Shown here: piece after piece, positions 1 to 64,000 of the stretch
How the letters are laid out: every line of letters starts with the position of its first letter
Position numbering within the stretch: the stretch's first letter is position 1
IMG/VR virus record: IMGVR_UViG_3300031992_000020
Length of the DNA: 64,000 bases
DNA from: a virus
Taxonomy: Duplodnaviria > Heunggongvirae > Uroviricota > Caudoviricetes
Direction: 5' to 3' (one strand)
Made by a program: the position numbers and the translations under genes
The notes under the pieces: model-generated
Seen by the model: only the letters and a program-made list of their open reading frames with translations
What the model was told of the DNA's origin: nothing
Databases searched by the model: none

Positions 1-248
1 TATATATTAAGCGTGGTTATATAACCGCTGCTGAATTTGAAACATATCAAGCTAGATATCAATTATATAAAGATTTAGGCGGAAATGGTCATATGGAACC
101 TTGGAATGCAAAGATAATATCTCTTCCAAATGAACCTCCAAGATCGAATAATATTATATCTTCTGCTACGATAAAACCGCCTGTTACTCATGTATAATAA
201 AAAAATGGGGCGACTCTTAATTGAGTCGCCCCTTATTTTTTTTTACTC

Positions 249-644
249 TTACATAATTTTATTTACATTAACCTGCGCTTCAATCGCATTCTTAATGTAA
301 TTATTTAAATCACCAACTGCGGTGCTGAGATACTTACGAGCTTCTTCACTCAAAGATTTTAGAACAGCATCATAAGTCATCTTAAATGCAATTTGCTGTG
401 CTTCTGCATCAAACTTATCTTGTTCCTTTAAAGAATCAACATAAGTCTGATTGGTTGCAATAACAGTTTGCTGGATCGTATAGTTGAGCATATCAATATA
501 CTTCTTATAAGTATCATTATCAGTTTTCTGCTTGATTTCTTCTGCCTTGATATTCACAAACTGGCAAAAATACTTTACTACAAGAGCAAGCAGTGGAATA
601 ATAACAACCTTAAATAATTCACCAATAATTACTGGCCACTCCAT
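249..644 (-). CDS. hypothetical membrane protein (N-terminal TM helix)
   Basis: ORF track; hydrophobic N-terminus; TAA stop. Confidence 0.45.
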   Translation of the reverse strand: MEWPVIIGELFKVVIIPLLALVVKYFCQFVNIKAEEIKQKTDNDTYKKYIDMLNYTIQQTVIATNQTYVDSLKEQDKFDAEAQQIAFKMTYDAVLKSLSEEARKYLSTAVGDLNNYIKNAIEAQVNVNKIM

Positions 645-1111
645 AGTTTTACTCCCAATTTAATTCATTATTTGCGGATAAGTCGGCCGCATACCCTATA
701 CAAATAGCATCAGCTTCGTCTTGCGTGCAGTTCGCGCCAAATGTTCGTAGAACCCACTATTGAGCAATTTTCTTTTGAGCCTACCGTGTCTTCTCATTTC
801 CTTTTAAGAAATTGCATTTTGCACGCCACTCTGAAGGTGCAATAATTTCACATGGTATATGTAAATTTTGTGCAAGTTCAACTATTGCACCTTGAAGCCA
901 AGCTAATTTCTAAAATGTTGCAATATTATTTTGATTTTGAATATTTTCTATCACTAATTTATCTGGTGCATATTGATCCAATAATGACTCAATCCATAAA
1001 CAAATTTTATGAATCCTCACATGAATATCTGCATCATCTTGTTCATGTTTGCCATACTAAACCAATTTGCCATTTTCCCAGACTGAAAATCCACTGCACT
1101 ATGTTGCTTGA

Positions 1112-1720
1112 TCAAGTGCCAGTAGAACCAAATCCGCCAGTTCTTTCTCCGTTGGCAGCATCATCTGCAACAGTACCATATTGTAAGAACACACCTTGTC
1201 CTATGCAATCGCCTTTCTTGAGAACTACATCAAAAGGAAGAAGATTGATAATCTGGAAATAGATATGTCCTTCATTATCGGGATTATTATAATAATCTGC
1301 ATCAATAATCCCTACACCATTACCAAGAATTAGCCAATGTTTAAGCGGGAGGCTGGACCGCACACTTAGTTGTAGATACCAGTCATTTGGCATTTTTGCT
1401 TTTACTCCTGTTGGTACAAGAGTAATTTTATGATTATATTTCTTTACGAAGGTTGCAGCTGTTTCTAAGTCATATGGTAGACTCTTGATAAAATCATCAA
1501 AAGAACCATAGTAAGTAGAAAGATCTTTCGCAAGTTCATTCGCAAAGTCTGCTTCAATAGAAGAATAGTAACTTGGAATTACTGTGTCTTCTGCTACATA
1601 AAAATCATAACCAGCAGAACATTCTGTTTTACGAACTGGAAGAATAATATCTGGATCGTCTTGATACTTACTTATTTTTTCAAATTTTGCATCAATATTC
1701 ATATCGTACCTGCACACCAC
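1112..1720 (-). CDS. dut: dUTP diphosphatase (trimeric dUTPase family)
   Basis: GIIDADY and C-terminal GGFGSTG motifs typical of dUTPase. Confidence 0.6.
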   Translation of the reverse strand: MVCRYDMNIDAKFEKISKYQDDPDIILPVRKTECSAGYDFYVAEDTVIPSYYSSIEADFANELAKDLSTYYGSFDDFIKSLPYDLETAATFVKKYNHKITLVPTGVKAKMPNDWYLQLSVRSSLPLKHWLILGNGVGIIDADYYNNPDNEGHIYFQIINLLPFDVVLKKGDCIGQGVFLQYGTVADDAANGERTGGFGSTGT

Positions 1721-1922
1721 TTACGGGGTCTTTCTCTGCATTTACAATTTTTTTCACCTTAACGATCTGATATTCTTCTTCGGTCTTTTTATCAAACTTT
1801 GTCGTATACTGAAATGACTGAAGCTCATATTCAGCAGCTTTATTCATTTCATCACGCATTTCAAGTGCTTCATTTACAGTGCTAACTTTGTACCGCTCAG
1901 TTACATCCAATAAATACTTCAT
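1692..1922 (-). CDS. hypothetical protein
   Basis: ORF track, coding-like composition. Confidence 0.35.
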   Translation of the reverse strand: MKYLLDVTERYKVSTVNEALEMRDEMNKAAEYELQSFQYTTKFDKKTEEEYQIVKVKKIVNAEKDPVSGVQVRYEY

Positions 1923-1931
1923 AGTTTCTCC

Positions 1932-2261
1932 TTATTCATATTGCTCAATAGTTAAAGTGTTGTTATTGTACTCAGTAAGTACATATTGCTTAATAGCTGA
2001 CGCAAGGCCCATTGCCGCAGCGTTACAATAAAGATGTTCTACTCCCTCTTGTGCCATAAAACCACAAATAGCTTCAATCATAGTTGTTGCATTTTGAGTA
2101 GAGATTGTTGTTTCTTTTGGCTCTTTACCTTCTTCAACCAATACATAAAGGCTTTCACCAACTGGATTATAATCAAAATATGCCTGTGTCAATAATATAC
2201 AACTCCTTGCCCATATGGGAATAAATAAGCCACAGTTGGTTCTCCGTCCCACATTGCCCAA
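1932..2261 (-). CDS. hypothetical protein
   Basis: ORF track. Confidence 0.35.
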   Translation of the reverse strand: MGNVGRRTNCGLFIPIWARSCILLTQAYFDYNPVGESLYVLVEEGKEPKETTISTQNATTMIEAICGFMAQEGVEHLYCNAAAMGLASAIKQYVLTEYNNNTLTIEQYE

Positions 2262-2680
2262 ATTTCTACTGCTCCATTAGAATCTATATCAATTGCACGA
2301 AGATCATGATCGGCATAATAATTCATAAGAACGTCTTTGACCTCATGAATAAAAGATTCTGCATTCCCGGCGATATCAGTTTCACTAACTTCAAAGATAG
2401 TAAAATAATGATGCTCATGATTCAATAGTGCATAATGCGTTTCTTTTGGATCAAACCATTCAGTAACTTTTTCAAGCGCTTTATTCACATCCATGTTATT
2501 CATCTTTTTAAGACTTTTAACAATATCTTTATTCATTTGATACATTGTTATTTGCGCGATAGGTTGTTTAGCAGCAGGAGTATCTTTAATTTGATTTCTT
2601 AGATATTCCATATATTCAGCTTGTTCCATAAAAACATTATTCTCTTGCTCGGACATTTGGATAGCTCCTTCCTGACTCAT
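2189..2680 (-). CDS. hypothetical protein
   Basis: ORF track. Confidence 0.35.
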   Translation of the reverse strand: MSQEGAIQMSEQENNVFMEQAEYMEYLRNQIKDTPAAKQPIAQITMYQMNKDIVKSLKKMNNMDVNKALEKVTEWFDPKETHYALLNHEHHYFTIFEVSETDIAGNAESFIHEVKDVLMNYYADHDLRAIDIDSNGAVEIWAMWDGEPTVAYLFPYGQGVVYY

Positions 2681-3194
2681 TCTCTATTTTATTATACCAA
2701 ATATTTTTTTCATGGTCAAGAGTCCATATAGATTGATTAGAACTGCCACGATAAGGAAGAGAAATATCGCGCTTATCTTGTTCGAATGGGCCAGCAATAA
2801 TAGTATCAACAGAACGAAGAATTAAATTTAGATGCGGCTGAGTCTTGCCATATTCAATTAATTGATTCATTTCGTATCCAGTCCAGATCCAGATTTTAAT
2901 TTGCGGAAAAGTTTGCCGCACAGTCTTCACAACCATAGCTGTTAAAAACTGATTTTTAGGATTTAAAGGTTCGCCGCCTAATACTGCAAAATTTCTTGTG
3001 ATCCCATTCTTTTTAATTCCTTCAAGAATATGATCCATAGTTTCAGAAGTAAATTCTAAACCACCTTCAAAATCCCAGGTTTCAGGGTTGTGACAACCTG
3101 GACAATGGAAATCACAACCCTGCGTATAAAATGAAAGACATAATCCAGGTGCGGCGGCAGTATCATCGTAAATGATTCCAGCGTAGCGCATCAT
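2637..3194 (-). CDS. nrdG: anaerobic ribonucleotide reductase activating protein (radical SAM)
   Basis: CDFHCPGCHN radical-SAM cysteine motif; directly downstream of nrdD. Confidence 0.8.
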   Translation of the reverse strand: MMRYAGIIYDDTAAAPGLCLSFYTQGCDFHCPGCHNPETWDFEGGLEFTSETMDHILEGIKKNGITRNFAVLGGEPLNPKNQFLTAMVVKTVRQTFPQIKIWIWTGYEMNQLIEYGKTQPHLNLILRSVDTIIAGPFEQDKRDISLPYRGSSNQSIWTLDHEKNIWYNKIENESGRSYPNVRARE

Positions 3195-5440
3195 GATTCC
3201 ATCCTTCCTGTATGTTTAACTCTTTCTTCTGTTTCCTTTTGTTTGCCCCAGTTAAAGGCAGTTTTATAGTTTCCAGTAAGATAACCAGTTACTCTACGTA
3301 ATTGTTGAATATGCTGGCTGCCGCAAACAGGACACTTGTCATTAAATTCTCCGGTATAACCGCATTCAAGACAAGTATCATTCGGAACATTGATTGCGAA
3401 ATAAGGAATATCATGATCCATAGCATAGTTTACAATCTGTTCCATAGCATCGAGATTATTAATAATACCAGTTTCTAATTCAACATATGTGATACAACCT
3501 GCGCTACTATAACCGGTTAATTGAGATTCAATATCAATCTTTTCGAGAACGCCAACCTTTTCCCAAACCGGCACATGAATACTATTAGTGAAATATTCAT
3601 GATCAGACACATGAGGAATTATTCCATATCTATTGCGGAATTTCTTCATAGCTGTATAGCAAAGATTTTCAGCCGGCGTATAATATACACCAAAGTTTAA
3701 TTTATATTGCTGCTTATATTGAGCGCAACGATCTTTGAATAATTGCTCAATTTTTTTTGCGTACATCATGCCTTCTGGATGGCATTGATTGGTTCCTACA
3801 AGAATTTCCAGAGTTTCAGCAAGGCCAAGTTGCCCAATTACAATAGTGCCATGTTTAAGCGCAGAACGGATACCCTCTTCCGGCACATATCCAGCCATTG
3901 TATTATTTTCATACATAAACTGTGCGGAACGTGGATCTTGCTTGCAAATATATTCAAAGCGTTCAATGAGCATGTCTTTTGCTTCTTCGATCTTTTTATC
4001 AAGAATTGCCATAAAAATTTCGAAGAGCTCTTTTGATTCCCCGTCTGCGTCTCCGAGCGGGCCAGCCTCTACGGCATCTTTAGCCATCATCGCAAGAGTA
4101 GGAAGAATGATGGTTACAGGACAGATGTTTCCTCGACCATCTTTAAGCTGTCCCAATCCATTAATGTCAAATCCGTTAGCTGTTCTGCATCCCATTGTGC
4201 TAAAAAATGTCCGTGGATCTTTAGGGTCATATCCTTCATTTCCTGACCAGTCCACATTGGCATAGTTAGGATACAATCTCCTAGCAGTAGATTTGAGGGC
4301 TAATCTGTATAAGTCATAGTTTGGGTCTCCTGGTTCACGGTTGACTCCTTTCATACATTGGAAGATGCCGCAAGGGAAAATCGGTGTGCGATGAAGCTTA
4401 CCAACACCCTTGATAGATCCTTCAAGTAAAGCCTTAATTACCATTCTACCTTCTGGTAGAGTACAAGTTCCATAGTTAATAGAAGTAAATGGAAGTTGAT
4501 TGCCACTACGGGACTGTAATGTATTTAGGTTATGATACATTCCTTCAACAGCTTGCTGAAGTTCGCGTTCAGTCATATCTATTGCATAATTATAACATTT
4601 TTCACCATATGATTTAGCATCTGGCGAATCAATTCCTGGAACCTCATATTTAGGATCATATAATTTTACATCATAGTTATCTTTTCCAATAGTACCTTCT
4701 ATATACATTAAGCCATCACGCATATGCTTCCAGAAACTTTTTCTCACATAAGGTACCATTGTCCAGTCAAGATGGCTAGCGCTAACACCACCGAATTGCT
4801 GCAAACTTTGAAGTTGGAAAATAACAGCAATAAGTTGGAAAGCTGTGTTAATACTGCGCGCAGGTCTAACATCGGTCTGGCGAGTATTAAAGCCCTTAGC
4901 GAGTAAATCATCAAAAGGAATAGTCAAACAGTTATGCATGCCTACTGCATATGCATCAAGATCATGGATATAAATCATATTGTTTTCATGATTCTCTTTT
5001 GATTTCTCGCACATACAATAGTTAAGTGCATATTCTTTCATTATTGCAGAATCAGTCTCACCTTTGCGGCCGCCAAATGAATATTCATCCACATTGGCAT
5101 TTTGATTTTGCACATTTGTTGCTTCAATCTTGTCTTTAAGTCTTAAATAGAAATCATCACGTTGCTCACGAATAACTTCTTTCTTATAACGATAACGTAC
5201 ATACTTGCGTGCAGTCTTAGGATCATACTTCATAAGAAATTCTTCAACTTTATCTTGAATCTCTTCTACTGAAATATCATACGCTTCATTCTCTTCTTCC
5301 ATATATGTAACAATATCTTCTACATATGGCGGGAATGGCTTTTCAGGCGCATAGTCTGGATCCCAGTACGCACGAGCGATGGCTACTCGAATTTTATTAC
5401 CATCGAACTCAACTTTTCGTCCATCTCGTTTTGTAATCAA
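3191..5440 (-). CDS. nrdD: anaerobic ribonucleoside-triphosphate reductase
   Basis: 749 aa; C-terminal zinc ribbon CLECGY..CPVCG and glycyl-radical RVTGY motif. Confidence 0.9.
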   Translation of the reverse strand: MITKRDGRKVEFDGNKIRVAIARAYWDPDYAPEKPFPPYVEDIVTYMEEENEAYDISVEEIQDKVEEFLMKYDPKTARKYVRYRYKKEVIREQRDDFYLRLKDKIEATNVQNQNANVDEYSFGGRKGETDSAIMKEYALNYCMCEKSKENHENNMIYIHDLDAYAVGMHNCLTIPFDDLLAKGFNTRQTDVRPARSINTAFQLIAVIFQLQSLQQFGGVSASHLDWTMVPYVRKSFWKHMRDGLMYIEGTIGKDNYDVKLYDPKYEVPGIDSPDAKSYGEKCYNYAIDMTERELQQAVEGMYHNLNTLQSRSGNQLPFTSINYGTCTLPEGRMVIKALLEGSIKGVGKLHRTPIFPCGIFQCMKGVNREPGDPNYDLYRLALKSTARRLYPNYANVDWSGNEGYDPKDPRTFFSTMGCRTANGFDINGLGQLKDGRGNICPVTIILPTLAMMAKDAVEAGPLGDADGESKELFEIFMAILDKKIEEAKDMLIERFEYICKQDPRSAQFMYENNTMAGYVPEEGIRSALKHGTIVIGQLGLAETLEILVGTNQCHPEGMMYAKKIEQLFKDRCAQYKQQYKLNFGVYYTPAENLCYTAMKKFRNRYGIIPHVSDHEYFTNSIHVPVWEKVGVLEKIDIESQLTGYSSAGCITYVELETGIINNLDAMEQIVNYAMDHDIPYFAINVPNDTCLECGYTGEFNDKCPVCGSQHIQQLRRVTGYLTGNYKTAFNWGKQKETEERVKHTGRMES

Positions 5441-5495
5441 AATTTAACCCTCCTTATAAGGTTGTATAATATATTTGAAATCTGGCCTAAATATA

Positions 5496-6098
5496 TTAAT
5501 CAACCTTGACCTGGGACACATCATGTAGTATATGGTGGAAACAATTTATCATATCTTCATCTTTCTCATTCCACAAAACAGGAATGTCATCATTTTCCAA
5601 CCATTCAAAATCTTCTTCGTCAGCTTGGAACCTACGCACAATTTCATGCACATCTGGATCTTCTTCTCGATTTAAACTGCGTAATAATCTTGTTTTATCT
5701 TTACATTTTATATAATAAGGCAAAAGGATAACATCAGAATCATATTTCACAGTTTCCCGTAAACAATCATACCCTTCTGGATTCCATACCCCGACATTAA
5801 TTCCATCAGTCAATGCATCACGCATAGTTCCATAATGCCACTCATTAAAATAAGTAGCTTCTAACATTTCTCCATTAACTACTTTTTGCGCGAACTCATC
5901 GGGAGAAAGGAAGAAGTAATGTACTCCTTCCTTTTCATAATCCCGTTTCGGTCTAGTCGTACATGAAACAACGTTATGCCATCCTGGCTGACGAGATAGG
6001 AGATAAGCGATACTATCCTTGCCCGCAGCACTTTTCCCCACTAAACAAACAATAATTTTACGCGACATCTTCTTCGCTCTCTCCTTGTGCTCTTTCAC
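5496..6098 (-). CDS. guanylate kinase-like nucleoside monophosphate kinase
   Basis: P-loop GKSAAGKDS and TTRPKR..E..G..YFF guanylate-kinase motif. Confidence 0.55.
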   Translation of the reverse strand: MKEHKERAKKMSRKIIVCLVGKSAAGKDSIAYLLSRQPGWHNVVSCTTRPKRDYEKEGVHYFFLSPDEFAQKVVNGEMLEATYFNEWHYGTMRDALTDGINVGVWNPEGYDCLRETVKYDSDVILLPYYIKCKDKTRLLRSLNREEDPDVHEIVRRFQADEEDFEWLENDDIPVLWNEKDEDMINCFHHILHDVSQVKVD

Positions 6099-9000
6099 TT
6101 CTCAAAACTATGCTACCGTTATCCAGAATGTCATCAATTTTATAAATTTGATGACCAGGAGTTCCGTTGTATTTTTTGCTAACAAATTCAGTGCCACGGC
6201 GCATCCCAGTTACAACCAACAAACTACCACGCTTGAACCAAGAACGTTCAACTATTTGCTTTGTTCCATCTGGTCTACGCTGACTTATCTGTCTATCAAA
6301 CATTGCAAAGAACTCTTTCGTGAACTTAACTGTTACAACACTATTATCCGCAGTCAACAAAGTCACATTTGACTTCATTTTATCTTTCGCAATAACCGTA
6401 CCGCAAATACGATTCAATCTATAAATCGGAATATGCCCACGATATAGGCTCTCTACTATTGGCTCTTCCGGTAACACGTTATAATCACTAATACCATAAC
6501 GTCTTTTATTTACATTCGCAAGTTCATGTTGATGATCATAAAAACACATTACTTCCATTTCCCAACTGGAATAATTACCTGCCGCATATTTATTCCAATC
6601 ATCAACAAAAATCTTTTTATTCAATTGATAAAGCACTTCATCTTGATGGCCTTTCATCCATTCGCGCACTTTATCCATTTCATTCTGATAAATTTTATCC
6701 CAAATCTTTACATTTAATAACAGATTTCCATCTATTGGCACATCATATTTTCCATTTATAAAATTCAACGCTCTATCATCCAATACGAAGAAATCTCCAC
6801 GTTTACACTTGTCTTTCAGATACCTATTGAACTCAAATACCTTACGCTGTTCATTTAATTCATCTGGGATCATATTTCTTTGAATTAAGCCATTCATATT
6901 TTGCAACGTGACTCTCTTCTTACGATCACAAGTTGCATAAATATATGTTGCCATAATTTCTTTTCTTTCACCAAACTTATCAAAAGCTCCTGACTTAATC
7001 AAAGAAATCATTGGCTGTTTATTCAATCTTACTTTATTACAAAAGTCTGTAAAATTAAGATATGGACGATTCTTAATAATTTGCGCGATTACATCTTCAC
7101 CAACATTCAATAGACCTTTCATACCAAACATAATCGCATTTTCTTCAGCATTCGGTGTAAACCCATATTGAGAAATATTAATATCAATCGGCAATACTTT
7201 AATTCCACGACCTTTAATGTCATTAACCGCTTTCGCAATTTTTCCGTAATTTGTCTGTCCTTTTTCATCTGGATCAACAGCACCACTATTGACAATCAAA
7301 CATGCTGAATTCCAATATACCGGACTAAATTGTGTTGCCAATATAATTGTTTGAATACCAACAAAGCTATATGGCAAACTATGATTCAAGCTAAACGCAT
7401 ATCCAAGTTGTGGACGCACTGCGATATCCCAAATATAATCTGCATTCTGTCCAACTGCATCATATACTTTTTGTTTTAATTCTGGAATACGTTTTTGTTG
7501 TTTCTTCGCTACAATCTTACGAGCATCATTCGCATCTTTCAATGAAAACTTCGCAATATCTGGATCCATCAAAATCTGCATCATCTGCTCTTGAATTGCG
7601 CAACAACCATAATATGTATCACAATACTTATGCATCGCCGCAATCATTTTATCTGGCAATCCGCTTCGATGCATTTCAATATCAAATAACTGAATACCAC
7701 CATCACGAATACGAACATATCTATCCTGCTGACTTTCTGTGCCAGGTTCACTCATTAACCGAATCATTGCATTTGCCGCAGTCATTTCAAGAGGGTTGGT
7801 TGCTTTGATCATTTTTGCCATTGCTAATCCAACTCCACTATTGAACTGGAATACATCCAAAACATCACCTGCGGCAAGATGATCCCAAATTACATGATTA
7901 TTTGTATCAATATGCTCCGGATGAAGATATTTATCATATAATTCTCTTAAACTCAAATCTTCGACTTGCTTATCTGCTTTTAAAAGATTTAAACAAGTAA
8001 TAATCTTATCACAAACTTCTGTTACCAAGAAGTCATATTTTGTATCTCCCGCTGCTTCGGCCATATGAAGATCATAACAAGTTGTTAAATCTCCATCTTT
8101 ACCACGCATAATTGCCGCAGTATCATACAATGTTTCTGGATCATATAAAATTGTGCCAGATGCATGAATACCTCTGGACTTAACAATTCCTTCAATATTC
8201 AAAATAATATCTGCCAAGCCTGGATACTTTCCAACCTCAGCCATAACTGCTGGAACCGGACGCTTACCAGCTTCTTCATTTCCTTTTACACAATCTTCAA
8301 AAGTATACAAAATTCCACGAGGCTGAGGAATTAAAGAAGTTATATAGTTAGCTACGTCAACATCAATGCCATCTGGATATTCTTCACTTCTATACCCACG
8401 ACATGCTGTCTGAATTGCACTTCTTGTTGCTTCGGTTCCAAAAGTAACAACCTGAACCAATCCAAGCTCGCCACGTTCTTGTCTGATCTTTTCAAAAATC
8501 AATGGACGAATACTGGATGCCAAGTCAATATCAATATCGGGCAATTCTGCTCTTTCCATATTTAAGAATCTCCAATAAGGCAATCCCCATTTCATAGGAT
8601 CGAGCTGAGTAATGCCCAATAAATAATTACTCAAAAATCCTGTCGCAGATCCACGACCAGGGCCAACAATTGAACCACATTCCCAAAACAAATCAATGTA
8701 ATGTTTAAATGTATTGAAGTAAGCAAACAAACAAGTTCCTAAACGCTCACCAATATGTCTAATTACTTTTGCTTCGGTCTGGATTCTTTCAACATAATCT
8801 TCATGTTCTCCCCAGAATCCAATTTTTTCGTTCAATGCATCCCAAACATCATTAATCCATTGACGTTCTTGCGGCTCAGATGAAGTAAATAAATCACCAA
8901 GTAATTCATATACTCCATCTTTGCTAAAATCATCAGAATATGGATTATTATTGCCCCACCATGCAAATGCTTTTGGAGGGTCAATTTTAACAGTTGGGAT

Positions 9001-9918
9001 TCTTTGATTTTTCAATAGAGAATAATCTTGGATGCTATCTTTCATTATCATTGAACATTTAAACATCCAATCAATCCAATCATCATCAAAAGATGCTCTC
9101 AAATGTTCACGGCACTCATCTTCACTCATTAAATAAGCATATCTATAAAACGCGTCAGTCTCCCGCTCTCCATCCTTTGATTTTAAATATGCCTCATGCG
9201 CGAAACGTAATTCTTTACTTAAATAATGACTATCTGTGCCTGGAATCATTTTCAGATCCCAAAGTTGTGCATAATCCGCCAACATTTTATTTGCAGTTAT
9301 CTGATCTTCATATTCAGCTGGCGCGCACTCAATGTAAAAATCATCTTTTCCAAAAGTATCAATACAGAATTGAAGAAATTCATCAATTTTATTATCATTT
9401 TCTTTATCTTCAATTCCCGCACGAATAGATAAATTCTTCTGCAACAATCTTTTTGATAATTCGCCACCAAGACAAGCTGTGGTTCCAATTACATGACCTT
9501 TATAATCTTTCATTACATTGGCCAATTCACTTTTTAAAGTTGGCACTCTCTCTTGGAACCACTCATATTTATTATACCATGCAATTGAGCTTAAAATTCT
9601 CAGCGCTTTATGTCCTAATTCGTCTTTTGCGATCAAGATAAAATGATAATAAGGCTGACGTTGCTCTCTTGTATCTGTCAGATAAATTTCATTTCCCAGA
9701 GCCACTTTGAAGTCTGGATACTTTTCCTTAATCTCTTGGGCATATTTATTTACTTCAATGTGGCAACATAACGCTTCATGATCTGTAATTGCAATGCCAG
9801 AAAGACCTAATTGAATTGCTCGGTCAATTAGGTCTTTCGGTTTGTTTATAGAGTCAATCAACCGGATGTTGCTATACATGGTGTGGTTATGATCATTGAA
9901 AAAAGCCATGCGTAACAA
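6058..9918 (-). CDS. dnaE: DNA polymerase III alpha subunit (PHP domain plus polymerase core)
   Basis: 1286 aa; N-terminal PHP motifs; GPGRGSATGFL..YLLGIT finger motif. Confidence 0.9.
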   Translation of the reverse strand: MLRMAFFNDHNHTMYSNIRLIDSINKPKDLIDRAIQLGLSGIAITDHEALCCHIEVNKYAQEIKEKYPDFKVALGNEIYLTDTREQRQPYYHFILIAKDELGHKALRILSSIAWYNKYEWFQERVPTLKSELANVMKDYKGHVIGTTACLGGELSKRLLQKNLSIRAGIEDKENDNKIDEFLQFCIDTFGKDDFYIECAPAEYEDQITANKMLADYAQLWDLKMIPGTDSHYLSKELRFAHEAYLKSKDGERETDAFYRYAYLMSEDECREHLRASFDDDWIDWMFKCSMIMKDSIQDYSLLKNQRIPTVKIDPPKAFAWWGNNNPYSDDFSKDGVYELLGDLFTSSEPQERQWINDVWDALNEKIGFWGEHEDYVERIQTEAKVIRHIGERLGTCLFAYFNTFKHYIDLFWECGSIVGPGRGSATGFLSNYLLGITQLDPMKWGLPYWRFLNMERAELPDIDIDLASSIRPLIFEKIRQERGELGLVQVVTFGTEATRSAIQTACRGYRSEEYPDGIDVDVANYITSLIPQPRGILYTFEDCVKGNEEAGKRPVPAVMAEVGKYPGLADIILNIEGIVKSRGIHASGTILYDPETLYDTAAIMRGKDGDLTTCYDLHMAEAAGDTKYDFLVTEVCDKIITCLNLLKADKQVEDLSLRELYDKYLHPEHIDTNNHVIWDHLAAGDVLDVFQFNSGVGLAMAKMIKATNPLEMTAANAMIRLMSEPGTESQQDRYVRIRDGGIQLFDIEMHRSGLPDKMIAAMHKYCDTYYGCCAIQEQMMQILMDPDIAKFSLKDANDARKIVAKKQQKRIPELKQKVYDAVGQNADYIWDIAVRPQLGYAFSLNHSLPYSFVGIQTIILATQFSPVYWNSACLIVNSGAVDPDEKGQTNYGKIAKAVNDIKGRGIKVLPIDINISQYGFTPNAEENAIMFGMKGLLNVGEDVIAQIIKNRPYLNFTDFCNKVRLNKQPMISLIKSGAFDKFGERKEIMATYIYATCDRKKRVTLQNMNGLIQRNMIPDELNEQRKVFEFNRYLKDKCKRGDFFVLDDRALNFINGKYDVPIDGNLLLNVKIWDKIYQNEMDKVREWMKGHQDEVLYQLNKKIFVDDWNKYAAGNYSSWEMEVMCFYDHQHELANVNKRRYGISDYNVLPEEPIVESLYRGHIPIYRLNRICGTVIAKDKMKSNVTLLTADNSVVTVKFTKEFFAMFDRQISQRRPDGTKQIVERSWFKRGSLLVVTGMRRGTEFVSKKYNGTPGHQIYKIDDILDNGSIVLRSERAQGESEEDVA

Positions 9919-9940
9919 TTCCTTTCTTTCATTCTCTATA

Positions 9941-9970
9941 TATTATATCATTTATTTGTGAGTTTTTCAA
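9941..9970 (-). promoter_or_regulatory. sigma70-type promoter TTGAAA-17-TATAAT
   Basis: reverse complement reads TTGAAAAACTCACAAATAAATGATATAAT; upstream of dnaE. Confidence 0.6.
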
Positions 9971-11157
9971 ATATGGAAATTTTTTACGATAATTAATTTC
10001 TGTGCCGCACGTGTTGCAGCAGTATATAACCAACGTATGTGGTCTTCTCGGCTCTCGCCTTTAAGGTATTCTTCAAGAACAATAACTTTATTAAATTCAC
10101 TACCTTGTGATTTATGACAAGTTATTGCATATCCATAGTCAAACTCATGCGGATGAAACATCTTTGGAATTTTCTTCCAATTACTATTATATCCTCTTGT
10201 AATTGTTGTTTCACCCTCAGTTAACAATTTATAATCAATTTCGATGCCAGTAAAAGAACCAGCCCCATCATAGTCAGGAGTAAAATCAATAATCGGTGTG
10301 CGTTTCATATATGGGTTCATTTCTTTGGGATCTTCTGCATATCGAATATAAGTCATATGTCCGGTTAATCCATTAACCATTGCATCACCAGAAGAACTTA
10401 CAATATCCCAATCGTTGCGTAGACAAATTAATTTATCACCAACAATAGGTTCTTGCTGATATTTTTCTTTCCATATACCTTCGCGCATTCGACTATTAAT
10501 TATTCTACGAGTATCGTTCTTGCCGCAAATGATTTGATCTCCCCAATATAGAAAACCTGGTTTTAAAAGTTCTGTTCTATCAACTACTTTTACTTCTTGG
10601 CCAGAACGATATTCTAATGTTTTGCCATTACGAATATCCATTGTTAATTGAATAATTTCGCTTTCAGTGGCTTGCCGCATAACTTCATCAAGAAAAATAT
10701 GAGGATGTTCTAATACTCCATTGTTTTCTGCGGCAACTGGCGGTAACTGACCTGGATCACCAAGAGCAATAACATGGACACCATAAAAAAGAAGCTGATC
10801 CCACATTCGTTTAGGCAGCATAGAAATTTCATCGACTACAACTAGTTTATATGGAGCTAAACTTTCAACAGGAATATGAATGAATGTTCCATCGTCTCTT
10901 GGACGAGAATTATATAATAACTTATGTGCTGTCATTGCATTATGACAGCCTTTTGTTCGCAAAACTTGAGCAGCTTTACCTGTGTAGGCGATATATGTTA
11001 CAAAATGCGGATCTATATCAAGTGCGGCAATGATGAATCGTATTAGAGTCGACTTGCCAACTCCAGCAAATCCCGCTATGACTGTATAAGGTTCGTGGTT
11101 GTTATATCGTTCGATCGCTATCTTCAATCCCTGCTCCTGTTTCGCTGTCAGTATCAT
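9967..11157 (-). CDS. ATP-dependent DNA helicase (PIF1/RecD-like)
   Basis: Walker A GFAGVGKST; DEISML motif. Confidence 0.65.
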   Translation of the reverse strand: MILTAKQEQGLKIAIERYNNHEPYTVIAGFAGVGKSTLIRFIIAALDIDPHFVTYIAYTGKAAQVLRTKGCHNAMTAHKLLYNSRPRDDGTFIHIPVESLAPYKLVVVDEISMLPKRMWDQLLFYGVHVIALGDPGQLPPVAAENNGVLEHPHIFLDEVMRQATESEIIQLTMDIRNGKTLEYRSGQEVKVVDRTELLKPGFLYWGDQIICGKNDTRRIINSRMREGIWKEKYQQEPIVGDKLICLRNDWDIVSSSGDAMVNGLTGHMTYIRYAEDPKEMNPYMKRTPIIDFTPDYDGAGSFTGIEIDYKLLTEGETTITRGYNSNWKKIPKMFHPHEFDYGYAITCHKSQGSEFNKVIVLEEYLKGESREDHIRWLYTAATRAAQKLIIVKNFHI

Positions 11158-11377
11158 CTTTTTTCTCCAATAAATACGTAATCATATCTTTAATATCAGT
11201 TAACTGCTCTTTTGAGATTTCATTCAGCTGAAAAATATTCGGCATAAACACAAGACCATAATCGCATTTAAACTTCTTTAATGTTTCGCTAAAACTGTCG
11301 TATATATCTTTTAAAAGCTGAACATCAATTTCCCAAAGTGGATACTGTACTAAAAAGAACTTTTTCTCATTTTCCAT
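11102..11377 (-). CDS. hypothetical protein
   Basis: ORF track. Confidence 0.35.
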   Translation of the reverse strand: MENEKKFFLVQYPLWEIDVQLLKDIYDSFSETLKKFKCDYGLVFMPNIFQLNEISKEQLTDIKDMITYLLEKKDDTDSETGAGIEDSDRTI

Positions 11378-11406
11378 AATTATTATACCATATCCTTTTT
11401 ACTTTG

Positions 11407-13146
11407 TCAAAAATCCCATGAAGAAACAGACTCAAAGAAATAATCTATGAGCTTAATTTGTGGATATTCACCATTCCAATCATTTATTTCACACGTGCCA
11501 ACGATTGTAATGGTTTTATCTAATAAATTACTATATTCTTCTAAATTACTACCAAATTTGATAATTGAAGTTTGTTTTGGTTTTAAATCTATTCTTAATG
11601 TTCCCTTTTGCAATAAATTAACTGCAATAGGATCAGTTAATTTTATATGCTCGATTGCAATTATTGGCTCTGGAACACCTTGTCCCCAAATGTCTTTATA
11701 CCGAGCAATATCAATAATTGTCGAATCAAAATCATCTGCCATAGTCCAAACAAAATCAACTTCATAGGTTTTTTCGAAAACGACTTTTCCAAAATCTTCT
11801 CTGATTTTAACTTTAAACTTGTCCAAATTAGCAGGTGTAAAGGCAACACCGAAAGCCATAGCATGACCCTGAGCAAAAATGGCAAGACCGGTATTATCAA
11901 TATAATCACGCCAGTTATTGATGCCACCAGTGACAAACCCGCGCCCACTACCAGACCAAACTATTTCTCCTTCTTCGTTGGTGACTTCATTAAGTATAAG
12001 TGTAGGCTTATTGTAAGTAGCCATAATACTATTAGCCACCAGCCCAGTAATACCTCTAATAAGGTCATCATCTTGTACACCTTTATTTTGGATAATAATT
12101 AATGGTTCATCGGCCAAATGATATTTTTCAATCTTGACATACATTTCATCAAGTAATTTTTTCTTTTCATCATCTTGATGACGTTTAACATTTGATGCAT
12201 GCCGCACAGCTTGCACAACTCGTAACTCTTCATCATTTTTGCCAGCTCCACGCTTATCACTTGGTATCAATTGGCCAGCTTTCCAAGATAACATGGACTC
12301 AAATACTAATAATTTATCTTCATCGCTACCAACACGAGTCACCGCATTAATAAAAGGTACTATATACCATGCAACAGAATGAGGGTTATATTTTCCTTTC
12401 ATAGAAAATTCATTCTTATCCGCAAGATATACAAAAAATGGATTATTTACATATTTAAATCCTTCATTAATGTAATAGTTCGTTTCTGGACTGCGCATGT
12501 CCATCATGTCACCGGTTAATCCGAGGGCAACGAGGTCAAGAAAGATATTGCATTCTCCTGGTCGATTCCTAAGTCCGTCAATTGCTTGACAGCATTTGTA
12601 TACAACTCCAACACCTGATAAGTAGTGATTTCCATAGCTCTCTTGCTGGCTGTTGACAATGATAGCTCCTTGTCCTCTATCATTAGTTCCCGCGTCAAAT
12701 TCGTGATGATCGAGGACAACTGTGTCGATGCCCAGTCCACGCAATCTTTGATGGATTTCGCTTTCATTTGAACTGCTATCGGGAGCGATGACAAGGGTTG
12801 TTCCTTCTGGAATTGATTCTGTCGCAATTCCATGTAATTTCGCTTTATGTAATCCATATGTCCAATTCCTTTCTACTGTTGAAGGTGCAAATATATGTAA
12901 ATAATTCAATAGCAATGCGGCAGAAGTATAGCCATCACAATCACTATCAACTTGTACATATACTTTCTCTTGCCGCACAACAGCTTTTAGTATGCGTCTT
13001 GCTGCGGCATCTATATTATCTAATGTTTTATAATCACATTGATCACTTTCTTTTGGTTCAAGAAAGTTCCAATCTGTGCCTCTTAAATATAATACACGGG
13101 ATATAGGATCTAATCCTTCTCCACCTCTTTTTAACTTAATCTCCAT
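11407..13146 (-). CDS. RecJ-like DHH family ssDNA exonuclease
   Basis: DHH motif DSDCDGYTSAA plus DHHA1-like C-terminus. Confidence 0.65.
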   Translation of the reverse strand: MEIKLKRGGEGLDPISRVLYLRGTDWNFLEPKESDQCDYKTLDNIDAAARRILKAVVRQEKVYVQVDSDCDGYTSAALLLNYLHIFAPSTVERNWTYGLHKAKLHGIATESIPEGTTLVIAPDSSSNESEIHQRLRGLGIDTVVLDHHEFDAGTNDRGQGAIIVNSQQESYGNHYLSGVGVVYKCCQAIDGLRNRPGECNIFLDLVALGLTGDMMDMRSPETNYYINEGFKYVNNPFFVYLADKNEFSMKGKYNPHSVAWYIVPFINAVTRVGSDEDKLLVFESMLSWKAGQLIPSDKRGAGKNDEELRVVQAVRHASNVKRHQDDEKKKLLDEMYVKIEKYHLADEPLIIIQNKGVQDDDLIRGITGLVANSIMATYNKPTLILNEVTNEEGEIVWSGSGRGFVTGGINNWRDYIDNTGLAIFAQGHAMAFGVAFTPANLDKFKVKIREDFGKVVFEKTYEVDFVWTMADDFDSTIIDIARYKDIWGQGVPEPIIAIEHIKLTDPIAVNLLQKGTLRIDLKPKQTSIIKFGSNLEEYSNLLDKTITIVGTCEINDWNGEYPQIKLIDYFFESVSSWDF

Positions 13147-14250
13147 TTAAATCCCCATTCTGCTTTTATATAATTGTTTAAATATATCTGGCCCTTTATC
13201 TATTGGACTATCTTTATACCCCAGTTGATTTTTTATGTCTATAATAAAACTAATATTGACATAATTTGAATACTTCTGCGAAATTGCGTGTAAATTATTA
13301 CACCATTTGCCATATTCTTCATTACCAAGTTTTTCAAATTGTCGATCAAAAGCAATGATAATTTCTTTCGCTTGATATTCAATCAATTTGTTAATTTGCC
13401 AATAGCTAACAGCGCTGCCGCAACATGCCACAGATATATCGTTTGCAGATCCAAAATAACTTCTATAAAGCAGACAAGATTTTTCGCCTTCAAAAATAAT
13501 TGCTTTATTAAAAAGAGGAATATTCTTTTTGCTATTATTTAAGTTATAAAGGTTTAGCCCGAGAGGATGATTATACATTTGTCCATTCAAAACCATTGGA
13601 CGATACTTGCCATATAATGTCGCTTCTTCTTTGCCAAGAGATCTACCACGTAGACCGATAAATCTATCATTTTCATCAAAATGTGGAATAGTAATTTGGT
13701 CAGTTGAAGGGCAAAAACCAATATAAGCCTCTTTTAATATATCTTCGGTCATGCCTTCATCTATCCAATCACCAATACGTGGATAACATAGTCTATCAAG
13801 AATATGACAGTCATATGCTTTTAGCTCAATACGTTTTTGATCTTCTGGTAAGATTTTTATGCGCGAATATTTATCGAACACCCCGAGGTCTGGAAGTCCT
13901 CCAAACTCATCTTCTGCGTCAATATATTCTCCAGAGATACCGAATTTATTGGCCACATAACTGACTCCATTGTACAGTGACCACTTTTGTCCCTCAGTTT
14001 CACGGTTATGGACTCGACACACCAATTCAAATATGTCGAAAGTCGCGTCACATCCTGTATAGCATCGAAATAGTTTTGTATTTTCATAATAATATAATTT
14101 ATGACTCCCCTCGCCAGGATGATTATGACAAATGGTGCCCGCAATAAACCCAAAATTGGTTGGTTGCGGGTCACCACCAAGATCACGGACTAAATCTTCA
14201 ATTTGATCAGTTGTTAATTTTTCTTTGATCTCATCCTTATTTAGCCGCAT
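13147..14250 (-). CDS. DNA primase (zinc-binding, TOPRIM-like)
   Basis: Cys/His cluster CHNHPGEG..CYTGC; sits between helicase and exonuclease genes. Confidence 0.55.
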   Translation of the reverse strand: MRLNKDEIKEKLTTDQIEDLVRDLGGDPQPTNFGFIAGTICHNHPGEGSHKLYYYENTKLFRCYTGCDATFDIFELVCRVHNRETEGQKWSLYNGVSYVANKFGISGEYIDAEDEFGGLPDLGVFDKYSRIKILPEDQKRIELKAYDCHILDRLCYPRIGDWIDEGMTEDILKEAYIGFCPSTDQITIPHFDENDRFIGLRGRSLGKEEATLYGKYRPMVLNGQMYNHPLGLNLYNLNNSKKNIPLFNKAIIFEGEKSCLLYRSYFGSANDISVACCGSAVSYWQINKLIEYQAKEIIIAFDRQFEKLGNEEYGKWCNNLHAISQKYSNYVNISFIIDIKNQLGYKDSPIDKGPDIFKQLYKSRMGI

Positions 14251-14262
14251 GATTCATTCTCC

Positions 14263-14517
14263 TTAGTCGGTTAATACATCTTCAAGCATTGCCGGAGTTC
14301 TGGGCCCAGTAATAAGCTCATCCTCCAAAACAAGAGAGGTCACGTGACCCAGCAGTCCATAAGTCTGATTGATATAATCCATCGCATACTGGAACTTATC
14401 GCCTTTAACTTCTTTGGTCAGATCCTCGAAAGTGCGGCGAGGCATAATATATTCCAGCTCACGACCCCAAAACTTCTGTTCCTTGCTAACACTCTTGTTT
14501 CTCTTCTGCTTTGCCAT
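14263..14517 (-). CDS. hypothetical protein
   Basis: ORF track; ATGA start/stop overlap with dnaB. Confidence 0.4.
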   Translation of the reverse strand: MAKQKRNKSVSKEQKFWGRELEYIMPRRTFEDLTKEVKGDKFQYAMDYINQTYGLLGHVTSLVLEDELITGPRTPAMLEDVLTD

Positions 14518-16067
14518 TAAGTTTCGTCCTCCTCAAATGCACTAAAATCATTTATAATTACTTTAAGATCATCTATGCCGATCCATTCATATTGGAAATC
14601 TGTCATGAACATCGGCTTTATGCGGCAAGTGCCTAAATCGGCATCACACCACAATATAACACTTTTATATCTTCCTCGTCTATTCTTATAAATAGAAAGT
14701 TTAATTTTAGGAGTTGGAAATTGTGGATTTCTTTGCAGAATTGATTCCAAACTTCCTAAATCTTGCTCTTTTACCGGCAATAGGATTGAACCATAGTCAA
14801 TCTTATCTGCTATTGCTTTTGCGCCACGAAGTAAGTTTTGATCTGGTGTTTTACTATCTTGATAATCACCATTCAACTGAGTCGCGCTCATAATAAAAAC
14901 ATTATGCTTTACACAAATATCTTTTAATCTTGCGCTTAATAGGAACAAGATATTATCTTCACGAAGCGCAACCTTACCTGCTCTACGGCTAATCTCTTCC
15001 AAAATCTTAATTGATGTATGAATATAATCATGAAATATATACTGAATATCTTTATCTCTTAAATTTCTATGAATGGTATTTTCAACATCTTGAAGATTAA
15101 ATTCTGGAAGAACTTCAATATATAATGGACTATTTTTTATTACCTGTGCCGCACGCATTACTCGATCGCGTTCATCATTTTCATATCTTCCTGTCAAAAT
15201 ATGCTCTTCATTCACATTTGACAAAAAAGACAACATCATAGTTTGAATTTCAGACTTATCTTGTTCGGTTCCAATGAACAAAGTTGGAAATGCTTTACCA
15301 TTTTTTCTCCAACCAAATTGTTCATCATAGAACCAATCACATCCAATATAACACGCATCAGCAATCATACTTCTCGTTTTGCCAACTCCAGTTGGTGCAG
15401 AACGCAAGTAAAACTTTCCCAATCTAGCTCCGCGCGTAATTGTATTAATGTAGTTTCCATAGAGCTGAACGCCCACGTCAGGAACTGTTTCATATGAAGT
15501 AATAAGTTCTTCAATCCCATCACCTGCGGCAAAGCTTCCTGCTCCATCATCATTCTCAATAAATTTTTCTTTAATTACATCTATTTTTTCATCTATCTTT
15601 TGAACAATTTCAGCAGGAGTTACATTATCTAACCATTCTTCTTGGGCTTCTTTTTTCTTCGTATCAAGAATATTATCTGGATCATATAACCAAGAAAGAT
15701 CCATGCCCAAATTATCATACATACGCAGAACTGTCATTTTCCGCATACGCTTATAATAATAATCAAAAGTAGATCGTATTGCTACTTCACTTACTTTTTG
15801 AATGTATTCATTACCACGATTTAAGTCATAAATTGCTTTAACTTTTGGATGATTTTCAAGAAAATCATTAATTGCTTCTAACGTAAATCTTGTGGCTCCA
15901 TCCTCATGCAATTTAAATAATGTGCCAATTACTATTTTGTGAAATTCAGTTGGAAAATCATCTTCATGAATACTATATGTATCCTCAGCGTCCAATATTA
16001 ATGGATCATTATAAATACACCCAATTACTTGCACTATTGCTGTACTATCAACATATTTAGACGCCAT
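14517..16067 (-). CDS. dnaB: replicative DNA helicase (DnaB family)
   Basis: Walker A APTGVGKT; RecA-like C-terminal fold. Confidence 0.8.
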   Translation of the reverse strand: MASKYVDSTAIVQVIGCIYNDPLILDAEDTYSIHEDDFPTEFHKIVIGTLFKLHEDGATRFTLEAINDFLENHPKVKAIYDLNRGNEYIQKVSEVAIRSTFDYYYKRMRKMTVLRMYDNLGMDLSWLYDPDNILDTKKKEAQEEWLDNVTPAEIVQKIDEKIDVIKEKFIENDDGAGSFAAGDGIEELITSYETVPDVGVQLYGNYINTITRGARLGKFYLRSAPTGVGKTRSMIADACYIGCDWFYDEQFGWRKNGKAFPTLFIGTEQDKSEIQTMMLSFLSNVNEEHILTGRYENDERDRVMRAAQVIKNSPLYIEVLPEFNLQDVENTIHRNLRDKDIQYIFHDYIHTSIKILEEISRRAGKVALREDNILFLLSARLKDICVKHNVFIMSATQLNGDYQDSKTPDQNLLRGAKAIADKIDYGSILLPVKEQDLGSLESILQRNPQFPTPKIKLSIYKNRRGRYKSVILWCDADLGTCRIKPMFMTDFQYEWIGIDDLKVIINDFSAFEEDET

Positions 16068-16599
16068 TTACTTCCTCTACCTCTTCCTCTTCTATAAATG
16101 AAAACTTATGACTTTTCATTGGCTTTCGTTGAGGTGGTGGAATATGTATTTCAATTACATTTGGTTTCCATTGCTCAATCGGTTTTGCCTTATTCTGTTG
16201 AGATGCTACCCACATTGCTGTATAATAATTTTTTGCATCCTCATAAACATATGGCACAATACCTATGCCGCCATTTGCTTTCTCTATTGGATGTCCTTTT
16301 ACTTGATAAAAATACAACAATGTTTTATATATACCACTATATGTATAACCTTTATTTGTATGATAATCTTCCATTTGCTTATTTATTTTCGCAGAAATGG
16401 ATTCAATACCAAATAATTGCTTAATAAAATTCTCTAAGACTTGTTTGTCTCTTTCCTCTTGGGTTAATTCAGCATTATGACGATCGTAACACTCTTTATG
16501 TGCATATCGTATTTTATTTATTTGGACATATTCTTCTGTTTCTCTGTGAAAATATTTATTACAATATGGACATTTTACAGGTGCTAACTTTTTCGCCAT
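16057..16599 (-). CDS. hypothetical protein (N-terminal Cys4 zinc ribbon)
   Basis: CPYCNKYF...CYDRH; ORF track. Confidence 0.4.
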   Translation of the reverse strand: MAKKLAPVKCPYCNKYFHRETEEYVQINKIRYAHKECYDRHNAELTQEERDKQVLENFIKQLFGIESISAKINKQMEDYHTNKGYTYSGIYKTLLYFYQVKGHPIEKANGGIGIVPYVYEDAKNYYTAMWVASQQNKAKPIEQWKPNVIEIHIPPPQRKPMKSHKFSFIEEEEVEEVNGV

Positions 16600-16601
16600 T
16601 A

Positions 16602-16766
16602 TAATGTCGCCACCAAATCAAAAATATTCTTTATCGTAAGGAGAATCCAATATCCTACGATCCATGGCCAAGCATGTTTTGGCATCTTTTTAATTTGAAA
16701 TACTGAAACAACTGCTGCAATTATAATTAATCCAATAACACACCATTGTGAGGCTGTAAAAAACAT
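16602..16766 (-). CDS. small membrane protein (54 aa, two predicted TM helices)
   Basis: RBS TAAGGAGA then ATG; stop overlaps next start (TAATGG); below the 60-aa ORF-track cutoff. Confidence 0.35.
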
Positions 16767-16787
16767 TCTTTTTCTCCTTATGTAATT

Positions 16788-16816
16788 ATTATATCATAAA
16801 AAAGGATAAAAGTCAA
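16788..16816 (-). promoter_or_regulatory. sigma70-type promoter TTGACT-17-TATAAT
   Basis: reverse complement reads TTGACTTTTATCCTTTTTTATGATATAAT. Confidence 0.6.
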
Positions 16817-16840
16817 GCGAGCCATTTTGAGGCTCGCTTG
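16812..16840 (-). terminator. rho-independent terminator hairpin (caagcgagcc/ggctcgcttg) with T tract
   Basis: 10-bp inverted repeat right after the stop of the 16844..17830 gene; overlaps promoter -35. Confidence 0.6.
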
Positions 16841-16843
16841 ATC

Positions 16844-17830
16844 TTACTTGTTCAGAACTCGCAGTTCCTGAATAATCAACCAAACTTTTTCTGCATCAGC
16901 CTCAGTCGTTTCTTTGAACTGCTTACCAACCCCAAGATATTCAGTAATGATCTTGGAAATCTTCAATCTATTGCTTGGATCCTTTGCCATTAATTCTCCA
17001 AACAATACCTCAGCTTCTGCTTTCATTTCAGAGAATTTAGGCATTTCCAATTCATGTTCTTTGTATTCATTCTGCCGATCATTAGTTACATACTTATTAC
17101 CATGTTCGGCAGCTTCTTTATCAATAGCTTCTCCAATTGCATTAACAAGATTGTCATATGAGAAGACAATACTGTCTGGAATATACTTGAAACGTGAGCC
17201 CGCGACAAATCTAGGGGTGCCACGCAAGAATAATCTCGTTTCAGGCAATCCAGTTTCTTTACTTGTTACTTCATGAGAGAAACCAATAATATCACAAGTT
17301 CTTTCACAAATCTTACGACCACGTTTATCCAACGTAGGTTCAAGTTTACTATACTCTTCACCCTGTTCGTTCTTTTCAGTGCGCTCAGTGCTATGAGAAA
17401 TCAAAATAAGACCGTAATCCATCTGAATAATCTTACGTAGACAAGTATCAAATTCCTTTTCAACAAGACTATAACCTTTACCAAAAGGAAGATCACCGAT
17501 ATTATCTACACCATTATCATTACAGATATAATCTACGCAATAGTCATAAGCAATATCCGCAGTATCAATAACTACTGTCTGGAACATTTGCTTAGTTTCT
17601 TCTTCTTTCAATTCAACCAATAGTCTACGGAATTCATTCCAACTATTGATCGGCTGAGCCATAACTCCGGGGATGGCGCTGTAACCTTTCTCAAAAGCAA
17701 AGATTACAGCCCCAGGGAACTTCGCTGCGGTAGTCGTTTTGCCTGTCTTTGGTGTGCCATAGAAAAGCACGCTATACCCACGAAGGTCACGACTTACAAC
17801 ATGCGGTTTAAGACTAGTTAAAACGCCCAT
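16844..17830 (-). CDS. RecA-like/AAA ATPase (possible Sak4-type recombination mediator)
   Basis: Walker A GTPKTGKTT. Confidence 0.45.
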   Translation of the reverse strand: MGVLTSLKPHVVSRDLRGYSVLFYGTPKTGKTTTAAKFPGAVIFAFEKGYSAIPGVMAQPINSWNEFRRLLVELKEEETKQMFQTVVIDTADIAYDYCVDYICNDNGVDNIGDLPFGKGYSLVEKEFDTCLRKIIQMDYGLILISHSTERTEKNEQGEEYSKLEPTLDKRGRKICERTCDIIGFSHEVTSKETGLPETRLFLRGTPRFVAGSRFKYIPDSIVFSYDNLVNAIGEAIDKEAAEHGNKYVTNDRQNEYKEHELEMPKFSEMKAEAEVLFGELMAKDPSNRLKISKIITEYLGVGKQFKETTEADAEKVWLIIQELRVLNK

Positions 17831-17847
17831 TTATCGTGTCCTCCTTA

Positions 17848-18792
17848 TTAGAAATTGTAAGTATCATCTGCATTTGCGGGAACAGCCGCCGCAGAACTTC
17901 CACCCTTAGATGCTTCGTAATCAATACGACGCTGCTTCAAATCTGCCAAATGAAGCTCACGATCAGCCATCATCTTACTGAGTTCTGCCTTAGTAAGAGT
18001 GCTTTCATCATCAAAATCGTAAGGCTGCTTAGAGCAACCAGTAATAACAAACTCACGAGTCGTATTCTGACGCTCACGAACCTCATCTTCACCAAATGCA
18101 GATTCAGTTACAGTCTTGGTTACAACTGTCTTACTAAGCTGACGTCCCCAAACACAAGTGAATACAGGATTCTTAGCACTTGCGTCAAGATTCTGGAAAT
18201 ACTTCATACCACCGGCTCCGCGTACAACAAACTCAACCGGCATGAGTTCCTTACGATAATCCTGGAAGATCGCTCCCTTAACCTTAACGTGAGCATCAAT
18301 CTTTTTCTCAGGATCAGCTTCTACATCTTTCACATTCGTGATCAACATATCAGTCTTAAAAGTATTACGCTGCTTTTCATCCTCATTAAGAGAATTTACG
18401 ATATGAATAAATCCACCTTCATTACGAATAACGCTGGTAGGCTTTTCATCATTTACGGTGGGGAACCACTCATTCAGCTCAATCGCAGAATCACAACGAA
18501 GCTTCAAAGCCTTATCCGCGCCTACATTCAAAACAGTAGGATTCTCATCAATGATCTTCTTCAAGATCGGGAAACGACTATTCGCACTACCGCTCTTGGC
18601 GAATGTCGCAGTTTCATATGTATAATGGAGTCGTACCACATTTTCCATCTTGTCATCAGTTGCCAGCATAATCTCGCCGCTGATAAACTCAGTGCCAGGA
18701 GCCTTGGAATTTGCACCAGTCACTTTCTTTTCCAACTTATGGTCGTAAAGAATACCCTCAACATGCGATTCATTAATAAATTTCTTTTTCAT
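17848..18792 (-). CDS. hypothetical protein (possible ssDNA-binding or annealing protein)
   Basis: ORF track; position inside the replication module. Confidence 0.35.
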   Translation of the reverse strand: MKKKFINESHVEGILYDHKLEKKVTGANSKAPGTEFISGEIMLATDDKMENVVRLHYTYETATFAKSGSANSRFPILKKIIDENPTVLNVGADKALKLRCDSAIELNEWFPTVNDEKPTSVIRNEGGFIHIVNSLNEDEKQRNTFKTDMLITNVKDVEADPEKKIDAHVKVKGAIFQDYRKELMPVEFVVRGAGGMKYFQNLDASAKNPVFTCVWGRQLSKTVVTKTVTESAFGEDEVRERQNTTREFVITGCSKQPYDFDDESTLTKAELSKMMADRELHLADLKQRRIDYEASKGGSSAAAVPANADDTYNF

Positions 18793-18806
18793 TACTTGTT
18801 TTCTCC

Positions 18807-19141
18807 TTAAATTTCTACATTTTTTCCTTTTTCGGTAATCATATAAACTACTGGGTCTTTACCAACCTTTTCAACATAGCCATCTGTTACCAATTTACGC
18901 ATTGCGCCAGAAACACCTTTTGAAGTAATTCCCATATTATCCGCAATATCCCGAGCCTTATACATAGCTGTCGGTGCAGATTGTAGATACTTCAAAATTT
19001 TTCCGCCATTTTCTGTGAAAAGAGGTTTTTCAATACCATCTGTGTTCCTCAATGCGTCTACATACATTTTTACATTTTGCGGAACATCCTGATTTAGCGT
19101 CAGTTTGTCCCAATACTCAAGAAATTCCTGTTGTTTTGTCA
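18807..19141 (-). CDS. hypothetical protein
   Basis: RBS AGGAAAGGA upstream of MTKQQ start. Confidence 0.45.
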
Positions 19142-19174
19142 TGTGGTATGATCCTTTCCTCATTTTCTACATAT

Positions 19175-19203
19175 ATTATATCAAAATTTTTGGGAAATGT
19201 CAA
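19175..19203 (-). promoter_or_regulatory. perfect consensus sigma70 promoter TTGACA-17-TATAAT
   Basis: reverse complement reads TTGACATTTCCCAAAAATTTTGATATAAT. Confidence 0.65.
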
Positions 19204-19484
19204 TTCAATCCCTCATAGATAGCAGCAGGTAGTAAATCATAGAGCAACTGAGCGTACTTTTCATCTTCGGTTTCTAAATAAATCTCACGAATAGTATTTA
19301 GAGTATTTAGCCAATCATCAACCAGATCTTGAAGATATTCTGGCTGGTTGTATGGTTCATCATCATATACAACAGGATTGAATTCATATGGTTCTAATTC
19401 AAAAGGCTCTGCAAAAATCTGCATATTATGCTTATGAATTGATTCCATTGCCTGCTTTATTTCTTTTGCAGATGTAACACTCAT
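19200..19484 (-). CDS. hypothetical acidic protein
   Basis: ORF track. Confidence 0.4.
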   Translation of the reverse strand: MSVTSAKEIKQAMESIHKHNMQIFAEPFELEPYEFNPVVYDDEPYNQPEYLQDLVDDWLNTLNTIREIYLETEDEKYAQLLYDLLPAAIYEGLN

Positions 19485-20239
19485 TCTGTTACCTCATCAA
19501 TGAAAATCAATTCTTGCGCATAAGGCAATGTTCTCGCCCAAGAAATAAAGTTAGGCTTAGAAGCATCATCCTGTCCAGACCACTCATTTAGCTTATGGAA
19601 TCTGCGCTGACTCTTGGAGCATATAGAAAGTAGATTTTCATAATTCATCGTGACAGTACGCTTTTGTAGCCAGGCTTCGGGTAGCAGACGAACAAGCTCT
19701 TTCCAATATGCCTTTTGCCGCGCTGGATCTTCTGTTTTCAGAACCTGCTGCCGCAAATCTTCAAGCCATGTAATAAGTTTATCCCATCTCTCATCTATAT
19801 GCCAATGATCAACGAATCCACATGCTTTTCCAGCTTCAGTAACGTTAGATTGATCCGCCTTATCAACGGGTAGATCTGGATCCCAATCATCAATTTCAAA
19901 ACAATCAAGAGTGATAGGCTGTGATGTTAGCTTATGCATTGTACTTGTGCTATTAGCAACAGTACCAACTTTATATGTGTCAAACTCTTTCCACCAATAT
20001 AGTGGAGCAGTGATATCAACAGATACTATAATCTGGCGCATAAATTTACGATGTTCTGGCCCACTTTTGATAAGAGTCTGCATAAGTTTCATATCTCTTG
20101 GGCCGATATCCCAATAGCACTGCTTAGTTTCTGGATCGAATCCAGTTATACTGTCGCTTAAATGCCAACTATTTTTAGGGTTGCGCATGCCGCGGATTGC
20201 ATGCTCAAAGCCCCATACAGAAGTATATTCAAATTTCAT
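19481..20239 (-). CDS. ThyX-like FAD-dependent thymidylate synthase (tentative)
   Basis: HRKFMRQ..S motif resembles the ThyX RHR..S signature; lies in a nucleotide-metabolism context. Confidence 0.4.
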   Translation of the reverse strand: MKFEYTSVWGFEHAIRGMRNPKNSWHLSDSITGFDPETKQCYWDIGPRDMKLMQTLIKSGPEHRKFMRQIIVSVDITAPLYWWKEFDTYKVGTVANSTSTMHKLTSQPITLDCFEIDDWDPDLPVDKADQSNVTEAGKACGFVDHWHIDERWDKLITWLEDLRQQVLKTEDPARQKAYWKELVRLLPEAWLQKRTVTMNYENLLSICSKSQRRFHKLNEWSGQDDASKPNFISWARTLPYAQELIFIDEVTE

Positions 20240-20517
20240 TATATATGAATTGTTTCAGCGCCAATACTATTACTAGTAGCAATATTTGAAGAACTTGCAT
20301 CAATATCAATATGATCCGCGCTATTGCAAGTCAACGTTGCATTTGTGCCACAATAGGTAATTGACCATGGGCTCCAACTGCTTGGAGTAGTATAAGTATA
20401 AGTTTTATTATTTGCGCGATAGCCTTCCCAATAGGCTTCATCAAGAAGCTCCTTTAACTCTTTTGTAGTTAAAGTAATCTGATCCTTCTTGTCAGTTGTA
20501 AATACTTTAATCATCAT
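20239..20517 (-). CDS. hypothetical protein
   Basis: ORF track. Confidence 0.35.
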   Translation of the reverse strand: MMIKVFTTDKKDQITLTTKELKELLDEAYWEGYRANNKTYTYTTPSSWSPWSITYCGTNATLTCNSADHIDIDASSSNIATSNSIGAETIHI

Positions 20518-20531
20518 AAGAATTTACCTCA

Positions 20532-21515
20532 TTATTTAATACTGTAGCCATATTCTTTGGCTTTGTAAAAGTCTTGCCAATAATCTTCTCTCTCATTTAG
20601 CTTAGATTGATCACATTCCTCTATAACTTCGAATGTAAATTTTTCTAAACCTTCTTGATACATTGCAGGATATAATTTATTTTGTGTGCGAGGCTCCGCG
20701 TTTAACGCCCTCTTAATATGTTGCCGCCAGCGATCTGCAATATCAACTGCTTGTCCAACATAACACATTTGTGTTTCGATGTTTGTGATGCGGTAAATAC
20801 CAGTATGTCGTCCGTTGCCTATGACTCGACCCACGAGATCGGTATATGGCTTTTCATAGTAGACTTTCCAGATAACTTTTGCAATAGCTTCTCCGGCTTC
20901 TTGCGATATGCTTGGCACAATCTCTTCAAGTCTTCGTATGTCATTAAGTGTGTGTGGCCCCATTTGTAGAGAATGGAACTTAATGAAATTTTCTTCTTCT
21001 GCATGACGTTTTGCAACCTCAACTGCTGCGCTTGCGGCAGATTTTAATTCACTTAATTTTTTATCAAGTTCTTTCGCGGCATCCATTTTACGACGATTAG
21101 TGTCTTTAAATTGTTCCGCAAAATCTTCTTGCATTTGAATATATTCTTCTTGCCTTTTGTCGATCCAAACTTGACGTTCTGTCAGATATTTCTTTTTAAA
21201 TTCTTCTTCAGTTAATTCATATGACTATTTTAATTTTTCAACATTTTCAACTTGAGTGGCAATATCATCATTTAGTTCTTTCTTGCGTGTTGCCAATTCA
21301 TCAATTTTGAATCTATGCTCTACAATCTGGTTAGTTAATTCATTATCTTGTACAGTTAATTGTTCTAATTTTTCTTTATACTAATTAACTTCATACTAAG
21401 CTGTATTTATACTTGCTTGTAATCCATTATACTATTGAATATTTTTTTTGACTAAATAACCTGATATGATAGTAGCAATAATGCCAATGACAAGAAGAGC
21501 AATAATGATCCACAT
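20532..21515 (-). CDS. TM helix, coiled-coil and GIY-YIG nuclease domain protein; contains 4 in-frame TAG codons (predicted sense)
   Basis: RBS GGAGGACAAT then ATG at 21515; single open frame continues into track ORF 20532..21134 through TAGs at about 21432, 21396, 21381 and 21225; GIY-YIG motif YVGQ..R..H. Confidence 0.55.
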
Positions 21516-21535
21516 ATTGTCCTCCAGTCTAAAAT

Positions 21536-21566
21536 AGGGGATTGATAAAGCCTACCAATCCCCCAT
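21536..21566 (-). terminator. rho-independent terminator (GGGGATTG/CAATCCCC stem then T tract)
   Basis: lies downstream of the 21585..21860 gene. Confidence 0.5.
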
Positions 21567-21584
21567 TTATTATTTACTTTTTAA

Positions 21585-21860
21585 TTACTCAGCTTCTTCG
21601 GCATTTACGTCGATAGCACGGCCAGCATCGGTGAGCTTGAGGAACTTAACCTTCTTGTGGGTGCCATCATCCAGCTCGATCTCAGCTTCCTCACGGACAC
21701 CAAGGCTCTTGCGCTGAATCGCAGAAGTGAAGATACCATCAACACTACGCTTCTCAAGTCCCAGAGCATCAGCCACATCAGCGGCAGTCACGTTGTCAGA
21801 AGCACTCAAACCCTGCAGATAAGTAATAACCTTCTTAGTATTTTCTTTCATAGCAGCCAT
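21585..21860 (-). CDS. hypothetical small DNA-binding-like protein
   Basis: ORF track; RBS GGAGAAAAAAG. Confidence 0.4.
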   Translation of the reverse strand: MAAMKENTKKVITYLQGLSASDNVTAADVADALGLEKRSVDGIFTSAIQRKSLGVREEAEIELDDGTHKKVKFLKLTDAGRAIDVNAEEAE

Positions 21861-21961
21861 AATCTTTTTTCTCCTTTTGCGCTTAAAGCGTCTTTAAATA
21901 ATGTATTGTATATTTATAATAATCTGAAGGATTTGCCTATCAGTTATTATCTATACAGATT

Positions 21962-21972
21962 ATACCATAATT
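21962..21972 (-). promoter_or_regulatory. extended -10 promoter TATGGTATAAT
   Basis: TRTGnTATAAT match on the minus strand upstream of the 21585..21860 gene. Confidence 0.4.
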
Positions 21973-21983
21973 TTTTTTCAAGA

Positions 21984-22184
21984 TCAAATATTTTTTTCTT
22001 TTAAATAATCTTGAACAAGTGTGTCAAGGGCAATCATGTCTTGAAGTTCTAGGTCTGCGGCTTCTTGTGCCTGCATCATACGATCTTTCGCTGTGTTAAC
22101 TTCATCACGATCTTGACTGGTCTGGATGGTATATTCCAGATCCGCGATTTTCTTAGCTAATTGTTTTAGCTGTTTCTTAGTCAC
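21984..22184 (-). CDS. hypothetical coiled-coil protein (GTG start)
   Basis: ORF track. Confidence 0.35.
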   Translation of the reverse strand: MTKKQLKQLAKKIADLEYTIQTSQDRDEVNTAKDRMMQAQEAADLELQDMIALDTLVQDYLKEKNI

Positions 22185-22219
22185 GGTAAGATTTTTTCCT
22201 TTCTTTATCTTACATACAT

Positions 22220-22248
22220 ATTATATTAAAAATTTTTATAAAAATCAA
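22220..22248 (-). promoter_or_regulatory. sigma70-type promoter TTGATT-17-TATAAT
   Basis: reverse complement reads TTGATTTTTATAAAAATTTTTAATATAAT. Confidence 0.6.
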
Positions 22249-22260
22249 CTAGTTTACGCA

Positions 22261-23439
22261 TCAACCGAATATAGAAGCTAATGTACACTCTGATGGGTTT
22301 TTATCATCACGAACGCGTTTAAAATGAAAATGTCTGAGTGTATGTGCTGTTCTATCTTTCTCCATTCCCGCAAGTTCACATACCTTGCCAACATATGATT
22401 TAAGATTGGCTTTATCGTCATCAGTTAATCCAGATGAAACTGTTCCAATAGAAATGAGTTTTCCTTCTGAATCATATGCGCCGATGCGAATTGCCGTATC
22501 CCAACCATAATACCATGCTTTTGTTACTGGTTTAGTTTCATATCCAGGTCCGCGCACTCGCTCAATCTGTCCAACAGGACATTTCTCATATAGTTTTGTA
22601 AAAGGACCAGAAGGCTCTTCTTCTGTATGAAAAATTGCCCAATATGGCCATTGATCAACATCTGGACCAATACCATTTTTACCAAGATCTAATTTTCCAT
22701 CATAAAGCATTGTCGCAGGTTCTGTACCAATAATTACAGCATCACAAGTATCTGTCTTTTTAATTTTGATGGTATCCCACGCTGGTCGCTTGCCAGGTGT
22801 ATATGGAGCAGTCCTCTTTTTAAGTACCATTCCCTCTTCACCTGCGGCAAGTGCAGCAGCCACAGCCTCTTGAATATTATCATCAACTCTTTCAGCAAGT
22901 TCTACAAGAGGAGCGCCTTCTTCCCAAACAGCATGAAATGAATATTTATAATAAACCAATTTCAAAAGATCATAACGTACATCTGCTCTTACTTTTGTTA
23001 AATCATGTCCATTGTAATAAATCATATCATGAACATAATAATGTAGATGCCCATATTCCCCATTTTGTCTTTCAATAGCTAATTCTGGAAGAGCACCCAT
23101 AATTGGTGTTACATCTTTACTTCTTTTACCAGGATAATAAATTTCACCAATAATAACAGTACCATTCGGCACTCCTTCAAGAGCTATAATAATTTCAGGT
23201 ACATTTGCAGATTTTTCAGTTAAAGTGCCTGTGAGCTTAGACACATTTCGGCTCCAAAGATACATATTGCCATCCATATCTTTTTCAAATTGATACCAAT
23301 ATCCATCTTTTTTCAACTGCGCGAAATACTCACCAGAAGCACAAATAGAGGGAAAGAGTGATTCTTTTCCCTCTGGGATTTTATTTATTTTCATTGGTTC
23401 TATACAAAGTGGTGTAGCCATATTATACCCTCGTCGCAC
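22261..23439 (-). CDS. ATP-dependent DNA ligase
   Basis: KxDG adenylation motif (LKKDGYW). Confidence 0.75.
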   Translation of the reverse strand: MRRGYNMATPLCIEPMKINKIPEGKESLFPSICASGEYFAQLKKDGYWYQFEKDMDGNMYLWSRNVSKLTGTLTEKSANVPEIIIALEGVPNGTVIIGEIYYPGKRSKDVTPIMGALPELAIERQNGEYGHLHYYVHDMIYYNGHDLTKVRADVRYDLLKLVYYKYSFHAVWEEGAPLVELAERVDDNIQEAVAAALAAGEEGMVLKKRTAPYTPGKRPAWDTIKIKKTDTCDAVIIGTEPATMLYDGKLDLGKNGIGPDVDQWPYWAIFHTEEEPSGPFTKLYEKCPVGQIERVRGPGYETKPVTKAWYYGWDTAIRIGAYDSEGKLISIGTVSSGLTDDDKANLKSYVGKVCELAGMEKDRTAHTLRHFHFKRVRDDKNPSECTLASIFG

Positions 23440-25864
23440 TTATTAAATTATTGTCTTTAATTAACTTAATCGTTGAACTTGTCCTGGATCCAAGAGTAAT
23501 GTCATCTGTACTTACACATATAGATCCAGTGCTGCCGCTAAGTAACAAGCTTCCAGAGCCTTCACCGAGGTATACTCCCGTGCAGATCTTGCCTGAATGA
23601 GTAATTTTAAGACCTTTGCCAGCTCTGTTCTGTTTAGTGAATTCATTGACCATAATTCTCTTCCCTGTTCCGTCGCTACAACCAATGAAAATCTGCCCGT
23701 TGGCATTGTTGATATTATTCGTCCCTGTCGATCCGAGATTGAATCCCACGGCTGCTTCATCGTCACTCGCAAGTTTGATTCCTTGAACGCCGACAGAAGT
23801 TCTTCCAGTAGCTCCAACTGTTGCTCCATCAAAACGAATACCCATGCCTTCCTTTGTTAATATAACAATATCACTATTGTCTCCAACCCAAACACTTATA
23901 ATTGCATCGCCTTCGCGCAAATTGAGCGCTTGAACACCGGCTTTACGTTTCGTTCCAATATATTCAGACAGGTTTGTCTTTTTAACTAAACCGCGTTTAG
24001 TGATAAACCAGACGAACTTTCCAGCATTTTCTGTTCTTGCAACTGAGGCGACTGCGGCCACTTGTTCCGTAGGTTCCATCTCCACTAACGTAGAAATCGC
24101 TACTCCACGTGTAGTTTGTGTTCCTTCTGGAATTGTATCTACACCAACTCTGTAAACTTTACCTTTGTTTGTAAAGGCTAACAATACATCCACTGTATTA
24201 GTTTCAATAGTAGCTAATGTGATATCATCTTGAGTTTTTACTCCTTTTCCGTTACGCTTTTGTACCTTAAAATTCTTTTTTGGCACACGCTTCACATTAC
24301 CGGCCTCTGTAACGACTACGACAACATCTTCCGGCACGATCTGAGCAATTTCTTTTTCTTCTTTTGTAACTTCAATGTGAGTAACTTTTGTTCTTCGCTC
24401 ATCAGCGAATTTATTAGCGAAAGCCTGCAATTCAGAGATTAGATCATTTTTGAAGATAGTTTCATCATTTAAACGTTTTACAATTAATGCTCTTTCTTCA
24501 TCTTTGTCTTTTCTCTCTTGTTCAATAGCCAACTTTTCCATATTGGCTAATCTGCTTAAAGTCATTCCAAGAATTGCATCTGCCTGTTCAATAGTGAAAT
24601 TGTATCTTTTCATTAACGCAGTATGCGCGGCAATCTTATCCTTGGATCCTTTAATTAATTTAATTACATTATCAATATCATCAAGAGCAGTACATAATCC
24701 ATCTAAAATATGGAGTCTTTGCTCTAATTTTCTTAATTCAAAATTATTTCTGCGGCGATATACTTCTTCTTGATGCAAAGCATAATACTTAATAATATCA
24801 ACTAAGGTAAGCTGTTTCGGCACTTTGTTTACCAGAGCAACCATGTTAACACTGAATGACGTTTCCAAATCAGTTAATTCATATAGCCTATTGGCTATTA
24901 CATCTGCGTTAACACCTTTTTCCAGTTCCACAATGAACCGTATTCCTTCTTTATTTGACGCGTCAAGTATCTCTCTAATTCCATCCAACTTTTTGGATTC
25001 ACAGAGCTCGTCAATTGATCCAGCCAACTCTTCCTTAGAGACTTTATAGGGTATTGAAGTAAATACCAATCTATCACGTTTATCGGCAGTTTGTTCGACG
25101 ATATATTCTCCGCGTAAGCGTACACGTCCCTTGCCAGTCTTATAGATGCCTGCGAGTTCCTTCTGGTTGATAATACAACCACCCGTTGGGAAGTCCGGCG
25201 CCTGAATGATATCTGCAAGCGCCGCATTGTCCGTCGCAGTTCCCCTAATGTATGCGGTGATTGCATCCATGACTGATCTAAGATTATGAGGGGCAAAATT
25301 GCATGCCATTGCGACAGCAATCCCAGTTGTTCCATTGCACAAGAGATTTGGGAATAATCCTGGAAGATATACTGGCTCATTTGAAGTTTCGTCGAAGTTT
25401 GGGATCCAATCAACTGTGTCTTTTTTGATTCCATCAAGTGTAGCCTCACTTATTTTGCTCAATCTACATTCAGTATATCTCATTGCGGCAGGCGGGTCTC
25501 CATCTCGGCTACCATTGTTACCATGGAATTCAATAAGCGGATATCGCATATTCCATGGCTGACTTGCGCCGACTAATGCGCCATATATCGAACTATCACC
25601 ATGCGGATGGTACTTGCCCATTGTGTCACCAACAGGCCGCGCGCACTTTACATAATTTTTATCGCTTTTATAGCCACTTTCAGCCATACACCAAAGGATT
25701 CGCCGCATAACAGGCTTTAATCCATCTTCTACTGCGGGAATTGCTCGATCTGTGATTACTGAAAGTGAATAATCAAGAAAGGATTGTTCAACCTCTTGGA
25801 CTATTGGGGCTTGAATAATATTATCCACAGTTACACGCCTTTCTAATCCTTTTGATTGTTTCAT
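23423..25864 (-). CDS. type II DNA topoisomerase, GyrA/ParC-like subunit
   Basis: YHPHGD active-site region; 813 aa. Confidence 0.85.
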   Translation of the reverse strand: MKQSKGLERRVTVDNIIQAPIVQEVEQSFLDYSLSVITDRAIPAVEDGLKPVMRRILWCMAESGYKSDKNYVKCARPVGDTMGKYHPHGDSSIYGALVGASQPWNMRYPLIEFHGNNGSRDGDPPAAMRYTECRLSKISEATLDGIKKDTVDWIPNFDETSNEPVYLPGLFPNLLCNGTTGIAVAMACNFAPHNLRSVMDAITAYIRGTATDNAALADIIQAPDFPTGGCIINQKELAGIYKTGKGRVRLRGEYIVEQTADKRDRLVFTSIPYKVSKEELAGSIDELCESKKLDGIREILDASNKEGIRFIVELEKGVNADVIANRLYELTDLETSFSVNMVALVNKVPKQLTLVDIIKYYALHQEEVYRRRNNFELRKLEQRLHILDGLCTALDDIDNVIKLIKGSKDKIAAHTALMKRYNFTIEQADAILGMTLSRLANMEKLAIEQERKDKDEERALIVKRLNDETIFKNDLISELQAFANKFADERRTKVTHIEVTKEEKEIAQIVPEDVVVVVTEAGNVKRVPKKNFKVQKRNGKGVKTQDDITLATIETNTVDVLLAFTNKGKVYRVGVDTIPEGTQTTRGVAISTLVEMEPTEQVAAVASVARTENAGKFVWFITKRGLVKKTNLSEYIGTKRKAGVQALNLREGDAIISVWVGDNSDIVILTKEGMGIRFDGATVGATGRTSVGVQGIKLASDDEAAVGFNLGSTGTNNINNANGQIFIGCSDGTGKRIMVNEFTKQNRAGKGLKITHSGKICTGVYLGEGSGSLLLSGSTGSICVSTDDITLGSRTSSTIKLIKDNNLISATRV

Positions 25865-26396
25865 CTACTGGATATTTCTTCATAGAATAATCCAAAAGGA
25901 TTTCACTTAATTCTATATTTATTTTATCATTTATTTCATCAATTTTCAACTCGTGATCATTTTTATCTATAATAATTGCTCCTGTTGCTAATTTATCAGC
26001 AATTTCATTATATGTATGACCACTATGACCCTTAACTTTTTCAATAGATACATAAGGATTTTTGAAAAATGGAATCAATAGCTCCCAAAGCTCTTTATTA
26101 GCCACAGGCTCTTTCTTACTATTGATCCATCCATTATTTTCCCAATTAATATACCATTTATCATTATAGCAGTTTACCAAATATGCGCTATCACTATAAA
26201 TAACACAAACTGCGGAAGGTTCATATTCACTCCAAAATTTGAGCGCTTCATATGCTGCTCTGAGTTCCATTCGTTGATTGGTTGCATTTGGCTCTGTGCC
26301 TTGCAGCCGCATAATTTCTTCACCATAATGTATGCCAATAACGCCCCAACCACTACGACTTTTCGTTGCAGAGCCATCTGTGTAAAACTCAATCAT
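25821..26396 (-). CDS. rnh: ribonuclease H
   Basis: RNase HI-like acidic catalytic residues (DGS..G...E..E..A). Confidence 0.75.
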   Translation of the reverse strand: MIEFYTDGSATKSRSGWGVIGIHYGEEIMRLQGTEPNATNQRMELRAAYEALKFWSEYEPSAVCVIYSDSAYLVNCYNDKWYINWENNGWINSKKEPVANKELWELLIPFFKNPYVSIEKVKGHSGHTYNEIADKLATGAIIIDKNDHELKIDEINDKINIELSEILLDYSMKKYPVDETIKRIRKACNCG

Positions 26397-28324
26397 ACGT
26401 CAATATTCGCTCTAAAAGCGTTCTCCTCAATAAATTTTTTACGCATAGTTGCTGATTCGCCCATTAATGCGTTAAATGTATTACTTGCAGCAACCACATC
26501 TTCCATTGTAATTCGTTTTAATGTTCTAGACGCTGGCGCCATCGTTGACTCTGCTAACTCATCAACTGACTGCTCGCCCAAACCTTTAAAACGACGAAGT
26601 TCATAATTACTGCCAGGATTGTTTTTACGGTATTCAGCAAGAGCAGCATCATCTTTAATATAGAATGAGTTTTTACCCTTGATAATTCTATATAGCGGAG
26701 GCACTGCCGCATAAATATATCCTTTTTCAATCAACTCTGGGCAAAATTTCCATATAAATGTTAAGAACAAACAACGAATATGTTCACCATCAACATCAGC
26801 ATCGCTCATGATGATGATTTTGCCATAACGAAGTTTAGATTCATCCAAAATAACCTTATTGTTTTGAATTTGCAATCCAAAACCAACAATCATAGATTTA
26901 ATTTCTTCGTTGGCCATTGCCTTTGATAAATCCGCTTTAAGGACATTAAGAATCTTACCTCTGATAGGAAGGATCGCCTGGGTATCTCGATTGCGAGCTT
27001 CTTTTGCCGAGCCAGCTGCTGAATCTCCTTCGACGATAAAGACTTCGCAATCACTACGTTTCCTATTTGAACAATCCGCCAATTTCCCAGGTAATGTAAT
27101 GCGATTAGCCTTTCCTGCGACACTCCGAACAGTTTCCTTAGCTTTACGGGCTTTGTCACGAGCTGTTCTTGCGAGGACAGCTTTTCCAATAATTGCTTTT
27201 GCATCTTTCTCATGTGCATTAAGCCAGTCAGCGATGGATTGTGAGCAAAGTCGCTGAACAACAGTTCTTCCTTCTGCACTTGTTAAAACTCCTTTTGTCT
27301 GTCCACTAAATACTGGATCGGGCATCGTTAAACTTAAAACAAGAATTAATCCTTCTTTTAAATCTTCACCTGTGAAGTTTTCATCTTTTTCTTTCAATAA
27401 ACCTTTTGCTCTTGCATATACATTAATCGCTTGTGTAAAAGCTGTGCGGAAGCCAGTTAAGTGAGTGCCTCCTGTGTTCGGTATACTATTTGTAAAGATA
27501 CGATATGTATCACTAAATTGATCGGTATATTGGAGGGCTACCCGTACTCTCATTCTATTTTCAATATTCTCTGCATAGAATGGAATAGTTAATTTATTCT
27601 TTCCTTTTGTTAATGAATCAAGATAATCAAGAAGTCCATTCTCGCTGAAAATCTCTTCTGTCTCTTGGCCATTGGAAAGAGTAAAATGCAATCCCGGAGA
27701 CAAATATGCTAATTCCCAAAGTTGTTTGCGGATTCGGTTATAATCTGCATTTAAATCAACGTCTTTAAATATCGTTTCATCAGGAATAAATTGCACAATT
27801 GTTCCATGTTCAATTTTATCAGTTGCATATTTTTTAGGGTCTCGCGCACGAACTTCAAACTTTACAAGTTCGCCTTTTGCAAATAAAGCATATGCACGCT
27901 TATTATCTCTAAAACTTTCAACTGAAAAAAGACTTGACAATGCATTGGTCGCTTTTGCGCCAACACCATTCATACCACCAGAAGTATTATACCCACTATT
28001 GCCATCGCTATCGAACTTAGCGCCAGTATGCAACTTAGTATAAATATTAACCAGGACTTCTTCGCCCTCATCATTCTTACCAAAGGGGACTCCTCGGCCA
28101 TTGTCAGCCACGATAACCCGAGGCCCATCAAGACTAACAGATATCCGATCACAAGCACCAACCAAGTACTCGTCAACTGCATTAGAAATAATTTCTAGCG
28201 TAATCTGCCACACACCTTCGGCATCGACAGCGCCAATATACATTCCAGGGCGAGTACGGATGGCTTCCATACCTTCAAGTGTTTTTATGTCTTTAACGCC
28301 ATAATCTAATTCTGGAATAGCCAT
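26393..28324 (-). CDS. type II DNA topoisomerase, GyrB/ParE-like ATPase subunit
   Basis: GHKL ATPase and TOPRIM motif EGDSAGG. Confidence 0.85.
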   Translation of the reverse strand: MAIPELDYGVKDIKTLEGMEAIRTRPGMYIGAVDAEGVWQITLEIISNAVDEYLVGACDRISVSLDGPRVIVADNGRGVPFGKNDEGEEVLVNIYTKLHTGAKFDSDGNSGYNTSGGMNGVGAKATNALSSLFSVESFRDNKRAYALFAKGELVKFEVRARDPKKYATDKIEHGTIVQFIPDETIFKDVDLNADYNRIRKQLWELAYLSPGLHFTLSNGQETEEIFSENGLLDYLDSLTKGKNKLTIPFYAENIENRMRVRVALQYTDQFSDTYRIFTNSIPNTGGTHLTGFRTAFTQAINVYARAKGLLKEKDENFTGEDLKEGLILVLSLTMPDPVFSGQTKGVLTSAEGRTVVQRLCSQSIADWLNAHEKDAKAIIGKAVLARTARDKARKAKETVRSVAGKANRITLPGKLADCSNRKRSDCEVFIVEGDSAAGSAKEARNRDTQAILPIRGKILNVLKADLSKAMANEEIKSMIVGFGLQIQNNKVILDESKLRYGKIIIMSDADVDGEHIRCLFLTFIWKFCPELIEKGYIYAAVPPLYRIIKGKNSFYIKDDAALAEYRKNNPGSNYELRRFKGLGEQSVDELAESTMAPASRTLKRITMEDVVAASNTFNALMGESATMRKKFIEENAFRANIDV

Positions 28325-28356
28325 CTTTTCATCCTTTCTCTACTTTTTCTATATAT

Positions 28357-28384
28357 ATTATAACATATTTTTTTTATTTTGCAA
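28357..28384 (-). promoter_or_regulatory. sigma70-type promoter TTGCAA-16-TATAAT
   Basis: reverse complement reads TTGCAAAATAAAAAAAATATGTTATAAT. Confidence 0.5.
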
Positions 28385-28412
28385 AGTTCTTGTTAACAAC
28401 AGCAAAAGGAAA

Positions 28413-28432
28413 GGGAGAGTTTTAACTCTCCC
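28413..28432 (-). terminator. terminator hairpin GGGAGAGTTTTAACTCTCCC
   Basis: palindrome followed by a T-rich tract downstream of the phoH2 stop. Confidence 0.55.
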
Positions 28433-29693
28433 CATGGATTTTCGCTGCAAGTTGAGCTACCTCGCTACGTTCAGATTTTTGAAGTTCAATAGATCCGAAC
28501 AGAGGATCACCTTTTAAGCTATGCAATAGTGAAGCAATACCACTGTTCTTTCGGAAAATATCAGAGTCTGTTTGTGATTCATCACCCAAAAACCAAACCT
28601 CACTATCCTTTTCTGCGCGAGATATAATTAATTTAACATTATCAGTTGTAAGATTCTCGGCTTCATCTACAAATATAATGCTATGTTGAAAATTACGTCC
28701 GCGCAAATACCCTAAATGTATCGGCTCAATTTCATCATTCTCTATTGCTTGGATAAGAGCTTCTGGACCTCCCAAGTGATCCGCCAGCGGCATTAACCAA
28801 GGCATTAGTTTATCATCTTGCTCACCCGGCAACGCGCCAAGTCTCTATGACCCGGCAACTTCAACGTTATTTCTTACATATACGATTTTATCAAAAGTGT
28901 GCCATTTGACATAATTCATTGCATGAACTAAAGCTAAAAATGTTTTACCAGAACCAAATTGTCCTCTTACTACTTTGACAGGAATCTTTCTGTTTTGTAG
29001 TAAGTCAAATAACATTTTCTATTGATCATTTAATGGTTTTACTTGACCAAAATAATCACTGTTTTGATTCTTGTATTTAATTACTTCATTTTTACTTCCA
29101 TCCCATTTAACTAAATCAACAATTTCGTCGTTTAACTTTAAAGCCGCATATTCATTAATCTCTAAGCCAATAGTATTGGTCTCAGGATGCTCATAATAAT
29201 TGGCTAATGCCTGTTCATCGGATCCAAAGTCAATTTCTTTGTATCCTTTCCAAAGTCCTTCTCTGTGCGCTGTATCTTTATAATAAATAGGATTTATAAC
29301 ATCTATAAATTTGCACGCAAGAAAATATTGAGAAGAATCCGATGTAATAAATTCAACCCTTTCCTTAATCTTGCGTGCAGTAATCACAGCTTCACAAATT
29401 AATATACTATCATTATTATCTTGCAAGTCTGGAGAATGTGTTAATAATTTGTTAATAACTCTCCAATTACTTTTTGGCTCTTGCCATAGATCCTAATGAT
29501 CCATTAAATAGCGAATTAAAACGCGTGCTTTATATTTGATTGCTTCATCCTTTTGAAAGGATGTTTTGATATTTTCTAATTCTGAAAAAACAATTGTACT
29601 AATATAATTTACATCTTCGGTATTTAACTTATAACCAGCTAATAAAGCACTTGTATCAAAGAACTTAACTGTTTGCTTCAATGCTTTCATCAC
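28422..29693 (-). CDS. PhoH2-like protein (N-terminal PIN domain plus PhoH ATPase) in one reading frame with 3 in-frame TAG codons
   Basis: track ORFs 29493..29693, 29019..29426 and 28422..28832, plus a start-less PhoH N-terminus with Walker A GQFGSGKT, are all in one frame joined by TAG at 29493-95, 29019-21 and 28845-47. Confidence 0.6.
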
Positions 29694-30294
29694 CCTTACT
29701 ATTTGTTACACCTATGATTTCATCAACGAATCCATATTCCAGCATATCGTTGGCATCAAAGAACCATTGCTTGCGCTCATGCTCTTTGTATTCTTCTTCG
29801 GTCACTTTAGTATGGGATGTAATAAACTCACGTACTTTATTATCGACTCTTTTGTTAAAATACATTGCATCTTCAACAGAAAGAGATTCTCCGCTAAATG
29901 CAGTGCTTCCAGCATGAAGCAAGGCATATGAATATGGATAACATTTACGAGTAACATTTGGATTGTGCGCACCTGCCGCAAGGATAATTGTGCCCATGCT
30001 AGCCGCATAACCAAGAACAATAACGTTTAATGGTTTCGTATATTGATCTATAATATTACACAAAATGAATCCATCACTGATTGATCCTCCTATTGTTGCC
30101 AATATTAATGTAACAGGATCATTGCTGCTATCCTTCTCAAAATCCATCAAAGGAATAACAACACGCTCGATTATATTTTCATCCACCTCTTGATTAAAGA
30201 TGATGGTGCGATTTTCAAGCAATTGTGTAAAATATTGATAAGAGGCAGGATCAATAGACTATACATTCAATAGTGCAGTTAAATCTTCTAACAT
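29665..30294 (-). CDS. clpP: ClpP-family serine protease with one in-frame TAG (30259-30261)
   Basis: strong RBS AAGGAGG then ATG at 30294; frame continues through TAG into the ClpP core. Confidence 0.65.
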
Positions 30295-30304
30295 AAGTTC
30301 CTCC

Positions 30305-30718
30305 TTACAACGCCAAAACTTCTTTTGGAAGATGTTGGCGTAATTGTAGCCATTCATCAACAGTACCAGTAATAACTTGAATATTAGGCGCATACCGTTC
30401 CTTAAATTGCAAGATTGCTGGGAGTTCAGAATCTCCACAATCTTCCGGTAGTGAACGAATCCTATTGTTTTCCCATTCTATAATAAATGCACGGGATAGC
30501 CAGAATTCAGTTCCTCTGAATGGCATATCTTTAATCCAAGGATATACTGACGGCCAATGTATCCAAACGTGATCTTTTACAATATGATTAAAGAATACTT
30601 CCCAACGATCCTCATGGCAAAGTCCATGTCTAATAAAATTATTAGTTAGAATTTGCTCGTGATTCTCTAAGTTTGGTATAAAGTCTGTCTTTTTCTGAGA
30701 TAGTTGTTCGAAGATCAT
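30305..30718 (-). CDS. hypothetical protein
   Basis: ORF track. Confidence 0.35.
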   Translation of the reverse strand: MIFEQLSQKKTDFIPNLENHEQILTNNFIRHGLCHEDRWEVFFNHIVKDHVWIHWPSVYPWIKDMPFRGTEFWLSRAFIIEWENNRIRSLPEDCGDSELPAILQFKERYAPNIQVITGTVDEWLQLRQHLPKEVLAL

Positions 30719-31076
30719 TTCTTGTACTCCTTATTAAGTATTTCATTTCATCAATATCACGTTGCACATACTGTATCTGCTTTCGCAAATAATAGCACTC
30801 ACTAGAAGAACAATCGCCGCAGTTTTGTTCAAAAATATTATAAAGATGTTTTAGAGTTTTTAATTGAATTTTATATTCGTCTCTTCGATCACACATTTCC
30901 CGTAGCATAGAACGCGTATAAGCGTAATGCTGACCAGTTAATTTGTTTTCAAAATCGTAATCATGCGGGTGGCATTGAGCCGTGCCGATGTAGAGTTTAT
31001 TATGCACCAGCCGTCGGCATGTCGTTCGGTGCAGCTCTGGGTCATAATCAAATGTGATTTTGGGATCAGTAATCAT
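30642..31076 (-). CDS. hypothetical protein
   Basis: ORF track. Confidence 0.35.
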   Translation of the reverse strand: MITDPKITFDYDPELHRTTCRRLVHNKLYIGTAQCHPHDYDFENKLTGQHYAYTRSMLREMCDRRDEYKIQLKTLKHLYNIFEQNCGDCSSSECYYLRKQIQYVQRDIDEMKYLIRSTRNDLRTTISEKDRLYTKLRESRANSN

Positions 31077-31223
31077 AATAAATCTCCTTTTGCTTCACTA
31101 TATGTATATTATAAAATAATTTTTCACATAAGTCAACCCATTTGCTCGAAAAAATTGCTGGGGCGATCGCGGGGCCAGAAATGATCGTGAACGCTGGTCA
31201 CTTAAAAATAGGTACAACAAAAA

Positions 31224-31252
31224 GAGCCTATCAGTTTTGATAGGCTCTTTGA
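31224..31252 (-). terminator. rho-independent terminator (AGAGCCTATCA/TGATAGGCTCT then T tract)
   Basis: 11-bp stem just downstream of the SPFH gene stop. Confidence 0.65.
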
Positions 31253-31265
31253 CATTTATATTCAA

Positions 31266-32714
31266 TTACTGTGCGGCCTTAGTCCCAAGATAGCTTCCAA
31301 TGATCTGAGCAACGTCAAGTCCAGTCGCTTCCTTGATACCATCAATTACCTGCTGCGAAGTGGCAGTTACACCACTGATAAGCTGAGTCTGAGCACCTTC
31401 ACCATACAGAACGATCTTATCGACGTTTTCCATAGGTTTAGCCGCAGCCGCAATAGCTTCAGGCAGCATCTGGAAATACATTTCCAAAACAGATGCTTCG
31501 CCCATCTTTTTCTGCGCTTCGGCTTTCTTGTCAATACCCTTAGCTTCTGCAAGGCCCTTCGCGCGAATACCTTCGGCCTCAGCATTATACTTAGCCGCAA
31601 TACCAGCAGCTTCGGCTTCGGCTGCATACTTTTCAGCATCAGCCTGTGCTTTACGAGCTTCAGCAGCCAACAATGCCGCAGCTTTTTCTGCTTCTGCACG
31701 CTTCAACTGTTCATAAGCCTTAGCTTCGGCTTCCTTCTGGCGCTTAGCCAAGTCAGCTTCTGCGGCACGCTGTGCCTTATACAAATCAGCATCAGCCTGC
31801 TTACGGACAATAGCATCAAGTTCCTTCTCTTTCAGAGCGATCTCTTGATTTTTCAGTTCAACTTCACGCTCAGCCTGAGCGATCTGCGCATTAGTCTTAG
31901 TAACATCCAGAGCTTTCTGCTGATCAGCCTTCTGAATATCATAAGCCATATCTGCGGCAGCCTGTTTTACCTGCGCCTGTGCTTTCAGTTCTGCGGTCTT
32001 CATATCGAGAGCAGTATTCTGTTCTGCAATCTGAGTAGCAGCAGCAACCTGAGCTTCATTAGCTTCACGCTTGTTCTTGGCCTGCTCGATCGCAACGTCG
32101 CGCTGTGCATTAGATTTAGCAATTGCCGCATTTTTCTTGATCTGCTCGACATTATCAATACCGAGATCATCAATTACGCCGTTCTCATCGCGGAAATTCT
32201 GAACGTTGAAAGAAACAAGCTCCAAGCCCAATCTCCGTAGATCAGGTACTGCATTCTCTTGTACCTTTTCAGAGAAAGCTTTACGATTGCTTACCATTTC
32301 AGTAAGTTTCATCGTACCAGTGATTTCACGCAAGTTACCTTCCAGCAAGTCGTTAATCCGTGCCGCGATTTCTTCACGCCCAACATTCAAGAAGTTTTGT
32401 GCGGCAACTTGAATTAAATCTGGATCTTGACTTACCTGTACAGATACCGTAGAATCAATCTTAACATTAATAAATTCCGCGGTTGGTACTGACGAACTGG
32501 TTTTTACATCAATTTGAAATGCGCCAAGATACAATTTATCCAAGCGTTCAAAGAAAGGAAGTTTAAAACCAGCCTTGCCGATGAGAATTCTTGGTTGCTT
32601 GTGCATACCAGAAATAATATACGCCATATCGGGCGGAGCTTTGGTATATGCAGAAAGCCCAAAACCAAGAATTAGTAACAGTAAAGCACCAACTATAATG
32701 TAAGTTACTAGCAT
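31266..32714 (-). CDS. SPFH/band-7 (flotillin-like) membrane protein
   Basis: N-terminal TM helix, SPFH core, long Ala/Glu/Lys-rich coiled coil. Confidence 0.7.
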   Translation of the reverse strand: MLVTYIIVGALLLLILGFGLSAYTKAPPDMAYIISGMHKQPRILIGKAGFKLPFFERLDKLYLGAFQIDVKTSSSVPTAEFINVKIDSTVSVQVSQDPDLIQVAAQNFLNVGREEIAARINDLLEGNLREITGTMKLTEMVSNRKAFSEKVQENAVPDLRRLGLELVSFNVQNFRDENGVIDDLGIDNVEQIKKNAAIAKSNAQRDVAIEQAKNKREANEAQVAAATQIAEQNTALDMKTAELKAQAQVKQAAADMAYDIQKADQQKALDVTKTNAQIAQAEREVELKNQEIALKEKELDAIVRKQADADLYKAQRAAEADLAKRQKEAEAKAYEQLKRAEAEKAAALLAAEARKAQADAEKYAAEAEAAGIAAKYNAEAEGIRAKGLAEAKGIDKKAEAQKKMGEASVLEMYFQMLPEAIAAAAKPMENVDKIVLYGEGAQTQLISGVTATSQQVIDGIKEATGLDVAQIIGSYLGTKAAQ

Positions 32715-32732
32715 ATTTACTTTTTTCTCCTT

Positions 32733-33335
32733 TTACTCTTGCGGGTAGACATTATAGATACCAGTAGGAGCAATAGGAAGTCTACCCAAAGCATCCCATC
32801 TGTTCCTTATATCTGTAATTACCTCGTCGATATGCACAGGCGTACTATTATGTGAGTCCATACCGACGTGGTACATAAAAGGGTTGTCAGCAAACAACCA
32901 ATTTCCTTTTTGATGCGTGTGTCCATGGAGATTGATTACATGTCTGCTGAAATGTTTATCATCATGGTTGGCAGTCAGGACAGGATAATGGCATAGAAAC
33001 AGCGAAAGTTTGCCGAACTTTATAAGTTCGCTGGTATGTACATTAGTGTCAGCCAATTTCCCTGTCGCGGCGATGTCGCGCAACTTATTATCGGTGTCGT
33101 GATTCCCTCGGATTAGGTGAATCGTCCCATTTAGGCGCTGAAGAATACTAACATCATAGTGACTCATCAGCACGTCACCCAGATGATAAACTGTGTCATT
33201 CGGTTTTACTACGCTATTCCAGCGTTCTATAATTGCCTCGTTCATCTCATCAAAAGATTCAAAACCACGAGGCTTATAAAGGAAGTCTTGGACATGATAG
33301 AAATGAGTGTCCGATGTAAACCAAATCTCACTCAC
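32733..33335 (-). CDS. metallophosphoesterase
   Basis: calcineurin-like motifs GD..D..GNHD. Confidence 0.55.
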   Translation of the reverse strand: MSEIWFTSDTHFYHVQDFLYKPRGFESFDEMNEAIIERWNSVVKPNDTVYHLGDVLMSHYDVSILQRLNGTIHLIRGNHDTDNKLRDIAATGKLADTNVHTSELIKFGKLSLFLCHYPVLTANHDDKHFSRHVINLHGHTHQKGNWLFADNPFMYHVGMDSHNSTPVHIDEVITDIRNRWDALGRLPIAPTGIYNVYPQE

Positions 33336-33801
33336 GAATAATCCAAACCCCCTTTACATTCTCAAATTCTCCAATATAAGGAGTAGATAAAGACTTATAC
33401 ATATTCTGTATAGTCGGTGCAGTTACAAATGCGCGGCCTTCCCGCAGACTATCGCGGCGAATACATTCATTAATAGGAGTATCCATCATAATGAATATAA
33501 TATCATACTTGTCTGCGGTCACCTGTCTCTTCGCTAAGGCACGAACCAACTTGTGGCGAGCCCCATGAGAAAGATGAGTAGCATCAGCAACCATATCGTG
33601 ACCGTTGAGCAAACCATCAGCGAGGATATCAACGAACTTGTCATAAACTTCATCCTCATGAGCAAAAATGTATTCGTTGTCCTTGACGATAGAGAGCCGC
33701 ACAATATCACGAGAAATATAATTCACATTGTGAAGATGAGCCTTTGCAAAAGTAGACTTACCACTTCCTGGAACTCCTACCATCACATACAACGTAGACA
33801 T
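33328..33801 (-). CDS. P-loop kinase (polynucleotide-kinase-like)
   Basis: Walker A GVPGSGKST. Confidence 0.45.
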   Translation of the reverse strand: MSTLYVMVGVPGSGKSTFAKAHLHNVNYISRDIVRLSIVKDNEYIFAHEDEVYDKFVDILADGLLNGHDMVADATHLSHGARHKLVRALAKRQVTADKYDIIFIMMDTPINECIRRDSLREGRAFVTAPTIQNMYKSLSTPYIGEFENVKGVWIIRE

Positions 33802-33802
33802 T

Positions 33803-34099
33803 TTACTTCAATCCTTTCAGATAATTTTGATATTTAGGATGCTGGCGTTCATATTCCAGCTCTTCTTCGGCCTCTTGTTTATATTTACCTTCTGCAAAGT
33901 CTGCCAGAAATTGTGCTTTTTCAAGTTCATTTCGACATTCAATATGATTTACGGTGTGCTTACAATGCCAACAATACATCAATTTTCTATGAAAAGCTCC
34001 ATGCTGATTTGATTGCTGGCGAGTCAATGGAATCCCTTTTTCACCGCAGTTAATGCAATAAAAATCATGAGTCGTAAAACTGTTAGCTCTTTTTCCCAT
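33803..34099 (-). CDS. hypothetical zinc-ribbon protein
   Basis: CINCG..CWHC. Confidence 0.35.
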   Translation of the reverse strand: MGKRANSFTTHDFYCINCGEKGIPLTRQQSNQHGAFHRKLMYCWHCKHTVNHIECRNELEKAQFLADFAEGKYKQEAEEELEYERQHPKYQNYLKGLK

Positions 34100-34100
34100 T

Positions 34101-34220
34101 TTACCGCACCCCCAGCTTTGTCTTAATATAAGACCAAGCGGACGACCATGCCCCAGGATACGTTACATAATGCTGACCAAGAATCAAAACAGTTAATGCT
34201 ACAAAAGTTACCCAGCTCAT
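34101..34220 (-). CDS. small hydrophobic protein (39 aa)
   Basis: RBS GGAGGG then ATG; stop overlaps next start (TAAAATG). Confidence 0.3.
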   Translation of the reverse strand: MSWVTFVALTVLILGQHYVTYPGAWSSAWSYIKTKLGVR

Positions 34221-34247
34221 AATATCCCTCCTTCATTTTCTATAAAT

Positions 34248-34276
34248 ATTATATCATATAATTTTAAAATTTTCAA
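34248..34276 (-). promoter_or_regulatory. sigma70-type promoter TTGAAA-17-TATAAT
   Basis: reverse complement reads TTGAAAATTTTAAAATTATATGATATAAT. Confidence 0.6.
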
Positions 34277-35141
34277 ATCCGATTTCTACGGCACGCTTGC
34301 TGTCCTGCATATGCACATCTCGGTCATAGAATCCGGTCACATTCATAGTCAGACAGTTTAACACATATCCACGACCATAAAATGTCATTCCAGTATCCAT
34401 ACCAATGTGCCAACCACTTGTGTCGCCATCTTTATAAGTAGAGCGATAAGCAACAGGCCGCATGTTGCGTTCATGCTGGAATTCAGCAGGAGTGGAATCA
34501 CTTAGATAACAAGTAGGAGTATGCCCAAATACAATAATTTTATCTTCTGGCCAACAGGCATTTAATAAAGAACGATCCCAAATCATTTCATTGTAATCAT
34601 CTTTATCAATTAAATCTCCATTATATTCGCAGTCATTCACACGCTGCCATGCTTCATATGATCCACCTGCATGGCTAAAACATATAGGAGCTTGAAATTG
34701 TGAATCTAACTGAAAAGTAACGACAGTTTCATTTTCTAACCGATTAATAAATTCTGTACTTGCTCCATCAATTAACCAATCTTTTAGAGTGGATCGACCT
34801 CCATTATATAAATGAAGTCCAGTATAATGAAGCCAGTGGCACCAACCAATAATTTCATTAGCTTCGTCAATAGTATGAGTTTTATTAGCTACTTCTGGAT
34901 ACTGACTGATAATTTCACGAGCCGCATGAATAAATATATCTTCATGATTGCCGCGAATATAAACCATCTGCGGATCATCAAGAATGGCTTCCATAATATC
35001 CATGCCAAACGGACCGCGATCACAAGCATCGCCGCCATAAATAATCATACACTCTGGATCTTGTTTTAAGCACCAATCGCGCATAGTTTGAAACAAATCA
35101 AGTTGACCATGCACATCAGTAAAATAAAAAATATCGTGCAT
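34254..35141 (-). CDS. Ser/Thr-phosphatase-like metallophosphatase
   Basis: GD..D..GNHE motifs. Confidence 0.55.
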   Translation of the reverse strand: MHDIFYFTDVHGQLDLFQTMRDWCLKQDPECMIIYGGDACDRGPFGMDIMEAILDDPQMVYIRGNHEDIFIHAAREIISQYPEVANKTHTIDEANEIIGWCHWLHYTGLHLYNGGRSTLKDWLIDGASTEFINRLENETVVTFQLDSQFQAPICFSHAGGSYEAWQRVNDCEYNGDLIDKDDYNEMIWDRSLLNACWPEDKIIVFGHTPTCYLSDSTPAEFQHERNMRPVAYRSTYKDGDTSGWHIGMDTGMTFYGRGYVLNCLTMNVTGFYDRDVHMQDSKRAVEIGFENFKII

Positions 35142-35326
35142 TATTATTCACCCCTAACTTTCATCTTTTTCCTCTGTTGTTTCAGATATAATTCGTGCAT
35201 ATATCGCATATGCTCTTCCCACTCTTGATCTACATCACGATGCGGGTTATTTGCGCACAAAAGAGCATATAGCATCATACAAAAGGCACAAAACATAATA
35301 ACACCAACTATGATTATAATAGCCAT

Positions 35327-35620
35327 TTACCACACATCCTCACTGAACAGTTCTCTTACTGCCCATCCACGCTTATACTCTTCTGCGGGAAGCTGGTTAG
35401 CGTCCCATGCTTCTTTATATGCCTGAGTTCTAGTGTAAAACTTATCTTCTCGATCAAGGAATCCTTGTTCAAGAGTGAGGAAATCGGCAATTTTATATCC
35501 AAGATCATGCAAGATCTGAAAAGCATCACAATGCCGATGACAAGGAATAATAACTATCTTGTTTTGTTTAAGGTCTTTAATCTTAACTGCGGCACGTACC
35601 ATTTTTGGCATACTTATCAC
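35327..35620 (-). CDS. hypothetical protein
   Basis: ORF track. Confidence 0.35.
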   Translation of the reverse strand: MISMPKMVRAAVKIKDLKQNKIVIIPCHRHCDAFQILHDLGYKIADFLTLEQGFLDREDKFYTRTQAYKEAWDANQLPAEEYKRGWAVRELFSEDVW

Positions 35621-35814
35621 TCCTCACACAAATATTCCGGATCTGGTTCAACCCCAGCTTCTTTGCAAATTTCCTTATAATATTCATCACACCAGGCTTC
35701 CATCAAAGAGTAATCATAATCAATATCAACGTCGCCCTCTTCTCGTGCGCGCTGGCATGCCATCTCATAAGCCTGGTCATAAAATCCGGCGTGCAGTTCC
35801 TTCATGTTCTCCAT
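35617..35814 (-). CDS. hypothetical protein
   Basis: RBS AAGGGAGG then ATG (MENMKE..). Confidence 0.4.
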   Translation of the reverse strand: MENMKELHAGFYDQAYEMACQRAREEGDVDIDYDYSLMEAWCDEYYKEICKEAGVEPDPEYLCEE

Positions 35815-35843
35815 AATAATTCCTCCCTTCACTTTCTATAATT

Positions 35844-35872
35844 ATTATATCATTTTATTTTAAATTTTTCAA
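35844..35872 (-). promoter_or_regulatory. sigma70-type promoter TTGAAA-17-TATAAT
   Basis: reverse complement reads TTGAAAAATTTAAAATAAAATGATATAAT. Confidence 0.6.
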
Positions 35873-35882
35873 ATAGAAAAGG

Positions 35883-35903
35883 GGAGAGGTTAAACCTCTC
35901 CTC
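35883..35903 (-). terminator. terminator hairpin GGAGAGGTTTAAACCTCTCC
   Basis: palindrome then T-rich tract, immediately upstream of the promoter. Confidence 0.55.
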
Positions 35904-35965
35904 CAAGATTACGAATTTTTCGTTTCAATTTCTTAACAATTTTAAAATTATGCGGGCCACGTGTA

Positions 35966-36295
35966 TCAAGCAATGCTGCCCTCGACTTCAAGACTTCCAT
36001 CCTCGTTGATTTCGACAGGGTCATTATTATCCTCCTCAATTCGAGCTGCTTCTGCAAGCAACATTTTATCCAAAGTAGGCAAAGGAATCGGCAAATATAT
36101 CCCAGGCGGGACCAATTTAGTAAGTTCTTCACCTTCGCGCACAACAGCATTACAACGTTCACAAATCAGAACAGTATCTTTTTCTCCTCTTGCTGTCGTG
36201 ATAAAACGAGCAAGACTCCGACACTCCGGGCAAGTCGAAGCCTGCTTGTCCTTTTTAATTCGTCTATCATAAATACGACGCTGTTCTCTATTCAT
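35966..36295 (-). CDS. hypothetical zinc-ribbon protein
   Basis: CPECR..CERC. Confidence 0.35.
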   Translation of the reverse strand: MNREQRRIYDRRIKKDKQASTCPECRSLARFITTARGEKDTVLICERCNAVVREGEELTKLVPPGIYLPIPLPTLDKMLLAEAARIEEDNNDPVEINEDGSLEVEGSIA

Positions 36296-36762
36296 TATTC
36301 TACCTCATCTAAAGTTTTTGCAGTATTCAATAGGATCTGCTTTAATTGGTCAGTCATTTTAAAACGTGCGGCATTTACTTCAATAGAAGTTAAGAGATTA
36401 CCATTGTGCTGACGTTCACTTGCGGCTTTCCAATCAGCAAGCATTTCGACCAGATCAATTAAATTCATATCATTGATTCCATTTGCAAAATGCTCAGGAT
36501 GATGACGATATGTAGCATAATGATGATCCAGCGCCGGTTTCAGACCAGTTAGGCACTGTTTGTATTCTTCGCTATTGTATTCAGTGGTAGCAAGTTTAGG
36601 AGTATATTCAGCAAAAAGCTCTACTTCCGGGGATTCCAGCTTGGCGGCGTCATGATTGACGCCGCGGCTGGTCAATTTATCAGTGAAAAACCGAATATAT
36701 TTTCGGACTTTTTCAATATGTTTCTGTGTTTCAACACGACATTCATCAAGCGTCATCGTCAA
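36295..36762 (-). CDS. hypothetical protein
   Basis: ORF track. Confidence 0.35.
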   Translation of the reverse strand: MTMTLDECRVETQKHIEKVRKYIRFFTDKLTSRGVNHDAAKLESPEVELFAEYTPKLATTEYNSEEYKQCLTGLKPALDHHYATYRHHPEHFANGINDMNLIDLVEMLADWKAASERQHNGNLLTSIEVNAARFKMTDQLKQILLNTAKTLDEVE

Positions 36763-38149
36763 GTACCTCCTGGGCTTCTTCGATGTCAGGCGCAGTTGCT
36801 TCGTCCTTTGCGATACCTTCCAGTACCTTGAAAGAGAAGTTCTTGTGCTTGTATACAGCGAAGTTAGAACGGTTAAGGATACGGGCTACTACGCCTTCGC
36901 GCACATGGGTCTTACCAATAGGATCAGGCCCATCGAAATACTTCTCTACCTTACGGAGAACATATTCGCCGGCATTTACTTCGCATGGAGACCCAACATC
37001 GTCTGGAAGCTGAATCATATCAGGAATTATGAAGGTTTCAAACTCCATAACAGTATGTACACCCATCTGCTCACAACGTTCCTTGATCTGAGTAGGAGAA
37101 TATTCTACCACATCACCATCTTCGTTGACCATAGTCATACGATAGACATATACGTCACAACAAGGCTCAAAGTAAGCCAGAGTTCCGGTCTCATCGTAAT
37201 AAGCACCATCGTAACCATTGCTTGCATCGCATCCATAAGAGAAAGTAGTAGTAGATCCATACTGCTTTACGAACTCAGGATCCTTTACCTTGCTGTTAGC
37301 AACCTGAGACATAATAGGCGCACCCTTAGGCCCCTGGAAACCAACAATCTCGTAATAAACTACTTCACCCTTGCGGAGCTTGTTTTCAAACTTAGCCGCC
37401 ATAGCCATACGGAAATTATCAGAATCATAGAATCCACCAGAACGCTTTCCATCCAGGACAACACGACGAGTTCCAGTGATGTATCCATACTCCTTATAGT
37501 CCTTACCATGACGATGGAACAGTTTATCGAGCCAGGTCTGCTTGGTATGAACCAAAGGCAGATATCCAGTACGACCAGAAGTACCATGCATTTTCAAAGT
37601 AAGCTGAACAGTGTCGCCAGGCTTGAATGCATTCATGTTATAGGCAAGCTGTGCAGTATCAACATGCTCATAGAAAGTAGGAGCAATGTTAGCTTTTGCC
37701 TTCTTAGCAGTCTTAGATCCAGGCGCGCCAGGAGTGCGAGACTTATGAGGGATATACTTCTGACAGATCAATTCACCATTCAGAGTATCAATAGTGTCTC
37801 CAACCTTCAAATCAGAAATCTTGCAGAAATCAGCCAAACAGGTGAGAGGCATATAAAGACCATCGGACTTCTCGCCACGGAGCTTCAATGCCTTGATATT
37901 GCGCTTCTCAGGGTCCAGATATCCGCCAGCCTGCTTGCCATTTTCATCCTTGCGGCGAACCAGATCATTTACCGCGCAAAAGCGCTCAGAAAGCTGACCA
38001 TCAACAGGGAAATATACGCCAATATCCCCGATCTTGGTGTCAAGACCAACAATAGTGTCATTACCGAAGAAAGTAGCAATTTGAAGACGATCAGCATTAG
38101 AGTGCTTGCGCAGATGCTCAACTCTTACAACAAAACCAGTATATGCCAT
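36746..38149 (-). CDS. hypothetical protein, possible nucleotidyltransferase/RNA-ligase-like with a tRNA-binding-like N-terminus
   Basis: 467 aa; KMHGTS motif I-like; weak evidence. Confidence 0.3.
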   Translation of the reverse strand: MAYTGFVVRVEHLRKHSNADRLQIATFFGNDTIVGLDTKIGDIGVYFPVDGQLSERFCAVNDLVRRKDENGKQAGGYLDPEKRNIKALKLRGEKSDGLYMPLTCLADFCKISDLKVGDTIDTLNGELICQKYIPHKSRTPGAPGSKTAKKAKANIAPTFYEHVDTAQLAYNMNAFKPGDTVQLTLKMHGTSGRTGYLPLVHTKQTWLDKLFHRHGKDYKEYGYITGTRRVVLDGKRSGGFYDSDNFRMAMAAKFENKLRKGEVVYYEIVGFQGPKGAPIMSQVANSKVKDPEFVKQYGSTTTFSYGCDASNGYDGAYYDETGTLAYFEPCCDVYVYRMTMVNEDGDVVEYSPTQIKERCEQMGVHTVMEFETFIIPDMIQLPDDVGSPCEVNAGEYVLRKVEKYFDGPDPIGKTHVREGVVARILNRSNFAVYKHKNFSFKVLEGIAKDEATAPDIEEAQEVLDDDA

Positions 38150-38178
38150 ATATTATCCCTCCTTAATATAAGTTTTTT

Positions 38179-38514
38179 TTATAAAGGCATATCTTCTTCA
38201 TCAATTATAAAACCTAAGTCAGTAAGTGTATTAAACTGTGCTTGTGTTAAACGATTTTCTACATAATATACGCTCGTAGGATCAGAACGGCATGTGCGTT
38301 CTTTACCATATTTACCAATTACATGGTCATAATAAATCTTTACACGGCCGGACGATTCGGCGGACCACTCATCCAATCCCCAAAGATCCATAGCAAGATC
38401 ACCATGACCACAATAATCGCAATGATAATGCGTACCATCATAATCAATCCACCCCGTTGCATCAGTGGTTTTTAAATAATCGGGTAAAACCACATCATCA
38501 AGATCTATCATCAT
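38179..38514 (-). CDS. hypothetical protein
   Basis: ORF track. Confidence 0.35.
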   Translation of the reverse strand: MMIDLDDVVLPDYLKTTDATGWIDYDGTHYHCDYCGHGDLAMDLWGLDEWSAESSGRVKIYYDHVIGKYGKERTCRSDPTSVYYVENRLTQAQFNTLTDLGFIIDEEDMPL

Positions 38515-38590
38515 AGCTTATCAATCAGTCCCCGCACGCTAAAACCTAACGTGAAGAAAGAAATACACAAAGAAATAATTTGTATAGTAG

Positions 38591-38878
38591 TCATTCTGGA
38601 TATTTACCCTCCCAGATAAAAAATTCAGTGTGAGAACCTACGTCAATGCGGGTCCGACCATCTTTCTGTTGCCAAACGCGAGTGTAATACCGTTTGAACA
38701 GATTTACCTTAGACATATCAAACTCTTCACCATATCGGTCCATAGATGCAGCAATCTTGCGAGAATTACAATTCTCAATGAAATCATCAATAGTCTCATT
38801 CACATCTTGCCAAGTATGGCAATCAGCAATCAATCTTTCATTGCCTTCTGAATTTTCAAACCAAAGTTTCATGGCCAT
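38591..38878 (-). CDS. hypothetical protein
   Basis: RBS GAGGGG then ATG (MAMKLW..). Confidence 0.4.
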   Translation of the reverse strand: MAMKLWFENSEGNERLIADCHTWQDVNETIDDFIENCNSRKIAASMDRYGEEFDMSKVNLFKRYYTRVWQQKDGRTRIDVGSHTEFFIWEGKYPE

Positions 38879-38897
38879 CCCCTCACTTTCTATATAT

Positions 38898-38926
38898 ATT
38901 ATATAATAAATTTTTATAATAATCAA
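38898..38926 (-). promoter_or_regulatory. sigma70-type promoter TTGATT-17-TATAAT
   Basis: reverse complement reads TTGATTATTATAAAAATTTATTATATAAT. Confidence 0.6.
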
Positions 38927-39219
38927 TTAAGGCATATTGGAGGTTGCCCAAAAGGCCAATCACCTATCTCATTCTGCCAATCTCTACGCGGCGAATCAAC
39001 ATAATAAGGGATAGCAGGCTGATATGCTGGGAACTGATAGGGCTCTTGCTTTTTAAAATACCCAATGGGGCTAGCAAGAGGTACGAACATATAGACGTAA
39101 GAGCCAGCAACAGACATTGGCGCATTCTTCACCCATTTCTTCGCCTCTTGCTCACTGCTGCATAGGATTTGAGGAACAAACTCATTCGTTCCGAGTGGTT
39201 GAAAACAAATTAGCCACAT
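38923..39219 (-). CDS. hypothetical protein
   Basis: ORF track. Confidence 0.35.
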   Translation of the reverse strand: MWLICFQPLGTNEFVPQILCSSEQEAKKWVKNAPMSVAGSYVYMFVPLASPIGYFKKQEPYQFPAYQPAIPYYVDSPRRDWQNEIGDWPFGQPPICLN

Positions 39220-40025
39220 ACTTCATTCTCTCCTAACGTTACATATACCATTTTGCATAGCTGCCGCATATAAAAGTCAACATTAAATACTTCTTTATCA
39301 GTATAATGATCTCTGACATAAGGATATGCTACTTTCTCCATCCAAGTTACCAAGTCCCGCATATAAGTAAGTGCAACATCACGCGGCATAGGATGTTCTT
39401 TAATATCAAGAAGCATTGTCCGCATATCACTTACATCTGTTGCTTCGTCAAAAGGCCGATTAAACATAAAAAACCGAATAAAAGATTCCTTGATGCGGAA
39501 AGCATTCATCAAACTCTTGGGATTATATTCACATTCAGGCCGATAACCAAGAGATTCGCTTGTGCTCGTAAAAGCACGCTCAATAGCCTGATGCAAATAA
39601 CCCAACCAAGTCTGTCCTGCACGATACATATTGTGGCGGCTGAGATTATCACGTATATTCATTAGCTCTTCATAAAGCCATTCCCAACCAGGAGCAATAT
39701 CAACATACTCGGTATAAAGAGTTTCAAGGAAATTGATATTACATTTAATCCACTGCTTGCACATAGAAGGAAATGCTTTTACTTCTGCATGAGATCCATC
39801 GGGCATTTCAATAGTAGTATTGTATTTTTCAATATCTCCCCAAGTCCAATCATTAAGTTCTGGAATAATTACGCTTTTAGTATCAACATCGCTGTTTTCA
39901 TTGTCGAGGCCATAGTTCTGTGATCCAAAAAGCGCAGTCATTACTCTGATGCCGCCATGCTTAGAACACCACTCGTCAACACTCTCGGCATGTTCAAATA
40001 CTTTACGAAGTGCTTCTTCGCGCAT
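39210..40025 (-). CDS. nucleotidyltransferase-domain protein
   Basis: GSQNYG..SDVD motif. Confidence 0.45.
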   Translation of the reverse strand: MREEALRKVFEHAESVDEWCSKHGGIRVMTALFGSQNYGLDNENSDVDTKSVIIPELNDWTWGDIEKYNTTIEMPDGSHAEVKAFPSMCKQWIKCNINFLETLYTEYVDIAPGWEWLYEELMNIRDNLSRHNMYRAGQTWLGYLHQAIERAFTSTSESLGYRPECEYNPKSLMNAFRIKESFIRFFMFNRPFDEATDVSDMRTMLLDIKEHPMPRDVALTYMRDLVTWMEKVAYPYVRDHYTDKEVFNVDFYMRQLCKMVYVTLGENEVCG

Positions 40026-40037
40026 AACTAATCCTCC

Positions 40038-40850
40038 TTAAATTCTTCTCAAAATAAACTGTGCATGAGTGTTTGCATCAGGTTCAAAGAACCCGAACTC
40101 TTTTTCCCATTTGTCCATGAGATAAGGCAGCTGGTAATGATTTTCAAAGATCGGAATATAATGAACATTTAATGCATCCTGGAACATTTTGAGATTCCAA
40201 GAATAATAATCTTCGTCCAATTCTTCATGCCAACCATTATCAACCCACTGATACTTCATAAGGAAATGCGTCAAGCCTTTCCAAGACATAATAGTACCAT
40301 GCTTATCTTCAAAATCTTCAATATATTTTTCATCAATATGGCCGATATCAATAATATTATTTATCTCTTGGACACGAAGATACGGATATTTAAGTCCGCT
40401 ATTCCAATACCAATACATATCTCTGATAGTAATATATTTGGGTTTAATGTTATTAATCAGAATTTGTAAAGCACTTATCTCATTAAAAGAGAATACTTCA
40501 TGCAAAACCGATGAAAAATTAATTGCAACTTCATCGGGAGCGAATCTGCTGATGTATCTCAACATTTCATTTAATTCATTGCGATAAAAATATTTGATAT
40601 TATACTGATCTGTCAAAAAGGGCGCTGCTTTATAACTTTTTGCCTTTTTAATCATTACTTCATCAGAATCATAGCCAATAAAAGTCATATTTCTGAAATG
40701 AGGAGCAATAAATCGAAGAAGTGACCCATCCGCGCACCCAAAGTCAATAACGCATTTGACTCCTGGGATCTTATCCATGAAAAACATTTTGTCGATCAAG
40801 GATTTAGCCATTTCTTCGTTATAAATACGATAATCTCTTACATCAGACAT
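40038..40850 (-). CDS. SAM-dependent methyltransferase
   Basis: VIDFGCADGS motif I. Confidence 0.55.
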   Translation of the reverse strand: MSDVRDYRIYNEEMAKSLIDKMFFMDKIPGVKCVIDFGCADGSLLRFIAPHFRNMTFIGYDSDEVMIKKAKSYKAAPFLTDQYNIKYFYRNELNEMLRYISRFAPDEVAINFSSVLHEVFSFNEISALQILINNIKPKYITIRDMYWYWNSGLKYPYLRVQEINNIIDIGHIDEKYIEDFEDKHGTIMSWKGLTHFLMKYQWVDNGWHEELDEDYYSWNLKMFQDALNVHYIPIFENHYQLPYLMDKWEKEFGFFEPDANTHAQFILRRI

Positions 40851-41084
40851 TTAATTATTGTCCTCCTCTATATCTATTATTGGCGCCCATACTTCAAATA
40901 TAGCATCATCAGGCACGGTATCATCAATCATTTTAATTAATGAATCTCCTGTTGCGAGCAATATAATTCCTTCTGGCTCTTCTTTATATCTTGCCACAAT
41001 TCGTTCTTCGCCATTTAACATTCCCATTGCCATTGCTTGTGGTATCAATTCTTTGGTTAAATTTTGCACTTTACACCATTTCAT
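40851..41084 (-). CDS. hypothetical protein
   Basis: RBS GAGGAG then ATG. Confidence 0.35.
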   Translation of the reverse strand: MKWCKVQNLTKELIPQAMAMGMLNGEERIVARYKEEPEGIILLATGDSLIKMIDDTVPDDAIFEVWAPIIDIEEDNN

Positions 41085-41110
41085 ATGGTATCTCCTCACT
41101 TTCTATATAT

Positions 41111-41139
41111 ATTATATAATAAATTCTTAAAATTTTCAA
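41111..41139 (-). promoter_or_regulatory. sigma70-type promoter TTGAAA-17-TATAAT
   Basis: reverse complement reads TTGAAAATTTTAAGAATTTATTATATAAT. Confidence 0.6.
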
Positions 41140-41147
41140 ATAGCTAA

Positions 41148-41870
41148 TTATTTAACTAAATATTTAGATGAAAATATATCATCTAATGTAATATCGTCAC
41201 GCTTATAATATGGTATTCTTATTAAATCAATATTATTTTCTAATGCCCATTGATTTTTTTCTTGATCATGTATTTTAATTGTTTCTGTTAAATTTTTAAA
41301 ATATCCAAAACATTGTCCATCGTGCTGTGGTCCATCAAATTCAATTAATCTTGTTACTTTATTGTCTGTTAATATAGCAAAATCATAACGACGATGTTGA
41401 TTATTTATTATTACGTCATATTCTTTAATATAATTAATATTAGCTTCTTGTAATAGTTTGCTTATATTAATTTCTCCAACTGAATGCGCACAACCGCAAG
41501 ACGTTTTTGCGTTTAATTTTAAATTACGCGCAGAAGCTAAGGTCATATTACCACAGTCACATTGACATAACCATACTACTGATCCATTACTTCGCTGTTC
41601 TGTTGCTTTAATAGGGGTTAATAATCCAAATTTCATATTACTTAAATCTTCAATTTTACGACCGCCTGCTTTATTATTAATACCTTCTTTTCGTAAACAT
41701 CCACAAGATTTAGTTGAATTTTTTAATAAATATTTTGCTGCGACAACTTTTTGATTACCACAATCACACTAGCATAGCCAATGTGCTCCTTTTTCATCTG
41801 ATGGAACATAAGAAAGCACTGTAAGTCGACCAAAACGTTGTCCTGTTAAATCTTTAATTCTTTTATCCAT
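41148..41870 (-). CDS. tandem CxC..CGC zinc-ribbon nuclease-like protein with one in-frame TAG (41769-41771)
   Basis: RBS AAAGGAGAA then ATG at 41870; the W-L-C-(Q)-C-D-C-G-N..S-C-G-C module occurs on both sides of the TAG in one frame. Confidence 0.5.
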
Positions 41871-41938
41871 TGCAATTCTCCTTTTTATAAATTGCAAATA
41901 AAATAAATACCTTTGATTTTTTCTGCCCATATAAAAAA

Positions 41939-41968
41939 AATCAAGGGAGCCATATAATGACTCCCTTG
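41939..41968 (-). terminator. terminator hairpin (caagggag/ctcccttg) plus T tract
   Basis: downstream of the TROVE/vWA gene stop. Confidence 0.5.
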
Positions 41969-41976
41969 AATAGTTA

Positions 41977-43482
41977 TTAAGCGTGGATGCAAGCGTAACG
42001 CTCTGAATCAATCGCTTCCAGCATCAGATCCCAACCGGTCTTTCCGGTCAAGATGCTCTGGAAGATGGAAGGACTGAAACCAGAGACATAGCTCACATAG
42101 TGGTTGCCAATCATAGGAATGTTGGCCTGGCGGGCATCAACGTTCCAATAGATCAGCTTAGGCATCTTCAAGCCATGGCTATTGAACTTGCGCTCAATGG
42201 TTTCCATGACAGACTCGGCATTTGCGGTGCACATGCCGCCGTTGCGATGCCAGTAGTTACCGGTTGCAGAGTCGAACTCCATGTCGCTGATAACGATCAT
42301 GTACTCAGGCAATGCGGCACCAGTGCGGAGCGCGGTATCCAGCACCATATCGAAAGCGACTTCGATATTAGTGTTCTCGCAAAGGTTGGTGCGCACAATG
42401 CGATATACCTTGTCGCAGAAGTCTACACCAGCAGTCTCAATCAGCTGAGGACGAGAGCTGAAACTGATGTAGTGATTGTGCCAAGGACCCTGGTTACGCT
42501 CTGCGCAGTACATACCAAGTGCCGTAGCAACATTGATAGGAGTACCGCTCATGGAGCCAGAGGTGTCGATCATGCAAAGAGCATCCAGCTTTGCACCCTT
42601 GAAATAATCGGTCAGATTATCCCAATACTTGTTGATCATAAGACGATCAACATTGTCCATATCTACATGGGTATTGCCCCAGTAGTTAGGACGCATAAGG
42701 TCGATTGCCTTCTCAACAACCTCATAAGGATAAAGCGTTCCCGCATTTACCTTAGTATTTTCGTCCTTAGCGAACTTCTCATACTTCGCCTTGATGATAT
42801 CGCGGCGAGCGAAGGCGTTCTTATAGATAAGACCAGCCTTGGAAGGGATCTTATCGAACTCGATTTCGTCCCAACGGTTAGCGGACATAAGAACTTCCAG
42901 AACATTGATGCGCGCACGCATAATGGACAGAGTCTTACGATACTCCTTATGGGACATACCGAGATACTGACGAGTGATATTGGCCAGACGAGCGGTCTCA
43001 GCAGAACTTGCGTTCTCAGACTTCAACCACTTTGCCAACAGAGAAGGGGTCTTGCACTCGATGTCCAGAGCAAGCTGACGCTTGATCAGAGCAAGGGCAT
43101 CATTCATCAGAGGAGTCCCTTCCAGAGCGTAGAGGTCATCCCAACGACCGAACTCAGGGAAGAATTCGATGTTCTTGCGGATGGACTCACGGGTAGACTT
43201 CTCCGTTGCGGCCCAATGCACAACAGTGCGGAAAAAACGACGCTCTCCCTGACCTCCGCGCACGTCACGGATATAGAAAAGCATCTTCATAGCCAGCTCT
43301 GCGTTCTCGGCAAAAGCCTTCTTGAACATAAGGATAACATCCTCATCAGAGCGGTTACGCATAGCCGCACCCATAGCAAACATATCCAACAGGTCACTGT
43401 TGGTAGTCTTATGCGTAATGCCATCATTCTCGGTCAGAGTGTAGTTGGTAGCGGCCTTCATTCCATTAAGTAAACTATTCAT
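41977..43482 (-). CDS. TROVE plus vWA domain protein (Ro60/Rsr-like, DUF2828-type)
   Basis: C-terminal MIDAS DTSGSMSG; N-terminal TROVE-like region. Confidence 0.55.
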   Translation of the reverse strand: MNSLLNGMKAATNYTLTENDGITHKTTNSDLLDMFAMGAAMRNRSDEDVILMFKKAFAENAELAMKMLFYIRDVRGGQGERRFFRTVVHWAATEKSTRESIRKNIEFFPEFGRWDDLYALEGTPLMNDALALIKRQLALDIECKTPSLLAKWLKSENASSAETARLANITRQYLGMSHKEYRKTLSIMRARINVLEVLMSANRWDEIEFDKIPSKAGLIYKNAFARRDIIKAKYEKFAKDENTKVNAGTLYPYEVVEKAIDLMRPNYWGNTHVDMDNVDRLMINKYWDNLTDYFKGAKLDALCMIDTSGSMSGTPINVATALGMYCAERNQGPWHNHYISFSSRPQLIETAGVDFCDKVYRIVRTNLCENTNIEVAFDMVLDTALRTGAALPEYMIVISDMEFDSATGNYWHRNGGMCTANAESVMETIERKFNSHGLKMPKLIYWNVDARQANIPMIGNHYVSYVSGFSPSIFQSILTGKTGWDLMLEAIDSERYACIHA

Positions 43483-43551
43483 TCCTTTTTCTCTCCTTTT
43501 GTTTTTGTGTTATAGGCTTGGACAAGCCTATTCATTTCTTATTACATATAT

Positions 43552-43580
43552 ATTATATAAAAAATTTTTATAAAAATCAA
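43552..43580 (-). promoter_or_regulatory. sigma70-type promoter TTGATT-17-TATAAT
   Basis: reverse complement reads TTGATTTTTATAAAAATTTTTTATATAAT. Confidence 0.6.
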
Positions 43581-43592
43581 GATAAAAAAATA

Positions 43593-43616
43593 AGGGGAGA
43601 TGTTTAACATCTCCCC
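43593..43616 (-). terminator. terminator hairpin GGGGAGATGTTTAACATCTCCCC
   Basis: palindrome then T tract, upstream of the promoter. Confidence 0.55.
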
Positions 43617-43700
43617 TGTGAATTAAATTACTTCTAAAAATTTAGCCATCATATAACCAGTTTTTCTTCCCCATTTTACTTTGCACCATTCTTCACCCGG

Positions 43701-44333
43701 CTAAATGATTTCAATGACTGTGCCAAGAGGGACACGATCAATCAATGCGCCTTTAAGACTTGGAGTTCTACGCAAATTAACTGTTTTTCCAGAAGGTGCA
43801 ACTAAACGTGCTTGCGTGCCGGAAGATGGTGTATTAGGAGTTTCGTCTGTTGATCCATCATATGCGCCGGCATTGACGAGCGGACGGATCCGCGCCGCAT
43901 AATTCCATTTTCCGATCTTTGTATCGGTAGTCATTCTGGAACTCATATGACGAATTTGGAGTGGATTAAGTGAATATACAATACCTGCATGATAATAATC
44001 ACGCAAGTCTCCATTATAATATGCGCCGCCCTTTCTGTAACGTGCTGGAAGGGCATATCCACTAGTGTCAGGTTCGCAGGCTTTGAGAACCATATCACCA
44101 ACTTCTAAGTCAGCTATGCTGTGAACAGGATGCAAGTTTACTGCTTCTTTGCGTGCAGCCCAATTGGATCCATGGATGCCGGTCCATTTCAGACCAATGC
44201 GGCGAATAGTGCCGATTATGTATCCAATGCAATCGCAATAGCCATCTGAACAGTCTCCGGGTTCGCGGCGTTTTGGGTTAGAATTATAAAGCTATAATGC
44301 TTTATTTAAAAACTTTTGAAGTAGTGCAGTCAT
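43701..44333 (-). CDS. NlpC/P60-like cell-wall hydrolase with one in-frame TAG (44292-44294)
   Basis: RBS GGAGTGAGCC then ATG; frame continues through TAG into track ORF 43701..44135; Cys motif DCSDGYC. Confidence 0.5.
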
Positions 44334-44658
44334 TATGGCTCACTCCTTTTGAAGTATATAAAAAAAAGAACCGGATTATATATTATCCGATTCTTCTTCT
44401 TCGGTATTTAATTCTTGCTCAATAAATTCAAGAATTCGATCAACATATTCTGGATGGTTGTATATCCATTGTGCAAGAGTGAATCGTTTTTCATCTCGAT
44501 CCCAGAAATTTGCTAATCCATTTTTTGTTATATAATCTACGTTGCTCATGACAACGCCTTCTGCACTTTTTCATACCACTTGTATGGTACATCAGAAAGG
44601 CTCATCTTGCCCTGACGAATACGTTTCACAAAGAAAGCTACCATTTTTTCATCCATAA

Positions 44659-45339
44659 TTATTGTGCCTCCTCAACTGTGCCTTCTGCGGCGATCGGTTC
44701 ATCCGCGTTTTCTTCTGGCTCAGGATCATCAATAGAACGCATACCTTCATAGATTGACTGATCAACCTGTCCCGCATCCGCAGATGTAGGTACAACCATA
44801 CTATGTTCGGTATCTTCACTTGGAGTTTCATCCTGGATACCAAGTCTGCGGCAAAGGTCATTAATACGATCTTCCAACATAACAAGAGGACCATCTAATG
44901 ACATAATGCTGTCTAACGTGTCTACGTTTTTCTGGATAATCTTGGCGTGCGCATCAATTACATCAGCCATACTGTTCCAACGCTCTTTTGCTGACTCAAA
45001 TTCAGAAAACATTGCGGACAGAGCTAAGATCGCATCAGCGCCGCTATCAATATCTTCTTGCAGAGCATCCTCTACATTCTTTTCGATTTTGGAGGTAATA
45101 AACTCAATTTCAATCTGGCGCGGCTGTCCTTCATATTTAGTAACCCGCATGGAAGAAATGCCTTTGTTGTAATAGCGCTGAGTCTCTTCGTCTCCTTCGA
45201 AAACACTAATAACACTTACTGTGTCGCCAGGCGACATAGCAGCTTCTGCATCAGCAATGCTCATATCTCCCTAAATAGTGAGCATGCTTCCGCTCCATTG
45301 TACATCTTCATACAAAGTATCATTAACTTTTACATTCAT
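44659..45339 (-). CDS. hypothetical (structural?) protein with one in-frame TAG (45271-45273)
   Basis: ATG at 45339 with RBS AAAGGA; the frame runs into track ORF 44659..45264 through the TAG. Confidence 0.45.
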
Positions 45340-45783
45340 AATTACTCAATGTCCTTTCAAAGAATTAAGGGCTCCAATCGTCTCACACTCTTATGACGAC
45401 TGAAGCCCTCCAATAACGAATACAAAATAGAAAGGAAGGAACGCCATGGATAGATGACCAGTCTATCCAATTCTATTTTATATCAGTCGTATAAAAGAGG
45501 ATGGCTTTACGAGATCGTAACCGTTATTGGTTACCTCAAAGATATACGATTGATATAAGCAATTTAATTATGTATAATATATATAGTATATAATATGTAT
45601 AATTATAATTATAATTGCTGTTTAACGATCTCCTACTTTTCAATTACAAGTTACCTACTTTTACAAGGGGCCGCGGGCTTGTAATTTACTTCGTAGAGCC
45701 TTTTGCTTTTACAATTTCATGCTTGTAAATCTATCTTCTAAAAGAAATATTTGCTGTAATTCCTTGGCCCATCTTATGTATAT

Positions 45784-45812
45784 ATTATATAAAAAATTTT
45801 TTAAAAAGTCAA
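45784..45812 (-). promoter_or_regulatory. sigma70-type promoter TTGACT-17-TATAAT
   Basis: reverse complement reads TTGACTTTTTAAAAAATTTTTTATATAAT; it points into about 440 nt of non-coding DNA. Confidence 0.55.
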
Positions 45813-45818
45813 ATGCGG

Positions 45819-46220
45819 TTAACCGTTTGTATCGATCGTATAGTCGTACTCATCAGGTACTTCTGGCTCCGATGGTTCTTCGGGTGTATCGGGTTTCGCA
45901 GGTTTATCAGGATCTTCCGGTTCTGGTTCTGGCTCAGGTTCTGGATAATCAACCCAAATGTGAATAGGTGGTGGATATTTATCAGCTGGGATATCCCATT
46001 CTGGCCATGCAGGATATTTAATGTGTGTTATTGGTTCATCAACAACGACGTCCGCAAATGCTCGTTCGCCTAAATGATTTTCTGCCATATAAGCTTGATC
46101 ACTTGCAGTATCTATGTCTTTTACTACTCTTCTTTGAAGGTATGTAACTGTTTCACCAGAAGTATCGAGGTCGAATCCTATGGTTTCATATCTATGTGAA
46201 GGGCGAATATAATCAGGCAT
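45819..46220 (-). CDS. hypothetical Pro/Glu-rich protein
   Basis: ORF track. Confidence 0.35.
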   Translation of the reverse strand: MPDYIRPSHRYETIGFDLDTSGETVTYLQRRVVKDIDTASDQAYMAENHLGERAFADVVVDEPITHIKYPAWPEWDIPADKYPPPIHIWVDYPEPEPEPEPEDPDKPAKPDTPEEPSEPEVPDEYDYTIDTNG

Positions 46221-46229
46221 ATAATCACC

Positions 46230-47259
46230 TCATATATACTTATTGTGTGCAGTTTGTATTTCTGTGTCATCTAATTTTGTATAAATTAATGTGGTATTTA
46301 TTTGTTTGTGTCCTAATAATCTTTGTACTTGCTCAATAGGCATGCCGTTATGTAAGGCTTGGGTGGCTGTGGTGTGCCGAAATACGTGTGGTGTAATTTT
46401 ATGGTTTGGATCTATGTTTGCGCGAAGGGCTAAATTTTTTACTAATTTTTGGATGGCGCGTGGAGTAGTTTGAGCTGATTTAGTTTTATGAGCTGGTGCA
46501 AATATATATTCACTATTTATTGTTCGTAATGCTAAATATTTACGTAGGCTAACTTCTGCTTCGGCATTTAAATATACGTTTCTTGAATAACCACCTTTAC
46601 CATGCTCTATAAACACGGATTTATTATTCCAATCAATATTTTTTAATTTTGCATTACACATTTCAGACACTCTGCATCCTGTGCTATATAAAAAATCTAT
46701 AATTGCTTTTTCACGGATATTTTTGCAAGCTTCTCGTAGATATTCTAATTCTAACGAAGATAATGGCTCTCGCGCGACAGCATCACTTTTAATTGGTTTT
46801 ATATTCTTTGCTGGATTTCTTGTGATTAAATTTTCTGATACGCACCATTCATAGAAAGAATTTATTACACGTCGCATTGTATCTAATGTTACATTTTTAA
46901 CTCCACGAGATTGCTTATAATTATATAAATAAACTCGAATATCATTAGTTGTTACGTTAGTAAATGGCTTTCCTATTGATGATAAAAAATTTCCTAATGT
47001 TAGTTTGTATAATGATAAAGTGCCAGGTGATTTTTCTTCGATAGCTTTTGATGCAATAAATAATTTTAAAACCTATGGGTATCCTTCTTGTAGAATAATT
47101 AATTCTAATTCTTTCTTTTCGATGCTATATTTTTGAGCAATTTCATCGAGATGATGTAAAATATCTTCTATTTCTCTAATATTTAAATTAGGCAATTTGT
47201 TTCTTAGTTCAATTAAAAATTCAGTTTTAAAGATTTCATAACTATCCATGTTTAAGCAC
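46230..47259 (-). CDS. tyrosine recombinase (Xer/Rci-like) with one in-frame TAG (47073-47075)
   Basis: C-terminal catalytic R..HxxR..Y; an N-terminal SAM-like core-binding domain is only present if read through the TAG linking track ORFs 47073..47276 and 46230..46877; RBS AAGGTGG. Confidence 0.65.
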
Positions 47260-47327
47260 CACCTTATTTTATACAAAGATTAAATGACGAAGTTCATCAT
47301 CTAATGTTTATATAAAATTACGTTATA

Positions 47328-47656
47328 TTTTAGATGGTACGTTAAACAATAATTTAAATGCTAAAATACCAATCAAATGGAATAGAGATACTCAAGCAAA
47401 TCGTAGGTCATATTTAAACTTTGATAATGTATATACTACATCTGATTGTAGTATTAATGGAGTATATTGGTACTCAGATGATGCTTCTTATATAAGCAAT
47501 GCTCCAACAGGAATAGTGAAAACAACAAGTGGCTCTATTTATGCTATTGATACTGCTTGGGGAAAAATTCAAATCTGTTTTAATTATAATTCTTTAAATT
47601 TCTTTATTAGAAATTATCCGTATCAAACAACTTGGAAAAAAATATCACTAGAATAA
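47328..47656 (+). other. start-less tail-fibre C-terminal cassette (open frame, TAA end)
   Basis: about 110 stop-free codons in AT-rich DNA on the plus strand with no ATG/GTG/TTG and no RBS. Confidence 0.4.
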
Positions 47657-47712
47657 TTATATCATATATGAGCGCATCTACTACGTCACTAGCAATAGAG
47701 ATTTGGATAATA

Positions 47713-48046
47713 CGCACTAGCTAAATATATGCTATTTATTTATCATATATGTTCCATACTTTATCATAACATGATAAGACATATACTTTATTAGATCCTA
47801 CACAAGAATATAAAAACCATGCATAATGTGGATCATTTGAACCAGGTTCATATGTATATCCTATGGCAAAACCAAAACCTGCGCGTGTTAAACGATAACA
47901 ATATATAGCTTCGCTTTTAGTTGATATTGAACTTAAATATTTTCCTAGCTCAGCATTAACCGTTGAGACAGAGCTAGCAGGATATCCTGTAATACAAGGA
48001 ATATACTAATAATGCTCACTTATAGTTAGTTTATTATTGTAAATAA
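47713..48046 (-). other. start-less tail-fibre C-terminal cassette (one in-frame TAG)
   Basis: open frame with no start codon, head-to-head with the plus-strand cassette at about 48040. Confidence 0.35.
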
Positions 48047-48372
48047 GTTTATATAATTTGATTTTATCAAATATTTACAATAATAAAGTTAATAAAAGCA
48101 TAGCTTTTTATGATCACGGTCTTATTGGAGAAAGCCAGAATGCTAATAATATTATAGAGCCTGGCATATATCAATAGGTTAATGCTGTAGTACCGAGTAA
48201 TTGGCCTACAGGAGCATATAATAGTATATTATTAGTCTTAAGTTTAAGAGATGGTACTGATAAAATTTAGTATGTATTTAGTATGAATGCTCACGCAATT
48301 TATCAAAGATCTAATTATGCTGGTACGGGTTGGACTGATTGGCATATATAGACTGCTGGAACTATATATTAA
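48038..48372 (+). other. start-less tail-fibre C-terminal cassette (three in-frame TAG, TAA end)
   Basis: open frame with no start codon on the plus strand. Confidence 0.4.
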
Positions 48373-48373
48373 T

Positions 48374-48716
48374 ATCCAGTAGGAATAGCATAAGCACCTA
48401 CAACGGTATATTTACCAACCGGTAAACTTGAATTCATGTGAAAATTACCAGAAGCTATTCGACAAGTATAATGAACCGTAAAATCTCCAGTGATTGAACA
48501 TATTGTCATACTTGGATCTGTTCCAGCTTCACGAGGAAAACCATTTAATATAAAACCAGTTTGTACAGTCGTAGTTTGAAATTCAACACATACAGCACAA
48601 ATTTGTCAAAACCTTGCCCATCCGCCTTTAAGAACATTAACATTTCCATTAGATGCAGTTGCTTGGCGTAAAGGCGGTATTAAATTATTTAAATTAAAGT
48701 TTAATGTATAAACCAT
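48374..48716 (-). other. tail-fibre cassette or second fibre ORF
   Basis: open frame after an in-frame TGA, ends with TAA; cassette-like. Confidence 0.3.
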
Positions 48717-49357
48717 CCAACATCAGCTCTGCACGTAAGAGTTGTTCCACTGTCCTAAAAAGCCCAAACGTAAATTTTTTCATTAGCTGTAACATTAATT
48801 ATATCGCCATAAGATAATCTTGTTGCATCAGCAGTGGTGGCATTCACTGTTTCATAAACTGCAATTGATCCAGTAGTATTTGATCCATAACCTATACCGC
48901 AAATACGTCTACCGTTTCCATTCTATCCAAAAGTTTCTAATACTTCCATTACTATAACACCTGCTTTTGTACAAGTAAAACTATGTATTATAGTCCATGT
49001 TGAATTAGCTACGTTTGTATTTGTTGCGCTACGAGAGGAAATAGCATGATTAGAAGTCGCCTTATTATTGTTTAGCGCATTAACGGCAGCACTGGTTGCT
49101 AATGTATCATTCGTATTTGAGTTTATCGCAGAACTTGTAGGGATATCGCTCCAAGTTGGTGCACCATTAGCCACACCCTTTAAGAACTTATATGTCCCAG
49201 CAGTAGAGCATACCGGCACGTGAGTCTTGTTACTGTTATGCGTAGTAATCGCGCTAGTAATCTATCCACTTGTCCAAGTTTTAATTCTACTAAAAGATTG
49301 ATGTAAAGCAGGCCCACTTACAAAAGATTTTACATCTTCATAAGCATTATTTGCCAT
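48701..49357 (-). CDS. tail-fibre-like protein (Ser/Thr/Asn-rich), constant N-terminal gene with 3 in-frame TAG
   Basis: RBS AGAGGAGAATG..ATG at 49357; TAGs at about 49262-64, 48923-25 and 48755-57; TAA stop. Confidence 0.55.
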
Positions 49358-49395
49358 ATTTTCATTCTCCTCTCTTAATAATTTATCATATATAT

Positions 49396-49424
49396 ATTAT
49401 ACGCTAAATTTTTTGAACTGTAAA
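49396..49424 (-). promoter_or_regulatory. sigma70-type promoter TTTACA-17-TATAAT
   Basis: reverse complement reads TTTACAGTTCAAAAAATTTAGCGTATAAT, upstream of the fibre gene. Confidence 0.5.
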
Positions 49425-49431
49425 GAAAATA

Positions 49432-49460
49432 AGCGAGGCAATTTAAATTATTACCTCGCT
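49432..49460 (-). terminator. terminator hairpin (gcgagg/cctcgc) plus T tract
   Basis: downstream of the 49484..50038 gene stop. Confidence 0.5.
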
Positions 49461-49483
49461 AATATTTACTTATTTAATAGTTC

Positions 49484-50038
49484 TCACTCCTGAGACTTAA
49501 TGTAGTAAGTTGTATTCTCTACAACAGTCTGGTCGTCAGAAAGAACATATTGTCCCTCGTTCTCAGCATCTGCTTCATACCAACCCTTGCTTACAGGACC
49601 TTCGCCCTCTTCAAGAGCTGCAATCTGTTCTGGGGTTACTGCGGTATAAGTTGGCTGTGCGGGAGTCTCTGGACCTGGATTATCACTTTGACCAGGATCA
49701 TCAGTTGGTTCTTGTTCTTCTGCTGGATCCTCTACCCAGACGAAAGTATAAGTTGTGCCCTTGGCATCTTTTACTACTTCATAACCAGCAGCAGCGATGT
49801 CTGCTTCGATGATAGCAATAGCGTTTGTGAGATATTCGCCAGTCAATCTGGTAATAGAACCGCTCAAACGATAGACCAACTTATTATTGCCCTTGCCTGC
49901 GGCAGTATCAATAGCAGTAGACATAGAAACTAATTCCTTTTTAGCAGCAATTTCTGCTAACTTTGCTTGACGATCACGATAAGCCTGCATTACATTTGCG
50001 GCATTGGTTTTCGCAAGTAAAATATTCATTTCCGCCAT
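49484..50038 (-). CDS. hypothetical virion-associated protein
   Basis: ORF track. Confidence 0.4.
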   Translation of the reverse strand: MAEMNILLAKTNAANVMQAYRDRQAKLAEIAAKKELVSMSTAIDTAAGKGNNKLVYRLSGSITRLTGEYLTNAIAIIEADIAAAGYEVVKDAKGTTYTFVWVEDPAEEQEPTDDPGQSDNPGPETPAQPTYTAVTPEQIAALEEGEGPVSKGWYEADAENEGQYVLSDDQTVVENTTYYIKSQE

Positions 50039-50168
50039 CTTTGAATCATCCTTTCTAAAGAATAGTGAGAACTCTGTTCTCTAAATTTTTATAAAAAAAG
50101 AAGACGATGACTTAACTATCATCGTCCAAAAATTGGCTCATGCTCTTATAACATTTAATTTATTACAT

Positions 50169-50477
50169 TCAGCTTTTTTCTTTATCGGTACTTTTTCCTT
50201 TGCGAGGAACAGTTTCTTTTAAAAATTGCTTACGCAAATTTCGTGCTGAATTTTTATTTCTTGATTTAAATGTTGGCAATTGACTATCACAATTAGGGCA
50301 TATCAAACGTAAGTTGTCTTTTGTAGAATTAGCAGCATTTCCATCAATATGATCTAATACAAAATGTAATTCTTGATTATTCCATATATCAGGTATACCA
50401 CAAATAGCACATTTATGTTCTTGTTGATCTAAAATGTATTCACGAATAACGCCACGTATAGTTGTGTCAACAGACAT
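50169..50477 (-). CDS. HNH endonuclease
   Basis: CAICG..HHIDG..N..CPNCD motifs. Confidence 0.55.
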   Translation of the reverse strand: MSVDTTIRGVIREYILDQQEHKCAICGIPDIWNNQELHFVLDHIDGNAANSTKDNLRLICPNCDSQLPTFKSRNKNSARNLRKQFLKETVPRKGKSTDKEKS

Positions 50478-50630
50478 TCCTGTATTTCCAGAATTTAACC
50501 ATGTATTAAGTTTTTCTTCTCTTCTTTGTAGAACAATGCAAGTAGAACAGTAACCAGACTAATTCTTTTTACATAATTCTTTTCCGCATCTTTTACAATT
50601 CATAAATATCCTCAATATAACAAAAAAATG

Positions 50631-50715
50631 CGGTAAGGGTGGGATTCGAACCCACGGGGCATAGGCCACAACTGATTTCAAGTCAGTGCCGTTATAACCA
50701 CTTCGGTACCTTACC
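50631..50715 (-). tRNA. tRNA-Ser(TGA)
   Basis: acceptor GGTAAGG/CCTTACC, loop CTTGAAA, long variable arm, T arm GGGTTCGAATCCC. Confidence 0.8.
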
Positions 50716-50724
50716 AAATCAAGA

Positions 50725-50810
50725 TGGCATTTTAGTCCGGAGTCGAACCGGAATCTTCGCATTGTCATCTGCGCTATACTAGCCTTTTGTACTACTCCTG
50801 CTAAACATTG
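50725..50810 (-). ncRNA. tRNA-like element: valid T arm, acceptor 3-prime strand and CCA but no pairing 5-prime half; 8-nt anticodon-like loop
   Basis: TCCGGTTCGACTCCGGA CTAAAAT G CCA; the expected 5-prime strand ATTTTAG is absent. Confidence 0.35.
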
Positions 50811-50995
50811 CTGTAATGAGCGGGTTTTCCATCTTTAGATCAGCTTGTCCCGATTGTAAACGACTGACAAACCGCACTGGGTTTGGGGCATTTTTGCACG
50901 TCTGCATTATCCTCTGATCCGCCTGGGGTGGATTTTTATTTTGCGAAGTCCACCTTCCCGCAAGTTAGTTTTATCGCAGAAACTAACAAACGACC

Positions 50996-51071
50996 TGGAG
51001 CCGCCGAAGGGACTCGAACCCTTAACCTATTGATTACAAGTCAATTGCGCTACCAGTTGCGCCACGACGGC
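50996..51071 (-). tRNA. tRNA-Thr(TGT)
   Basis: acceptor GCCGTCG/CGGCGGC, loop CTTGTAA, CCA encoded. Confidence 0.8.
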
Positions 51072-51157
51072 ATAAGCAAGACCCATTACATAAAAGCATA
51101 GAATGGTTGCTAATTGTTCAAATTCGCTGTTAGGGTCTTTCTTTATCTTACATATAT

Positions 51158-51186
51158 ATTATATAATAATTTTTTATAAAAGTCAA
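51158..51186 (-). promoter_or_regulatory. sigma70-type promoter TTGACT-17-TATAAT heading a tRNA cluster
   Basis: reverse complement reads TTGACTTTTATAAAAAATTATTATATAAT. Confidence 0.55.
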
Positions 51187-54057
51187 TCAGTCAAAGCAAT
51201 CTCCAACCTGATTAATCATAACCTCTACACCAAGAGGAGTATCATAATCAGTTATAATGTACATCGGAGTGCCGGGCAGCTTAGGTTGCGGCTGATCTGG
51301 CGGAATAATAGGTCTTTCATATGGACGATTTATAAATGTCATAACATTACCTTGTTGTGTCTGACTTTCCATATGATAGCCAAGCACAGTATATTCTCGC
51401 CATTCGTATTGTATTTCAGTACCATCGTCATTATATTGAGGTACTTCAACAGTAACAAACCAATCATTGTCCGCGCTCAACTTTACGCTCTTGATATGCA
51501 CACCATCTGCAAACAATTTTACATGTATAGCACTTGGCCGCAAAAGATCATAACCCTCATCATTCCATATCTTGCGAATACCTATCACCGTTGTAGGAAC
51601 GTCTTCTGGAATATCAATTATAGTCGTAGGTACAGGAGTTACTGATGGAATTGGATCCGGAGTAAGCGTTGGACGTGGTGTGCGCACAGGCTCCGGCGTT
51701 GGGCTAGGCGTAGCAGTTGGTGTAACGACTGGCTTGGGCGTCGGGGTGCTTGTTGGCGCAGGAGTAATTCTGGTATTTTCAAAATGAAGAGTGTAAATAT
51801 CCTTATCAAAAATACCATTCTCATTTGCTGGCACATGGATAACTGCAACATTTGCCGCGCGTTCTTCGCCAGGCGCGGGTGTTACAGTTGTCAAAGCTGA
51901 ATCATCTGAAATATAAATATTAGATATGAAATAATTATCATGTGAATCAATTTCAGTGATTGTATAATCGCCTGGGATAATCTTACCAAATCCTCTGTGA
52001 TTATCATAAATCACAAATTTATCTATTTCAGAATTGGCATTGAACTCTACTTTTGCTTCTACACCATCTGGGAAACTTGGTCCTGTGATAATAAATCTAA
52101 AATCAACAGGAACATTATCGTACTCTTTCAAATGTTTTTCAATTCTAAATCCACCAATAGGAGGAGTTGCTGTGGGCGCAGGTGTATATGTAGGGGTTGG
52201 CCGCACAGTTGGAGTAATTGTAGGAGTAGCCGTAGGCGTTGGGCTAGGAGTTACTGAAATAGTAGGAGTTGGTGTACTCGTAGGAGTCGGACTTGGAGTT
52301 ATTGTAGGTGTCACCGTAGGAGTAGGTGACGGAGTTATAGTTGGAGTAGGACTCGGTGTAACCGTAGGTGTAGGTGTTGGAGTTGGGGTTACAGTAGGAG
52401 TCGGACTTGGAGTAGGAGTAATTGTCGGTGTAGGACTTGGAGTTGCTGTTGGAGTAGGGCTAGGTGTTGGAGTTGGTGTAGGTGTTGGAGTTGGTGTAGG
52501 TGTAATTGTCGGAGTTGGACTTGGAGTTGGTGTAGGAGTAGGTGTTGGCGTTGCTGTTGGGGTAGGTGATGGAGTAGGAGTTACAGAATATTCAACTGCG
52601 GGTAATGGGAAATCTTGGATTTTATTATCTTGTGGAGTATATAAAGTCGCAGTTGTATTTGTCAAAAGTGGAATACCACCTTGTGATCCATTAAAATCAT
52701 ATGTGCCATATTCACCAGCAACAGTTTGTGGATTACTTAATTTAATGCTATAATGTAATTCCACAGAATCACAGAGCAATAGATTAGTATTAATAATCCA
52801 CTTAAATGAATCGTTTTCTTCTTCACCGTAATATATTAATGTAAATAAATCGCCAAAATGGAATGTGATATTATCACTAGTCGTAGCATTAATACGTTCG
52901 CCATTCCAAATTACATACATTCTACTTGCGTCTGGAATAAAATCCATATCATATTCATTACCGAGATTATCAATTCCAGAACCCATATAGTCCTTTACAT
53001 AGCTTCCAGTAGTAACATATGATATTTCTTTACCAATATTGCTTAATGAAAAGCTTCTGCCGCAATTCAAATATTGCATAAAAGATTGGGCATATTGGCT
53101 TGTTCTATAAGAGAAATCACCGCTATCAACATAAACTGCATAGCAATTATAACCATGCTGTTGCGCAGTTGCATAAGAAAGCATTGCATAATATAATGCT
53201 TTATCGGAAGACACAGCATGAGTAGATAGATTTCCTCTAATGTAACTGGTAGCACCATTATAGTAGTTACGAGGATCCCATCCCCACGTCTGTTCAAACA
53301 AATCTTGATCACGATTAATGGCTTGCGCCACTTCTACAAAATAATCATACCAACTTGCTGGTGCGGCGTAGGTACCATATTTGAATAAATATGTATCTGG
53401 TCCAGCGACTATATTACCATCATGCTCTTGGACTACGACAGTCTCTCCTGCTGTTTTAGTCCCACTTAAACCAAGTTGATTGTTCTTTTGATATACGTGA
53501 GTATCACCATCGCTAAGTATAATTAAATACTTATTAGATGCAGGTACTCCAGCATGATTGTCAAGCATATAAGTGCCTGTCAAGATACCTGAATTCAGAT
53601 TTGTGCCGCGATGGGTATATTGAGAAGGATGGTTCTTTGCTATCACAGTACCATCCAGTTGCCGATAAATTTTGGACTTACCATAAAAATATACTATTCC
53701 GACATTAATGTCATCTCTAGTATCAGCTGCAGACATATATTGCTGTAATAAATGCTCTGCCGCATTATCAATAGACAAGGAAGCATCTACTACAAATACA
53801 ATATCATATACATCAACACTAGTGGTAGGTATTTTCAACATGATGTTTGACTCATAGTTTTCATCCAAATTAGTAGCCGTTTTAGAAACGGCTACTTTAT
53901 TTAGATTCACAGATGAAATAGTAGGTACATATACCTCGCCACTATCTATTGTTATTTCTGGAGTATATTCATCGCTTTCTATCGCTGTCTCAGCAATACC
54001 AGCAAATGGCATCATTGCAAGTGCTATTGCTAACAATATTGCTAAAAATCTTTTCAT
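51187..54057 (-). CDS. secreted vWA-domain protein with a long Pro/Thr-rich repeat linker (adhesin or cell-wall-binding-like)
   Basis: signal peptide [20 protein letters not shown]; MIDAS VVDASLS; (TP/SP)n tract. Confidence 0.55.
51640..52570 (-). repeat. coding tandem repeat encoding (T/S)P-(T/A)P units
   Basis: ggtgtaggtgttggagttgg-type periodic repeats inside the 956-aa ORF. Confidence 0.7.
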
Positions 54058-54074
54058 AATATATTACCCCATAA

Positions 54075-54464
54075 TTATTCGCTAATTGTTACGGTAACTC
54101 TAAATGTCCAATCTACGTTGTCTGCGTTTAGGTCAAAGCTATAAGTTTCTCCGCTACCAACGGATTCCCAGTCGCCGCCGCCCTTTTTGGCCTGCCAATT
54201 ATAAGATACACTATAACTTGACAAGTCATAATATTCTGGGTGCTCTGTGGTAATATTAGCAGTAAGAGTTATTGTGGTGCCAACAGCCAAAGTCTGACCG
54301 GCCTGCGCGCAACTAATTGATACTGCCCAACCTGGATCCGGCAAAGAGATCGTGATATTAGGGTCAAATTCTGAGCTTGTCGCAGAACCTTCTGCCAAAC
54401 CCATAGGTGCAAAAGTGAAGCATAACATAAGTGCTGTGAGAAATGCAAAAAGTCTTTTCATAAA
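54075..54464 (-). CDS. secreted hypothetical protein
   Basis: signal peptide MKRLFAFLTALMLCFTFAPMGLA. Confidence 0.4.
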   Translation of the reverse strand, partial: FMKRLFAFLTALMLCFTFAPMGLAEGSATSSEFDPNITISLPDPGWAVSISCAQAGQTLAVGTTITLTANITTEHPEYYDLSSYSVSYNWQAKKGGGDWESVGSGETYSFDLNADNVDWTFRVTVTISE

Positions 54465-54514
54465 CGTAAATCTCCTTTCTAAAATAAAAATAGACTTTAT
54501 TGATATAAAGTCTA

Positions 54515-54955
54515 TTACTTGTATAATTGATATTTCTTTGAAATTTTCCATGCGGTTTCATCGTCCAACGGGCGGAAACCTATACAAGTAAGAGTGCGGC
54601 CAGTGCCATCATCATCGACCATCTCTGGTTTCAATTCTGTAAGACACGCGTCCCATATGAGGAAAAAGTCTACACCTTCCCGCAACCCAAGCTCTTCGGC
54701 TATTGTTTTGACTTTAAGTAATTGTTTTAAGTTTTTAGCTTCGCAAACGGTTTTTGTAAATATGCCGTTAAACCAATCTTCATAAACATCTTTTTGGATT
54801 GTAAGCCCAACATAATAGTCATTGCTTAGACCCATTTTCTGCCCATTACCGCGAATTGCGCGTGATATAAACGCGATTGATGCATGGGCAACCTGCGCCG
54901 CAAGTTTTCCAGGTGACATTTGAAGATCTTTGCGAGCTATAATAAGTTGACGCAT
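54515..54955 (-). CDS. PTH2-family peptidyl-tRNA hydrolase
   Basis: GKLAAQVAHAS motif typical of Pth2; RBS AAGGAG. Confidence 0.5.
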   Translation of the reverse strand: MRQLIIARKDLQMSPGKLAAQVAHASIAFISRAIRGNGQKMGLSNDYYVGLTIQKDVYEDWFNGIFTKTVCEAKNLKQLLKVKTIAEELGLREGVDFFLIWDACLTELKPEMVDDDGTGRTLTCIGFRPLDDETAWKISKKYQLYK

Positions 54956-55021
54956 AAACTAGACTCCTTTCTATGGAGCGAATTAATAAAGTCGCAATAA
55001 TATAATTTGCTGCATGAGCCT

Positions 55022-55070
55022 AATAGCAGTCCCTGTTGGGATCGAACCAACACATACGGAGTCAATTAAG
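55022..55070 (-). pseudogene. tRNA-Gln 3-prime fragment (anticodon-loop remnant to acceptor 3-prime strand), no CCA
   Basis: TTGACTCC..GTTGGTTCGATCCCAAC AGGGACT resembles the 3-prime two-thirds of the adjacent tRNA-Gln; no 5-prime partner. Confidence 0.35.
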
Positions 55071-55144
55071 CTGGGGTGGTTGGATTCGAACCAACGATGC
55101 AGGAGTCAAAGTCCTGTGCCTTCGACCAACTTGGCGACACCCCA
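55071..55144 (-). tRNA. tRNA-Gln(TTG)
   Basis: acceptor TGGGGTG/CACCCCA, loop CTTTGAC. Confidence 0.8.
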
Positions 55145-55570
55145 TTATTTTAGAAACTCATCAATTGTGATTCCTTCTTCTTTTTCAAGGAAATGAAATA
55201 CACGATGGTAATTAGCACATAAGCATACACATTTATCAATTTCAGATAAGGCACGCTCTAAACTATATTTAGCTGCGATCATTCGTGCAACTGTGGTATC
55301 TTTTTGACTTGGATCTAAATGATGAAAATCTAAAGCTGTTGGATATTCATTATATCCACATTTAGCACAAGATAAATCCTATTTAATTTCTCCTATTGCT
55401 TGTCGTTTTTCTTTATATTTTTCTTTCATATAATTACTATGACAAGTTTTACATTCAGAACGCCTAGTTCCTTTTGCTTTATCACGCCAAGCAAAATCAT
55501 CTATAGATTTTTCTATACCACATTTTGTACATATTTTAGTTTCCATTAAATCAACTCCTTGCGCTACCAT
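55145..55570 (-). CDS. HNH homing endonuclease with one in-frame TAG (55379-55381)
   Basis: an N-terminal zinc finger and C-terminal HNH motifs (CAKCG..HHLD..N..H) lie in one frame separated only by TAG; TAA stop abuts tRNA-Gln. Confidence 0.6.
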
Positions 55571-55717
55571 TACGCTAAGGGACTATAAATGCGGATGAGG
55601 ATTTGCACCTCACATGATACGCCCCATTAATTCCCGTTCCCAATGCGTATCTATCCATAGCACAGCTACTGAAGAGCACCTTCAACTCTAGCGTCTACCT
55701 ATTCCGCCACCGCAAAG
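55568..55717 (-). ncRNA. 150-nt tRNA-like structured RNA (class-II-like 5-prime acceptor/D arm, internal hairpins, non-canonical T loop TGCAAAT)
   Basis: 5-prime GCGGTGG..GCGGAATAGGTAGACGC; 3-prime TGAGGTGCAAATCCTCA TCCGCAT; acceptor pairs at only 5 of 7 positions. Confidence 0.3.
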
Positions 55718-55804
55718 CGACACTAGCACGGCTCGAACGTGCATACCCTTTTACAAGTAACCTCGACTTAGCAGGTCGGTGCGTTACCATTCCGCCATAG
55801 TGTC
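55718..55804 (-). tRNA. tRNA-Ser(GCT)
   Basis: acceptor GACACTA/TAGTGTC, loop CTGCTAA, long variable arm. Confidence 0.75.
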
Positions 55805-56009
55805 ATTTATCTCTTATAAAATTTCCTACATCAGCTAATGTTTCTTGAATAGAAATTGTTAAATTGCCATCAACTGCATATTTAAAATGAATTTTTGTAT
55901 AGGTTGTATTATCATCTAATTTACTTTCTGTTACTCCTGCAATATTATCTACCGGAATAAGATGAATTACATCGGGATATTGTTTATTATGAACAACAAT
56001 ACTTTTCAT
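55803..56009 (-). CDS. hypothetical protein
   Basis: ORF track. Confidence 0.3.
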   Translation of the reverse strand: MKSIVVHNKQYPDVIHLIPVDNIAGVTESKLDDNTTYTKIHFKYAVDGNLTISIQETLADVGNFIRDK

Positions 56010-56119
56010 TTATAATTCTCCTCTTTTTTAATACATCCAATAAGAAAACGCCGCGGAAGAGTTGCGGATACTACTTGGCCTCTTTCTAACAGGTCTTTTT
56101 TAATACCCAAACGGGATAC

Positions 56120-56247
56120 CAACGCGGCAAACTCGACACCAAATATTCTTACGCTCTACCTATTGAGCTACTTGCGCAATGCACAAGATCGGACTTGAAC
56201 CGACTACATTAAGATCCTATCTTAAATTTGCTGCTGGTGTCGAAGAT
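56120..56247 (-). ncRNA. apparently circularly permuted or split tRNA: 3-prime half (T arm plus acceptor strand CTTGTGC) is followed after ATT by the complementary 5-prime half (GCGCAAG plus D arm)
   Basis: acceptor strands pair at 7 of 7 (one G-U); anticodon-stem strands TAAGA/TCTTA are also complementary; order is inverted relative to a normal tRNA. Confidence 0.4.
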
Positions 56248-56322
56248 GGTCGGAGTGGTGAGACTCGAACTCACGACATCCAGTTCCCAAAACTGGCGCG
56301 CTACCAACTGCGCTACACCCCG
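56247..56322 (-). tRNA. tRNA-Pro(TGG)
   Basis: acceptor CGGGGTG/CACTCCG, loop TTTGGGA, CCA encoded. Confidence 0.8.
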
Positions 56323-56406
56323 ATATACAAGAGGCTTTTGCATATTTTCTCGTCTAAAATATTTTATATACATTGCTGTATGCCTCTTTCTTTATCTTAC
56401 ATATAT

Positions 56407-56435
56407 ATTATATAATATTTTTTTATAAAAATCAA
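56407..56435 (-). promoter_or_regulatory. sigma70-type promoter TTGATT-17-TATAAT heading a tRNA cluster
   Basis: reverse complement reads TTGATTTTTATAAAAAAATATTATATAAT. Confidence 0.55.
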
Positions 56436-57466
56436 TCTAAGTATTTATAAACCCAATCTTTAAATGTAATTGTTTCGATAAACTTAATATAAATATATCC
56501 TTCTGTTCTATATGCCGCAAATTCATTTAATTGTTCCGGATCATTATATATAAATTCAATAAAATCTTCTGTTGACATATTAAAATTTTGTTTAAACCTA
56601 ACAAAATATAATTTTAATAAATCATAATAGTTTTGCGGGATAGACGGACAATTATTTTTAGGATATGTTAAACCCATAAAATCAAAATAAATTCTAAAAA
56701 ACATTGGCACGATACTTATCTTGAAAAAGTTATAAAGTTCATCTGTCATAATGTTTTCTTGTTGAGCTTTTTCAAAATAGTCTAATGCAATACCTAATGT
56801 TGATTTCATATAATCAGGCAATGATTTAAAGAAATAACCATTTTTATGTTTATTGTCAGATAATGATCCTTCATGTTCAAGCCAATTATAAGTTAATAAT
56901 TTTAATTCATGTGATATTAAGCCATATTGAGTTAAAACGCATTGTACTTTTAAAGTAAAATTAACATCTTCATCATAATTTACTTCATCATATGAAATAT
57001 TATATTTATTCAAAAAAGATTTTTCATAAAATTTACCATGAGTACCTTGCACAGGACGATCAAAAAAATTAGTTATAACCCCATTTGGTTGAATCATTCT
57101 TGTTGAAGTAATGATATAATTTTGAGTTTGATTAGTTTTGATAATTCGTTTTATTTTATCAAAAGTATTGTCCTCAAAATAATCATCTTGATCTATAAAA
57201 GTTATCCACTCGCCTGATGCTTCTTCAAGTCCATGCTGTCTACCTGCACGAGGAAAGCCATAGTGTCTATCATTTTTAATAATTTTAATATTTAAATCAT
57301 TAAAATTTGAAATTAAATCATTATAAAGATTCTCGGAACAATTAGAACAATCATCAGATAAAATAATTTCAATATCATCAACACAATAATTTGTGTTAAT
57401 ACTGGCTAATAATTTAAGTAAACAATCGCCAGGATTATAAGTTGGCACTATTATAGAAAAGAGCAT
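56432..57466 (-). CDS. family 2 glycosyltransferase
   Basis: IIVPTYN..DDCS GT2-like motifs. Confidence 0.65.
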   Translation of the reverse strand: MLFSIIVPTYNPGDCLLKLLASINTNYCVDDIEIILSDDCSNCSENLYNDLISNFNDLNIKIIKNDRHYGFPRAGRQHGLEEASGEWITFIDQDDYFEDNTFDKIKRIIKTNQTQNYIITSTRMIQPNGVITNFFDRPVQGTHGKFYEKSFLNKYNISYDEVNYDEDVNFTLKVQCVLTQYGLISHELKLLTYNWLEHEGSLSDNKHKNGYFFKSLPDYMKSTLGIALDYFEKAQQENIMTDELYNFFKISIVPMFFRIYFDFMGLTYPKNNCPSIPQNYYDLLKLYFVRFKQNFNMSTEDFIEFIYNDPEQLNEFAAYRTEGYIYIKFIETITFKDWVYKYLD

Positions 57467-57508
57467 TATATTTACTCCTTATTTATATTGGCAGCCTGCC
57501 TGGGAAGA

Positions 57509-58152
57509 TTAATTTATAAATATCCATTTAAATCCATAGGCGGTACCTTCTCTTTTCACACTACGAGAGATAGTAACAGATATGCTTTTAATATTACTTT
57601 TTGATAAATTATTATCTATTATATATCTCGCAGCATCTTTTAATGATGTAAAACTTATAGCTTGATTAGTATTATTATTTATTCCTAAAACCTGTTTTCC
57701 ATATTTTCGTTTATTAGTTTGTTGAAATGTTTTAGGAACAATATTATAATTAGTTAAAGCATGTTTAACTGTTTTAATATCAACTTTACATGCTTTAGCT
57801 GTGTCTGTTAAAGATTGTAATTTAAGATATGTATTTTTAATTAAATTATAATCTTTATATTGTGTTCCATCTCCACCATAAGTTGCATTATAACCATATT
57901 TAAAGCTTCGATAAAACTCAATCCAATATTTTTCACGATCTGAGGCTTCTTCAACTTTACATTCTTCTAATTGTGATATAACAAAATTTTCTATACCGTA
58001 TTTATTAAAAGCTGCATATAATGGACGATGACATTCTTCAGATTTTTTGCTATCCAATATATGCCTTTTCCATCGTTCCTCAATAGTTGCGACTGTTTTA
58101 CCGATATAAACTTTATGGTTTAGTTTATTCTCTATTTTATAGATGTATGCCA
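57509..58152 (-). CDS. GIY-YIG homing endonuclease
   Basis: YIYKIENKLNHKVYIGKT motif; RBS GGAG; immediately downstream of the suppressor tRNA. Confidence 0.6.
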
Positions 58153-58179
58153 TAACTAAATAGCTCCATTCTTTATATT

Positions 58180-58269
58180 CGGCCCTCCAGGGATTCGAAC
58201 CCTGACTACCTCCTTCAGAGGGATATAACGGTTTTAGAGACCGGTGTTCTACCATTGAACTAGAGGGCT
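58180..58269 (-). tRNA. suppressor tRNA, anticodon CTA (reads UAG); class II with long variable arm and G73, so a Ser-type scaffold is predicted
   Basis: loop CTCTAAA flanked by stem CGGT/ACCG; D stem GTTC/GAAC; variable arm about 22 nt (CCCTC..GAGGG); T arm CAGGGTTCGAATCCCTG; acceptor AGCCCTC/GAGGGCC (A1-C72 mismatch). Confidence 0.75.
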
Positions 58270-58379
58270 ATAATTCTCTTCTTTATTTATTTCAAAAATA
58301 TTATAGCATATTTTTTTTACCTTGTCCAGTCACTTTATTTAGGATTGCGCGCATATGACCAATTTGGATTAAAAAATTG

Positions 58380-58575
58380 CTGGGCTGGGTTTTGATCGGG
58401 TGCACGGGCATCTGCGGCCGGACCAGATTATGCCATTAAAATGCCCGGCCTGATCAGTCCCTCGGCCGGGCTTTGTGGCCCCTCGTGTTGCATTACGCAC
58501 GGTGACCATGGTTCTATTTATATTGCGCCTTCCCTTTCCGGATTAGTGCGAGACTGACACCAGTCGGCGCCGGGG
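58380..58575 (-). ncRNA. GC-rich (about 60%) highly structured non-coding island next to tRNA-Met
   Basis: multiple nested inverted repeats (GGGCAT..ATGCCC, GGCCGG..CCGGCC); no credible ORF; contrasts with the AT-rich genome. Confidence 0.3.
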
Positions 58576-58578
58576 TAA

Positions 58579-58655
58579 TGGTGCCTGCGGGTGGATTCGA
58601 ACCACCGACCTACGGGGTATGAGTCCGTTGCTCTGACCACCTGAGCTACACAGGC
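58579..58655 (-). tRNA. tRNA-Met(CAT)
   Basis: acceptor GCCTGTG/CGCAGGC, loop CTCATAC, CCA encoded. Confidence 0.75.
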
Positions 58656-58698
58656 ATGAAGGGCAGACACATCCGCCCGACAAAATCAATCGCCGCAA

Positions 58699-59238
58699 TT
58701 ACGGCCACTCACCAAGAGGCATACCAAGATTAGCACGCTCAACATTGGTATTGAAGAACACGCCTTGAACGGCAGGACCAGTGAGAAGTTCATCAGCAAT
58801 AGTCTCATAAAGAGTGCTGATCACGCCATGACAATCATTTAGATTATCAGCTGGGAACTGTACCACACAGTTGTTGAATACGACATAAGTCGTTCCAATC
58901 CACTGATAACCTTCCTCAGCTGGGCAAACAGAATAAGCATATGCGGGATTCTTCTCAAAAGCGGTATTAAACAATTCAACCTTACTCTTGAAAGCACGAT
59001 TGGAAGGAGTGCCGTCAACCATAACTTTGAGCTTTACATTACCAAAACAAATCTCTTCAGGAAGGATTTGCTGGAGTGCGGCGACCTTATCACCATTATT
59101 GCAAGCAAATACAATAGAAGGAGTGGAGCCACCAAAGTCACAGTTGCACGCGATCTGCGGATCGCCATCAAACAGTGCCTCGAACTTGCGAATCACAATA
59201 GTCCAAGGCGGAAGGATCTTGAGTCTTGCGTCAGCCAT
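58699..59238 (-). CDS. hypothetical protein
   Basis: ORF track; RBS AAAGGAGAAAC. Confidence 0.4.
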   Translation of the reverse strand: MADARLKILPPWTIVIRKFEALFDGDPQIACNCDFGGSTPSIVFACNNGDKVAALQQILPEEICFGNVKLKVMVDGTPSNRAFKSKVELFNTAFEKNPAYAYSVCPAEEGYQWIGTTYVVFNNCVVQFPADNLNDCHGVISTLYETIADELLTGPAVQGVFFNTNVERANLGMPLGEWP

Positions 59239-59284
59239 TATTGTTTCTCCTTTTTAGATCTAAAAATACAAGACCCGTTTATAA

Positions 59285-59345
59285 TCGCGCTTCTACCACT
59301 GAGCGACCCCGGCATGTGCCGGAAGTTGGATTCGAACCAACGCTT
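59285..59345 (-). ncRNA. second permuted-like module: T arm plus acceptor strand TTCCGGC, then CAT, then complementary 5-prime half GCCGGGG plus D-arm-like GCTCAGTGGTAGA
   Basis: acceptor strands pair (two G-U); D arm imperfect. Confidence 0.3.
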
Positions 59346-59390
59346 TACGGGATTTACAGTCCAAAAAAATATTGCTGACAGGTCTTTGAG

Positions 59391-59461
59391 AGCGGCTAAC
59401 GGGGTTCGAACCCGTGACCCAACCTTGGCAAGGTCGTATGTTACCACTACACCATAGCCGC
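59391..59461 (-). tRNA. tRNA-Gly(GCC)
   Basis: acceptor GCGGCTA/TAGCCGC, loop TTGCCAA. Confidence 0.75.
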
Positions 59462-59467
59462 ATATTC

Positions 59468-59554
59468 TGGGTGGAAGGACAGGACTTGAACCTGCACGCT
59501 CTTTCGAGCACGTGGGCCACAACCACGCGTGTCTACCATTTCACCACCGACCAC
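59468..59554 (-). tRNA. atypical class-II tRNA-like gene with anticodon GTG, C73 and CCA; acceptor has two central mismatches
   Basis: anticodon arm CGTGG TTGTGGC CCACG; variable hairpin GCTC GAAA GAGC; T arm GCAGGTTCAAGTCCTGT. Confidence 0.35.
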
Positions 59555-59559
59555 ATGCC

Positions 59560-59641
59560 TAGACCGCTTAATTGCATATGGGAATCGAACCCATGTTCTC
59601 GGTTTGTTATACCAATGTCTTATCCACTTGACAAATGCGAA
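59560..59641 (-). tRNA. tRNA-like, anticodon loop ATAACAA (AAC, Val-type, A34); 5-prime acceptor strand appears interrupted
   Basis: D arm GTC AAGTGGATAA GAC; T arm ATGGGTTCGATTCCCAT; acceptor 3-prime strand ATGCAAT only pairs if a 13-nt insertion in the 5-prime strand is ignored. Confidence 0.3.
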
Positions 59642-59705
59642 GCCTTGCGGCAATTGCTGAAACGGTCTATTGTATTTAAGTCATTCTCCGACTCTGAAGC
59701 ATTTT

Positions 59706-59780
59706 TGGTACCGGCACAGGGAATCGAACCCTGGTAACGAGTTTAGAAGACTCGGGCTCTATCCGTTGAGCTATACCGGC
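59706..59780 (-). tRNA. tRNA-Arg(TCT)
   Basis: acceptor GCCGGTA/TGCCGGT (G-U at both ends), loop CTTCTAA, CCA encoded. Confidence 0.75.
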
Positions 59781-59864
59781 AAATAATCAAGACTCTATTA
59801 AGGCTACTTTTTGTTTACAACACAAAATGATGCTTTAATAATTTGCTGTGTGAGTCTTAATCAG

Positions 59865-59947
59865 TGCGGAATGAGGGACTCGAACCCTCACGTCATTAAG
59901 ACACATGATCCTTAGTCATGCCTGTCTACCAGTTCCAGCAATTCCGC
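59865..59947 (-). tRNA. tRNA-Leu(AAG), class II, A34
   Basis: acceptor GCGGAAT/ATTCCGC; anticodon arm CATGA CTAAGGA TCATG; long variable arm. Confidence 0.65.
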
Positions 59948-60024
59948 ATAAAGTGGGGTCGTTAGACCCCTAATATTATACCCACGGGCTCCTGCTATGC
60001 AGTCACTGCTCTTGCGTGGGTGAG

Positions 60025-60096
60025 TACCCCCTCAGGGATTCGAACCCTGGTCGTTCGGTTCGTAGCCGAATACTCTGTCCGTTGAGCTAAAGGGGC
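60025..60096 (-). tRNA. tRNA-Arg(ACG)
   Basis: loop CTACGAA, stem TTCGG/CCGAA. Confidence 0.75.
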
Positions 60097-60291
60097 ATAA
60101 AAGATGACCACTCGCGTCCCACCGCCCTGTTCTACTTGCTTATTGGTTAAATGATTTCGTTACTTAATCTGTTCTTCGGTTGTTCTACTTTCGCTTGCGT
60201 TCATCAGTAGCCTTCACAGATAGTCCATACCTCACTAAATCTCCCAAATCGTCTAAGTAGTTATGCGCCTAAGCCTTGTCCGTCATCCTAC

Positions 60292-60367
60292 TGGTACTCC
60301 ACAAGGGATTCGAACCCTCACTGTATGCGTTCTAAGCGCATCGCCTCTGCCGTTGGGCTAATGGAGC
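60292..60367 (-). tRNA. class-I tRNA with anticodon TAG (Leu CUA codon), A73, CCA encoded
   Basis: anticodon arm ATGCG CTTAGAA CGCAT; short variable arm is unusual for Leu. Confidence 0.55.
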
Positions 60368-60453
60368 ATAAAATAGATGGTGAGACTGTATTAGGAAGGA
60401 GGTATCAACATGAAAGGAGGTTATGTGGAAAAGGGGGTGTCTCACCATCAAAG

Positions 60454-60537
60454 TGCCCAAGGTGGGATTCGAACCCACAATGTATCAATGTAGACGATTT
60501 TGAGTCGCCCCTGTCTCGCCAGTTGCAGCACTCGGGC
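60454..60537 (-). tRNA. tRNA-Leu(CAA)
   Basis: loop CTCAAAA, class II. Confidence 0.7.
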
Positions 60538-60540
60538 ACA

Positions 60541-60626
60541 TGGTGCGGGTAGCCGGATTTGAACCGGCACGGGACTAGCCCAGCGGTTTTTAAGACCGCA
60601 GCGTCTACCGATTCCGCCATACCCGC
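60541..60626 (-). tRNA. tRNA-Leu(TAA)
   Basis: acceptor GCGGGTA/TACCCGC, loop CTTAAAA, long variable arm, CCA encoded. Confidence 0.8.
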
Positions 60627-60638
60627 AAGTTTGAGGAA

Positions 60639-60917
60639 TCAATCCTCAAAAGAGGGAATTTCTTTTGAATGACGCCACGGATATTCTTTATAGTATTCGG
60701 GATTGACAATCTCGCCCAGTTCGCTATCAGCCATGATGGAATCTTCACCAGTAGGCTCAATCTGGAGTTTGATGATATTATCTTCACCAAAATACTCAGC
60801 CAAACGCTTTGTCGCTTTCGCCAGATTTTTTGCACAGACAATACCTGCATCACGGAATGTCATTTCTTCAGAAGGTTCACAAGATATAATTTTATAACGA
60901 AACAGCATCTTTCTCAA
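60639..60917 (-). CDS. hypothetical protein
   Basis: ORF track. Confidence 0.3.
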   Translation of the reverse strand: MRKMLFRYKIISCEPSEEMTFRDAGIVCAKNLAKATKRLAEYFGEDNIIKLQIEPTGEDSIMADSELGEIVNPEYYKEYPWRHSKEIPSFED

Positions 60918-60942
60918 TCCCCTTTCTTTATCTTACATATAT

Positions 60943-60971
60943 ATTATATAATATATTTTTAAGTTTTTCAA
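60943..60971 (-). promoter_or_regulatory. sigma70-type promoter TTGAAA-17-TATAAT
   Basis: reverse complement reads TTGAAAAACTTAAAAATATATTATATAAT. Confidence 0.55.
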
Positions 60972-60973
60972 AT

Positions 60974-61061
60974 TGGCGATCGGAGAAGGATTCGAACCTT
61001 CGGACCCTCGCGGGTCAGTGGTTTTCTAGACCACCGCCATAGTCCACTCGGCCATCCGACC
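60974..61061 (-). tRNA. tRNA-Ser(AGA), A34
   Basis: acceptor GGTCGGA/TCCGATC; anticodon arm GTGGT CTAGAAA ACCAC; long variable arm; CCA encoded. Confidence 0.65.
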
Positions 61062-61064
61062 ATA

Positions 61065-61152
61065 TGGCGATCTCGGGTGGATTCGAACCACCGGACCCCG
61101 GAGGGTCAACGCCTTAGCAGGGCGCCGCATTCAACCACTCTGCCACGAGACC
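61065..61152 (-). tRNA. tRNA-Ser(GCT), second copy
   Basis: acceptor GGTCTCG/CGAGATC, loop CTGCTAA, CCA encoded. Confidence 0.75.
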
Positions 61153-61247
61153 ATTACTAGACACGCTTATCTTCCCGGAGCCGACCCGGTGCTTTGTTGC
61201 TTCCAAAATGCTAGAATGAAGAAAAATTGCTGACGTGTCTCGGCAAG

Positions 61248-61318
61248 AGCCTTCTATTGGAATCGAACCAATATTCATGCTTTACGAAAGCATTGTTCTG
61301 CCACTAAACTAAGAAGGC
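61248..61318 (-). tRNA. tRNA-Thr(CGT)
   Basis: acceptor GCCTTCT/AGAAGGC, loop TTCGTAA. Confidence 0.7.
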
Positions 61319-61320
61319 AA

Positions 61321-61345
61321 AAGGCGGTTAGCTAGACCGCCGATT
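61321..61345. terminator. bidirectional terminator hairpin ggcggt..accgcc with T tracts on both strands
   Basis: 6-bp GC stem just after the stop of the 61348..61665 gene. Confidence 0.5.
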
Positions 61346-61347
61346 TT

Positions 61348-61665
61348 TTAGAAACCCCAAAAAGTCTTAAAGAAGTTTCTGAATGGATCATAATTGCCAA
61401 GCACCATATCCGCATCTTTCAGCGAAGTATGGAAGGTGCCATAATCCTTGCAGAATGCCTGCAACTTATCATTGGCTTCCTTCTGTGCTTCAAGAGCAAA
61501 TTTAAGAGCTTCTTCAACTTCTTTGGCACGCTCTTCACGTTTAGCCTTTTTCTCTGCTTCTGCAGCTTCACGAGCCTTGCGTACAGACAACACCTTCTCT
61601 TCAGCGGTGTTGAGTTCTTCAATCGTGTCATATGCCTTATTGGTTACTTCAGATAAATACTTCAT
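61348..61665 (-). CDS. hypothetical coiled-coil protein
   Basis: ORF track. Confidence 0.4.
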   Translation of the reverse strand: MKYLSEVTNKAYDTIEELNTAEEKVLSVRKAREAAEAEKKAKREERAKEVEEALKFALEAQKEANDKLQAFCKDYGTFHTSLKDADMVLGNYDPFRNFFKTFWGF

Positions 61666-61773
61666 AATTTCCTAATCTCCTTTATGAATATTCATCTTAT
61701 ACCGGTATAAAATTTGCTCCTATTGTACGCGATTTCAGGCAGGAGTGACCTGGGTTCTATTGCTCCCCAGCAT

Positions 61774-61847
61774 TGGAGCGCCATGTGGGAATTGAACCCA
61801 CACATACTGCTTGGAAGGCAGTCATACTACCATTATACGAATGGCGC
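61774..61847 (-). tRNA. tRNA-Gly(TCC)
   Basis: acceptor GCGCCAT/ATGGCGC, loop CTTCCAA, CCA encoded. Confidence 0.75.
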
Positions 61848-61849
61848 AC

Positions 61850-62090
61850 GTGGCGTAAAACCCCAAACTAGCCATCATCGCGTCCGGCCGGACCGCATGT
61901 TTTCTGCCTTGAACGGACCGCGCCGTAGGCAAGGAAGAGGGACCCAGGGCATTGCACCCAGCCCATGGTAGTTTTTAGACTTGCTGGTCATGGTAGGGGA
62001 TCTTTTATTATTCCTTTGGTACCCAGGCATCCCGCATTGTACCAAGATCGTGCTCATTAAACACAACCCTCGGGCCTTAAACCCATGTGG
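61850..62090 (-). ncRNA. GC-rich structured non-coding island
   Basis: about 240 nt, GC-rich, no credible ORF, between tRNA-Ile and tRNA-Gly. Confidence 0.25.
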
Positions 62091-62164
62091 TCGGGTATTC
62101 TGGAATCGAACCAGAAGCCTCTCGCTTATCAGGCGAGTGCGCTAACCTATTGCGCCAATACCCG
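62091..62164 (-). tRNA. tRNA-Ile(GAT)
   Basis: acceptor CGGGTAT/ATACCCG, loop CTGATAA. Confidence 0.75.
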
Positions 62165-62373
62165 GAAGCTTCCCCTGTGTCACACTATATATCGTAACGC
62201 ACCACAGGGAGTACGGCCACATTTAATAACGTATACATTCTAACGTGGTGTATCACTCTTTGGGCATCATTTGGCCCTTGACATCATCCCTTGCCGGCTA
62301 TCGTTTCACCAACAGGGGCGTGATACTAACCGCCACCTTTCCGTGCCTTGTAGCCACAGCCATATCAGGTGGA

Positions 62374-62571
62374 TTAGTTATTTTTAATTTGATTGATATA
62401 GTCTTTCATAAAAGGAAGAAATAATTCATCTTCTGCATAAAAAGCATCTTTATCAGAGTTCCATGCGCTTAGAATATTATCTATTAGCTGTCCAAAACGC
62501 CAGTCTGGCACTTGATGCCAAATTGCTTTGAGTGCATCACAAAACTCATCAATGCGATTTGGATCTCTCAT
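62374..62571 (-). CDS. hypothetical protein
   Basis: RBS AGGAAAGGAAG then ATG (MRDPNR..). Confidence 0.35.
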   Translation of the reverse strand: MRDPNRIDEFCDALKAIWHQVPDWRFGQLIDNILSAWNSDKDAFYAEDELFLPFMKDYINQIKNN

Positions 62572-62606
62572 AGTTTTACTTCCTTTCCTGTTGCTATATA
62601 ATTTGG

Positions 62607-62679
62607 TGCCAGAGATTGGAGTCGAACCAATCAATAGCTGATTTTCAGTCAGCGGACTTCACCGGTTGTCTACTCTGGC
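62607..62679 (-). tRNA. tRNA-Phe(GAA)
   Basis: acceptor GCCAGAG/CTCTGGC, loop CTGAAAA. Confidence 0.8.
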
Positions 62680-62700
62680 ATAACAAGACGGACTTATAAA

Positions 62701-62757
62701 CGTGCTCTACCAACTGAGCTACTTCCCCATAGTGGGGAAGATTGGATTCGAACCAAT
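62701..62757 (-). ncRNA. third permuted-like tRNA module: T arm plus acceptor strand CTTCCCC, then ACTAT, then canonical 5-prime half GGGGAAG TA GCTCAGTTGGTAGAGC
   Basis: acceptor strands pair 7 of 7 Watson-Crick; the 5-prime half lies downstream of the 3-prime half; flanking 7-bp complement AAGACGG/CCGTCTT. Confidence 0.4.
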
Positions 62758-62807
62758 GCACCGTGCTCCTCAATGCAAAAAGAATAATTGCTGACCCGTC
62801 TTTAAAA

Positions 62808-62883
62808 TGGCGGTCCCAGTAGGGTTCGAACCTACGACCTTCTGATTAACAGTCAGCTGCTCTACCACCCGAGCTCTAGGACC
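62808..62883 (-). tRNA. tRNA-Asn(GTT)
   Basis: loop CTGTTAA, CCA encoded. Confidence 0.75.
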
Positions 62884-62886
62884 AAA

Positions 62887-62964
62887 TGGCGATGCATACG
62901 GGACTTGAACCCGTGATCTCCAGCGTGACAGGCTGGCGCTTTGAACCAACTAAGCTAATGCACC
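62887..62964 (-). tRNA. tRNA-Asp(GTC)
   Basis: acceptor GGTGCAT/ATGCATC, loop CTGTCAC, CCA encoded. Confidence 0.75.
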
Positions 62965-63195
62965 ATGTAATGGGCCATATTTAGGTGCGGCCCAAGCACC
63001 GCGTGTATGAGTTTTACTTCTTCATACCGAAGGGAGCTTGTTTTCAACTCGACTCTTGTTGGCACAAGTCTAAGCCTCACCCCTGCCGTCGTCGCTCACG
63101 AGACGCACTATTACAAGCTCCCTTAGGCGGTAATAGTGCCGCTGGACCTCAACCAGCCGGTCATATCCTGTCAATTCAGGCTTTATGGGGTTGAA
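62965..63195 (-). ncRNA. GC-rich structured non-coding island (12-bp stem aagggagcttgt/acaagctccctt enclosing about 75 nt)
   Basis: no ORF; long-range inverted repeats. Confidence 0.3.
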
Positions 63196-63270
63196 TGGTA
63201 CCCTGTGCGAGAGTTGAACTCGCGTCTACAGCTTGAAGGGCTGTCGGCCTAACCGTTAGCCTAAAAGGGC
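63196..63270 (-). tRNA. tRNA-Glu(TTC), C33 in the loop
   Basis: loop CCTTCAA; one acceptor mismatch; CCA encoded. Confidence 0.6.
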
Positions 63271-63299
63271 ATATAAGGCGATAGACTATTGCGAACTTG

Positions 63300-63790
63300 C
63301 GGCCTATCAGCGCGACACCTTTAATTTCTACTGCGCAGGTCATGTATCTGCGCTGGTTTGCATTTCAGTTACCTTACGCCGCGGTTATCTCCGCGGAGCC
63401 ACTCAGCCAGATTTGCGCTGGCTTCACGCACCTTGCGAGTGGAATAATCGGCCTACACTGTGTGACGGGAGCAGTTGATGAAGCTGCTTTGAGTTTCCAG
63501 TTTAGGGAGCTACCCTAAGAGCTGTCCAGGACTACCTATCCATTTCCTAAGCCTTCCCGTTTTTCAGCCAACGCACGTTTGAGGACTTGCCTGACTACCA
63601 AGTCTGCAGCAGTTAGCCCCTGCTTGCCGAGACCGCTTACTTTATATACCGCGAACGATGTGCGGTTACCCTTTTTAAAGGTGGCACAGCCCACCGCCCA
63701 CTCTCTTATCTGTTATGGGCTCAGTATACGCTTTTCGGGTGGCCGCCCTCAAGCGAGGCTAGACTCTAAGTGCATCAGGGTTTACAATAC
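63300..63790 (-). ncRNA. large GC-rich non-coding island, roughly 500 nt
   Basis: GC-rich, no convincing ORF on either strand, embedded in the tRNA array. Confidence 0.25.
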
Positions 63791-63833
63791 CGCGCACCCG
63801 CCATCGCCGGGAGTCGAACCCGGGCAGTGCCTT
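63790..63833 (-). pseudogene. tRNA 3-prime fragment (T arm CCGGGTTCGACTCCCGG plus acceptor strand), no proper 5-prime half
   Basis: no D or anticodon arms upstream. Confidence 0.3.
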
Positions 63834-63904
63834 CACCTTTTCGCCCTCACCAGATATTCGCGCTGGCGTTTCCCACGGCACCTAATATTCGGGTGGTGCT
63901 ACCC

Positions 63905-63980
63905 TGGGTGCGGGAGTAGGATTCGAACCTACGACCTTCAGCTTATGAGGCTGACGAGCTACCAACTGCTCCATCCCGCA
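63905..63980 (-). tRNA. tRNA-Met(CAT), second copy (elongator or Ile2-like)
   Basis: acceptor TGCGGGA/TCCCGCA, loop CTCATAA, CCA encoded. Confidence 0.75.
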
Positions 63981-64000
63981 ATATAAGCGACCTCAGCACT

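What the first reader, a model, noticed from the sequence alone, without database searches (positions are those of the whole stretch)
56120..56247. tRNA gene halves in inverted order with complementary acceptor strands (circularly permuted or split tRNA-like modules)
At three loci (56120-56247, 59285-59345, 62701-62757) a T arm plus acceptor 3-prime strand is followed, after a 2- to 5-nt linker, by a 5-prime half (acceptor 5-prime strand plus canonical D arm). The 5-prime strand pairs with the upstream 3-prime strand (7 of 7, including G-U). At 56120 the anticodon-stem strands TAAGA/TCTTA also match, and the reconstructed loop would be ATAAGGA (Leu-AAG-like). Normal gene order would be the reverse. 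Permuted or split tRNAs are known only from a red alga, a few green algae and archaea, and I know of none in a phage or bacterium. Alternative explanations are recombination scars or paired pseudogene fragments.
Basis: seen in the sequence. Interest (0 to 1): 0.7.

Follow-up and report, generated by a model that had tools for sequence, protein, structure and literature searches.

The report
Phage Y-RNA-like tRNA mimics
The three "inverted tRNA halves" are real, but they are conserved small RNAs that mimic a tRNA with a closed acceptor end, a variant of the known bacterial and phage YrlA Y RNAs, and not permuted or split tRNA genes.

Summary
At 56130-56244, 59267-59386 and 62682-62802 a T arm and acceptor 3' strand are followed by a 3-5-nt loop, then a fully pairing acceptor 5' strand and a D arm.

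Each module sits inside a conserved frame. A 9-11-bp closing stem (WAGAC-N4 / N4-GUCUWG) is followed by an invariant CAGCAAU. A 3-5-bp stem stands where the anticodon stem would be, and there is no anticodon loop.

I found 56 distinct copies in this window and in 60 loci from related ~165-190-kb phages. Covariation is strong: 96.5% of cells paired, and 21 of 25 pairs show compensatory changes. The tRNA 15:48 tertiary pair also covaries.

This is the topology of YrlA Y RNAs (Rfam RF02553). RF02553 matches two of the three loci, but only below threshold (36 and 31 bits; cut-off 69).

The window also encodes a DUF2828/DUF7788 protein (41977-43482) whose predicted fold best matches Ro60. Homologues lie within 0.1-6.3 kb of R1-matching RNAs, on the same strand, in mycobacteriophage Halena, Bacillus phage Thrax3, a Felixounavirus, Sinorhizobium phiN3, Enterococcus VRE9_3 and Cronobacter S13.

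Verdict: a new variant of a known kind, of moderate interest.

The parts
56130..56244 (-). YrlA-like RNA copy 1 (L1). P1 is 56244-56234 with 56142-56132. CAGCAAA is 56233-56227. The anticodon-stem analogue is TCTTA 56214-56210 with TAAGA 56151-56147. T arm 56204-56188; acceptor hairpin 56187-56171 (loop ATT); D arm 56168-56153.
   Evidence: R1 88.8 bits. Rfam RF02553 36 bits, full length. MFE fold z = -4.3. It starts 3 nt after the CCA of tRNA-Pro, which ends at 56247.
59267..59386 (-). YrlA-like RNA copy 2 (L2). P1 is AAGACCTGT 59386-59378 with ACGGGTCTT 59278-59270. CAGCAAT is 59377-59371. T arm 59341-59325; acceptor hairpin 59324-59307 (loop ACAT); D arm 59304-59289.
   Evidence: R1 100.6 bits. 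It follows tRNA-Gly, which ends at 59390. A near-identical copy sits at the same place in L001.
62682..62802 (-). YrlA-like RNA copy 3 (L3). P1 is AAGACGGGT 62802-62794 with GTCCGTCTT 62693-62685. CAGCAAT is 62793-62787. T arm 62757-62741; acceptor hairpin 62740-62722 (loop ACTAT); D arm 62719-62704.
   Evidence: R1 115.9 bits. Rfam RF02553 partial match, 30.9 bits. It fills the whole gap between tRNA-Asn (ends 62808) and tRNA-Phe (starts 62679).
41977..43482 (-). Gene for a 501-aa DUF2828/DUF7788 protein with a Ro60-like predicted fold: an N-terminal helical repeat domain and a C-terminal vWA domain with MIDAS motif DTSGS at residues 306-310. It is the proposed protein partner of the RNAs.
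   Evidence: Pfam. PHROG 850 'RNA-binding protein', E = 7e-122. AF2 model with pLDDT 69.5. The top nine Foldseek PDB hits are all Ro60/Rsr, E = 2.8e-7 to 1e-4, aligned over the full length. Homologues are annotated 'Ro-like RNA binding protein' in mycobacteriophages.
61155..61241 (-). Frame-only relative: GAGACACGU-CAGCAAU ... GCGUGUCUAGU. It has the same closing stem and motif, but two plain hairpins replace the tRNA-like domain. This is comparable to YrlB versus YrlA.
   Evidence: R1 32.1 bits over model positions 1-122 with the tRNA domain deleted. Fold shown.
59786..59858 (-). Frame-only relative: AAGACUC ... CAGCAAA ... GAGUCUUG.
   Evidence: R1 19.2 bits; sequence and fold. Weak on its own. 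It is counted because about 100 similar short frames occur in the related loci.
54957..55022 (-). Frame-only relative: AGGCUC ... CAGCAAA ... GAGUCUAGU.
   Evidence: R1 25.4 bits; sequence.
51075..51139 (-). Frame-only relative: AAGACCC ... CAGCGAA ... GGGUCUUG.
   Evidence: R1 17.4 bits; sequence. Weak.
59557..59669 (-). The same frame (UAGACCGUU-UCAGCAAU ... AAGCGGUCUAGG) enclosing a tRNA-like sequence in normal order, which ARAGORN calls tRNA-Val(AAC) at 59570-59641.
   Evidence: (15.9 bits). Similar 111-nt frames with odd 'tRNA-???' inserts occur in L015, L025 and L039.

Best explanation
The three loci encode ~115-120-nt non-coding RNAs of the Y-RNA-like (YrlA) type.

Architecture. A terminal stem is formed by the RNA's own 5' and 3' ends (WAGAC-N4 pairing with N4-GUCUWG). 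An internal loop carries an invariant CAGCAAU. A short stem stands in for the anticodon stem. Then comes a complete tRNA elbow: variable loop, T arm, a 7-bp acceptor stem closed by a 3-5-nt loop, and a D arm.

Proposed mechanism.
1. Inferred from position: the RNAs are co-transcribed with the tRNA array. They are set free by the RNase P and 3'-end processing that matures the flanking tRNAs.
2. Shown by covariation: they fold as described, including the tRNA 15:48 tertiary pair.
3. Inferred from co-occurrence and analogy: the conserved stem plus CAGCAAU is the binding site of the phage's Ro60-like DUF2828 protein.
4. Inferred: the tRNA-like domain is recognised by tRNA-handling enzymes. Because the acceptor stem is 7 bp, usually with U at -1 and G at +1, RNase P can probably open the loop. 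That would give a two-piece RNA with a CCA or CCA-completable 3' end, as shown experimentally for M. smegmatis YrlA.
5. Speculative: the ribonucleoprotein acts in RNA quality control or repair, or recruits a host exoribonuclease during infection. This fits the neighbouring RNA ligase, phosphoesterase and nucleotidyltransferase genes.

The RNAs do not mature into decoding tRNAs.
For: Structure. On 36 MAFFT-aligned members (alignment not fitted to the structure), 96.5% of cells pair versus 71% in shuffles and about 40% in slid controls. 21 of 25 pairs change on both sides. P1 is 99% paired, with 7 of 9 pairs compensatory. RNAalifold independently recovers P1, the T arm and the acceptor hairpin.

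Spread. 62 matches (56 distinct) at E < 1e-6 in the window and 60 related IMG/VR loci, all on the gene strand.

tRNA mimicry (52 parsed copies). U8 in 50. T loop UUCRANU. 15:48 is A:U in 25 and G:C in 17. The anticodon-stem analogue averages 3.8 bp versus 2.7 +/- 0.13 with shuffled partners. It covaries, for example CCG/CGG, ACG/CGU, UCUUA/UAAGA and UCUAU/AUAGA.

Processing hints. 12 of 52 copies encode NCCA directly after the 7-nt acceptor 3' strand. Position -1 is U in 30 of 52 and +1 is G in 36 of 52. [quoted passage not shown]

Family link. Rfam RF02553 YrlA has the same topology and matches L1 over model positions 1-114 at 36 bits, E = 1e-6 on the local region.

Partner. The DUF2828 protein's top nine PDB fold matches are all Ro60/Rsr. 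Homologues occur in 703 phage records. R1-matching RNAs lie on the same strand near that gene in six other lineages:
- Halena: 64.5 bits, about 110 nt downstream; Rfam YrlA gives 39.8 bits at the same spot.
- Thrax3: 70.5 and 54.7 bits, about 2 kb upstream, inside its tRNA array.
- Felixounavirus Tribble: 52 bits.
- phiN3: 56.4 and 43 bits.
- VRE9_3: 55.9 bits.
- Cronobacter S13: 45.2 bits.
The GAC...CAGCAAU...GUC frame is kept from GC-rich actinophages to AT-rich rumen phages. The T4 tRNA cluster gives only tRNA-junction noise of at most 25.6 bits.
Against: - No expression or binding data exist for any of these RNAs.
- The published Ro-binding motif GNCGAA(N)G is absent; CAGCAAU occupies its place.
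- Rfam YrlA scores are about half the gathering threshold.
- The protein is Ro60-like by predicted fold only, from a moderate model (pLDDT 69.5, TM about 0.5). No member hits Pfam TROVE. A profile search of PDB sequences reaches phiLo Ro60 only at E = 0.84.
- In this window the gene lies 12.6-19 kb from the three RNAs. That is outside the 4-kb criterion of Chen et al., though on the same strand.
- Listeria LMTA-148 and Campylobacter F341 carry the protein next to tRNA arrays but gave no R1 hit. KVP40 gave only an ambiguous 27.5-bit hit.
- In this phage the upstream hairpin and the post-D-arm strand compete for the same partner strand at L1. The exact junction fold is therefore not settled.
Confidence: 0.75

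Rival explanations
1. They are true circularly permuted or split tRNA genes. The transcript is circularised or trans-joined, then cut at the acceptor end, to yield a normal decoding tRNA, as in Cyanidioschyzon merolae.
For: The 3' half does precede the 5' half, with 7 of 7 acceptor pairing. A 3-5-bp anticodon-stem analogue exists. Some relatives encode NCCA after the acceptor 3' strand. The phage encodes an RNA ligase at 36746-38149.
Against: - No anticodon loop is encoded or can be reconstructed.
- The ends are extended by a conserved 9-11-bp stem and a conserved CAGCAAU that a tRNA would not need.
- The same frame carries non-tRNA inserts.
- There is no bulge-helix-bulge motif, and bacteria lack the archaeal/eukaryal splicing endonuclease (established knowledge).
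- ARAGORN and Rfam tRNA do not call them.
Confidence: 0.03
2. They are recombination scars or decayed fragments of tandem tRNA genes with no function. This includes the trivial case of a T arm from one tRNA lying next to the D arm of the following tRNA.
For: The domain plausibly originated from a tRNA dimer. At L1 and in several relatives, the anticodon-stem 5' strand occurs both upstream (in a hairpin) and after the D arm. Chen et al. warn that dimeric tRNAs can mimic YrlA.
Against: - 56 distinct copies keep all helices through compensatory changes.
- The acceptor strands pair with each other, which adjacent independent tRNAs do not do.
- There is no 5' half upstream and no 3' half downstream.
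- Real tRNA junctions score at most about 33 bits against 89-116 bits here.
Confidence: 0.01
3. They are structured tRNA-mimic RNAs, but they work without the Ro-like protein. Examples would be a decoy or sponge for host tRNA-targeting defence nucleases or tRNA-modifying enzymes, or a processing or stability element of the tRNA-array transcript. The conserved frame would then be a processing site, for example for RNase III.
For: They are always embedded in tRNA arrays on the same strand. In this window the Ro-like gene is 12.6-19 kb away. Some phages with the protein gave no R1 hit. Phage tRNA arrays are commonly linked to evasion of tRNA-cleaving defences (general knowledge).
Against: - Anticodon nucleases need an anticodon loop, which is missing.
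- The frame with its single-stranded CAGCAAU is conserved across very distant phages that share the DUF2828 protein. In Halena, Cronobacter S13 and the staphylococcal phage it lies immediately next to that gene with no tRNA array around it.
- T4 has a tRNA cluster but no match.
Confidence: 0.15

Closest known systems
YrlA (Y RNA-like A; Rfam RF02553), the tRNA-mimicking Y RNA bound by bacterial and phage Ro60/Rsr (Chen et al. 2014, PMC4201824)
   Same: - The order of elements matches: terminal stem from the 5' and 3' ends, conserved motif just inside it, optional hairpin upstream of the T arm, T arm, closed acceptor-like hairpin, D arm, anticodon-stem-like helix.
- tRNA tertiary positions are kept, including 15:48 covariation.
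- It co-occurs with a Ro-like protein gene on the same strand, and phage examples are known.
- The one YrlA with a 7-bp acceptor stem is cut by RNase P and receives CCA.
   Different: - CAGCAAU replaces GNCGAA(N)G.
- The closing stem is a conserved perfect helix (GAC/GUC core).
- Rfam scores are 31-40 bits against a cut-off of 69.
- The partner is a DUF2828/DUF7788 protein that resembles Ro60 by fold only, not a Pfam TROVE protein.
- Several paralogues per genome sit inside the tRNA array. Chen et al. discarded matches overlapping annotated tandem tRNA genes and kept only each genome's best match within 4 kb of Ro60.
- Many relatives encode NCCA in the acceptor loop.
Yrl1/Yrl2 of Thermus phage phiLo with phage Ro60 (PMC12135203; PDB 9L5Y)
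   Same: Phage-encoded Y-RNA-like RNAs paired with a phage Ro60-fold protein. 9L5Y is the best structural match of the window protein.
   Different: The phiLo RNAs were recognised by a CGAA motif and a stem-bulge-stem shape. They lie next to a canonical TROVE protein, and no tRNA-like domain is described for them.
Circularly permuted tRNA genes of Cyanidioschyzon merolae and some green algae; split tRNAs of Nanoarchaeum (from my own knowledge)
   Same: The 3' half (T arm plus acceptor 3' strand) precedes the 5' half (acceptor 5' strand plus D arm) in one transcript. The acceptor strands are joined by a short linker that must be removed by RNase P and 3' processing.
   Different: Those genes encode a complete anticodon arm once the transcript ends are joined, and they use a bulge-helix-bulge motif and the splicing endonuclease and ligase. 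Here there is no anticodon loop and no BHB. The ends form a long conserved stem instead.
Two-piece (circularly permuted) tmRNA genes of alpha-proteobacteria and cyanobacteria (from my own knowledge)
   Same: A bacterial precedent for a permuted tRNA-like domain processed into two base-paired pieces with a CCA end.
   Different: tmRNA has a tag reading frame and pseudoknots and lacks a true D arm. ARAGORN, which detects permuted tmRNA, reports none here.
T4 stable RNAs rnaC and rnaD (species 1 and 2) in the T4 tRNA cluster
   Same: Small stable non-tRNA RNAs of 119-139 nt, encoded within and processed from a phage tRNA cluster (annotation).
   Different: They do not match model R1 and lack the GAC...CAGCAAU...GUC frame.

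Membership tests
YrlA Y RNA (RF02553; Chen et al. 2014) | T-arm-like and D-arm-like stem-loops with a closed acceptor-like stem-loop between them, in the order T, AS, D | tested here: met
   The T loop is UUCRANU and the D loop is A14-R15...GG. The acceptor hairpin is 98% paired, and all 7 of its pairs covary.
YrlA Y RNA (RF02553; Chen et al. 2014) | The 5' and 3' ends pair into a terminal stem (Ro-binding module) | tested here: met
   P1 is 8-12 bp in all 42 copies examined. It is 99.1% paired, with 7 of 9 pairs compensatory.
YrlA Y RNA (RF02553; Chen et al. 2014) | GNCGAA(N0-1)G motif near the 5' end | tested here: not met
   The equivalent position carries an invariant CAGC followed by A/W (CAGCAAU) in the window, its relatives, Halena, Thrax3 and Tribble. 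It is similar in place and flavour but is not the published motif.
YrlA Y RNA (RF02553; Chen et al. 2014) | Compensatory G15:C48 / A15:U48 (Levitt pair) and other tRNA tertiary positions | tested here: met
   A:U in 25 and G:C in 17 of 52 copies; U8 in 50 of 52.
YrlA Y RNA (RF02553; Chen et al. 2014) | Score at or above the Rfam gathering threshold (69 bits) | tested here: not met
   L1 36 bits, L3 30.9 bits, L2 no match. Halena 39.8 bits and Thrax3 37.5 bits.
YrlA Y RNA (RF02553; Chen et al. 2014) | Encoded within 4 kb of a Ro60 (TROVE) orthologue on the same strand | tested here: inconclusive
   In the window the strand is the same but the distance is 12.6-19 kb, and the protein is DUF2828-type, not Pfam TROVE. 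Among relatives of that protein, the RNA lies 0.1-2.4 kb away on the same strand in Halena, Thrax3, Tribble, S13 and one phiN3 copy. It lies 4.3-6.3 kb away in VRE9_3 and the other phiN3 copy.
YrlA Y RNA (RF02553; Chen et al. 2014) | Bound by the Ro60 orthologue in vivo; carries tRNA-type modifications | not testable with these tools
   Needs immunoprecipitation and modification mapping.
Ro60/TROVE protein family (for the 501-aa partner) | HEAT-repeat ring plus a C-terminal vWA domain with MIDAS; sequence match to TROVE (PF05731) | tested here: inconclusive
   Fold: the top nine Foldseek PDB hits are Ro60/Rsr over the full length, and DTSGS is present. Sequence: no TROVE hit in any of 10 members, and the profile reaches phiLo Ro60 only at E = 0.84.
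Circularly permuted tRNA gene (C. merolae type) | The 3' half lies upstream of the 5' half, and the acceptor strands are complementary | tested here: met
Circularly permuted tRNA gene (C. merolae type) | Joining the transcript ends reconstitutes a complete anticodon arm with a 7-nt loop and a defined anticodon | tested here: not met
The ends continue into an internal loop and a 9-11-bp conserved stem.
Circularly permuted tRNA gene (C. merolae type) | Bulge-helix-bulge motif at the junction for the splicing endonuclease | tested here: not met
   P1 is an uninterrupted helix. Inspection of the covariation-supported structure shows no 3-nt bulge / 4-bp helix / 3-nt bulge arrangement.
Circularly permuted tRNA gene (C. 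merolae type) | Circular RNA intermediate and a mature aminoacylated tRNA | not testable with these tools
   Needs circRNA-seq or tRNA-seq.
Split tRNA (Nanoarchaeum type) | Halves encoded at separate loci and joined in trans through complementary leader sequences | tested here: not met
   Both parts are contiguous in one roughly 120-nt unit.

The most novel reading that the evidence does not exclude
RNase P opens the acceptor loop of these RNAs, and the 3' end is trimmed or extended to CCA. The result is a two-piece tRNA mimic held together by the conserved stem and bound by the DUF2828 Ro-like protein. Its free CCA end is charged by a host or phage aminoacyl-tRNA synthetase. The phage would then carry a family of chargeable, anticodon-less tRNA bodies used as sensors, decoys or scaffolds in the conflict over host tRNA cleavage and repair. 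More modestly, the GAC...CAGCAAU...GUC frame would be the handle of an undescribed modular Y-RNA system, present in hundreds of phages including Felix O1-like phages.
Probability: 0.1. Interest if true: 0.8.

Novelty: new variant of a known kind. Interest (0 to 1): 0.45.

Why it matters
- It removes a false lead. There is no evidence for permuted tRNA genes in a phage.
- It extends the Y RNA/Ro60 system. A sequence-divergent Ro-like protein family (DUF2828/DUF7788) has homologues in 703 phage records. It appears to have its own RNA partners, with a distinct conserved handle and interchangeable inserts.
- Current tools miss or mislabel these RNAs. Rfam scores them below threshold, and Cronobacter phage S13 annotates one as a 121-nt 'tRNA-Ser' and a 'tRNA-OTHER'.
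- What the tRNA-like domain of YrlA does is still unknown. Culturable phages that carry this variant, such as Felixounaviruses, cluster-L mycobacteriophages and Bacillus phage Thrax3, would make the question experimentally accessible.

Tried and rejected
- Megablast of 55000-64000 against cultured phages found only single tRNA genes, so there is no close cultured relative.
- A sequence search of the DUF2828 protein against PDB gave nothing meaningful. A 10-member profile reached Ro60 only at E = 0.84. No TROVE Pfam hit appeared even at E <= 1.
- A second homologue search with the diverse profile returned the same close relatives, so I could not build a better structure model.
- The promoter/terminator scan of the array was uninformative: terminator-like sites were near shuffle expectation, and promoter-like hits (38 versus 23.1 +/- 5.6 in shuffles) fit no pattern in this AT-rich DNA.
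- The supplementary tables of Chen et al. and two Wolin-lab reviews are not held. I therefore could not check which phages and which Ro type they covered. In particular, I do not know whether cluster-L, DUF2828-type phages were included.
- BLAST of the Rfam YrlA consensus against phages hit only 14 actinophage records, some annotated as tRNA there.
- Listeria LMTA-148 and Campylobacter F341 gave no R1 hit, and KVP40 gave an ambiguous one.
- An Rfam-style outer pairing at L1 (CAGCAA with UUGCCG) was considered. I rejected it because it crosses the covariation-supported P1 and has no counterpart at L2 or L3.
- The group I intron, integration-site (att) and tmRNA readings were considered and dropped. 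No matching 3' exon, no flanking repeat logic and no ARAGORN or Rfam signal were found.
Full report
**Context.** The last 13 kb of the window holds 26 tRNA genes, all on the minus strand (ARAGORN; Rfam). The rest of the window carries phage-type replication and nucleotide-metabolism genes, also on the minus strand. No cultured phage is close at the DNA level. About 60 related IMG/VR contigs, many of 165-190 kb, share the region.

**Checking the observation.**
- a canonical T arm;
- a 7-nt acceptor 3' strand;
- a purine 'discriminator' plus 2-4 more nucleotides;
- a 7-nt acceptor 5' strand that pairs 7 of 7 with the upstream strand;
- the dinucleotide UA or UC;
- a canonical D arm.

The TAAGA/TCTTA complementarity at the first locus is also real. 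ARAGORN and Rfam at gathering threshold call none of the three a tRNA. The 'reconstructed loop ATAAGGA' cannot be derived from the sequence without arbitrary cuts.

**What surrounds the core.** The core is not the whole unit.
- Each core is enclosed by a long-range helix: UUCGACACCAG/UUGGUGUCGAG at L1, AAGACCUGU/ACGGGUCUU at L2 and AAGACGGGU/GUCCGUCUU at L3.
- On the 5' side the helix is followed directly by CAGCAA(U/A).
- On the 3' side it is preceded by AUA(A/U)-like nucleotides.
- L2 and L3 differ in the helix by compensatory changes.
- L1 changes the outermost conserved pair from A-U to C-G.

**The family.**
- nhmmer with the three window copies found 47 full-length matches in the related loci, all on the gene strand. 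Every one has the closing helix, at 6-12 bp (8-12 bp in all but one), with freely covarying inner positions.
- The helices were tested on a MAFFT alignment of 36 members, which was not fitted to any structure. The four helices (closing stem P1, T arm, acceptor hairpin, D stem) are 96.5% paired. Column shuffles give 71% and slid partners about 40%. 21 of 25 pairs change on both sides. RNAalifold independently recovers P1, the T arm and the acceptor hairpin.
- The covariance model R1 built from this alignment scores the window loci at 115.9, 100.6 and 88.8 bits. It finds 62 matches (56 distinct) at E < 1e-6 in the window plus 60 loci.
- Junctions between real tRNAs, the known false positive for this topology (PMC4201824), score at most about 33 bits.

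**The tRNA-like body.** Counts below are from 52 parsed copies.
- U8 is present in 50.
- The T loop is UUCRANU.
- The D loop keeps A14 and, in most copies, the GG dinucleotide.
- The Levitt pair covaries: A15:U48 in 25 copies and G15:C48 in 17.
- The nucleotides after the D stem pair with those 5 nt upstream of the T stem, which is where tRNA positions 27-31 and 39-43 lie. This stem averages 3.8 bp, against 2.7 +/- 0.13 when partners are shuffled among sequences. It covaries: CCG/CGG, ACG/CGU, CGG/CCG, UCUUA/UAAGA, UCUAU/AUAGA and UCUAA/UUAGA.

The domain is therefore a full tRNA body without an anticodon loop. The anticodon-stem analogue runs through the CAGCAAU-containing internal loop into P1.

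In one subfamily that includes L1, the 39-43 strand can also pair with an upstream copy of the 27-31 strand. This suggests an origin from a tRNA dimer, and it leaves the exact junction fold open.

**Identity.**
- This topology is that of the tRNA-like domain of YrlA Y RNAs. The Rfam model RF02553 has the structure outer stem / inner stem / T arm / closed hairpin / D arm. It aligns to L1 over all 114 positions at 36 bits (E = 1e-6 for the local region) and to the L3 core at 30.9 bits. Both are below the 69-bit gathering score.
- Chen et al. (PMC4201824) define YrlA by several features: the T/AS/D arrangement, a hairpin upstream of the T arm, 15:48 covariation, a 5' GNCGAA(N)G motif, and a position within 4 kb of a Ro60 gene on the same strand. 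They reported it in 254 bacterial species and 22 phages.
- They also showed that M. smegmatis YrlA, the only one with a 7-bp acceptor stem, is cut by RNase P in vivo and in vitro and gains CCA. Both halves stay bound to Rsr.
- The RNAs here all have 7-bp acceptor stems. Position -1 is U in 30 of 52 copies and +1 is G in 36 of 52. In 12 of 52 the loop begins NCCA. The same processing is therefore plausible, but it is inferred.

**The protein partner.**
- No ORF in the window hits Pfam TROVE.
- The 501-aa product of 41977-43482 (minus strand) is DUF2828 plus DUF7788. It matches PHROG 850 'RNA-binding protein' at E = 7e-122 and has a DTSGS MIDAS motif.
- Its AlphaFold model is moderate, with pLDDT 69.5 and pTM 0.53. 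The nine best PDB matches are all Ro60/Rsr structures aligned over the full length. They are led by Ro60 of Thermus phage phiLo (E = 2.8e-7; TM about 0.5). After these come isolated vWA domains.
- Sequence methods do not see the relationship, so the likeness is at fold level only.

**Co-occurrence across phages.** tblastn finds homologues in 703 cultured-phage records. In cluster-L mycobacteriophages they are annotated 'Ro-like RNA binding protein'. I sampled ten distant lineages.
- The gene lies beside or inside the phage's tRNA array in Thrax3, KVP40, Listeria LMTA-148, Felixounavirus Tribble, Campylobacter F341, Enterococcus VRE9_3 and Cronobacter S13.
- R1 finds same-strand matches near the gene in six lineages:
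  - Halena: 64.5 bits, about 110 nt downstream. Rfam YrlA gives 39.8 bits at the same place.
  - Thrax3: 70.5 and 54.7 bits, between tRNA genes about 2 kb upstream.
  - Tribble: 52 bits.
  - phiN3: 56.4 and 43 bits.
  - VRE9_3: 55.9 bits.
  - S13: 45.2 bits. The public record annotates this stretch as a 121-nt 'tRNA-Ser' and a 113-nt 'tRNA-OTHER'.
- A staphylococcal phage has a 66-nt frame-only match (29 bits) directly after the gene.
- These matches keep a GAC (or GRC)...CAGC(A/U)A(U/A)...GUC-type frame although everything else has diverged. In phiN3 and S13 the frame is itself degenerate (CCGCAAU; CAGCACU with a non-GAC stem).
- LMTA-148 and F341 gave no match, and KVP40 gave only an ambiguous one.
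- The T4 tRNA cluster, used as a negative control, gave only tRNA-junction noise. Its stable RNAs rnaC and rnaD do not match.

**The frame as a module.** R1 and a pattern scan also find the same closing stem plus CAGCAAU around other inserts.
- In the window these are at 61155-61241, 59786-59858, 54957-55022 and 51075-51139, which hold plain hairpins.
- At 59557-59669 the frame encloses a tRNA-like sequence in normal order, which ARAGORN calls tRNA-Val(AAC).
- Across the related loci the scan lists about 40 permuted-type frames, about 100 other frames and 5 with normal-order tRNA-like inserts. The last two counts are rough because the scan has false positives.
- A shared handle with variable effector modules is how Y RNAs are organised (YrlA versus YrlB). 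This supports reading the frame as the protein-binding site. No data here show binding.

**Mechanism proposed.**
- Shown: the fold, and the conservation of the tRNA-like elbow and of the frame.
- Inferred from position: the RNAs are released from the array transcript by processing of the neighbouring tRNAs. L3 fills the whole gap between the CCA of tRNA-Asn (62808) and the first base of tRNA-Phe (62679). L1 starts 3 nt after the CCA of tRNA-Pro. L2 starts 3 nt after tRNA-Gly.
- Inferred from analogy and co-occurrence: the DUF2828 protein binds P1/CAGCAAU. RNase P opens the acceptor loop, followed by CCA maturation.
- Speculative: the RNP works in RNA surveillance or repair, or in recruiting an exoribonuclease. 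Supporting context includes:
  - an RNA ligase gene (36746-38149);
  - a phosphoesterase gene (34254-35141);
  - a nucleotidyltransferase-like gene (39210-40025);
  - a methyltransferase gene (40038-40850);
  - a PTH2 gene (54515-54955), on the same strand;
  - RtcB and RNA ligase genes next to the homologue in Listeria phage LMTA-148;
  - the view of Ro/TROVE plus a tRNA-like partner as an RNA-repair platform in jumbo phages (PMC7824862).

**Verdict.** The permuted/split-tRNA interpretation is not supported, and the scar/pseudogene alternative is refuted.

The RNAs work like YrlA and are its closest relatives, but they fail three formal YrlA criteria:
- the GNCGAA motif;
- the Rfam threshold;
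- a TROVE neighbour within 4 kb in this window.

I therefore class them as a new variant of a known kind rather than a plain member. Interest is moderate. The class is known, including in phages. The DUF2828-linked, tRNA-array-embedded, modular form appears undescribed in the literature I could search, and public annotation misses or mislabels it.

Noticed in passing
window 61937-62069 (-): Full-length match to Rfam RF03083 'cow-rumen-3 RNA' at 71.4 bits (E = 7e-15), below its 86.7-bit gathering score. It lies inside the tRNA array and lacks the CAGCAAU frame. It points to a rumen or gut origin for the phage.
   Followed up: partly
window 58179-58270 (-): ARAGORN calls a 92-nt 'tRNA-Pyl' with anticodon CUA (Rfam tRNA 55.4 bits). 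This would be an amber-suppressor-type tRNA with a long variable arm. It overlaps the start of the GIY-YIG ORF at 57509-58255. The phage may read TAG as sense late in infection.
   Followed up: no
window 59570-59641, 59864-59947, 60974-61061, 60024-60096 (-): Four tRNA calls have A at position 34: Val-AAC, Leu-AAG, Ser-AGA and Arg-ACG. Apart from Arg-ACG this is unusual for bacteria. The Val-AAC one sits inside a CAGCAAU frame, has a weak acceptor stem and may not be a real tRNA.
   Followed up: partly
window 61155-61241, 59786-59858, 54957-55022, 51075-51139 (-): Short RNAs of 65-87 nt have the same closing stem and CAGCAAU motif but no tRNA-like domain. About 100 similar frames were listed in the related loci.
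   Followed up: partly
window 34254-43482 (-): A run of RNA-handling genes lies on the same strand as the Ro-like gene: phosphoesterase (34254-35141), RNA ligase of the DRB0094/PHROG 968 type (36746-38149), nucleotidyltransferase-like (39210-40025), SAM methyltransferase (40038-40850) and an HNH homing endonuclease (41148-41636).
   Followed up: partly
window 57509-58255, 50169-50477, 41148-41636 (-): GIY-YIG and HNH homing-endonuclease genes are interspersed in or near the tRNA array. The position of the YrlA-like copies varies between related contigs, so the array is being reshuffled.
   Followed up: no
L068 11896-12138 (Cronobacter phage S13, KC954775: 132703-132945): Features annotated 'tRNA-Ser' (121 nt) and 'tRNA-OTHER' (113 nt), just downstream of the DUF2828 gene, overlap an R1 match (45.2 bits) that contains ACCA in the acceptor loop. 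This is probably a mis-annotated YrlA-like RNA. KVP40's 116-nt 'tRNA-Pseudo-3' (L063 304-419) gave only a weak match of 22 bits.
   Followed up: partly
window 51187-54057 (-): A 956-aa ORF beside the tRNA array has a weak N-terminal vWA match and a C-terminal Cna_B domain. It is not TROVE-like and is probably a surface or structural protein.
   Followed up: no
L064 12852-16563 (Listeria phage LMTA-148): The DUF2828 homologue there is followed by genes annotated RtcB (split into two ORFs), RNA ligase, a phosphohydrolase (just before RtcB) and a phosphoesterase (about 1 kb further downstream). This resembles the bacterial rsr-yrlA-rtcBA RNA-repair operon, yet R1 found no RNA match in that locus.
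   Followed up: no

What the first reader, a model, noticed from the sequence alone, without database searches (positions are those of the whole stretch)
58180..58269. Phage-encoded amber suppressor tRNA (anticodon CUA) on a class-II, Ser-like scaffold
The loop is CTCTAAA, with U33 and A37 in place and the anticodon CTA, which pairs with UAG. The D stem is GTTC/GAAC, the variable arm is about 22 nt, the T arm is canonical and the discriminator is G73. A long variable arm with G73 is the SerRS identity set, and SerRS does not read the anticodon, so TAG is predicted to be read as serine here rather than the usual glutamine. A supF-like Tyr origin would instead need A73. The gene sits inside the tRNA array beside a GIY-YIG endonuclease.
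Basis: partly seen in the sequence, partly recalled or inferred. Interest (0 to 1): 0.9.

Follow-up and report, generated by a model that had tools for sequence, protein, structure and literature searches.

The report
Amber suppressor tRNA with decoy glutamine arm
This is a real phage tRNA that reads the stop codon TAG, most likely as glutamine rather than serine, and its long extra arm looks like a second anticodon loop carrying the normal glutamine anticodon, which may be how the phage gets the host enzyme to charge it.

Summary
The tRNA is real. It lies at 58180..58269 on the minus strand and has anticodon CUA, G73 and a 23-nt extra region (ARAGORN; Rfam 55.4 bits).

The serine reading is not supported.
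- TAG never ends a long ORF in this window. It sits in frame in at least 9 genes.
- Against relatives, TAG aligns with Gln codons at 8 of 14 informative sites, and 7 of those are CAA. It never aligns with Ser.
- Two PhoH TAG columns are Gln in 113 of 113 homologues.
- The acceptor has A1·C72, G2:C71, G10 and G73, which is a Gln/Trp-type set. All nine phage Ser tRNAs compared have G1:C72.
- The extra arm has 4 unpaired nt on its 3' side. Ser tRNAs have 1.

The new result concerns the extra arm. In 51 related phage CUA tRNAs it carries a 7-nt loop Y-U-(C/U)UG-A-N, which is a glutamine anticodon loop (CUCUGAA here).

Two other phage families do the same thing. Long-arm tRNA(UAU) carries GAU (Ile). 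Long-arm tRNA(UCA) carries U-CCA-A (Trp).

I infer a two-headed tRNA. The ribosome reads CUA and the Gln-charging enzyme reads the decoy CUG loop. This mechanism is inferred, not shown. I found no description of it in the papers searched.

The parts
58180..58269 (-). Amber-decoding tRNA gene, 90 nt from position 1 to G73. No CCA is encoded.
   Evidence: ARAGORN. Rfam RF00005 at 55.4 bits. The minimum-free-energy fold is a cloverleaf. Family covariation supports it.
58228..58244 (-). Decoding anticodon arm CCGGU CUCUAAA ACCGU. The anticodon CUA is at 58235..58237. It has U33 and A37, and C27·U43 is a mismatch.
   Evidence: Read from the sequence. Rfam, whose tRNA model matches end to end, and ARAGORN place CUA as the anticodon.
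58205..58227 (-). Extra 23-nt region UAUAUCCCUCUGAAGGAGGUAGU. I read it as a second, degenerate anticodon arm, UAUCC CUCUGAA GGAGG, followed by UAGU, which has the length of a normal class-I variable loop.
   Evidence: In 51 distinct relatives the 7-nt loop register holds. The closing pairs 31':39' and 30':40' are each paired in 50 of 51 members and they covary. The helix is supported in the 15-member alignment. Caveat: in isolation a triloop hairpin is favoured, -5.0 against -1.0 kcal/mol.
58214..58220 (-). Loop CUCUGAA of the extra arm. It reads U33'-C34' U35' G36'-A37', a glutamine anticodon loop. CUG is at 58216..58218.
   Evidence: Across the family: 34' is C in 42 and U in 9, 35' is U in 51 of 51, 36' is G in 51 of 51, 37' is A in 49 of 51, and 33' is U in 43 of 51. 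YUGA occurs in 49 of 59 long-arm CUA tRNAs against 18 of 237 class-II controls.
58181..58187 (-). 3' strand of the acceptor stem, GAGGGCC. It pairs with 58263..58269 (AGCCCUC). Pair 1:72 is A·C, 2:71 is G:C and 3:70 is C:G. The discriminator G73 is at 58180.
   Evidence: Read from the sequence.
58300..58328 (-). Sigma-70-like promoter, TGGACA, 17-nt spacer, TG-TATAAT. It matches 11 of 12 positions and has an extended -10. It lies about 30 nt upstream of the tRNA 5' end.
   Evidence: Consensus scan. This is a consensus match only; function is not shown.
57509..58153 (-). GIY-YIG homing-endonuclease-like gene immediately downstream of the tRNA.
   Evidence: Pfam PF01541, E = 1.2e-11. The same gene is called on the ENA contig L028.
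28422..29690 (-). PIN/PhoH-like gene with three in-frame TAG codons at 29493..29495, 29019..29021 and 28845..28847. It is an example of the codons this tRNA must read.
   Evidence: The TAG at 29019..29021 falls in a column that is Gln in 113 of 113 homologues.
649..1161 (-). RuvC-like gene with five in-frame TAG codons.
   Evidence: One column is Q in 107 and K in 12 homologues. Another is Q in 57 and E in 33. No column is dominated by Ser. The source pipeline translated this gene with TAG as Q.

Best explanation
This is a functional phage tRNA that decodes UAG as glutamine, the phage 'code 15'.

It has two anticodon-like arms. The first arm (CCGGU CUCUAAA ACCGU) sits directly after the D arm and is the one the ribosome uses. 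It pairs with UAG. Its 7-nt loop CUCUGAA displays U33-CUG-A37, the normal glutamine anticodon loop. It is followed by a 4-nt spacer of normal variable-loop length and then the T arm.

The acceptor end carries the rest of the bacterial glutamine identity set: an unpaired or weak 1:72 (A1·C72), G2:C71, G10 and G73.

I infer that the host's glutamine-charging enzyme reads the decoy CUG loop in place of the real anticodon. That enzyme would be GlnRS, or a non-discriminating GluRS followed by GatCAB. The real anticodon lacks the determinant G36. The tRNA would therefore be charged efficiently with Gln while still reading UAG.

Shown:
- The gene and its fold.
- TAG is equivalent to Gln in this genome.
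- The YUG-A loop is conserved across the family.
- Parallel families carry GAU (Ile) and CCA (Trp) loops in their extra arms.

Inferred:
- The two arms can sit side by side on the enzyme.

The confidence of 0.6 is for the whole statement including the decoy mechanism. I put the narrower claim, a Gln-meaning UAG decoder that is not Ser, at about 0.85.
For: 1. It is a real tRNA under selection.

2. TAG is a sense codon meaning Gln.
- The long minus-strand ORFs end in TAA (25), TGA (15) and TAG (2). Both TAG cases continue in frame.
- There are in-frame TAGs in at least 9 genes.
- TAG aligns with Gln codons at 8 of 14 informative sites, 7 of them CAA, and never with Ser or Trp.
- Two PhoH TAG columns are invariant Gln, 113 of 113 each, including NCBI-sourced homologues at about 44 and 65% identity.

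3. It is the only CUA tRNA seen in about 75 kb of this genome. That covers the window, the L029 extension and L036.

4. The acceptor and core signature, in 51 distinct family members:
- 1:72 is U:A in 22, A·C in 11, U·U in 6, A:U in 6, G·U in 3, U·C in 2 and C:G in 1. It is never G:C.
- G2 is present in 50 of 51, G10 in 50 of 51 and G73 in 40 of 51.
- In the same phages tRNA-Gln has U1:A72 with G73 (5 of 5) and tRNA-Ser has G1:C72 (9 of 9).

5. The extra-arm loop has Y32' U33' (C/U)34' U35' G36' A37'. U35' and G36' are invariant in 51 of 51, and two closing pairs covary. The stems and the rest of the body diverge: mean identity over positions 1-26 is 0.63 and the minimum is 0.35. Nine members have UUG instead of CUG, and both are Gln anticodons. 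Two members, L106 and L069, have full 5-6 bp second arms.

6. The motif is specific to each family.
- Long-arm CUA tRNAs: YUGA in 49 of 59.
- Long-arm UAU tRNAs: GAU in 65 of 70, in a 7-nt loop on a covarying 4-bp stem.
- Long-arm UCA tRNAs that are not Sec-like: U-CCA-A in 13 of 18.
- Class-II Ser/Leu/Tyr controls: 18, 48 and 0 of 237 for the three motifs.
- Each extra arm therefore shows the standard anticodon of the amino acid expected for the unusual decoding anticodon.

7. Established knowledge, from review PMC9976931.
- GlnRS identity lies in the anticodon (U35, G36) and the acceptor stem including the discriminator base, with the 10-25 pair as a further binding site.
- The amber suppressor forms of tRNA-Trp and tRNA-fMet are charged with Gln.
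- An amber tRNA-Ser switched to Gln charging when two acceptor base pairs were substituted, which established the importance of pairs 1-72 and 3-70.
Against: - There is no experimental evidence on charging, expression or decoding.
- The geometry is unproven. GlnRS is a monomer that spans from the acceptor end to the anticodon. Whether a 3-5 bp hairpin on flexible linkers can reach its anticodon pocket is only argued, not modelled.
- In the window copy the isolated extra region prefers a 5-bp hairpin with a GAA triloop (-5.0 kcal/mol). That fold buries part of the 7-nt loop, whose own form is -1.0 kcal/mol.
- Pair 3:70 is C:G, not the G:C of E. coli tRNA-Gln.
- The host is unknown, so it is also unknown whether it has GlnRS.
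- The family scans required a CUCUAAA loop and a canonical T loop, and they stopped at 120 loci. Members are related by descent, so counts are not independent events.
- The Ile-family loop has A33' and U37', which is a less faithful anticodon-loop mimic.
- Another CUA tRNA could lie in the unseen part of the genome. Related phAss-1-like phages carry a class-I Sup-CTA next to the long-arm one.
- Some database homologues were translated with TAG as Q. This inflates Q counts for close relatives.
Confidence: 0.6

Rival explanations
1. It is a Gln-inserting amber suppressor charged in the classical su+7 or supE manner. GlnRS would recognise U35, C34, the open 1:72 pair, G2:C71, G10 and G73 on the main body. 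The extra arm would have some other role. It could block TrpRS or other enzymes, bind a modification enzyme or a phage factor, stabilise the fold, or be a retained relic of an anticodon-arm duplication.
For: - TAG means Gln.
- The acceptor signature is Gln-like.
- The D arm and anticodon arm most resemble tRNA-Trp among 111 non-CUA phage tRNAs. The D arm is 94% identical to L019 tRNA-Trp.
- The review states that the amber suppressor form of tRNA-Trp is charged with Gln.
- Class-I Sup-CTA tRNAs without any extra arm exist in related phages and share a U1·C72 mismatch with G73.
Against: - It does not explain why U35' and G36' are invariant, why A37' is present in 49 of 51, and why Y34' varies only between the two Gln anticodons while the stems covary.
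- It does not explain why the UAU and UCA long-arm families carry GAU and CCA.
Confidence: 0.22
2. The long arm plus G73 make it a SerRS substrate, so TAG is read as serine.
For: - The extra region is 23 nt long and the discriminator is G73.
- SerRS ignores the anticodon and relies mainly on the variable arm (PMC9976931).
- Genuine Ser-type CUA tRNAs exist in other phage contigs.
Against: - TAG columns are Gln and never Ser-dominated.
- 1:72 is A·C, whereas all phage tRNA-Ser compared have G1:C72.
- Substituting two acceptor base pairs, which implicated pairs 1-72 and 3-70, switched an amber tRNA-Ser to Gln.
- The arm has a median of 4 unpaired nt on its 3' side and 3 on its 5' side across the family. 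Ser tRNAs have a median of 1 on each side.
- The D arm is class-I type, with a 4-bp stem and a 7-nt loop.
- The arm's loop sequence is conserved, which SerRS recognition would not require.
Confidence: 0.04
3. It is a dual-decoding or bistable tRNA. Either arm could stack under the D stem, so the same molecule would read UAG through the CUA arm and CAG through the CUG arm. Alternatively it is really a tRNA-Gln(CUG) carrying an inserted hairpin.
For: - The second arm is followed by a 3-5 nt spacer of normal variable-loop size.
- Some members have perfect 5-6 bp second arms. L106 has CACGG CUCUGAC CCGUG, and L069 and L379 are similar.
Against: - In most members, including this one, the second stem has only 2-3 secure base pairs. 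Pairs 28':42' and 27':43' are paired in fewer than half of members.
- The genome needs a UAG decoder.
- The phage already carries a normal tRNA-Gln(UUG) at 55070..55144.
Confidence: 0.06
4. It is a non-functional or decaying tRNA gene, given the 1:72 and 27:43 mismatches and the absence of CCA.
For: A1·C72 and C27·U43 are mismatches, no CCA is encoded, and the fold z-score is only -1.59.
Against: - The same mismatches recur across many diverged relatives. A·C at 1:72 occurs in 11 of 51, and C·U at 27:43 in all 15 close relatives.
- Compensatory changes are seen in all the other helices except the anticodon stem, whose sequence was fixed by the search pattern.
- 10 of the 26 tRNAs in this array lack an encoded CCA.
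- A strong promoter-like site lies directly upstream.
- The genome depends on TAG decoding.
Confidence: 0.03

Closest known systems
Suppressor tRNA(CUA) of TAG-recoded ('code 15') phages: crAss-like, Lak, phAss-1
   Same: It is phage-encoded, has anticodon CUA, and sits in a genome where TAG is used as Gln. The closest GenBank match is the 88-nt 'tRNA-Sup-CTA' of phage phAss-1, OQ749652.
   Different: The papers I could search treat these tRNAs only as 'Sup-CTA', with Gln assumed (PMC10607447, bioRxiv 10.1101/2021.08.26.457843). None describes the long extra arm or its Gln anticodon-like loop.
E. coli su+7 (tRNA-Trp with CUA) and supE (tRNA-Gln with CUA), the classical Gln-inserting amber suppressors
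   Same: - The anticodon arm CCGGU CUCUAAA ACCG is essentially that of the tRNA-Trp-derived suppressor (from my own knowledge of the E. coli sequence).
- G73 is shared, and the first pair is weak, as in those suppressors.
- GlnRS charges CUA-bearing tRNA-Trp and tRNA-fMet with Gln (PMC9976931).
   Different: Those are 76-nt class-I tRNAs with a 5-nt variable loop. This one carries a 23-nt second arm and a true mismatch at 1:72.
Class-II tRNA-Ser, the supD-type tRNA-Ser(CUA) and allo-tRNAs (PMC5389517)
   Same: A long extra arm and G73. For those tRNAs identity is independent of the anticodon.
   Different: - Ser tRNAs have G1:C72, a 3-bp D stem with a large D loop, and an arm with about 1 unpaired nt on each side. 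Their arm loop sequence is not conserved.
- Allo-tRNAs have 8/4 or 9/3 acceptor/T configurations. This one is 7/5, as shown by the encoded CCA directly after G73 in 26 of 51 relatives.
Nematode nev-tRNAs (PMC3333845)
   Same: They are tRNAs whose long extra arm, not the anticodon, is thought to decide the amino acid.
   Different: In nev-tRNAs the arm recruits LeuRS and causes a codon to be read as a different amino acid. Here the arm appears to display the cognate anticodon, so that an anticodon-reading enzyme still charges the cognate amino acid.
tRNA-Pyl (the ARAGORN label) and tRNA-Sec
   Same: tRNA-Pyl has anticodon CUA. tRNA-Sec has a long extra arm.
   Different: - It lacks the tRNA-Pyl hallmarks (from my own knowledge): a 3-nt variable loop, a 6-bp anticodon stem, a small D loop without GG, and an atypical T loop.
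- It lacks the tRNA-Sec hallmarks: an 8/5 acceptor/T arrangement, a 6-bp D stem and anticodon UCA.

Membership tests
tRNA (Rfam RF00005) | Cloverleaf scoring above the curated gathering threshold | tested here: met
   55.4 bits against a threshold of 29, model positions 1-71. ARAGORN agrees.
Amber suppressor / UAG-decoding tRNA | Anticodon CUA in a 7-nt loop with U33 and a purine at 37 | tested here: met
   The loop is CUCUAAA at 58233..58239.
Code-15 phage (TAG = Gln) | TAG is not used as a terminator and occurs in frame in genes | tested here: met
   Stops of the long ORFs are TAA 25, TGA 15 and TAG 2, and both TAG cases continue in frame. In-frame TAGs are seen.
Code-15 phage (TAG = Gln) | TAG positions align with Gln in homologues | tested here: met
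   Two columns are Gln in 113 of 113 homologues. TAG aligns with CAA or CAG at 8 of 14 informative sites and with Ser at none.
Bacterial tRNA-Ser identity | Long variable arm | tested here: inconclusive
   The length is sufficient at 23 nt. The geometry differs: 4 unpaired nt 3' of the hairpin against 1 in 60 of 81 phage tRNA-Ser, and 6 unpaired nt on the 5' side against 1.
Bacterial tRNA-Ser identity | G73 | tested here: met
   G at 58180 on the minus strand. This is not specific: Gln, Trp, Asn and Asp tRNAs of these phages also have G73.
Bacterial tRNA-Ser identity | G1:C72 (with G2:C71) in the acceptor stem | tested here: not met
   The window tRNA has A1·C72. 9 of 9 distinct phage tRNA-Ser have G1:C72. 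0 of 51 family members have G:C at 1:72.
Bacterial tRNA-Ser identity | Class-II core: 3-bp D stem with an enlarged D loop | tested here: not met
   The D stem is 4 bp (GUUC/GAAC) and the D loop is 7 nt. The D arm is 94% identical to a phage tRNA-Trp.
Bacterial tRNA-Ser identity | Aminoacylation by SerRS | not testable with these tools
   This needs an in-vitro charging assay.
E. coli-type tRNA-Gln identity (GlnRS) | Weak or open 1:72 pair and G73 | tested here: met
   A1·C72 and G73 in the window tRNA. In the family, 50 of 51 are weak or mismatched and G73 is present in 40 of 51. Phage tRNA-Gln has U1:A72 with G73 in 5 of 5.
E. coli-type tRNA-Gln identity (GlnRS) | G2:C71 and G3:C70 | tested here: inconclusive
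   G2:C71 is met. 3:70 is C:G in the window tRNA. In the family it is C:G in 33 and G:C in 18.
E. coli-type tRNA-Gln identity (GlnRS) | G10 | tested here: met
   G10 is present. It is present in 50 of 51 family members.
E. coli-type tRNA-Gln identity (GlnRS) | Anticodon Y34 U35 G36 with A37 | tested here: inconclusive
   The decoding anticodon has C34, U35 and A37 but A36 in place of G36. The complete C34' U35' G36' A37' set is present in the extra-arm loop at 58214..58220.
E. coli-type tRNA-Gln identity (GlnRS) | Aminoacylation with Gln, directly or through Glu-tRNA and GatCAB | not testable with these tools
   This needs charging assays or proteomics.
tRNA-Pyl | 3-nt variable loop, 6-bp anticodon stem, small D loop lacking GG | tested here: not met
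   The extra region is 23 nt, the anticodon stem has at most 5 bp, and the D loop is AAUGGUA with GG. The family definition comes from my own knowledge.
tRNA-Sec and allo-tRNA | 8/5, 8/4 or 9/3 acceptor/T configuration | tested here: not met
   It is 7/5. Relatives encode CCA directly after G73. Sec-like UCA tRNAs found in the control scan look different.

The most novel reading that the evidence does not exclude
Phages have evolved 'two-headed' tRNAs that separate identity from decoding. An auxiliary arm displays the standard anticodon loop of the amino acid: YUG for Gln, CCA for Trp and GAU for Ile. An anticodon-reading class-I synthetase reads that loop. The arm in the canonical position carries the unusual decoding anticodon: CUA for UAG, UCA for UGA and UAU for AUA. 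The window tRNA would be a member of the Gln/UAG branch of this design. It would be a natural solution to the problem that limits codon reassignment by GlnRS, TrpRS and IleRS.
Probability: 0.5. Interest if true: 0.95.

Novelty: new variant of a known kind. Interest (0 to 1): 0.85.

Why it matters
If the decoy-arm reading is right, it explains how phages with reassigned stop codons get suppressor tRNAs charged by host enzymes that normally insist on the cognate anticodon. The authors of the phage-recoding survey left this question open (bioRxiv 10.1101/2021.08.26.457843).

It would be a natural case of uncoupling tRNA identity from decoding. It suggests a portable design for genetic-code expansion: graft a cognate anticodon hairpin into the variable region, so that anticodon-dependent synthetases charge tRNAs carrying any anticodon.

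There is also a practical gain. These genes are currently labelled tRNA-Pyl, 'Sup' or class-II/Ser-like. Recognising the family lets annotators assign TAG as Gln (and, for the parallel families, TGA as Trp and AUA as Ile) from the tRNA alone.

Even if the mechanism is wrong, the conserved family-specific loops in three tRNA families are an unexplained regularity worth testing.

Tried and rejected
- Megablast of the locus against GenBank phages found nothing. Distant blastn gave only phAss-1 and one phage tRNA-Trp.
- The genome-contig scan for the 20-mer found one phage-like tRNA-array contig, binned into a MAG, and one chance hit inside a coding region. The family looks phage-restricted.
- tRNA-Pyl, tRNA-Sec and allo-tRNA (8/4) readings were rejected on structure (see the membership test).
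- My first idea was a pure tRNA-Trp (su+7-like) origin with the arm acting as a block against TrpRS. I kept it only as a rival. The body is Trp/Gln-like, but the extra arm's Gln loop, and a phage tRNA-Gln(CUG) with a similar body in L034, make a tRNA-Gln ancestry at least as likely.
- PDB alignments of the RuvC-like and integrase proteins said nothing useful about the TAG positions.
- I could not obtain the rest of the genome. The ENA assembly splits it into a 106-kb contig and a 14.5-kb contig, and only 10-kb flanks can be fetched. A second CUA tRNA elsewhere is therefore not excluded.
- A permissive Rfam scan of 58100..58700 found nothing beyond the two tRNAs. The GC-rich spacer at 58335..58578 has no unusual fold, z = -0.04.
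- Six literature searches found no description of anticodon-like extra arms. The library does not index most subscription-journal papers.
Full report
**1. The observation**

ARAGORN finds 26 tRNA genes between 50.6 and 64 kb of the window, all on the minus strand. One of them has anticodon CTA, at 58179..58270. It is labelled 'tRNA-Pyl' only because of the anticodon. Rfam's tRNA model matches 58180..58269(-) at 55.4 bits against a gathering score of 29. The minimum-free-energy fold is a cloverleaf with an extra hairpin.

Read from the sequence the tRNA is:
AGCCCUC UA GUUC AAUGGUA GAAC A CCGGU CUCUAAA ACCGU [UAUAUCCCUCUGAAGGAGGUAGU] CAGGG UUCGAAU CCCUG GAGGGCC G.

A GIY-YIG gene at 57509..58153 follows 26 nt downstream. 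A strong sigma-70-like promoter match (TGGACA, 17 nt, TG-TATAAT) lies about 30 nt upstream.

**2. Context**

The window is the replication and nucleotide-metabolism module of a large phage. It encodes NrdD, Pol III alpha, RecJ, DnaB, GyrA, GyrB and helicases. The same phage occurs in an ENA rumen-type assembly as a 106-kb contig plus a 14.5-kb tRNA-array contig.

**3. What TAG means in this genome**

Among 42 long minus-strand ORFs, 25 end in TAA, 15 in TGA and 2 in TAG. Both TAG cases continue in frame. Reading TAG as sense joins fragments into whole genes. These include a PIN/PhoH-like protein (3 TAG), a tyrosine recombinase (1), a RuvC-like protein (5), GIY-YIG and HNH endonucleases, and others. 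Late genes just outside the window also carry in-frame TAGs.

The codon-level comparison uses relatives at 62-88% protein identity (L002/L003 and L019), restricted to real genes.
- TAG aligns with a Gln codon at 8 sites. Seven of these are CAA, which is two mutational steps from TAG, so selection rather than mutation explains the equivalence.
- TAG aligns with V once, T twice, and H, E and Y once each.
- TAG never aligns with Ser or Trp.

In an alignment with 113 full-length PhoH homologues, down to 41% identity:
- The window TAG at 29019..29021 is Gln in 113 of 113.
- A second column, TAG in L002 and CAA in the window, is also Gln in 113 of 113.
- No TAG column is dominated by Ser.

The RuvC columns give the same picture: one is Q in 107 and K in 12, another is Q in 57 and E in 33.

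One caveat applies. At least one database protein, P0121, is this phage's own gene translated with TAG as Q. For close relatives I therefore rely on the codon-level data, and otherwise on distant or NCBI-sourced homologues.

An internal repeat reads WLCxCDCGN and then WLCQCDCGN.

Conclusion: TAG is a glutamine codon here, as in other 'code 15' phages (PMC10607447; bioRxiv 10.1101/2021.08.26.457843). This CUA tRNA is the only one in about 75 kb of the genome that I could see.

**4. Is the scaffold Ser-like?**

It is not, on four counts.
- The 1:72 pair. In the tRNAs of these phages, tRNA-Ser is G1:C72 with G73 (9 of 9), tRNA-Gln is U1:A72 with G73 (5 of 5), and tRNA-Trp is A1:U72 with G73 (2 of 2). 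The long-arm CUA tRNAs always have a weak or mismatched 1:72.
- The D arm. It has a 4-bp stem and a 7-nt loop and is closest to tRNA-Trp, at 94% identity. Ser tRNAs rank low.
- The arm geometry. Real class-II tRNAs in these loci follow the known spacing rule. The number of unpaired nt 3' of the arm is 1 for Ser (60 of 81), 2 for Leu (50 of 78) and 3 for Tyr (19 of 25). The CUA family has a median of 4, and a median of 3 on the 5' side.
- Published identity work. The review PMC9976931 records three relevant points. E. coli SerRS recognises the tertiary shape of tRNA-Ser. Substituting two acceptor base pairs switched an amber tRNA-Ser from Ser to Gln charging, which established the importance of pairs 1-72 and 3-70. 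CUA-bearing tRNA-Trp and tRNA-fMet are charged with Gln.

Genuine Ser-type CUA tRNAs (L147, L146, L139, L039) and Leu/Tyr-type ones with A73 (L074, L102) exist in other viral contigs. They look like ordinary class-II tRNAs.

**5. The family**

An exact 20-mer from the anticodon arm finds 24 IMG/VR contigs. It finds essentially nothing in 185,579 species genomes, apart from one phage-like tRNA-array contig. Fifteen distinct close relatives support every helix, including the extra hairpin. Across them 93.9% of cells pair, 14 pairs show compensatory changes, and 0 of 500 shuffles reach the observed values.

A relaxed scan (CUCUAAA loop, a 24-36 nt gap, then a T loop) hit its 120-locus limit and yielded 59 distinct long-arm CUA tRNAs. 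Removing the 8 that are class-II-type or aberrant leaves 51. Their features are:
- 1:72 is U:A in 22, A·C in 11, U·U in 6, A:U in 6, G·U in 3, U·C in 2 and C:G in 1.
- Position 73 is G in 40, A in 9 and U in 2.
- G2 is present in 50 of 51 and G10 in 50 of 51.
- CCA is encoded in 26.

**6. The extra arm is a glutamine anticodon-loop mimic**

I aligned the extra arms on a 7-nt loop register.

| Position | Residues (of 51) |
|---|---|
| 32' | Y 49 |
| 33' | U 43 |
| 34' | C 42, U 9 |
| 35' | U 51 |
| 36' | G 51 |
| 37' | A 49, C 2 |
| 38' | A 34, G 11, C 5, U 1 |

The closing pairs 31':39' and 30':40' are each paired in 50 of 51 members, and they covary (CG, GC and UA). Pairing decays further down the stem. 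After a nominal 5-nt 3' strand there are 3-5 nt before the T stem, which is the length of a class-I variable loop.

The window copy reads UA | UAUCC CUCUGAA GGAGG | UAGU. Some members have complete second arms. L106 has CACGG CUCUGAC CCGUG on a UGGGGUG acceptor, and L069 has a 6-bp stem. Nine members have UUG instead of CUG. Both are Gln anticodons.

YUGA occurs in 49 of 59 long-arm CUA tRNAs. It occurs in 0 of the 6 genuine class-II CUA tRNAs and in 18 of 237 Ser/Leu/Tyr controls. The rest of the molecule is diverged: mean identity over positions 1-26 is 0.63 and the minimum is 0.35.

**7. Two independent parallels**

The same relaxed scan with the anticodon loop changed gave two more families.

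Long-arm tRNA(UAU) has 70 distinct members.
- 65 carry GAU in the extra arm.
- In 64 of these, GAU sits at the centre of a 7-nt loop on a covarying 4-bp stem. The four pairs are paired in 62, 62, 62 and 55 of 64 members.

Long-arm tRNA(UCA) has 24 distinct members.
- Six are tRNA-Sec-like and lack the motif.
- Of the other 18, 13 carry the loop N-U-CCA-A-A on a covarying stem.
- L379, for example, has first arm UCGGU CUUCAAA ACCGU and second arm GGGGU CUCCAAA ACCUC, on a tRNA-Trp-type acceptor.

The motif table is close to diagonal.

| Family | n | YUGA | GAU | UCCAA |
|---|---|---|---|---|
| Long-arm CUA | 59 | 49 | 11 | 0 |
| Long-arm UAU | 70 | 21 | 65 | 0 |
| Long-arm UCA | 24 | 1 | 1 | 13 |
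| Class-II Ser/Leu/Tyr controls | 237 | 18 | 48 | 0 |

In each family the extra arm shows the standard anticodon of the amino acid expected for the unusual decoding anticodon. UAG read as Gln goes with YUG, UGA read as Trp goes with CCA, and AUA read as Ile goes with GAU. GlnRS (or GluRS), TrpRS and IleRS are all class-I enzymes that read the anticodon.

**8. Mechanism proposed**

The ribosome uses the CUA arm. It has a canonical junction with the D stem, the better stem, and Rfam and ARAGORN place CUA as the anticodon. The Gln-charging enzyme is offered the acceptor-end determinants together with a decoy loop that carries U35, G36 and A37. G36 is the determinant the real anticodon lacks.

Both arms leave the core at the same junction. 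The decoy has 2-6 nt linkers, so it could lie alongside the anticodon stem and reach a similar distance from the core. That step is an argument, not a result.

Caveats:
- There are no experiments.
- The host, and whether it has GlnRS, is unknown.
- The window copy prefers a triloop hairpin in isolation.
- 3:70 is C:G.
- The Ile mimic has A33' and U37'.
- The scans were capped and were conditioned on particular loop sequences.
- The sequences are related by descent.
- A class-I Sup-CTA accompanies the long-arm tRNA in phAss-1-like phages and could exist in the unseen part of this genome.

**9. Comparison and novelty**

Phage Sup-CTA tRNAs and TAG read as Gln are known. Gln charging of CUA tRNAs with an open first pair is classical. 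What I did not find described in six literature searches is an extra arm that mimics the cognate anticodon loop.

I therefore class the window tRNA as a new variant of a known kind, and I rate the general 'identity arm' principle as the most novel reading.

**10. Verdict**

- 'Amber suppressor' is supported.
- 'Ser-like scaffold, TAG read as Ser' is not supported.
- The most likely reading is a Gln-inserting UAG decoder whose extra arm is a glutamine anticodon-loop decoy.

Noticed in passing
Other phage contigs, e.g. L067, L200, L233 (long-arm tRNA-UAU) and L379, L343, L354 (long-arm tRNA-UCA): Two further phage tRNA families have a long extra arm whose 7-nt loop carries the standard anticodon of the expected amino acid. 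GAU (Ile) occurs in 65 of 70 long-arm tRNA(UAU). U-CCA-A (Trp) occurs in 13 of 18 non-Sec long-arm tRNA(UCA).
   Followed up: partly
L147, L146, L139, L039 (Ser-type) and L074, L102 (A73, Leu/Tyr-type): Genuine class-II scaffolds with anticodon CUA exist in other viral contigs. Some phages may therefore read TAG as Ser or as Leu/Tyr.
   Followed up: no
window 59468..59553 (-): An 86-nt 'tRNA-His(GUG)' has a long extra hairpin (GCUC GAAA GAGC) and a poorly paired acceptor stem. It has the lowest Rfam score in the array, 39.1 bits.
   Followed up: no
window 60292..60367 (-): A 76-nt class-I tRNA carries anticodon UAG, which reads a Leu codon, but has no long variable arm. Its body resembles the neighbouring Arg tRNAs, so its identity is unclear.
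   Followed up: no
window 59570..59641, 59864..59947, 60974..61061 (-): Several tRNAs have A34 anticodons that are unusual for bacteria: Val-AAC, Leu-AAG and Ser-AGA.
   Followed up: no
window 54515..54955 (-): A PTH2-type peptidyl-tRNA hydrolase gene (PF01981, E = 2e-21) sits inside the tRNA array.
   Followed up: no
window 50169..50477, 55145..55609, 57509..58153, 20532..21566 (-): HNH and GIY-YIG homing-endonuclease-like genes are scattered through and beyond the tRNA array. Two of them contain in-frame TAG codons themselves, 1 in 55145..55609 and 5 in 20532..21566.
   Followed up: partly
window 46230..47279 (-): A tyrosine recombinase (XerC/D-like, PDB hits at E = 1e-28) has one in-frame TAG in its N-terminal part. 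It lies next to a low-GC stretch at 46-48 kb, where the ENA assembly of the same phage breaks.
   Followed up: partly
window 51187..54057 (-): A 956-aa secreted protein has long Pro-Thr repeats and a Cna_B domain. It looks like a Gram-positive surface protein, sits between tRNA genes, and hints at a Firmicute host.
   Followed up: no
L001 6085..6156; L005 1320..1394; L022 435..512: In phAss-1-like phages a class-I Sup-CTA tRNA lies directly next to the long-arm one. It has a tRNA-Gln-like acceptor (UGGGG...), a U1·C72 mismatch and G73.
   Followed up: partly
P0121 / L036 10001..10513: The protein database holds products translated with TAG as Q. P0121 is this phage's RuvC-like gene and does not translate to the stored protein under the standard code. 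Q counts at TAG columns can therefore be inflated for close relatives.
   Followed up: yes
L068 (91-nt tRNA, anticodon CCA): A tRNA with a class-II-like body (Leu/Ser-type D arm and a long arm) carries the Trp anticodon CCA.
   Followed up: no
window 58335..58578 (-): A GC-rich 244-nt spacer lies between tRNA-Met and the suppressor's promoter. It has no Rfam match and no unusual fold, z = -0.04.
   Followed up: yes
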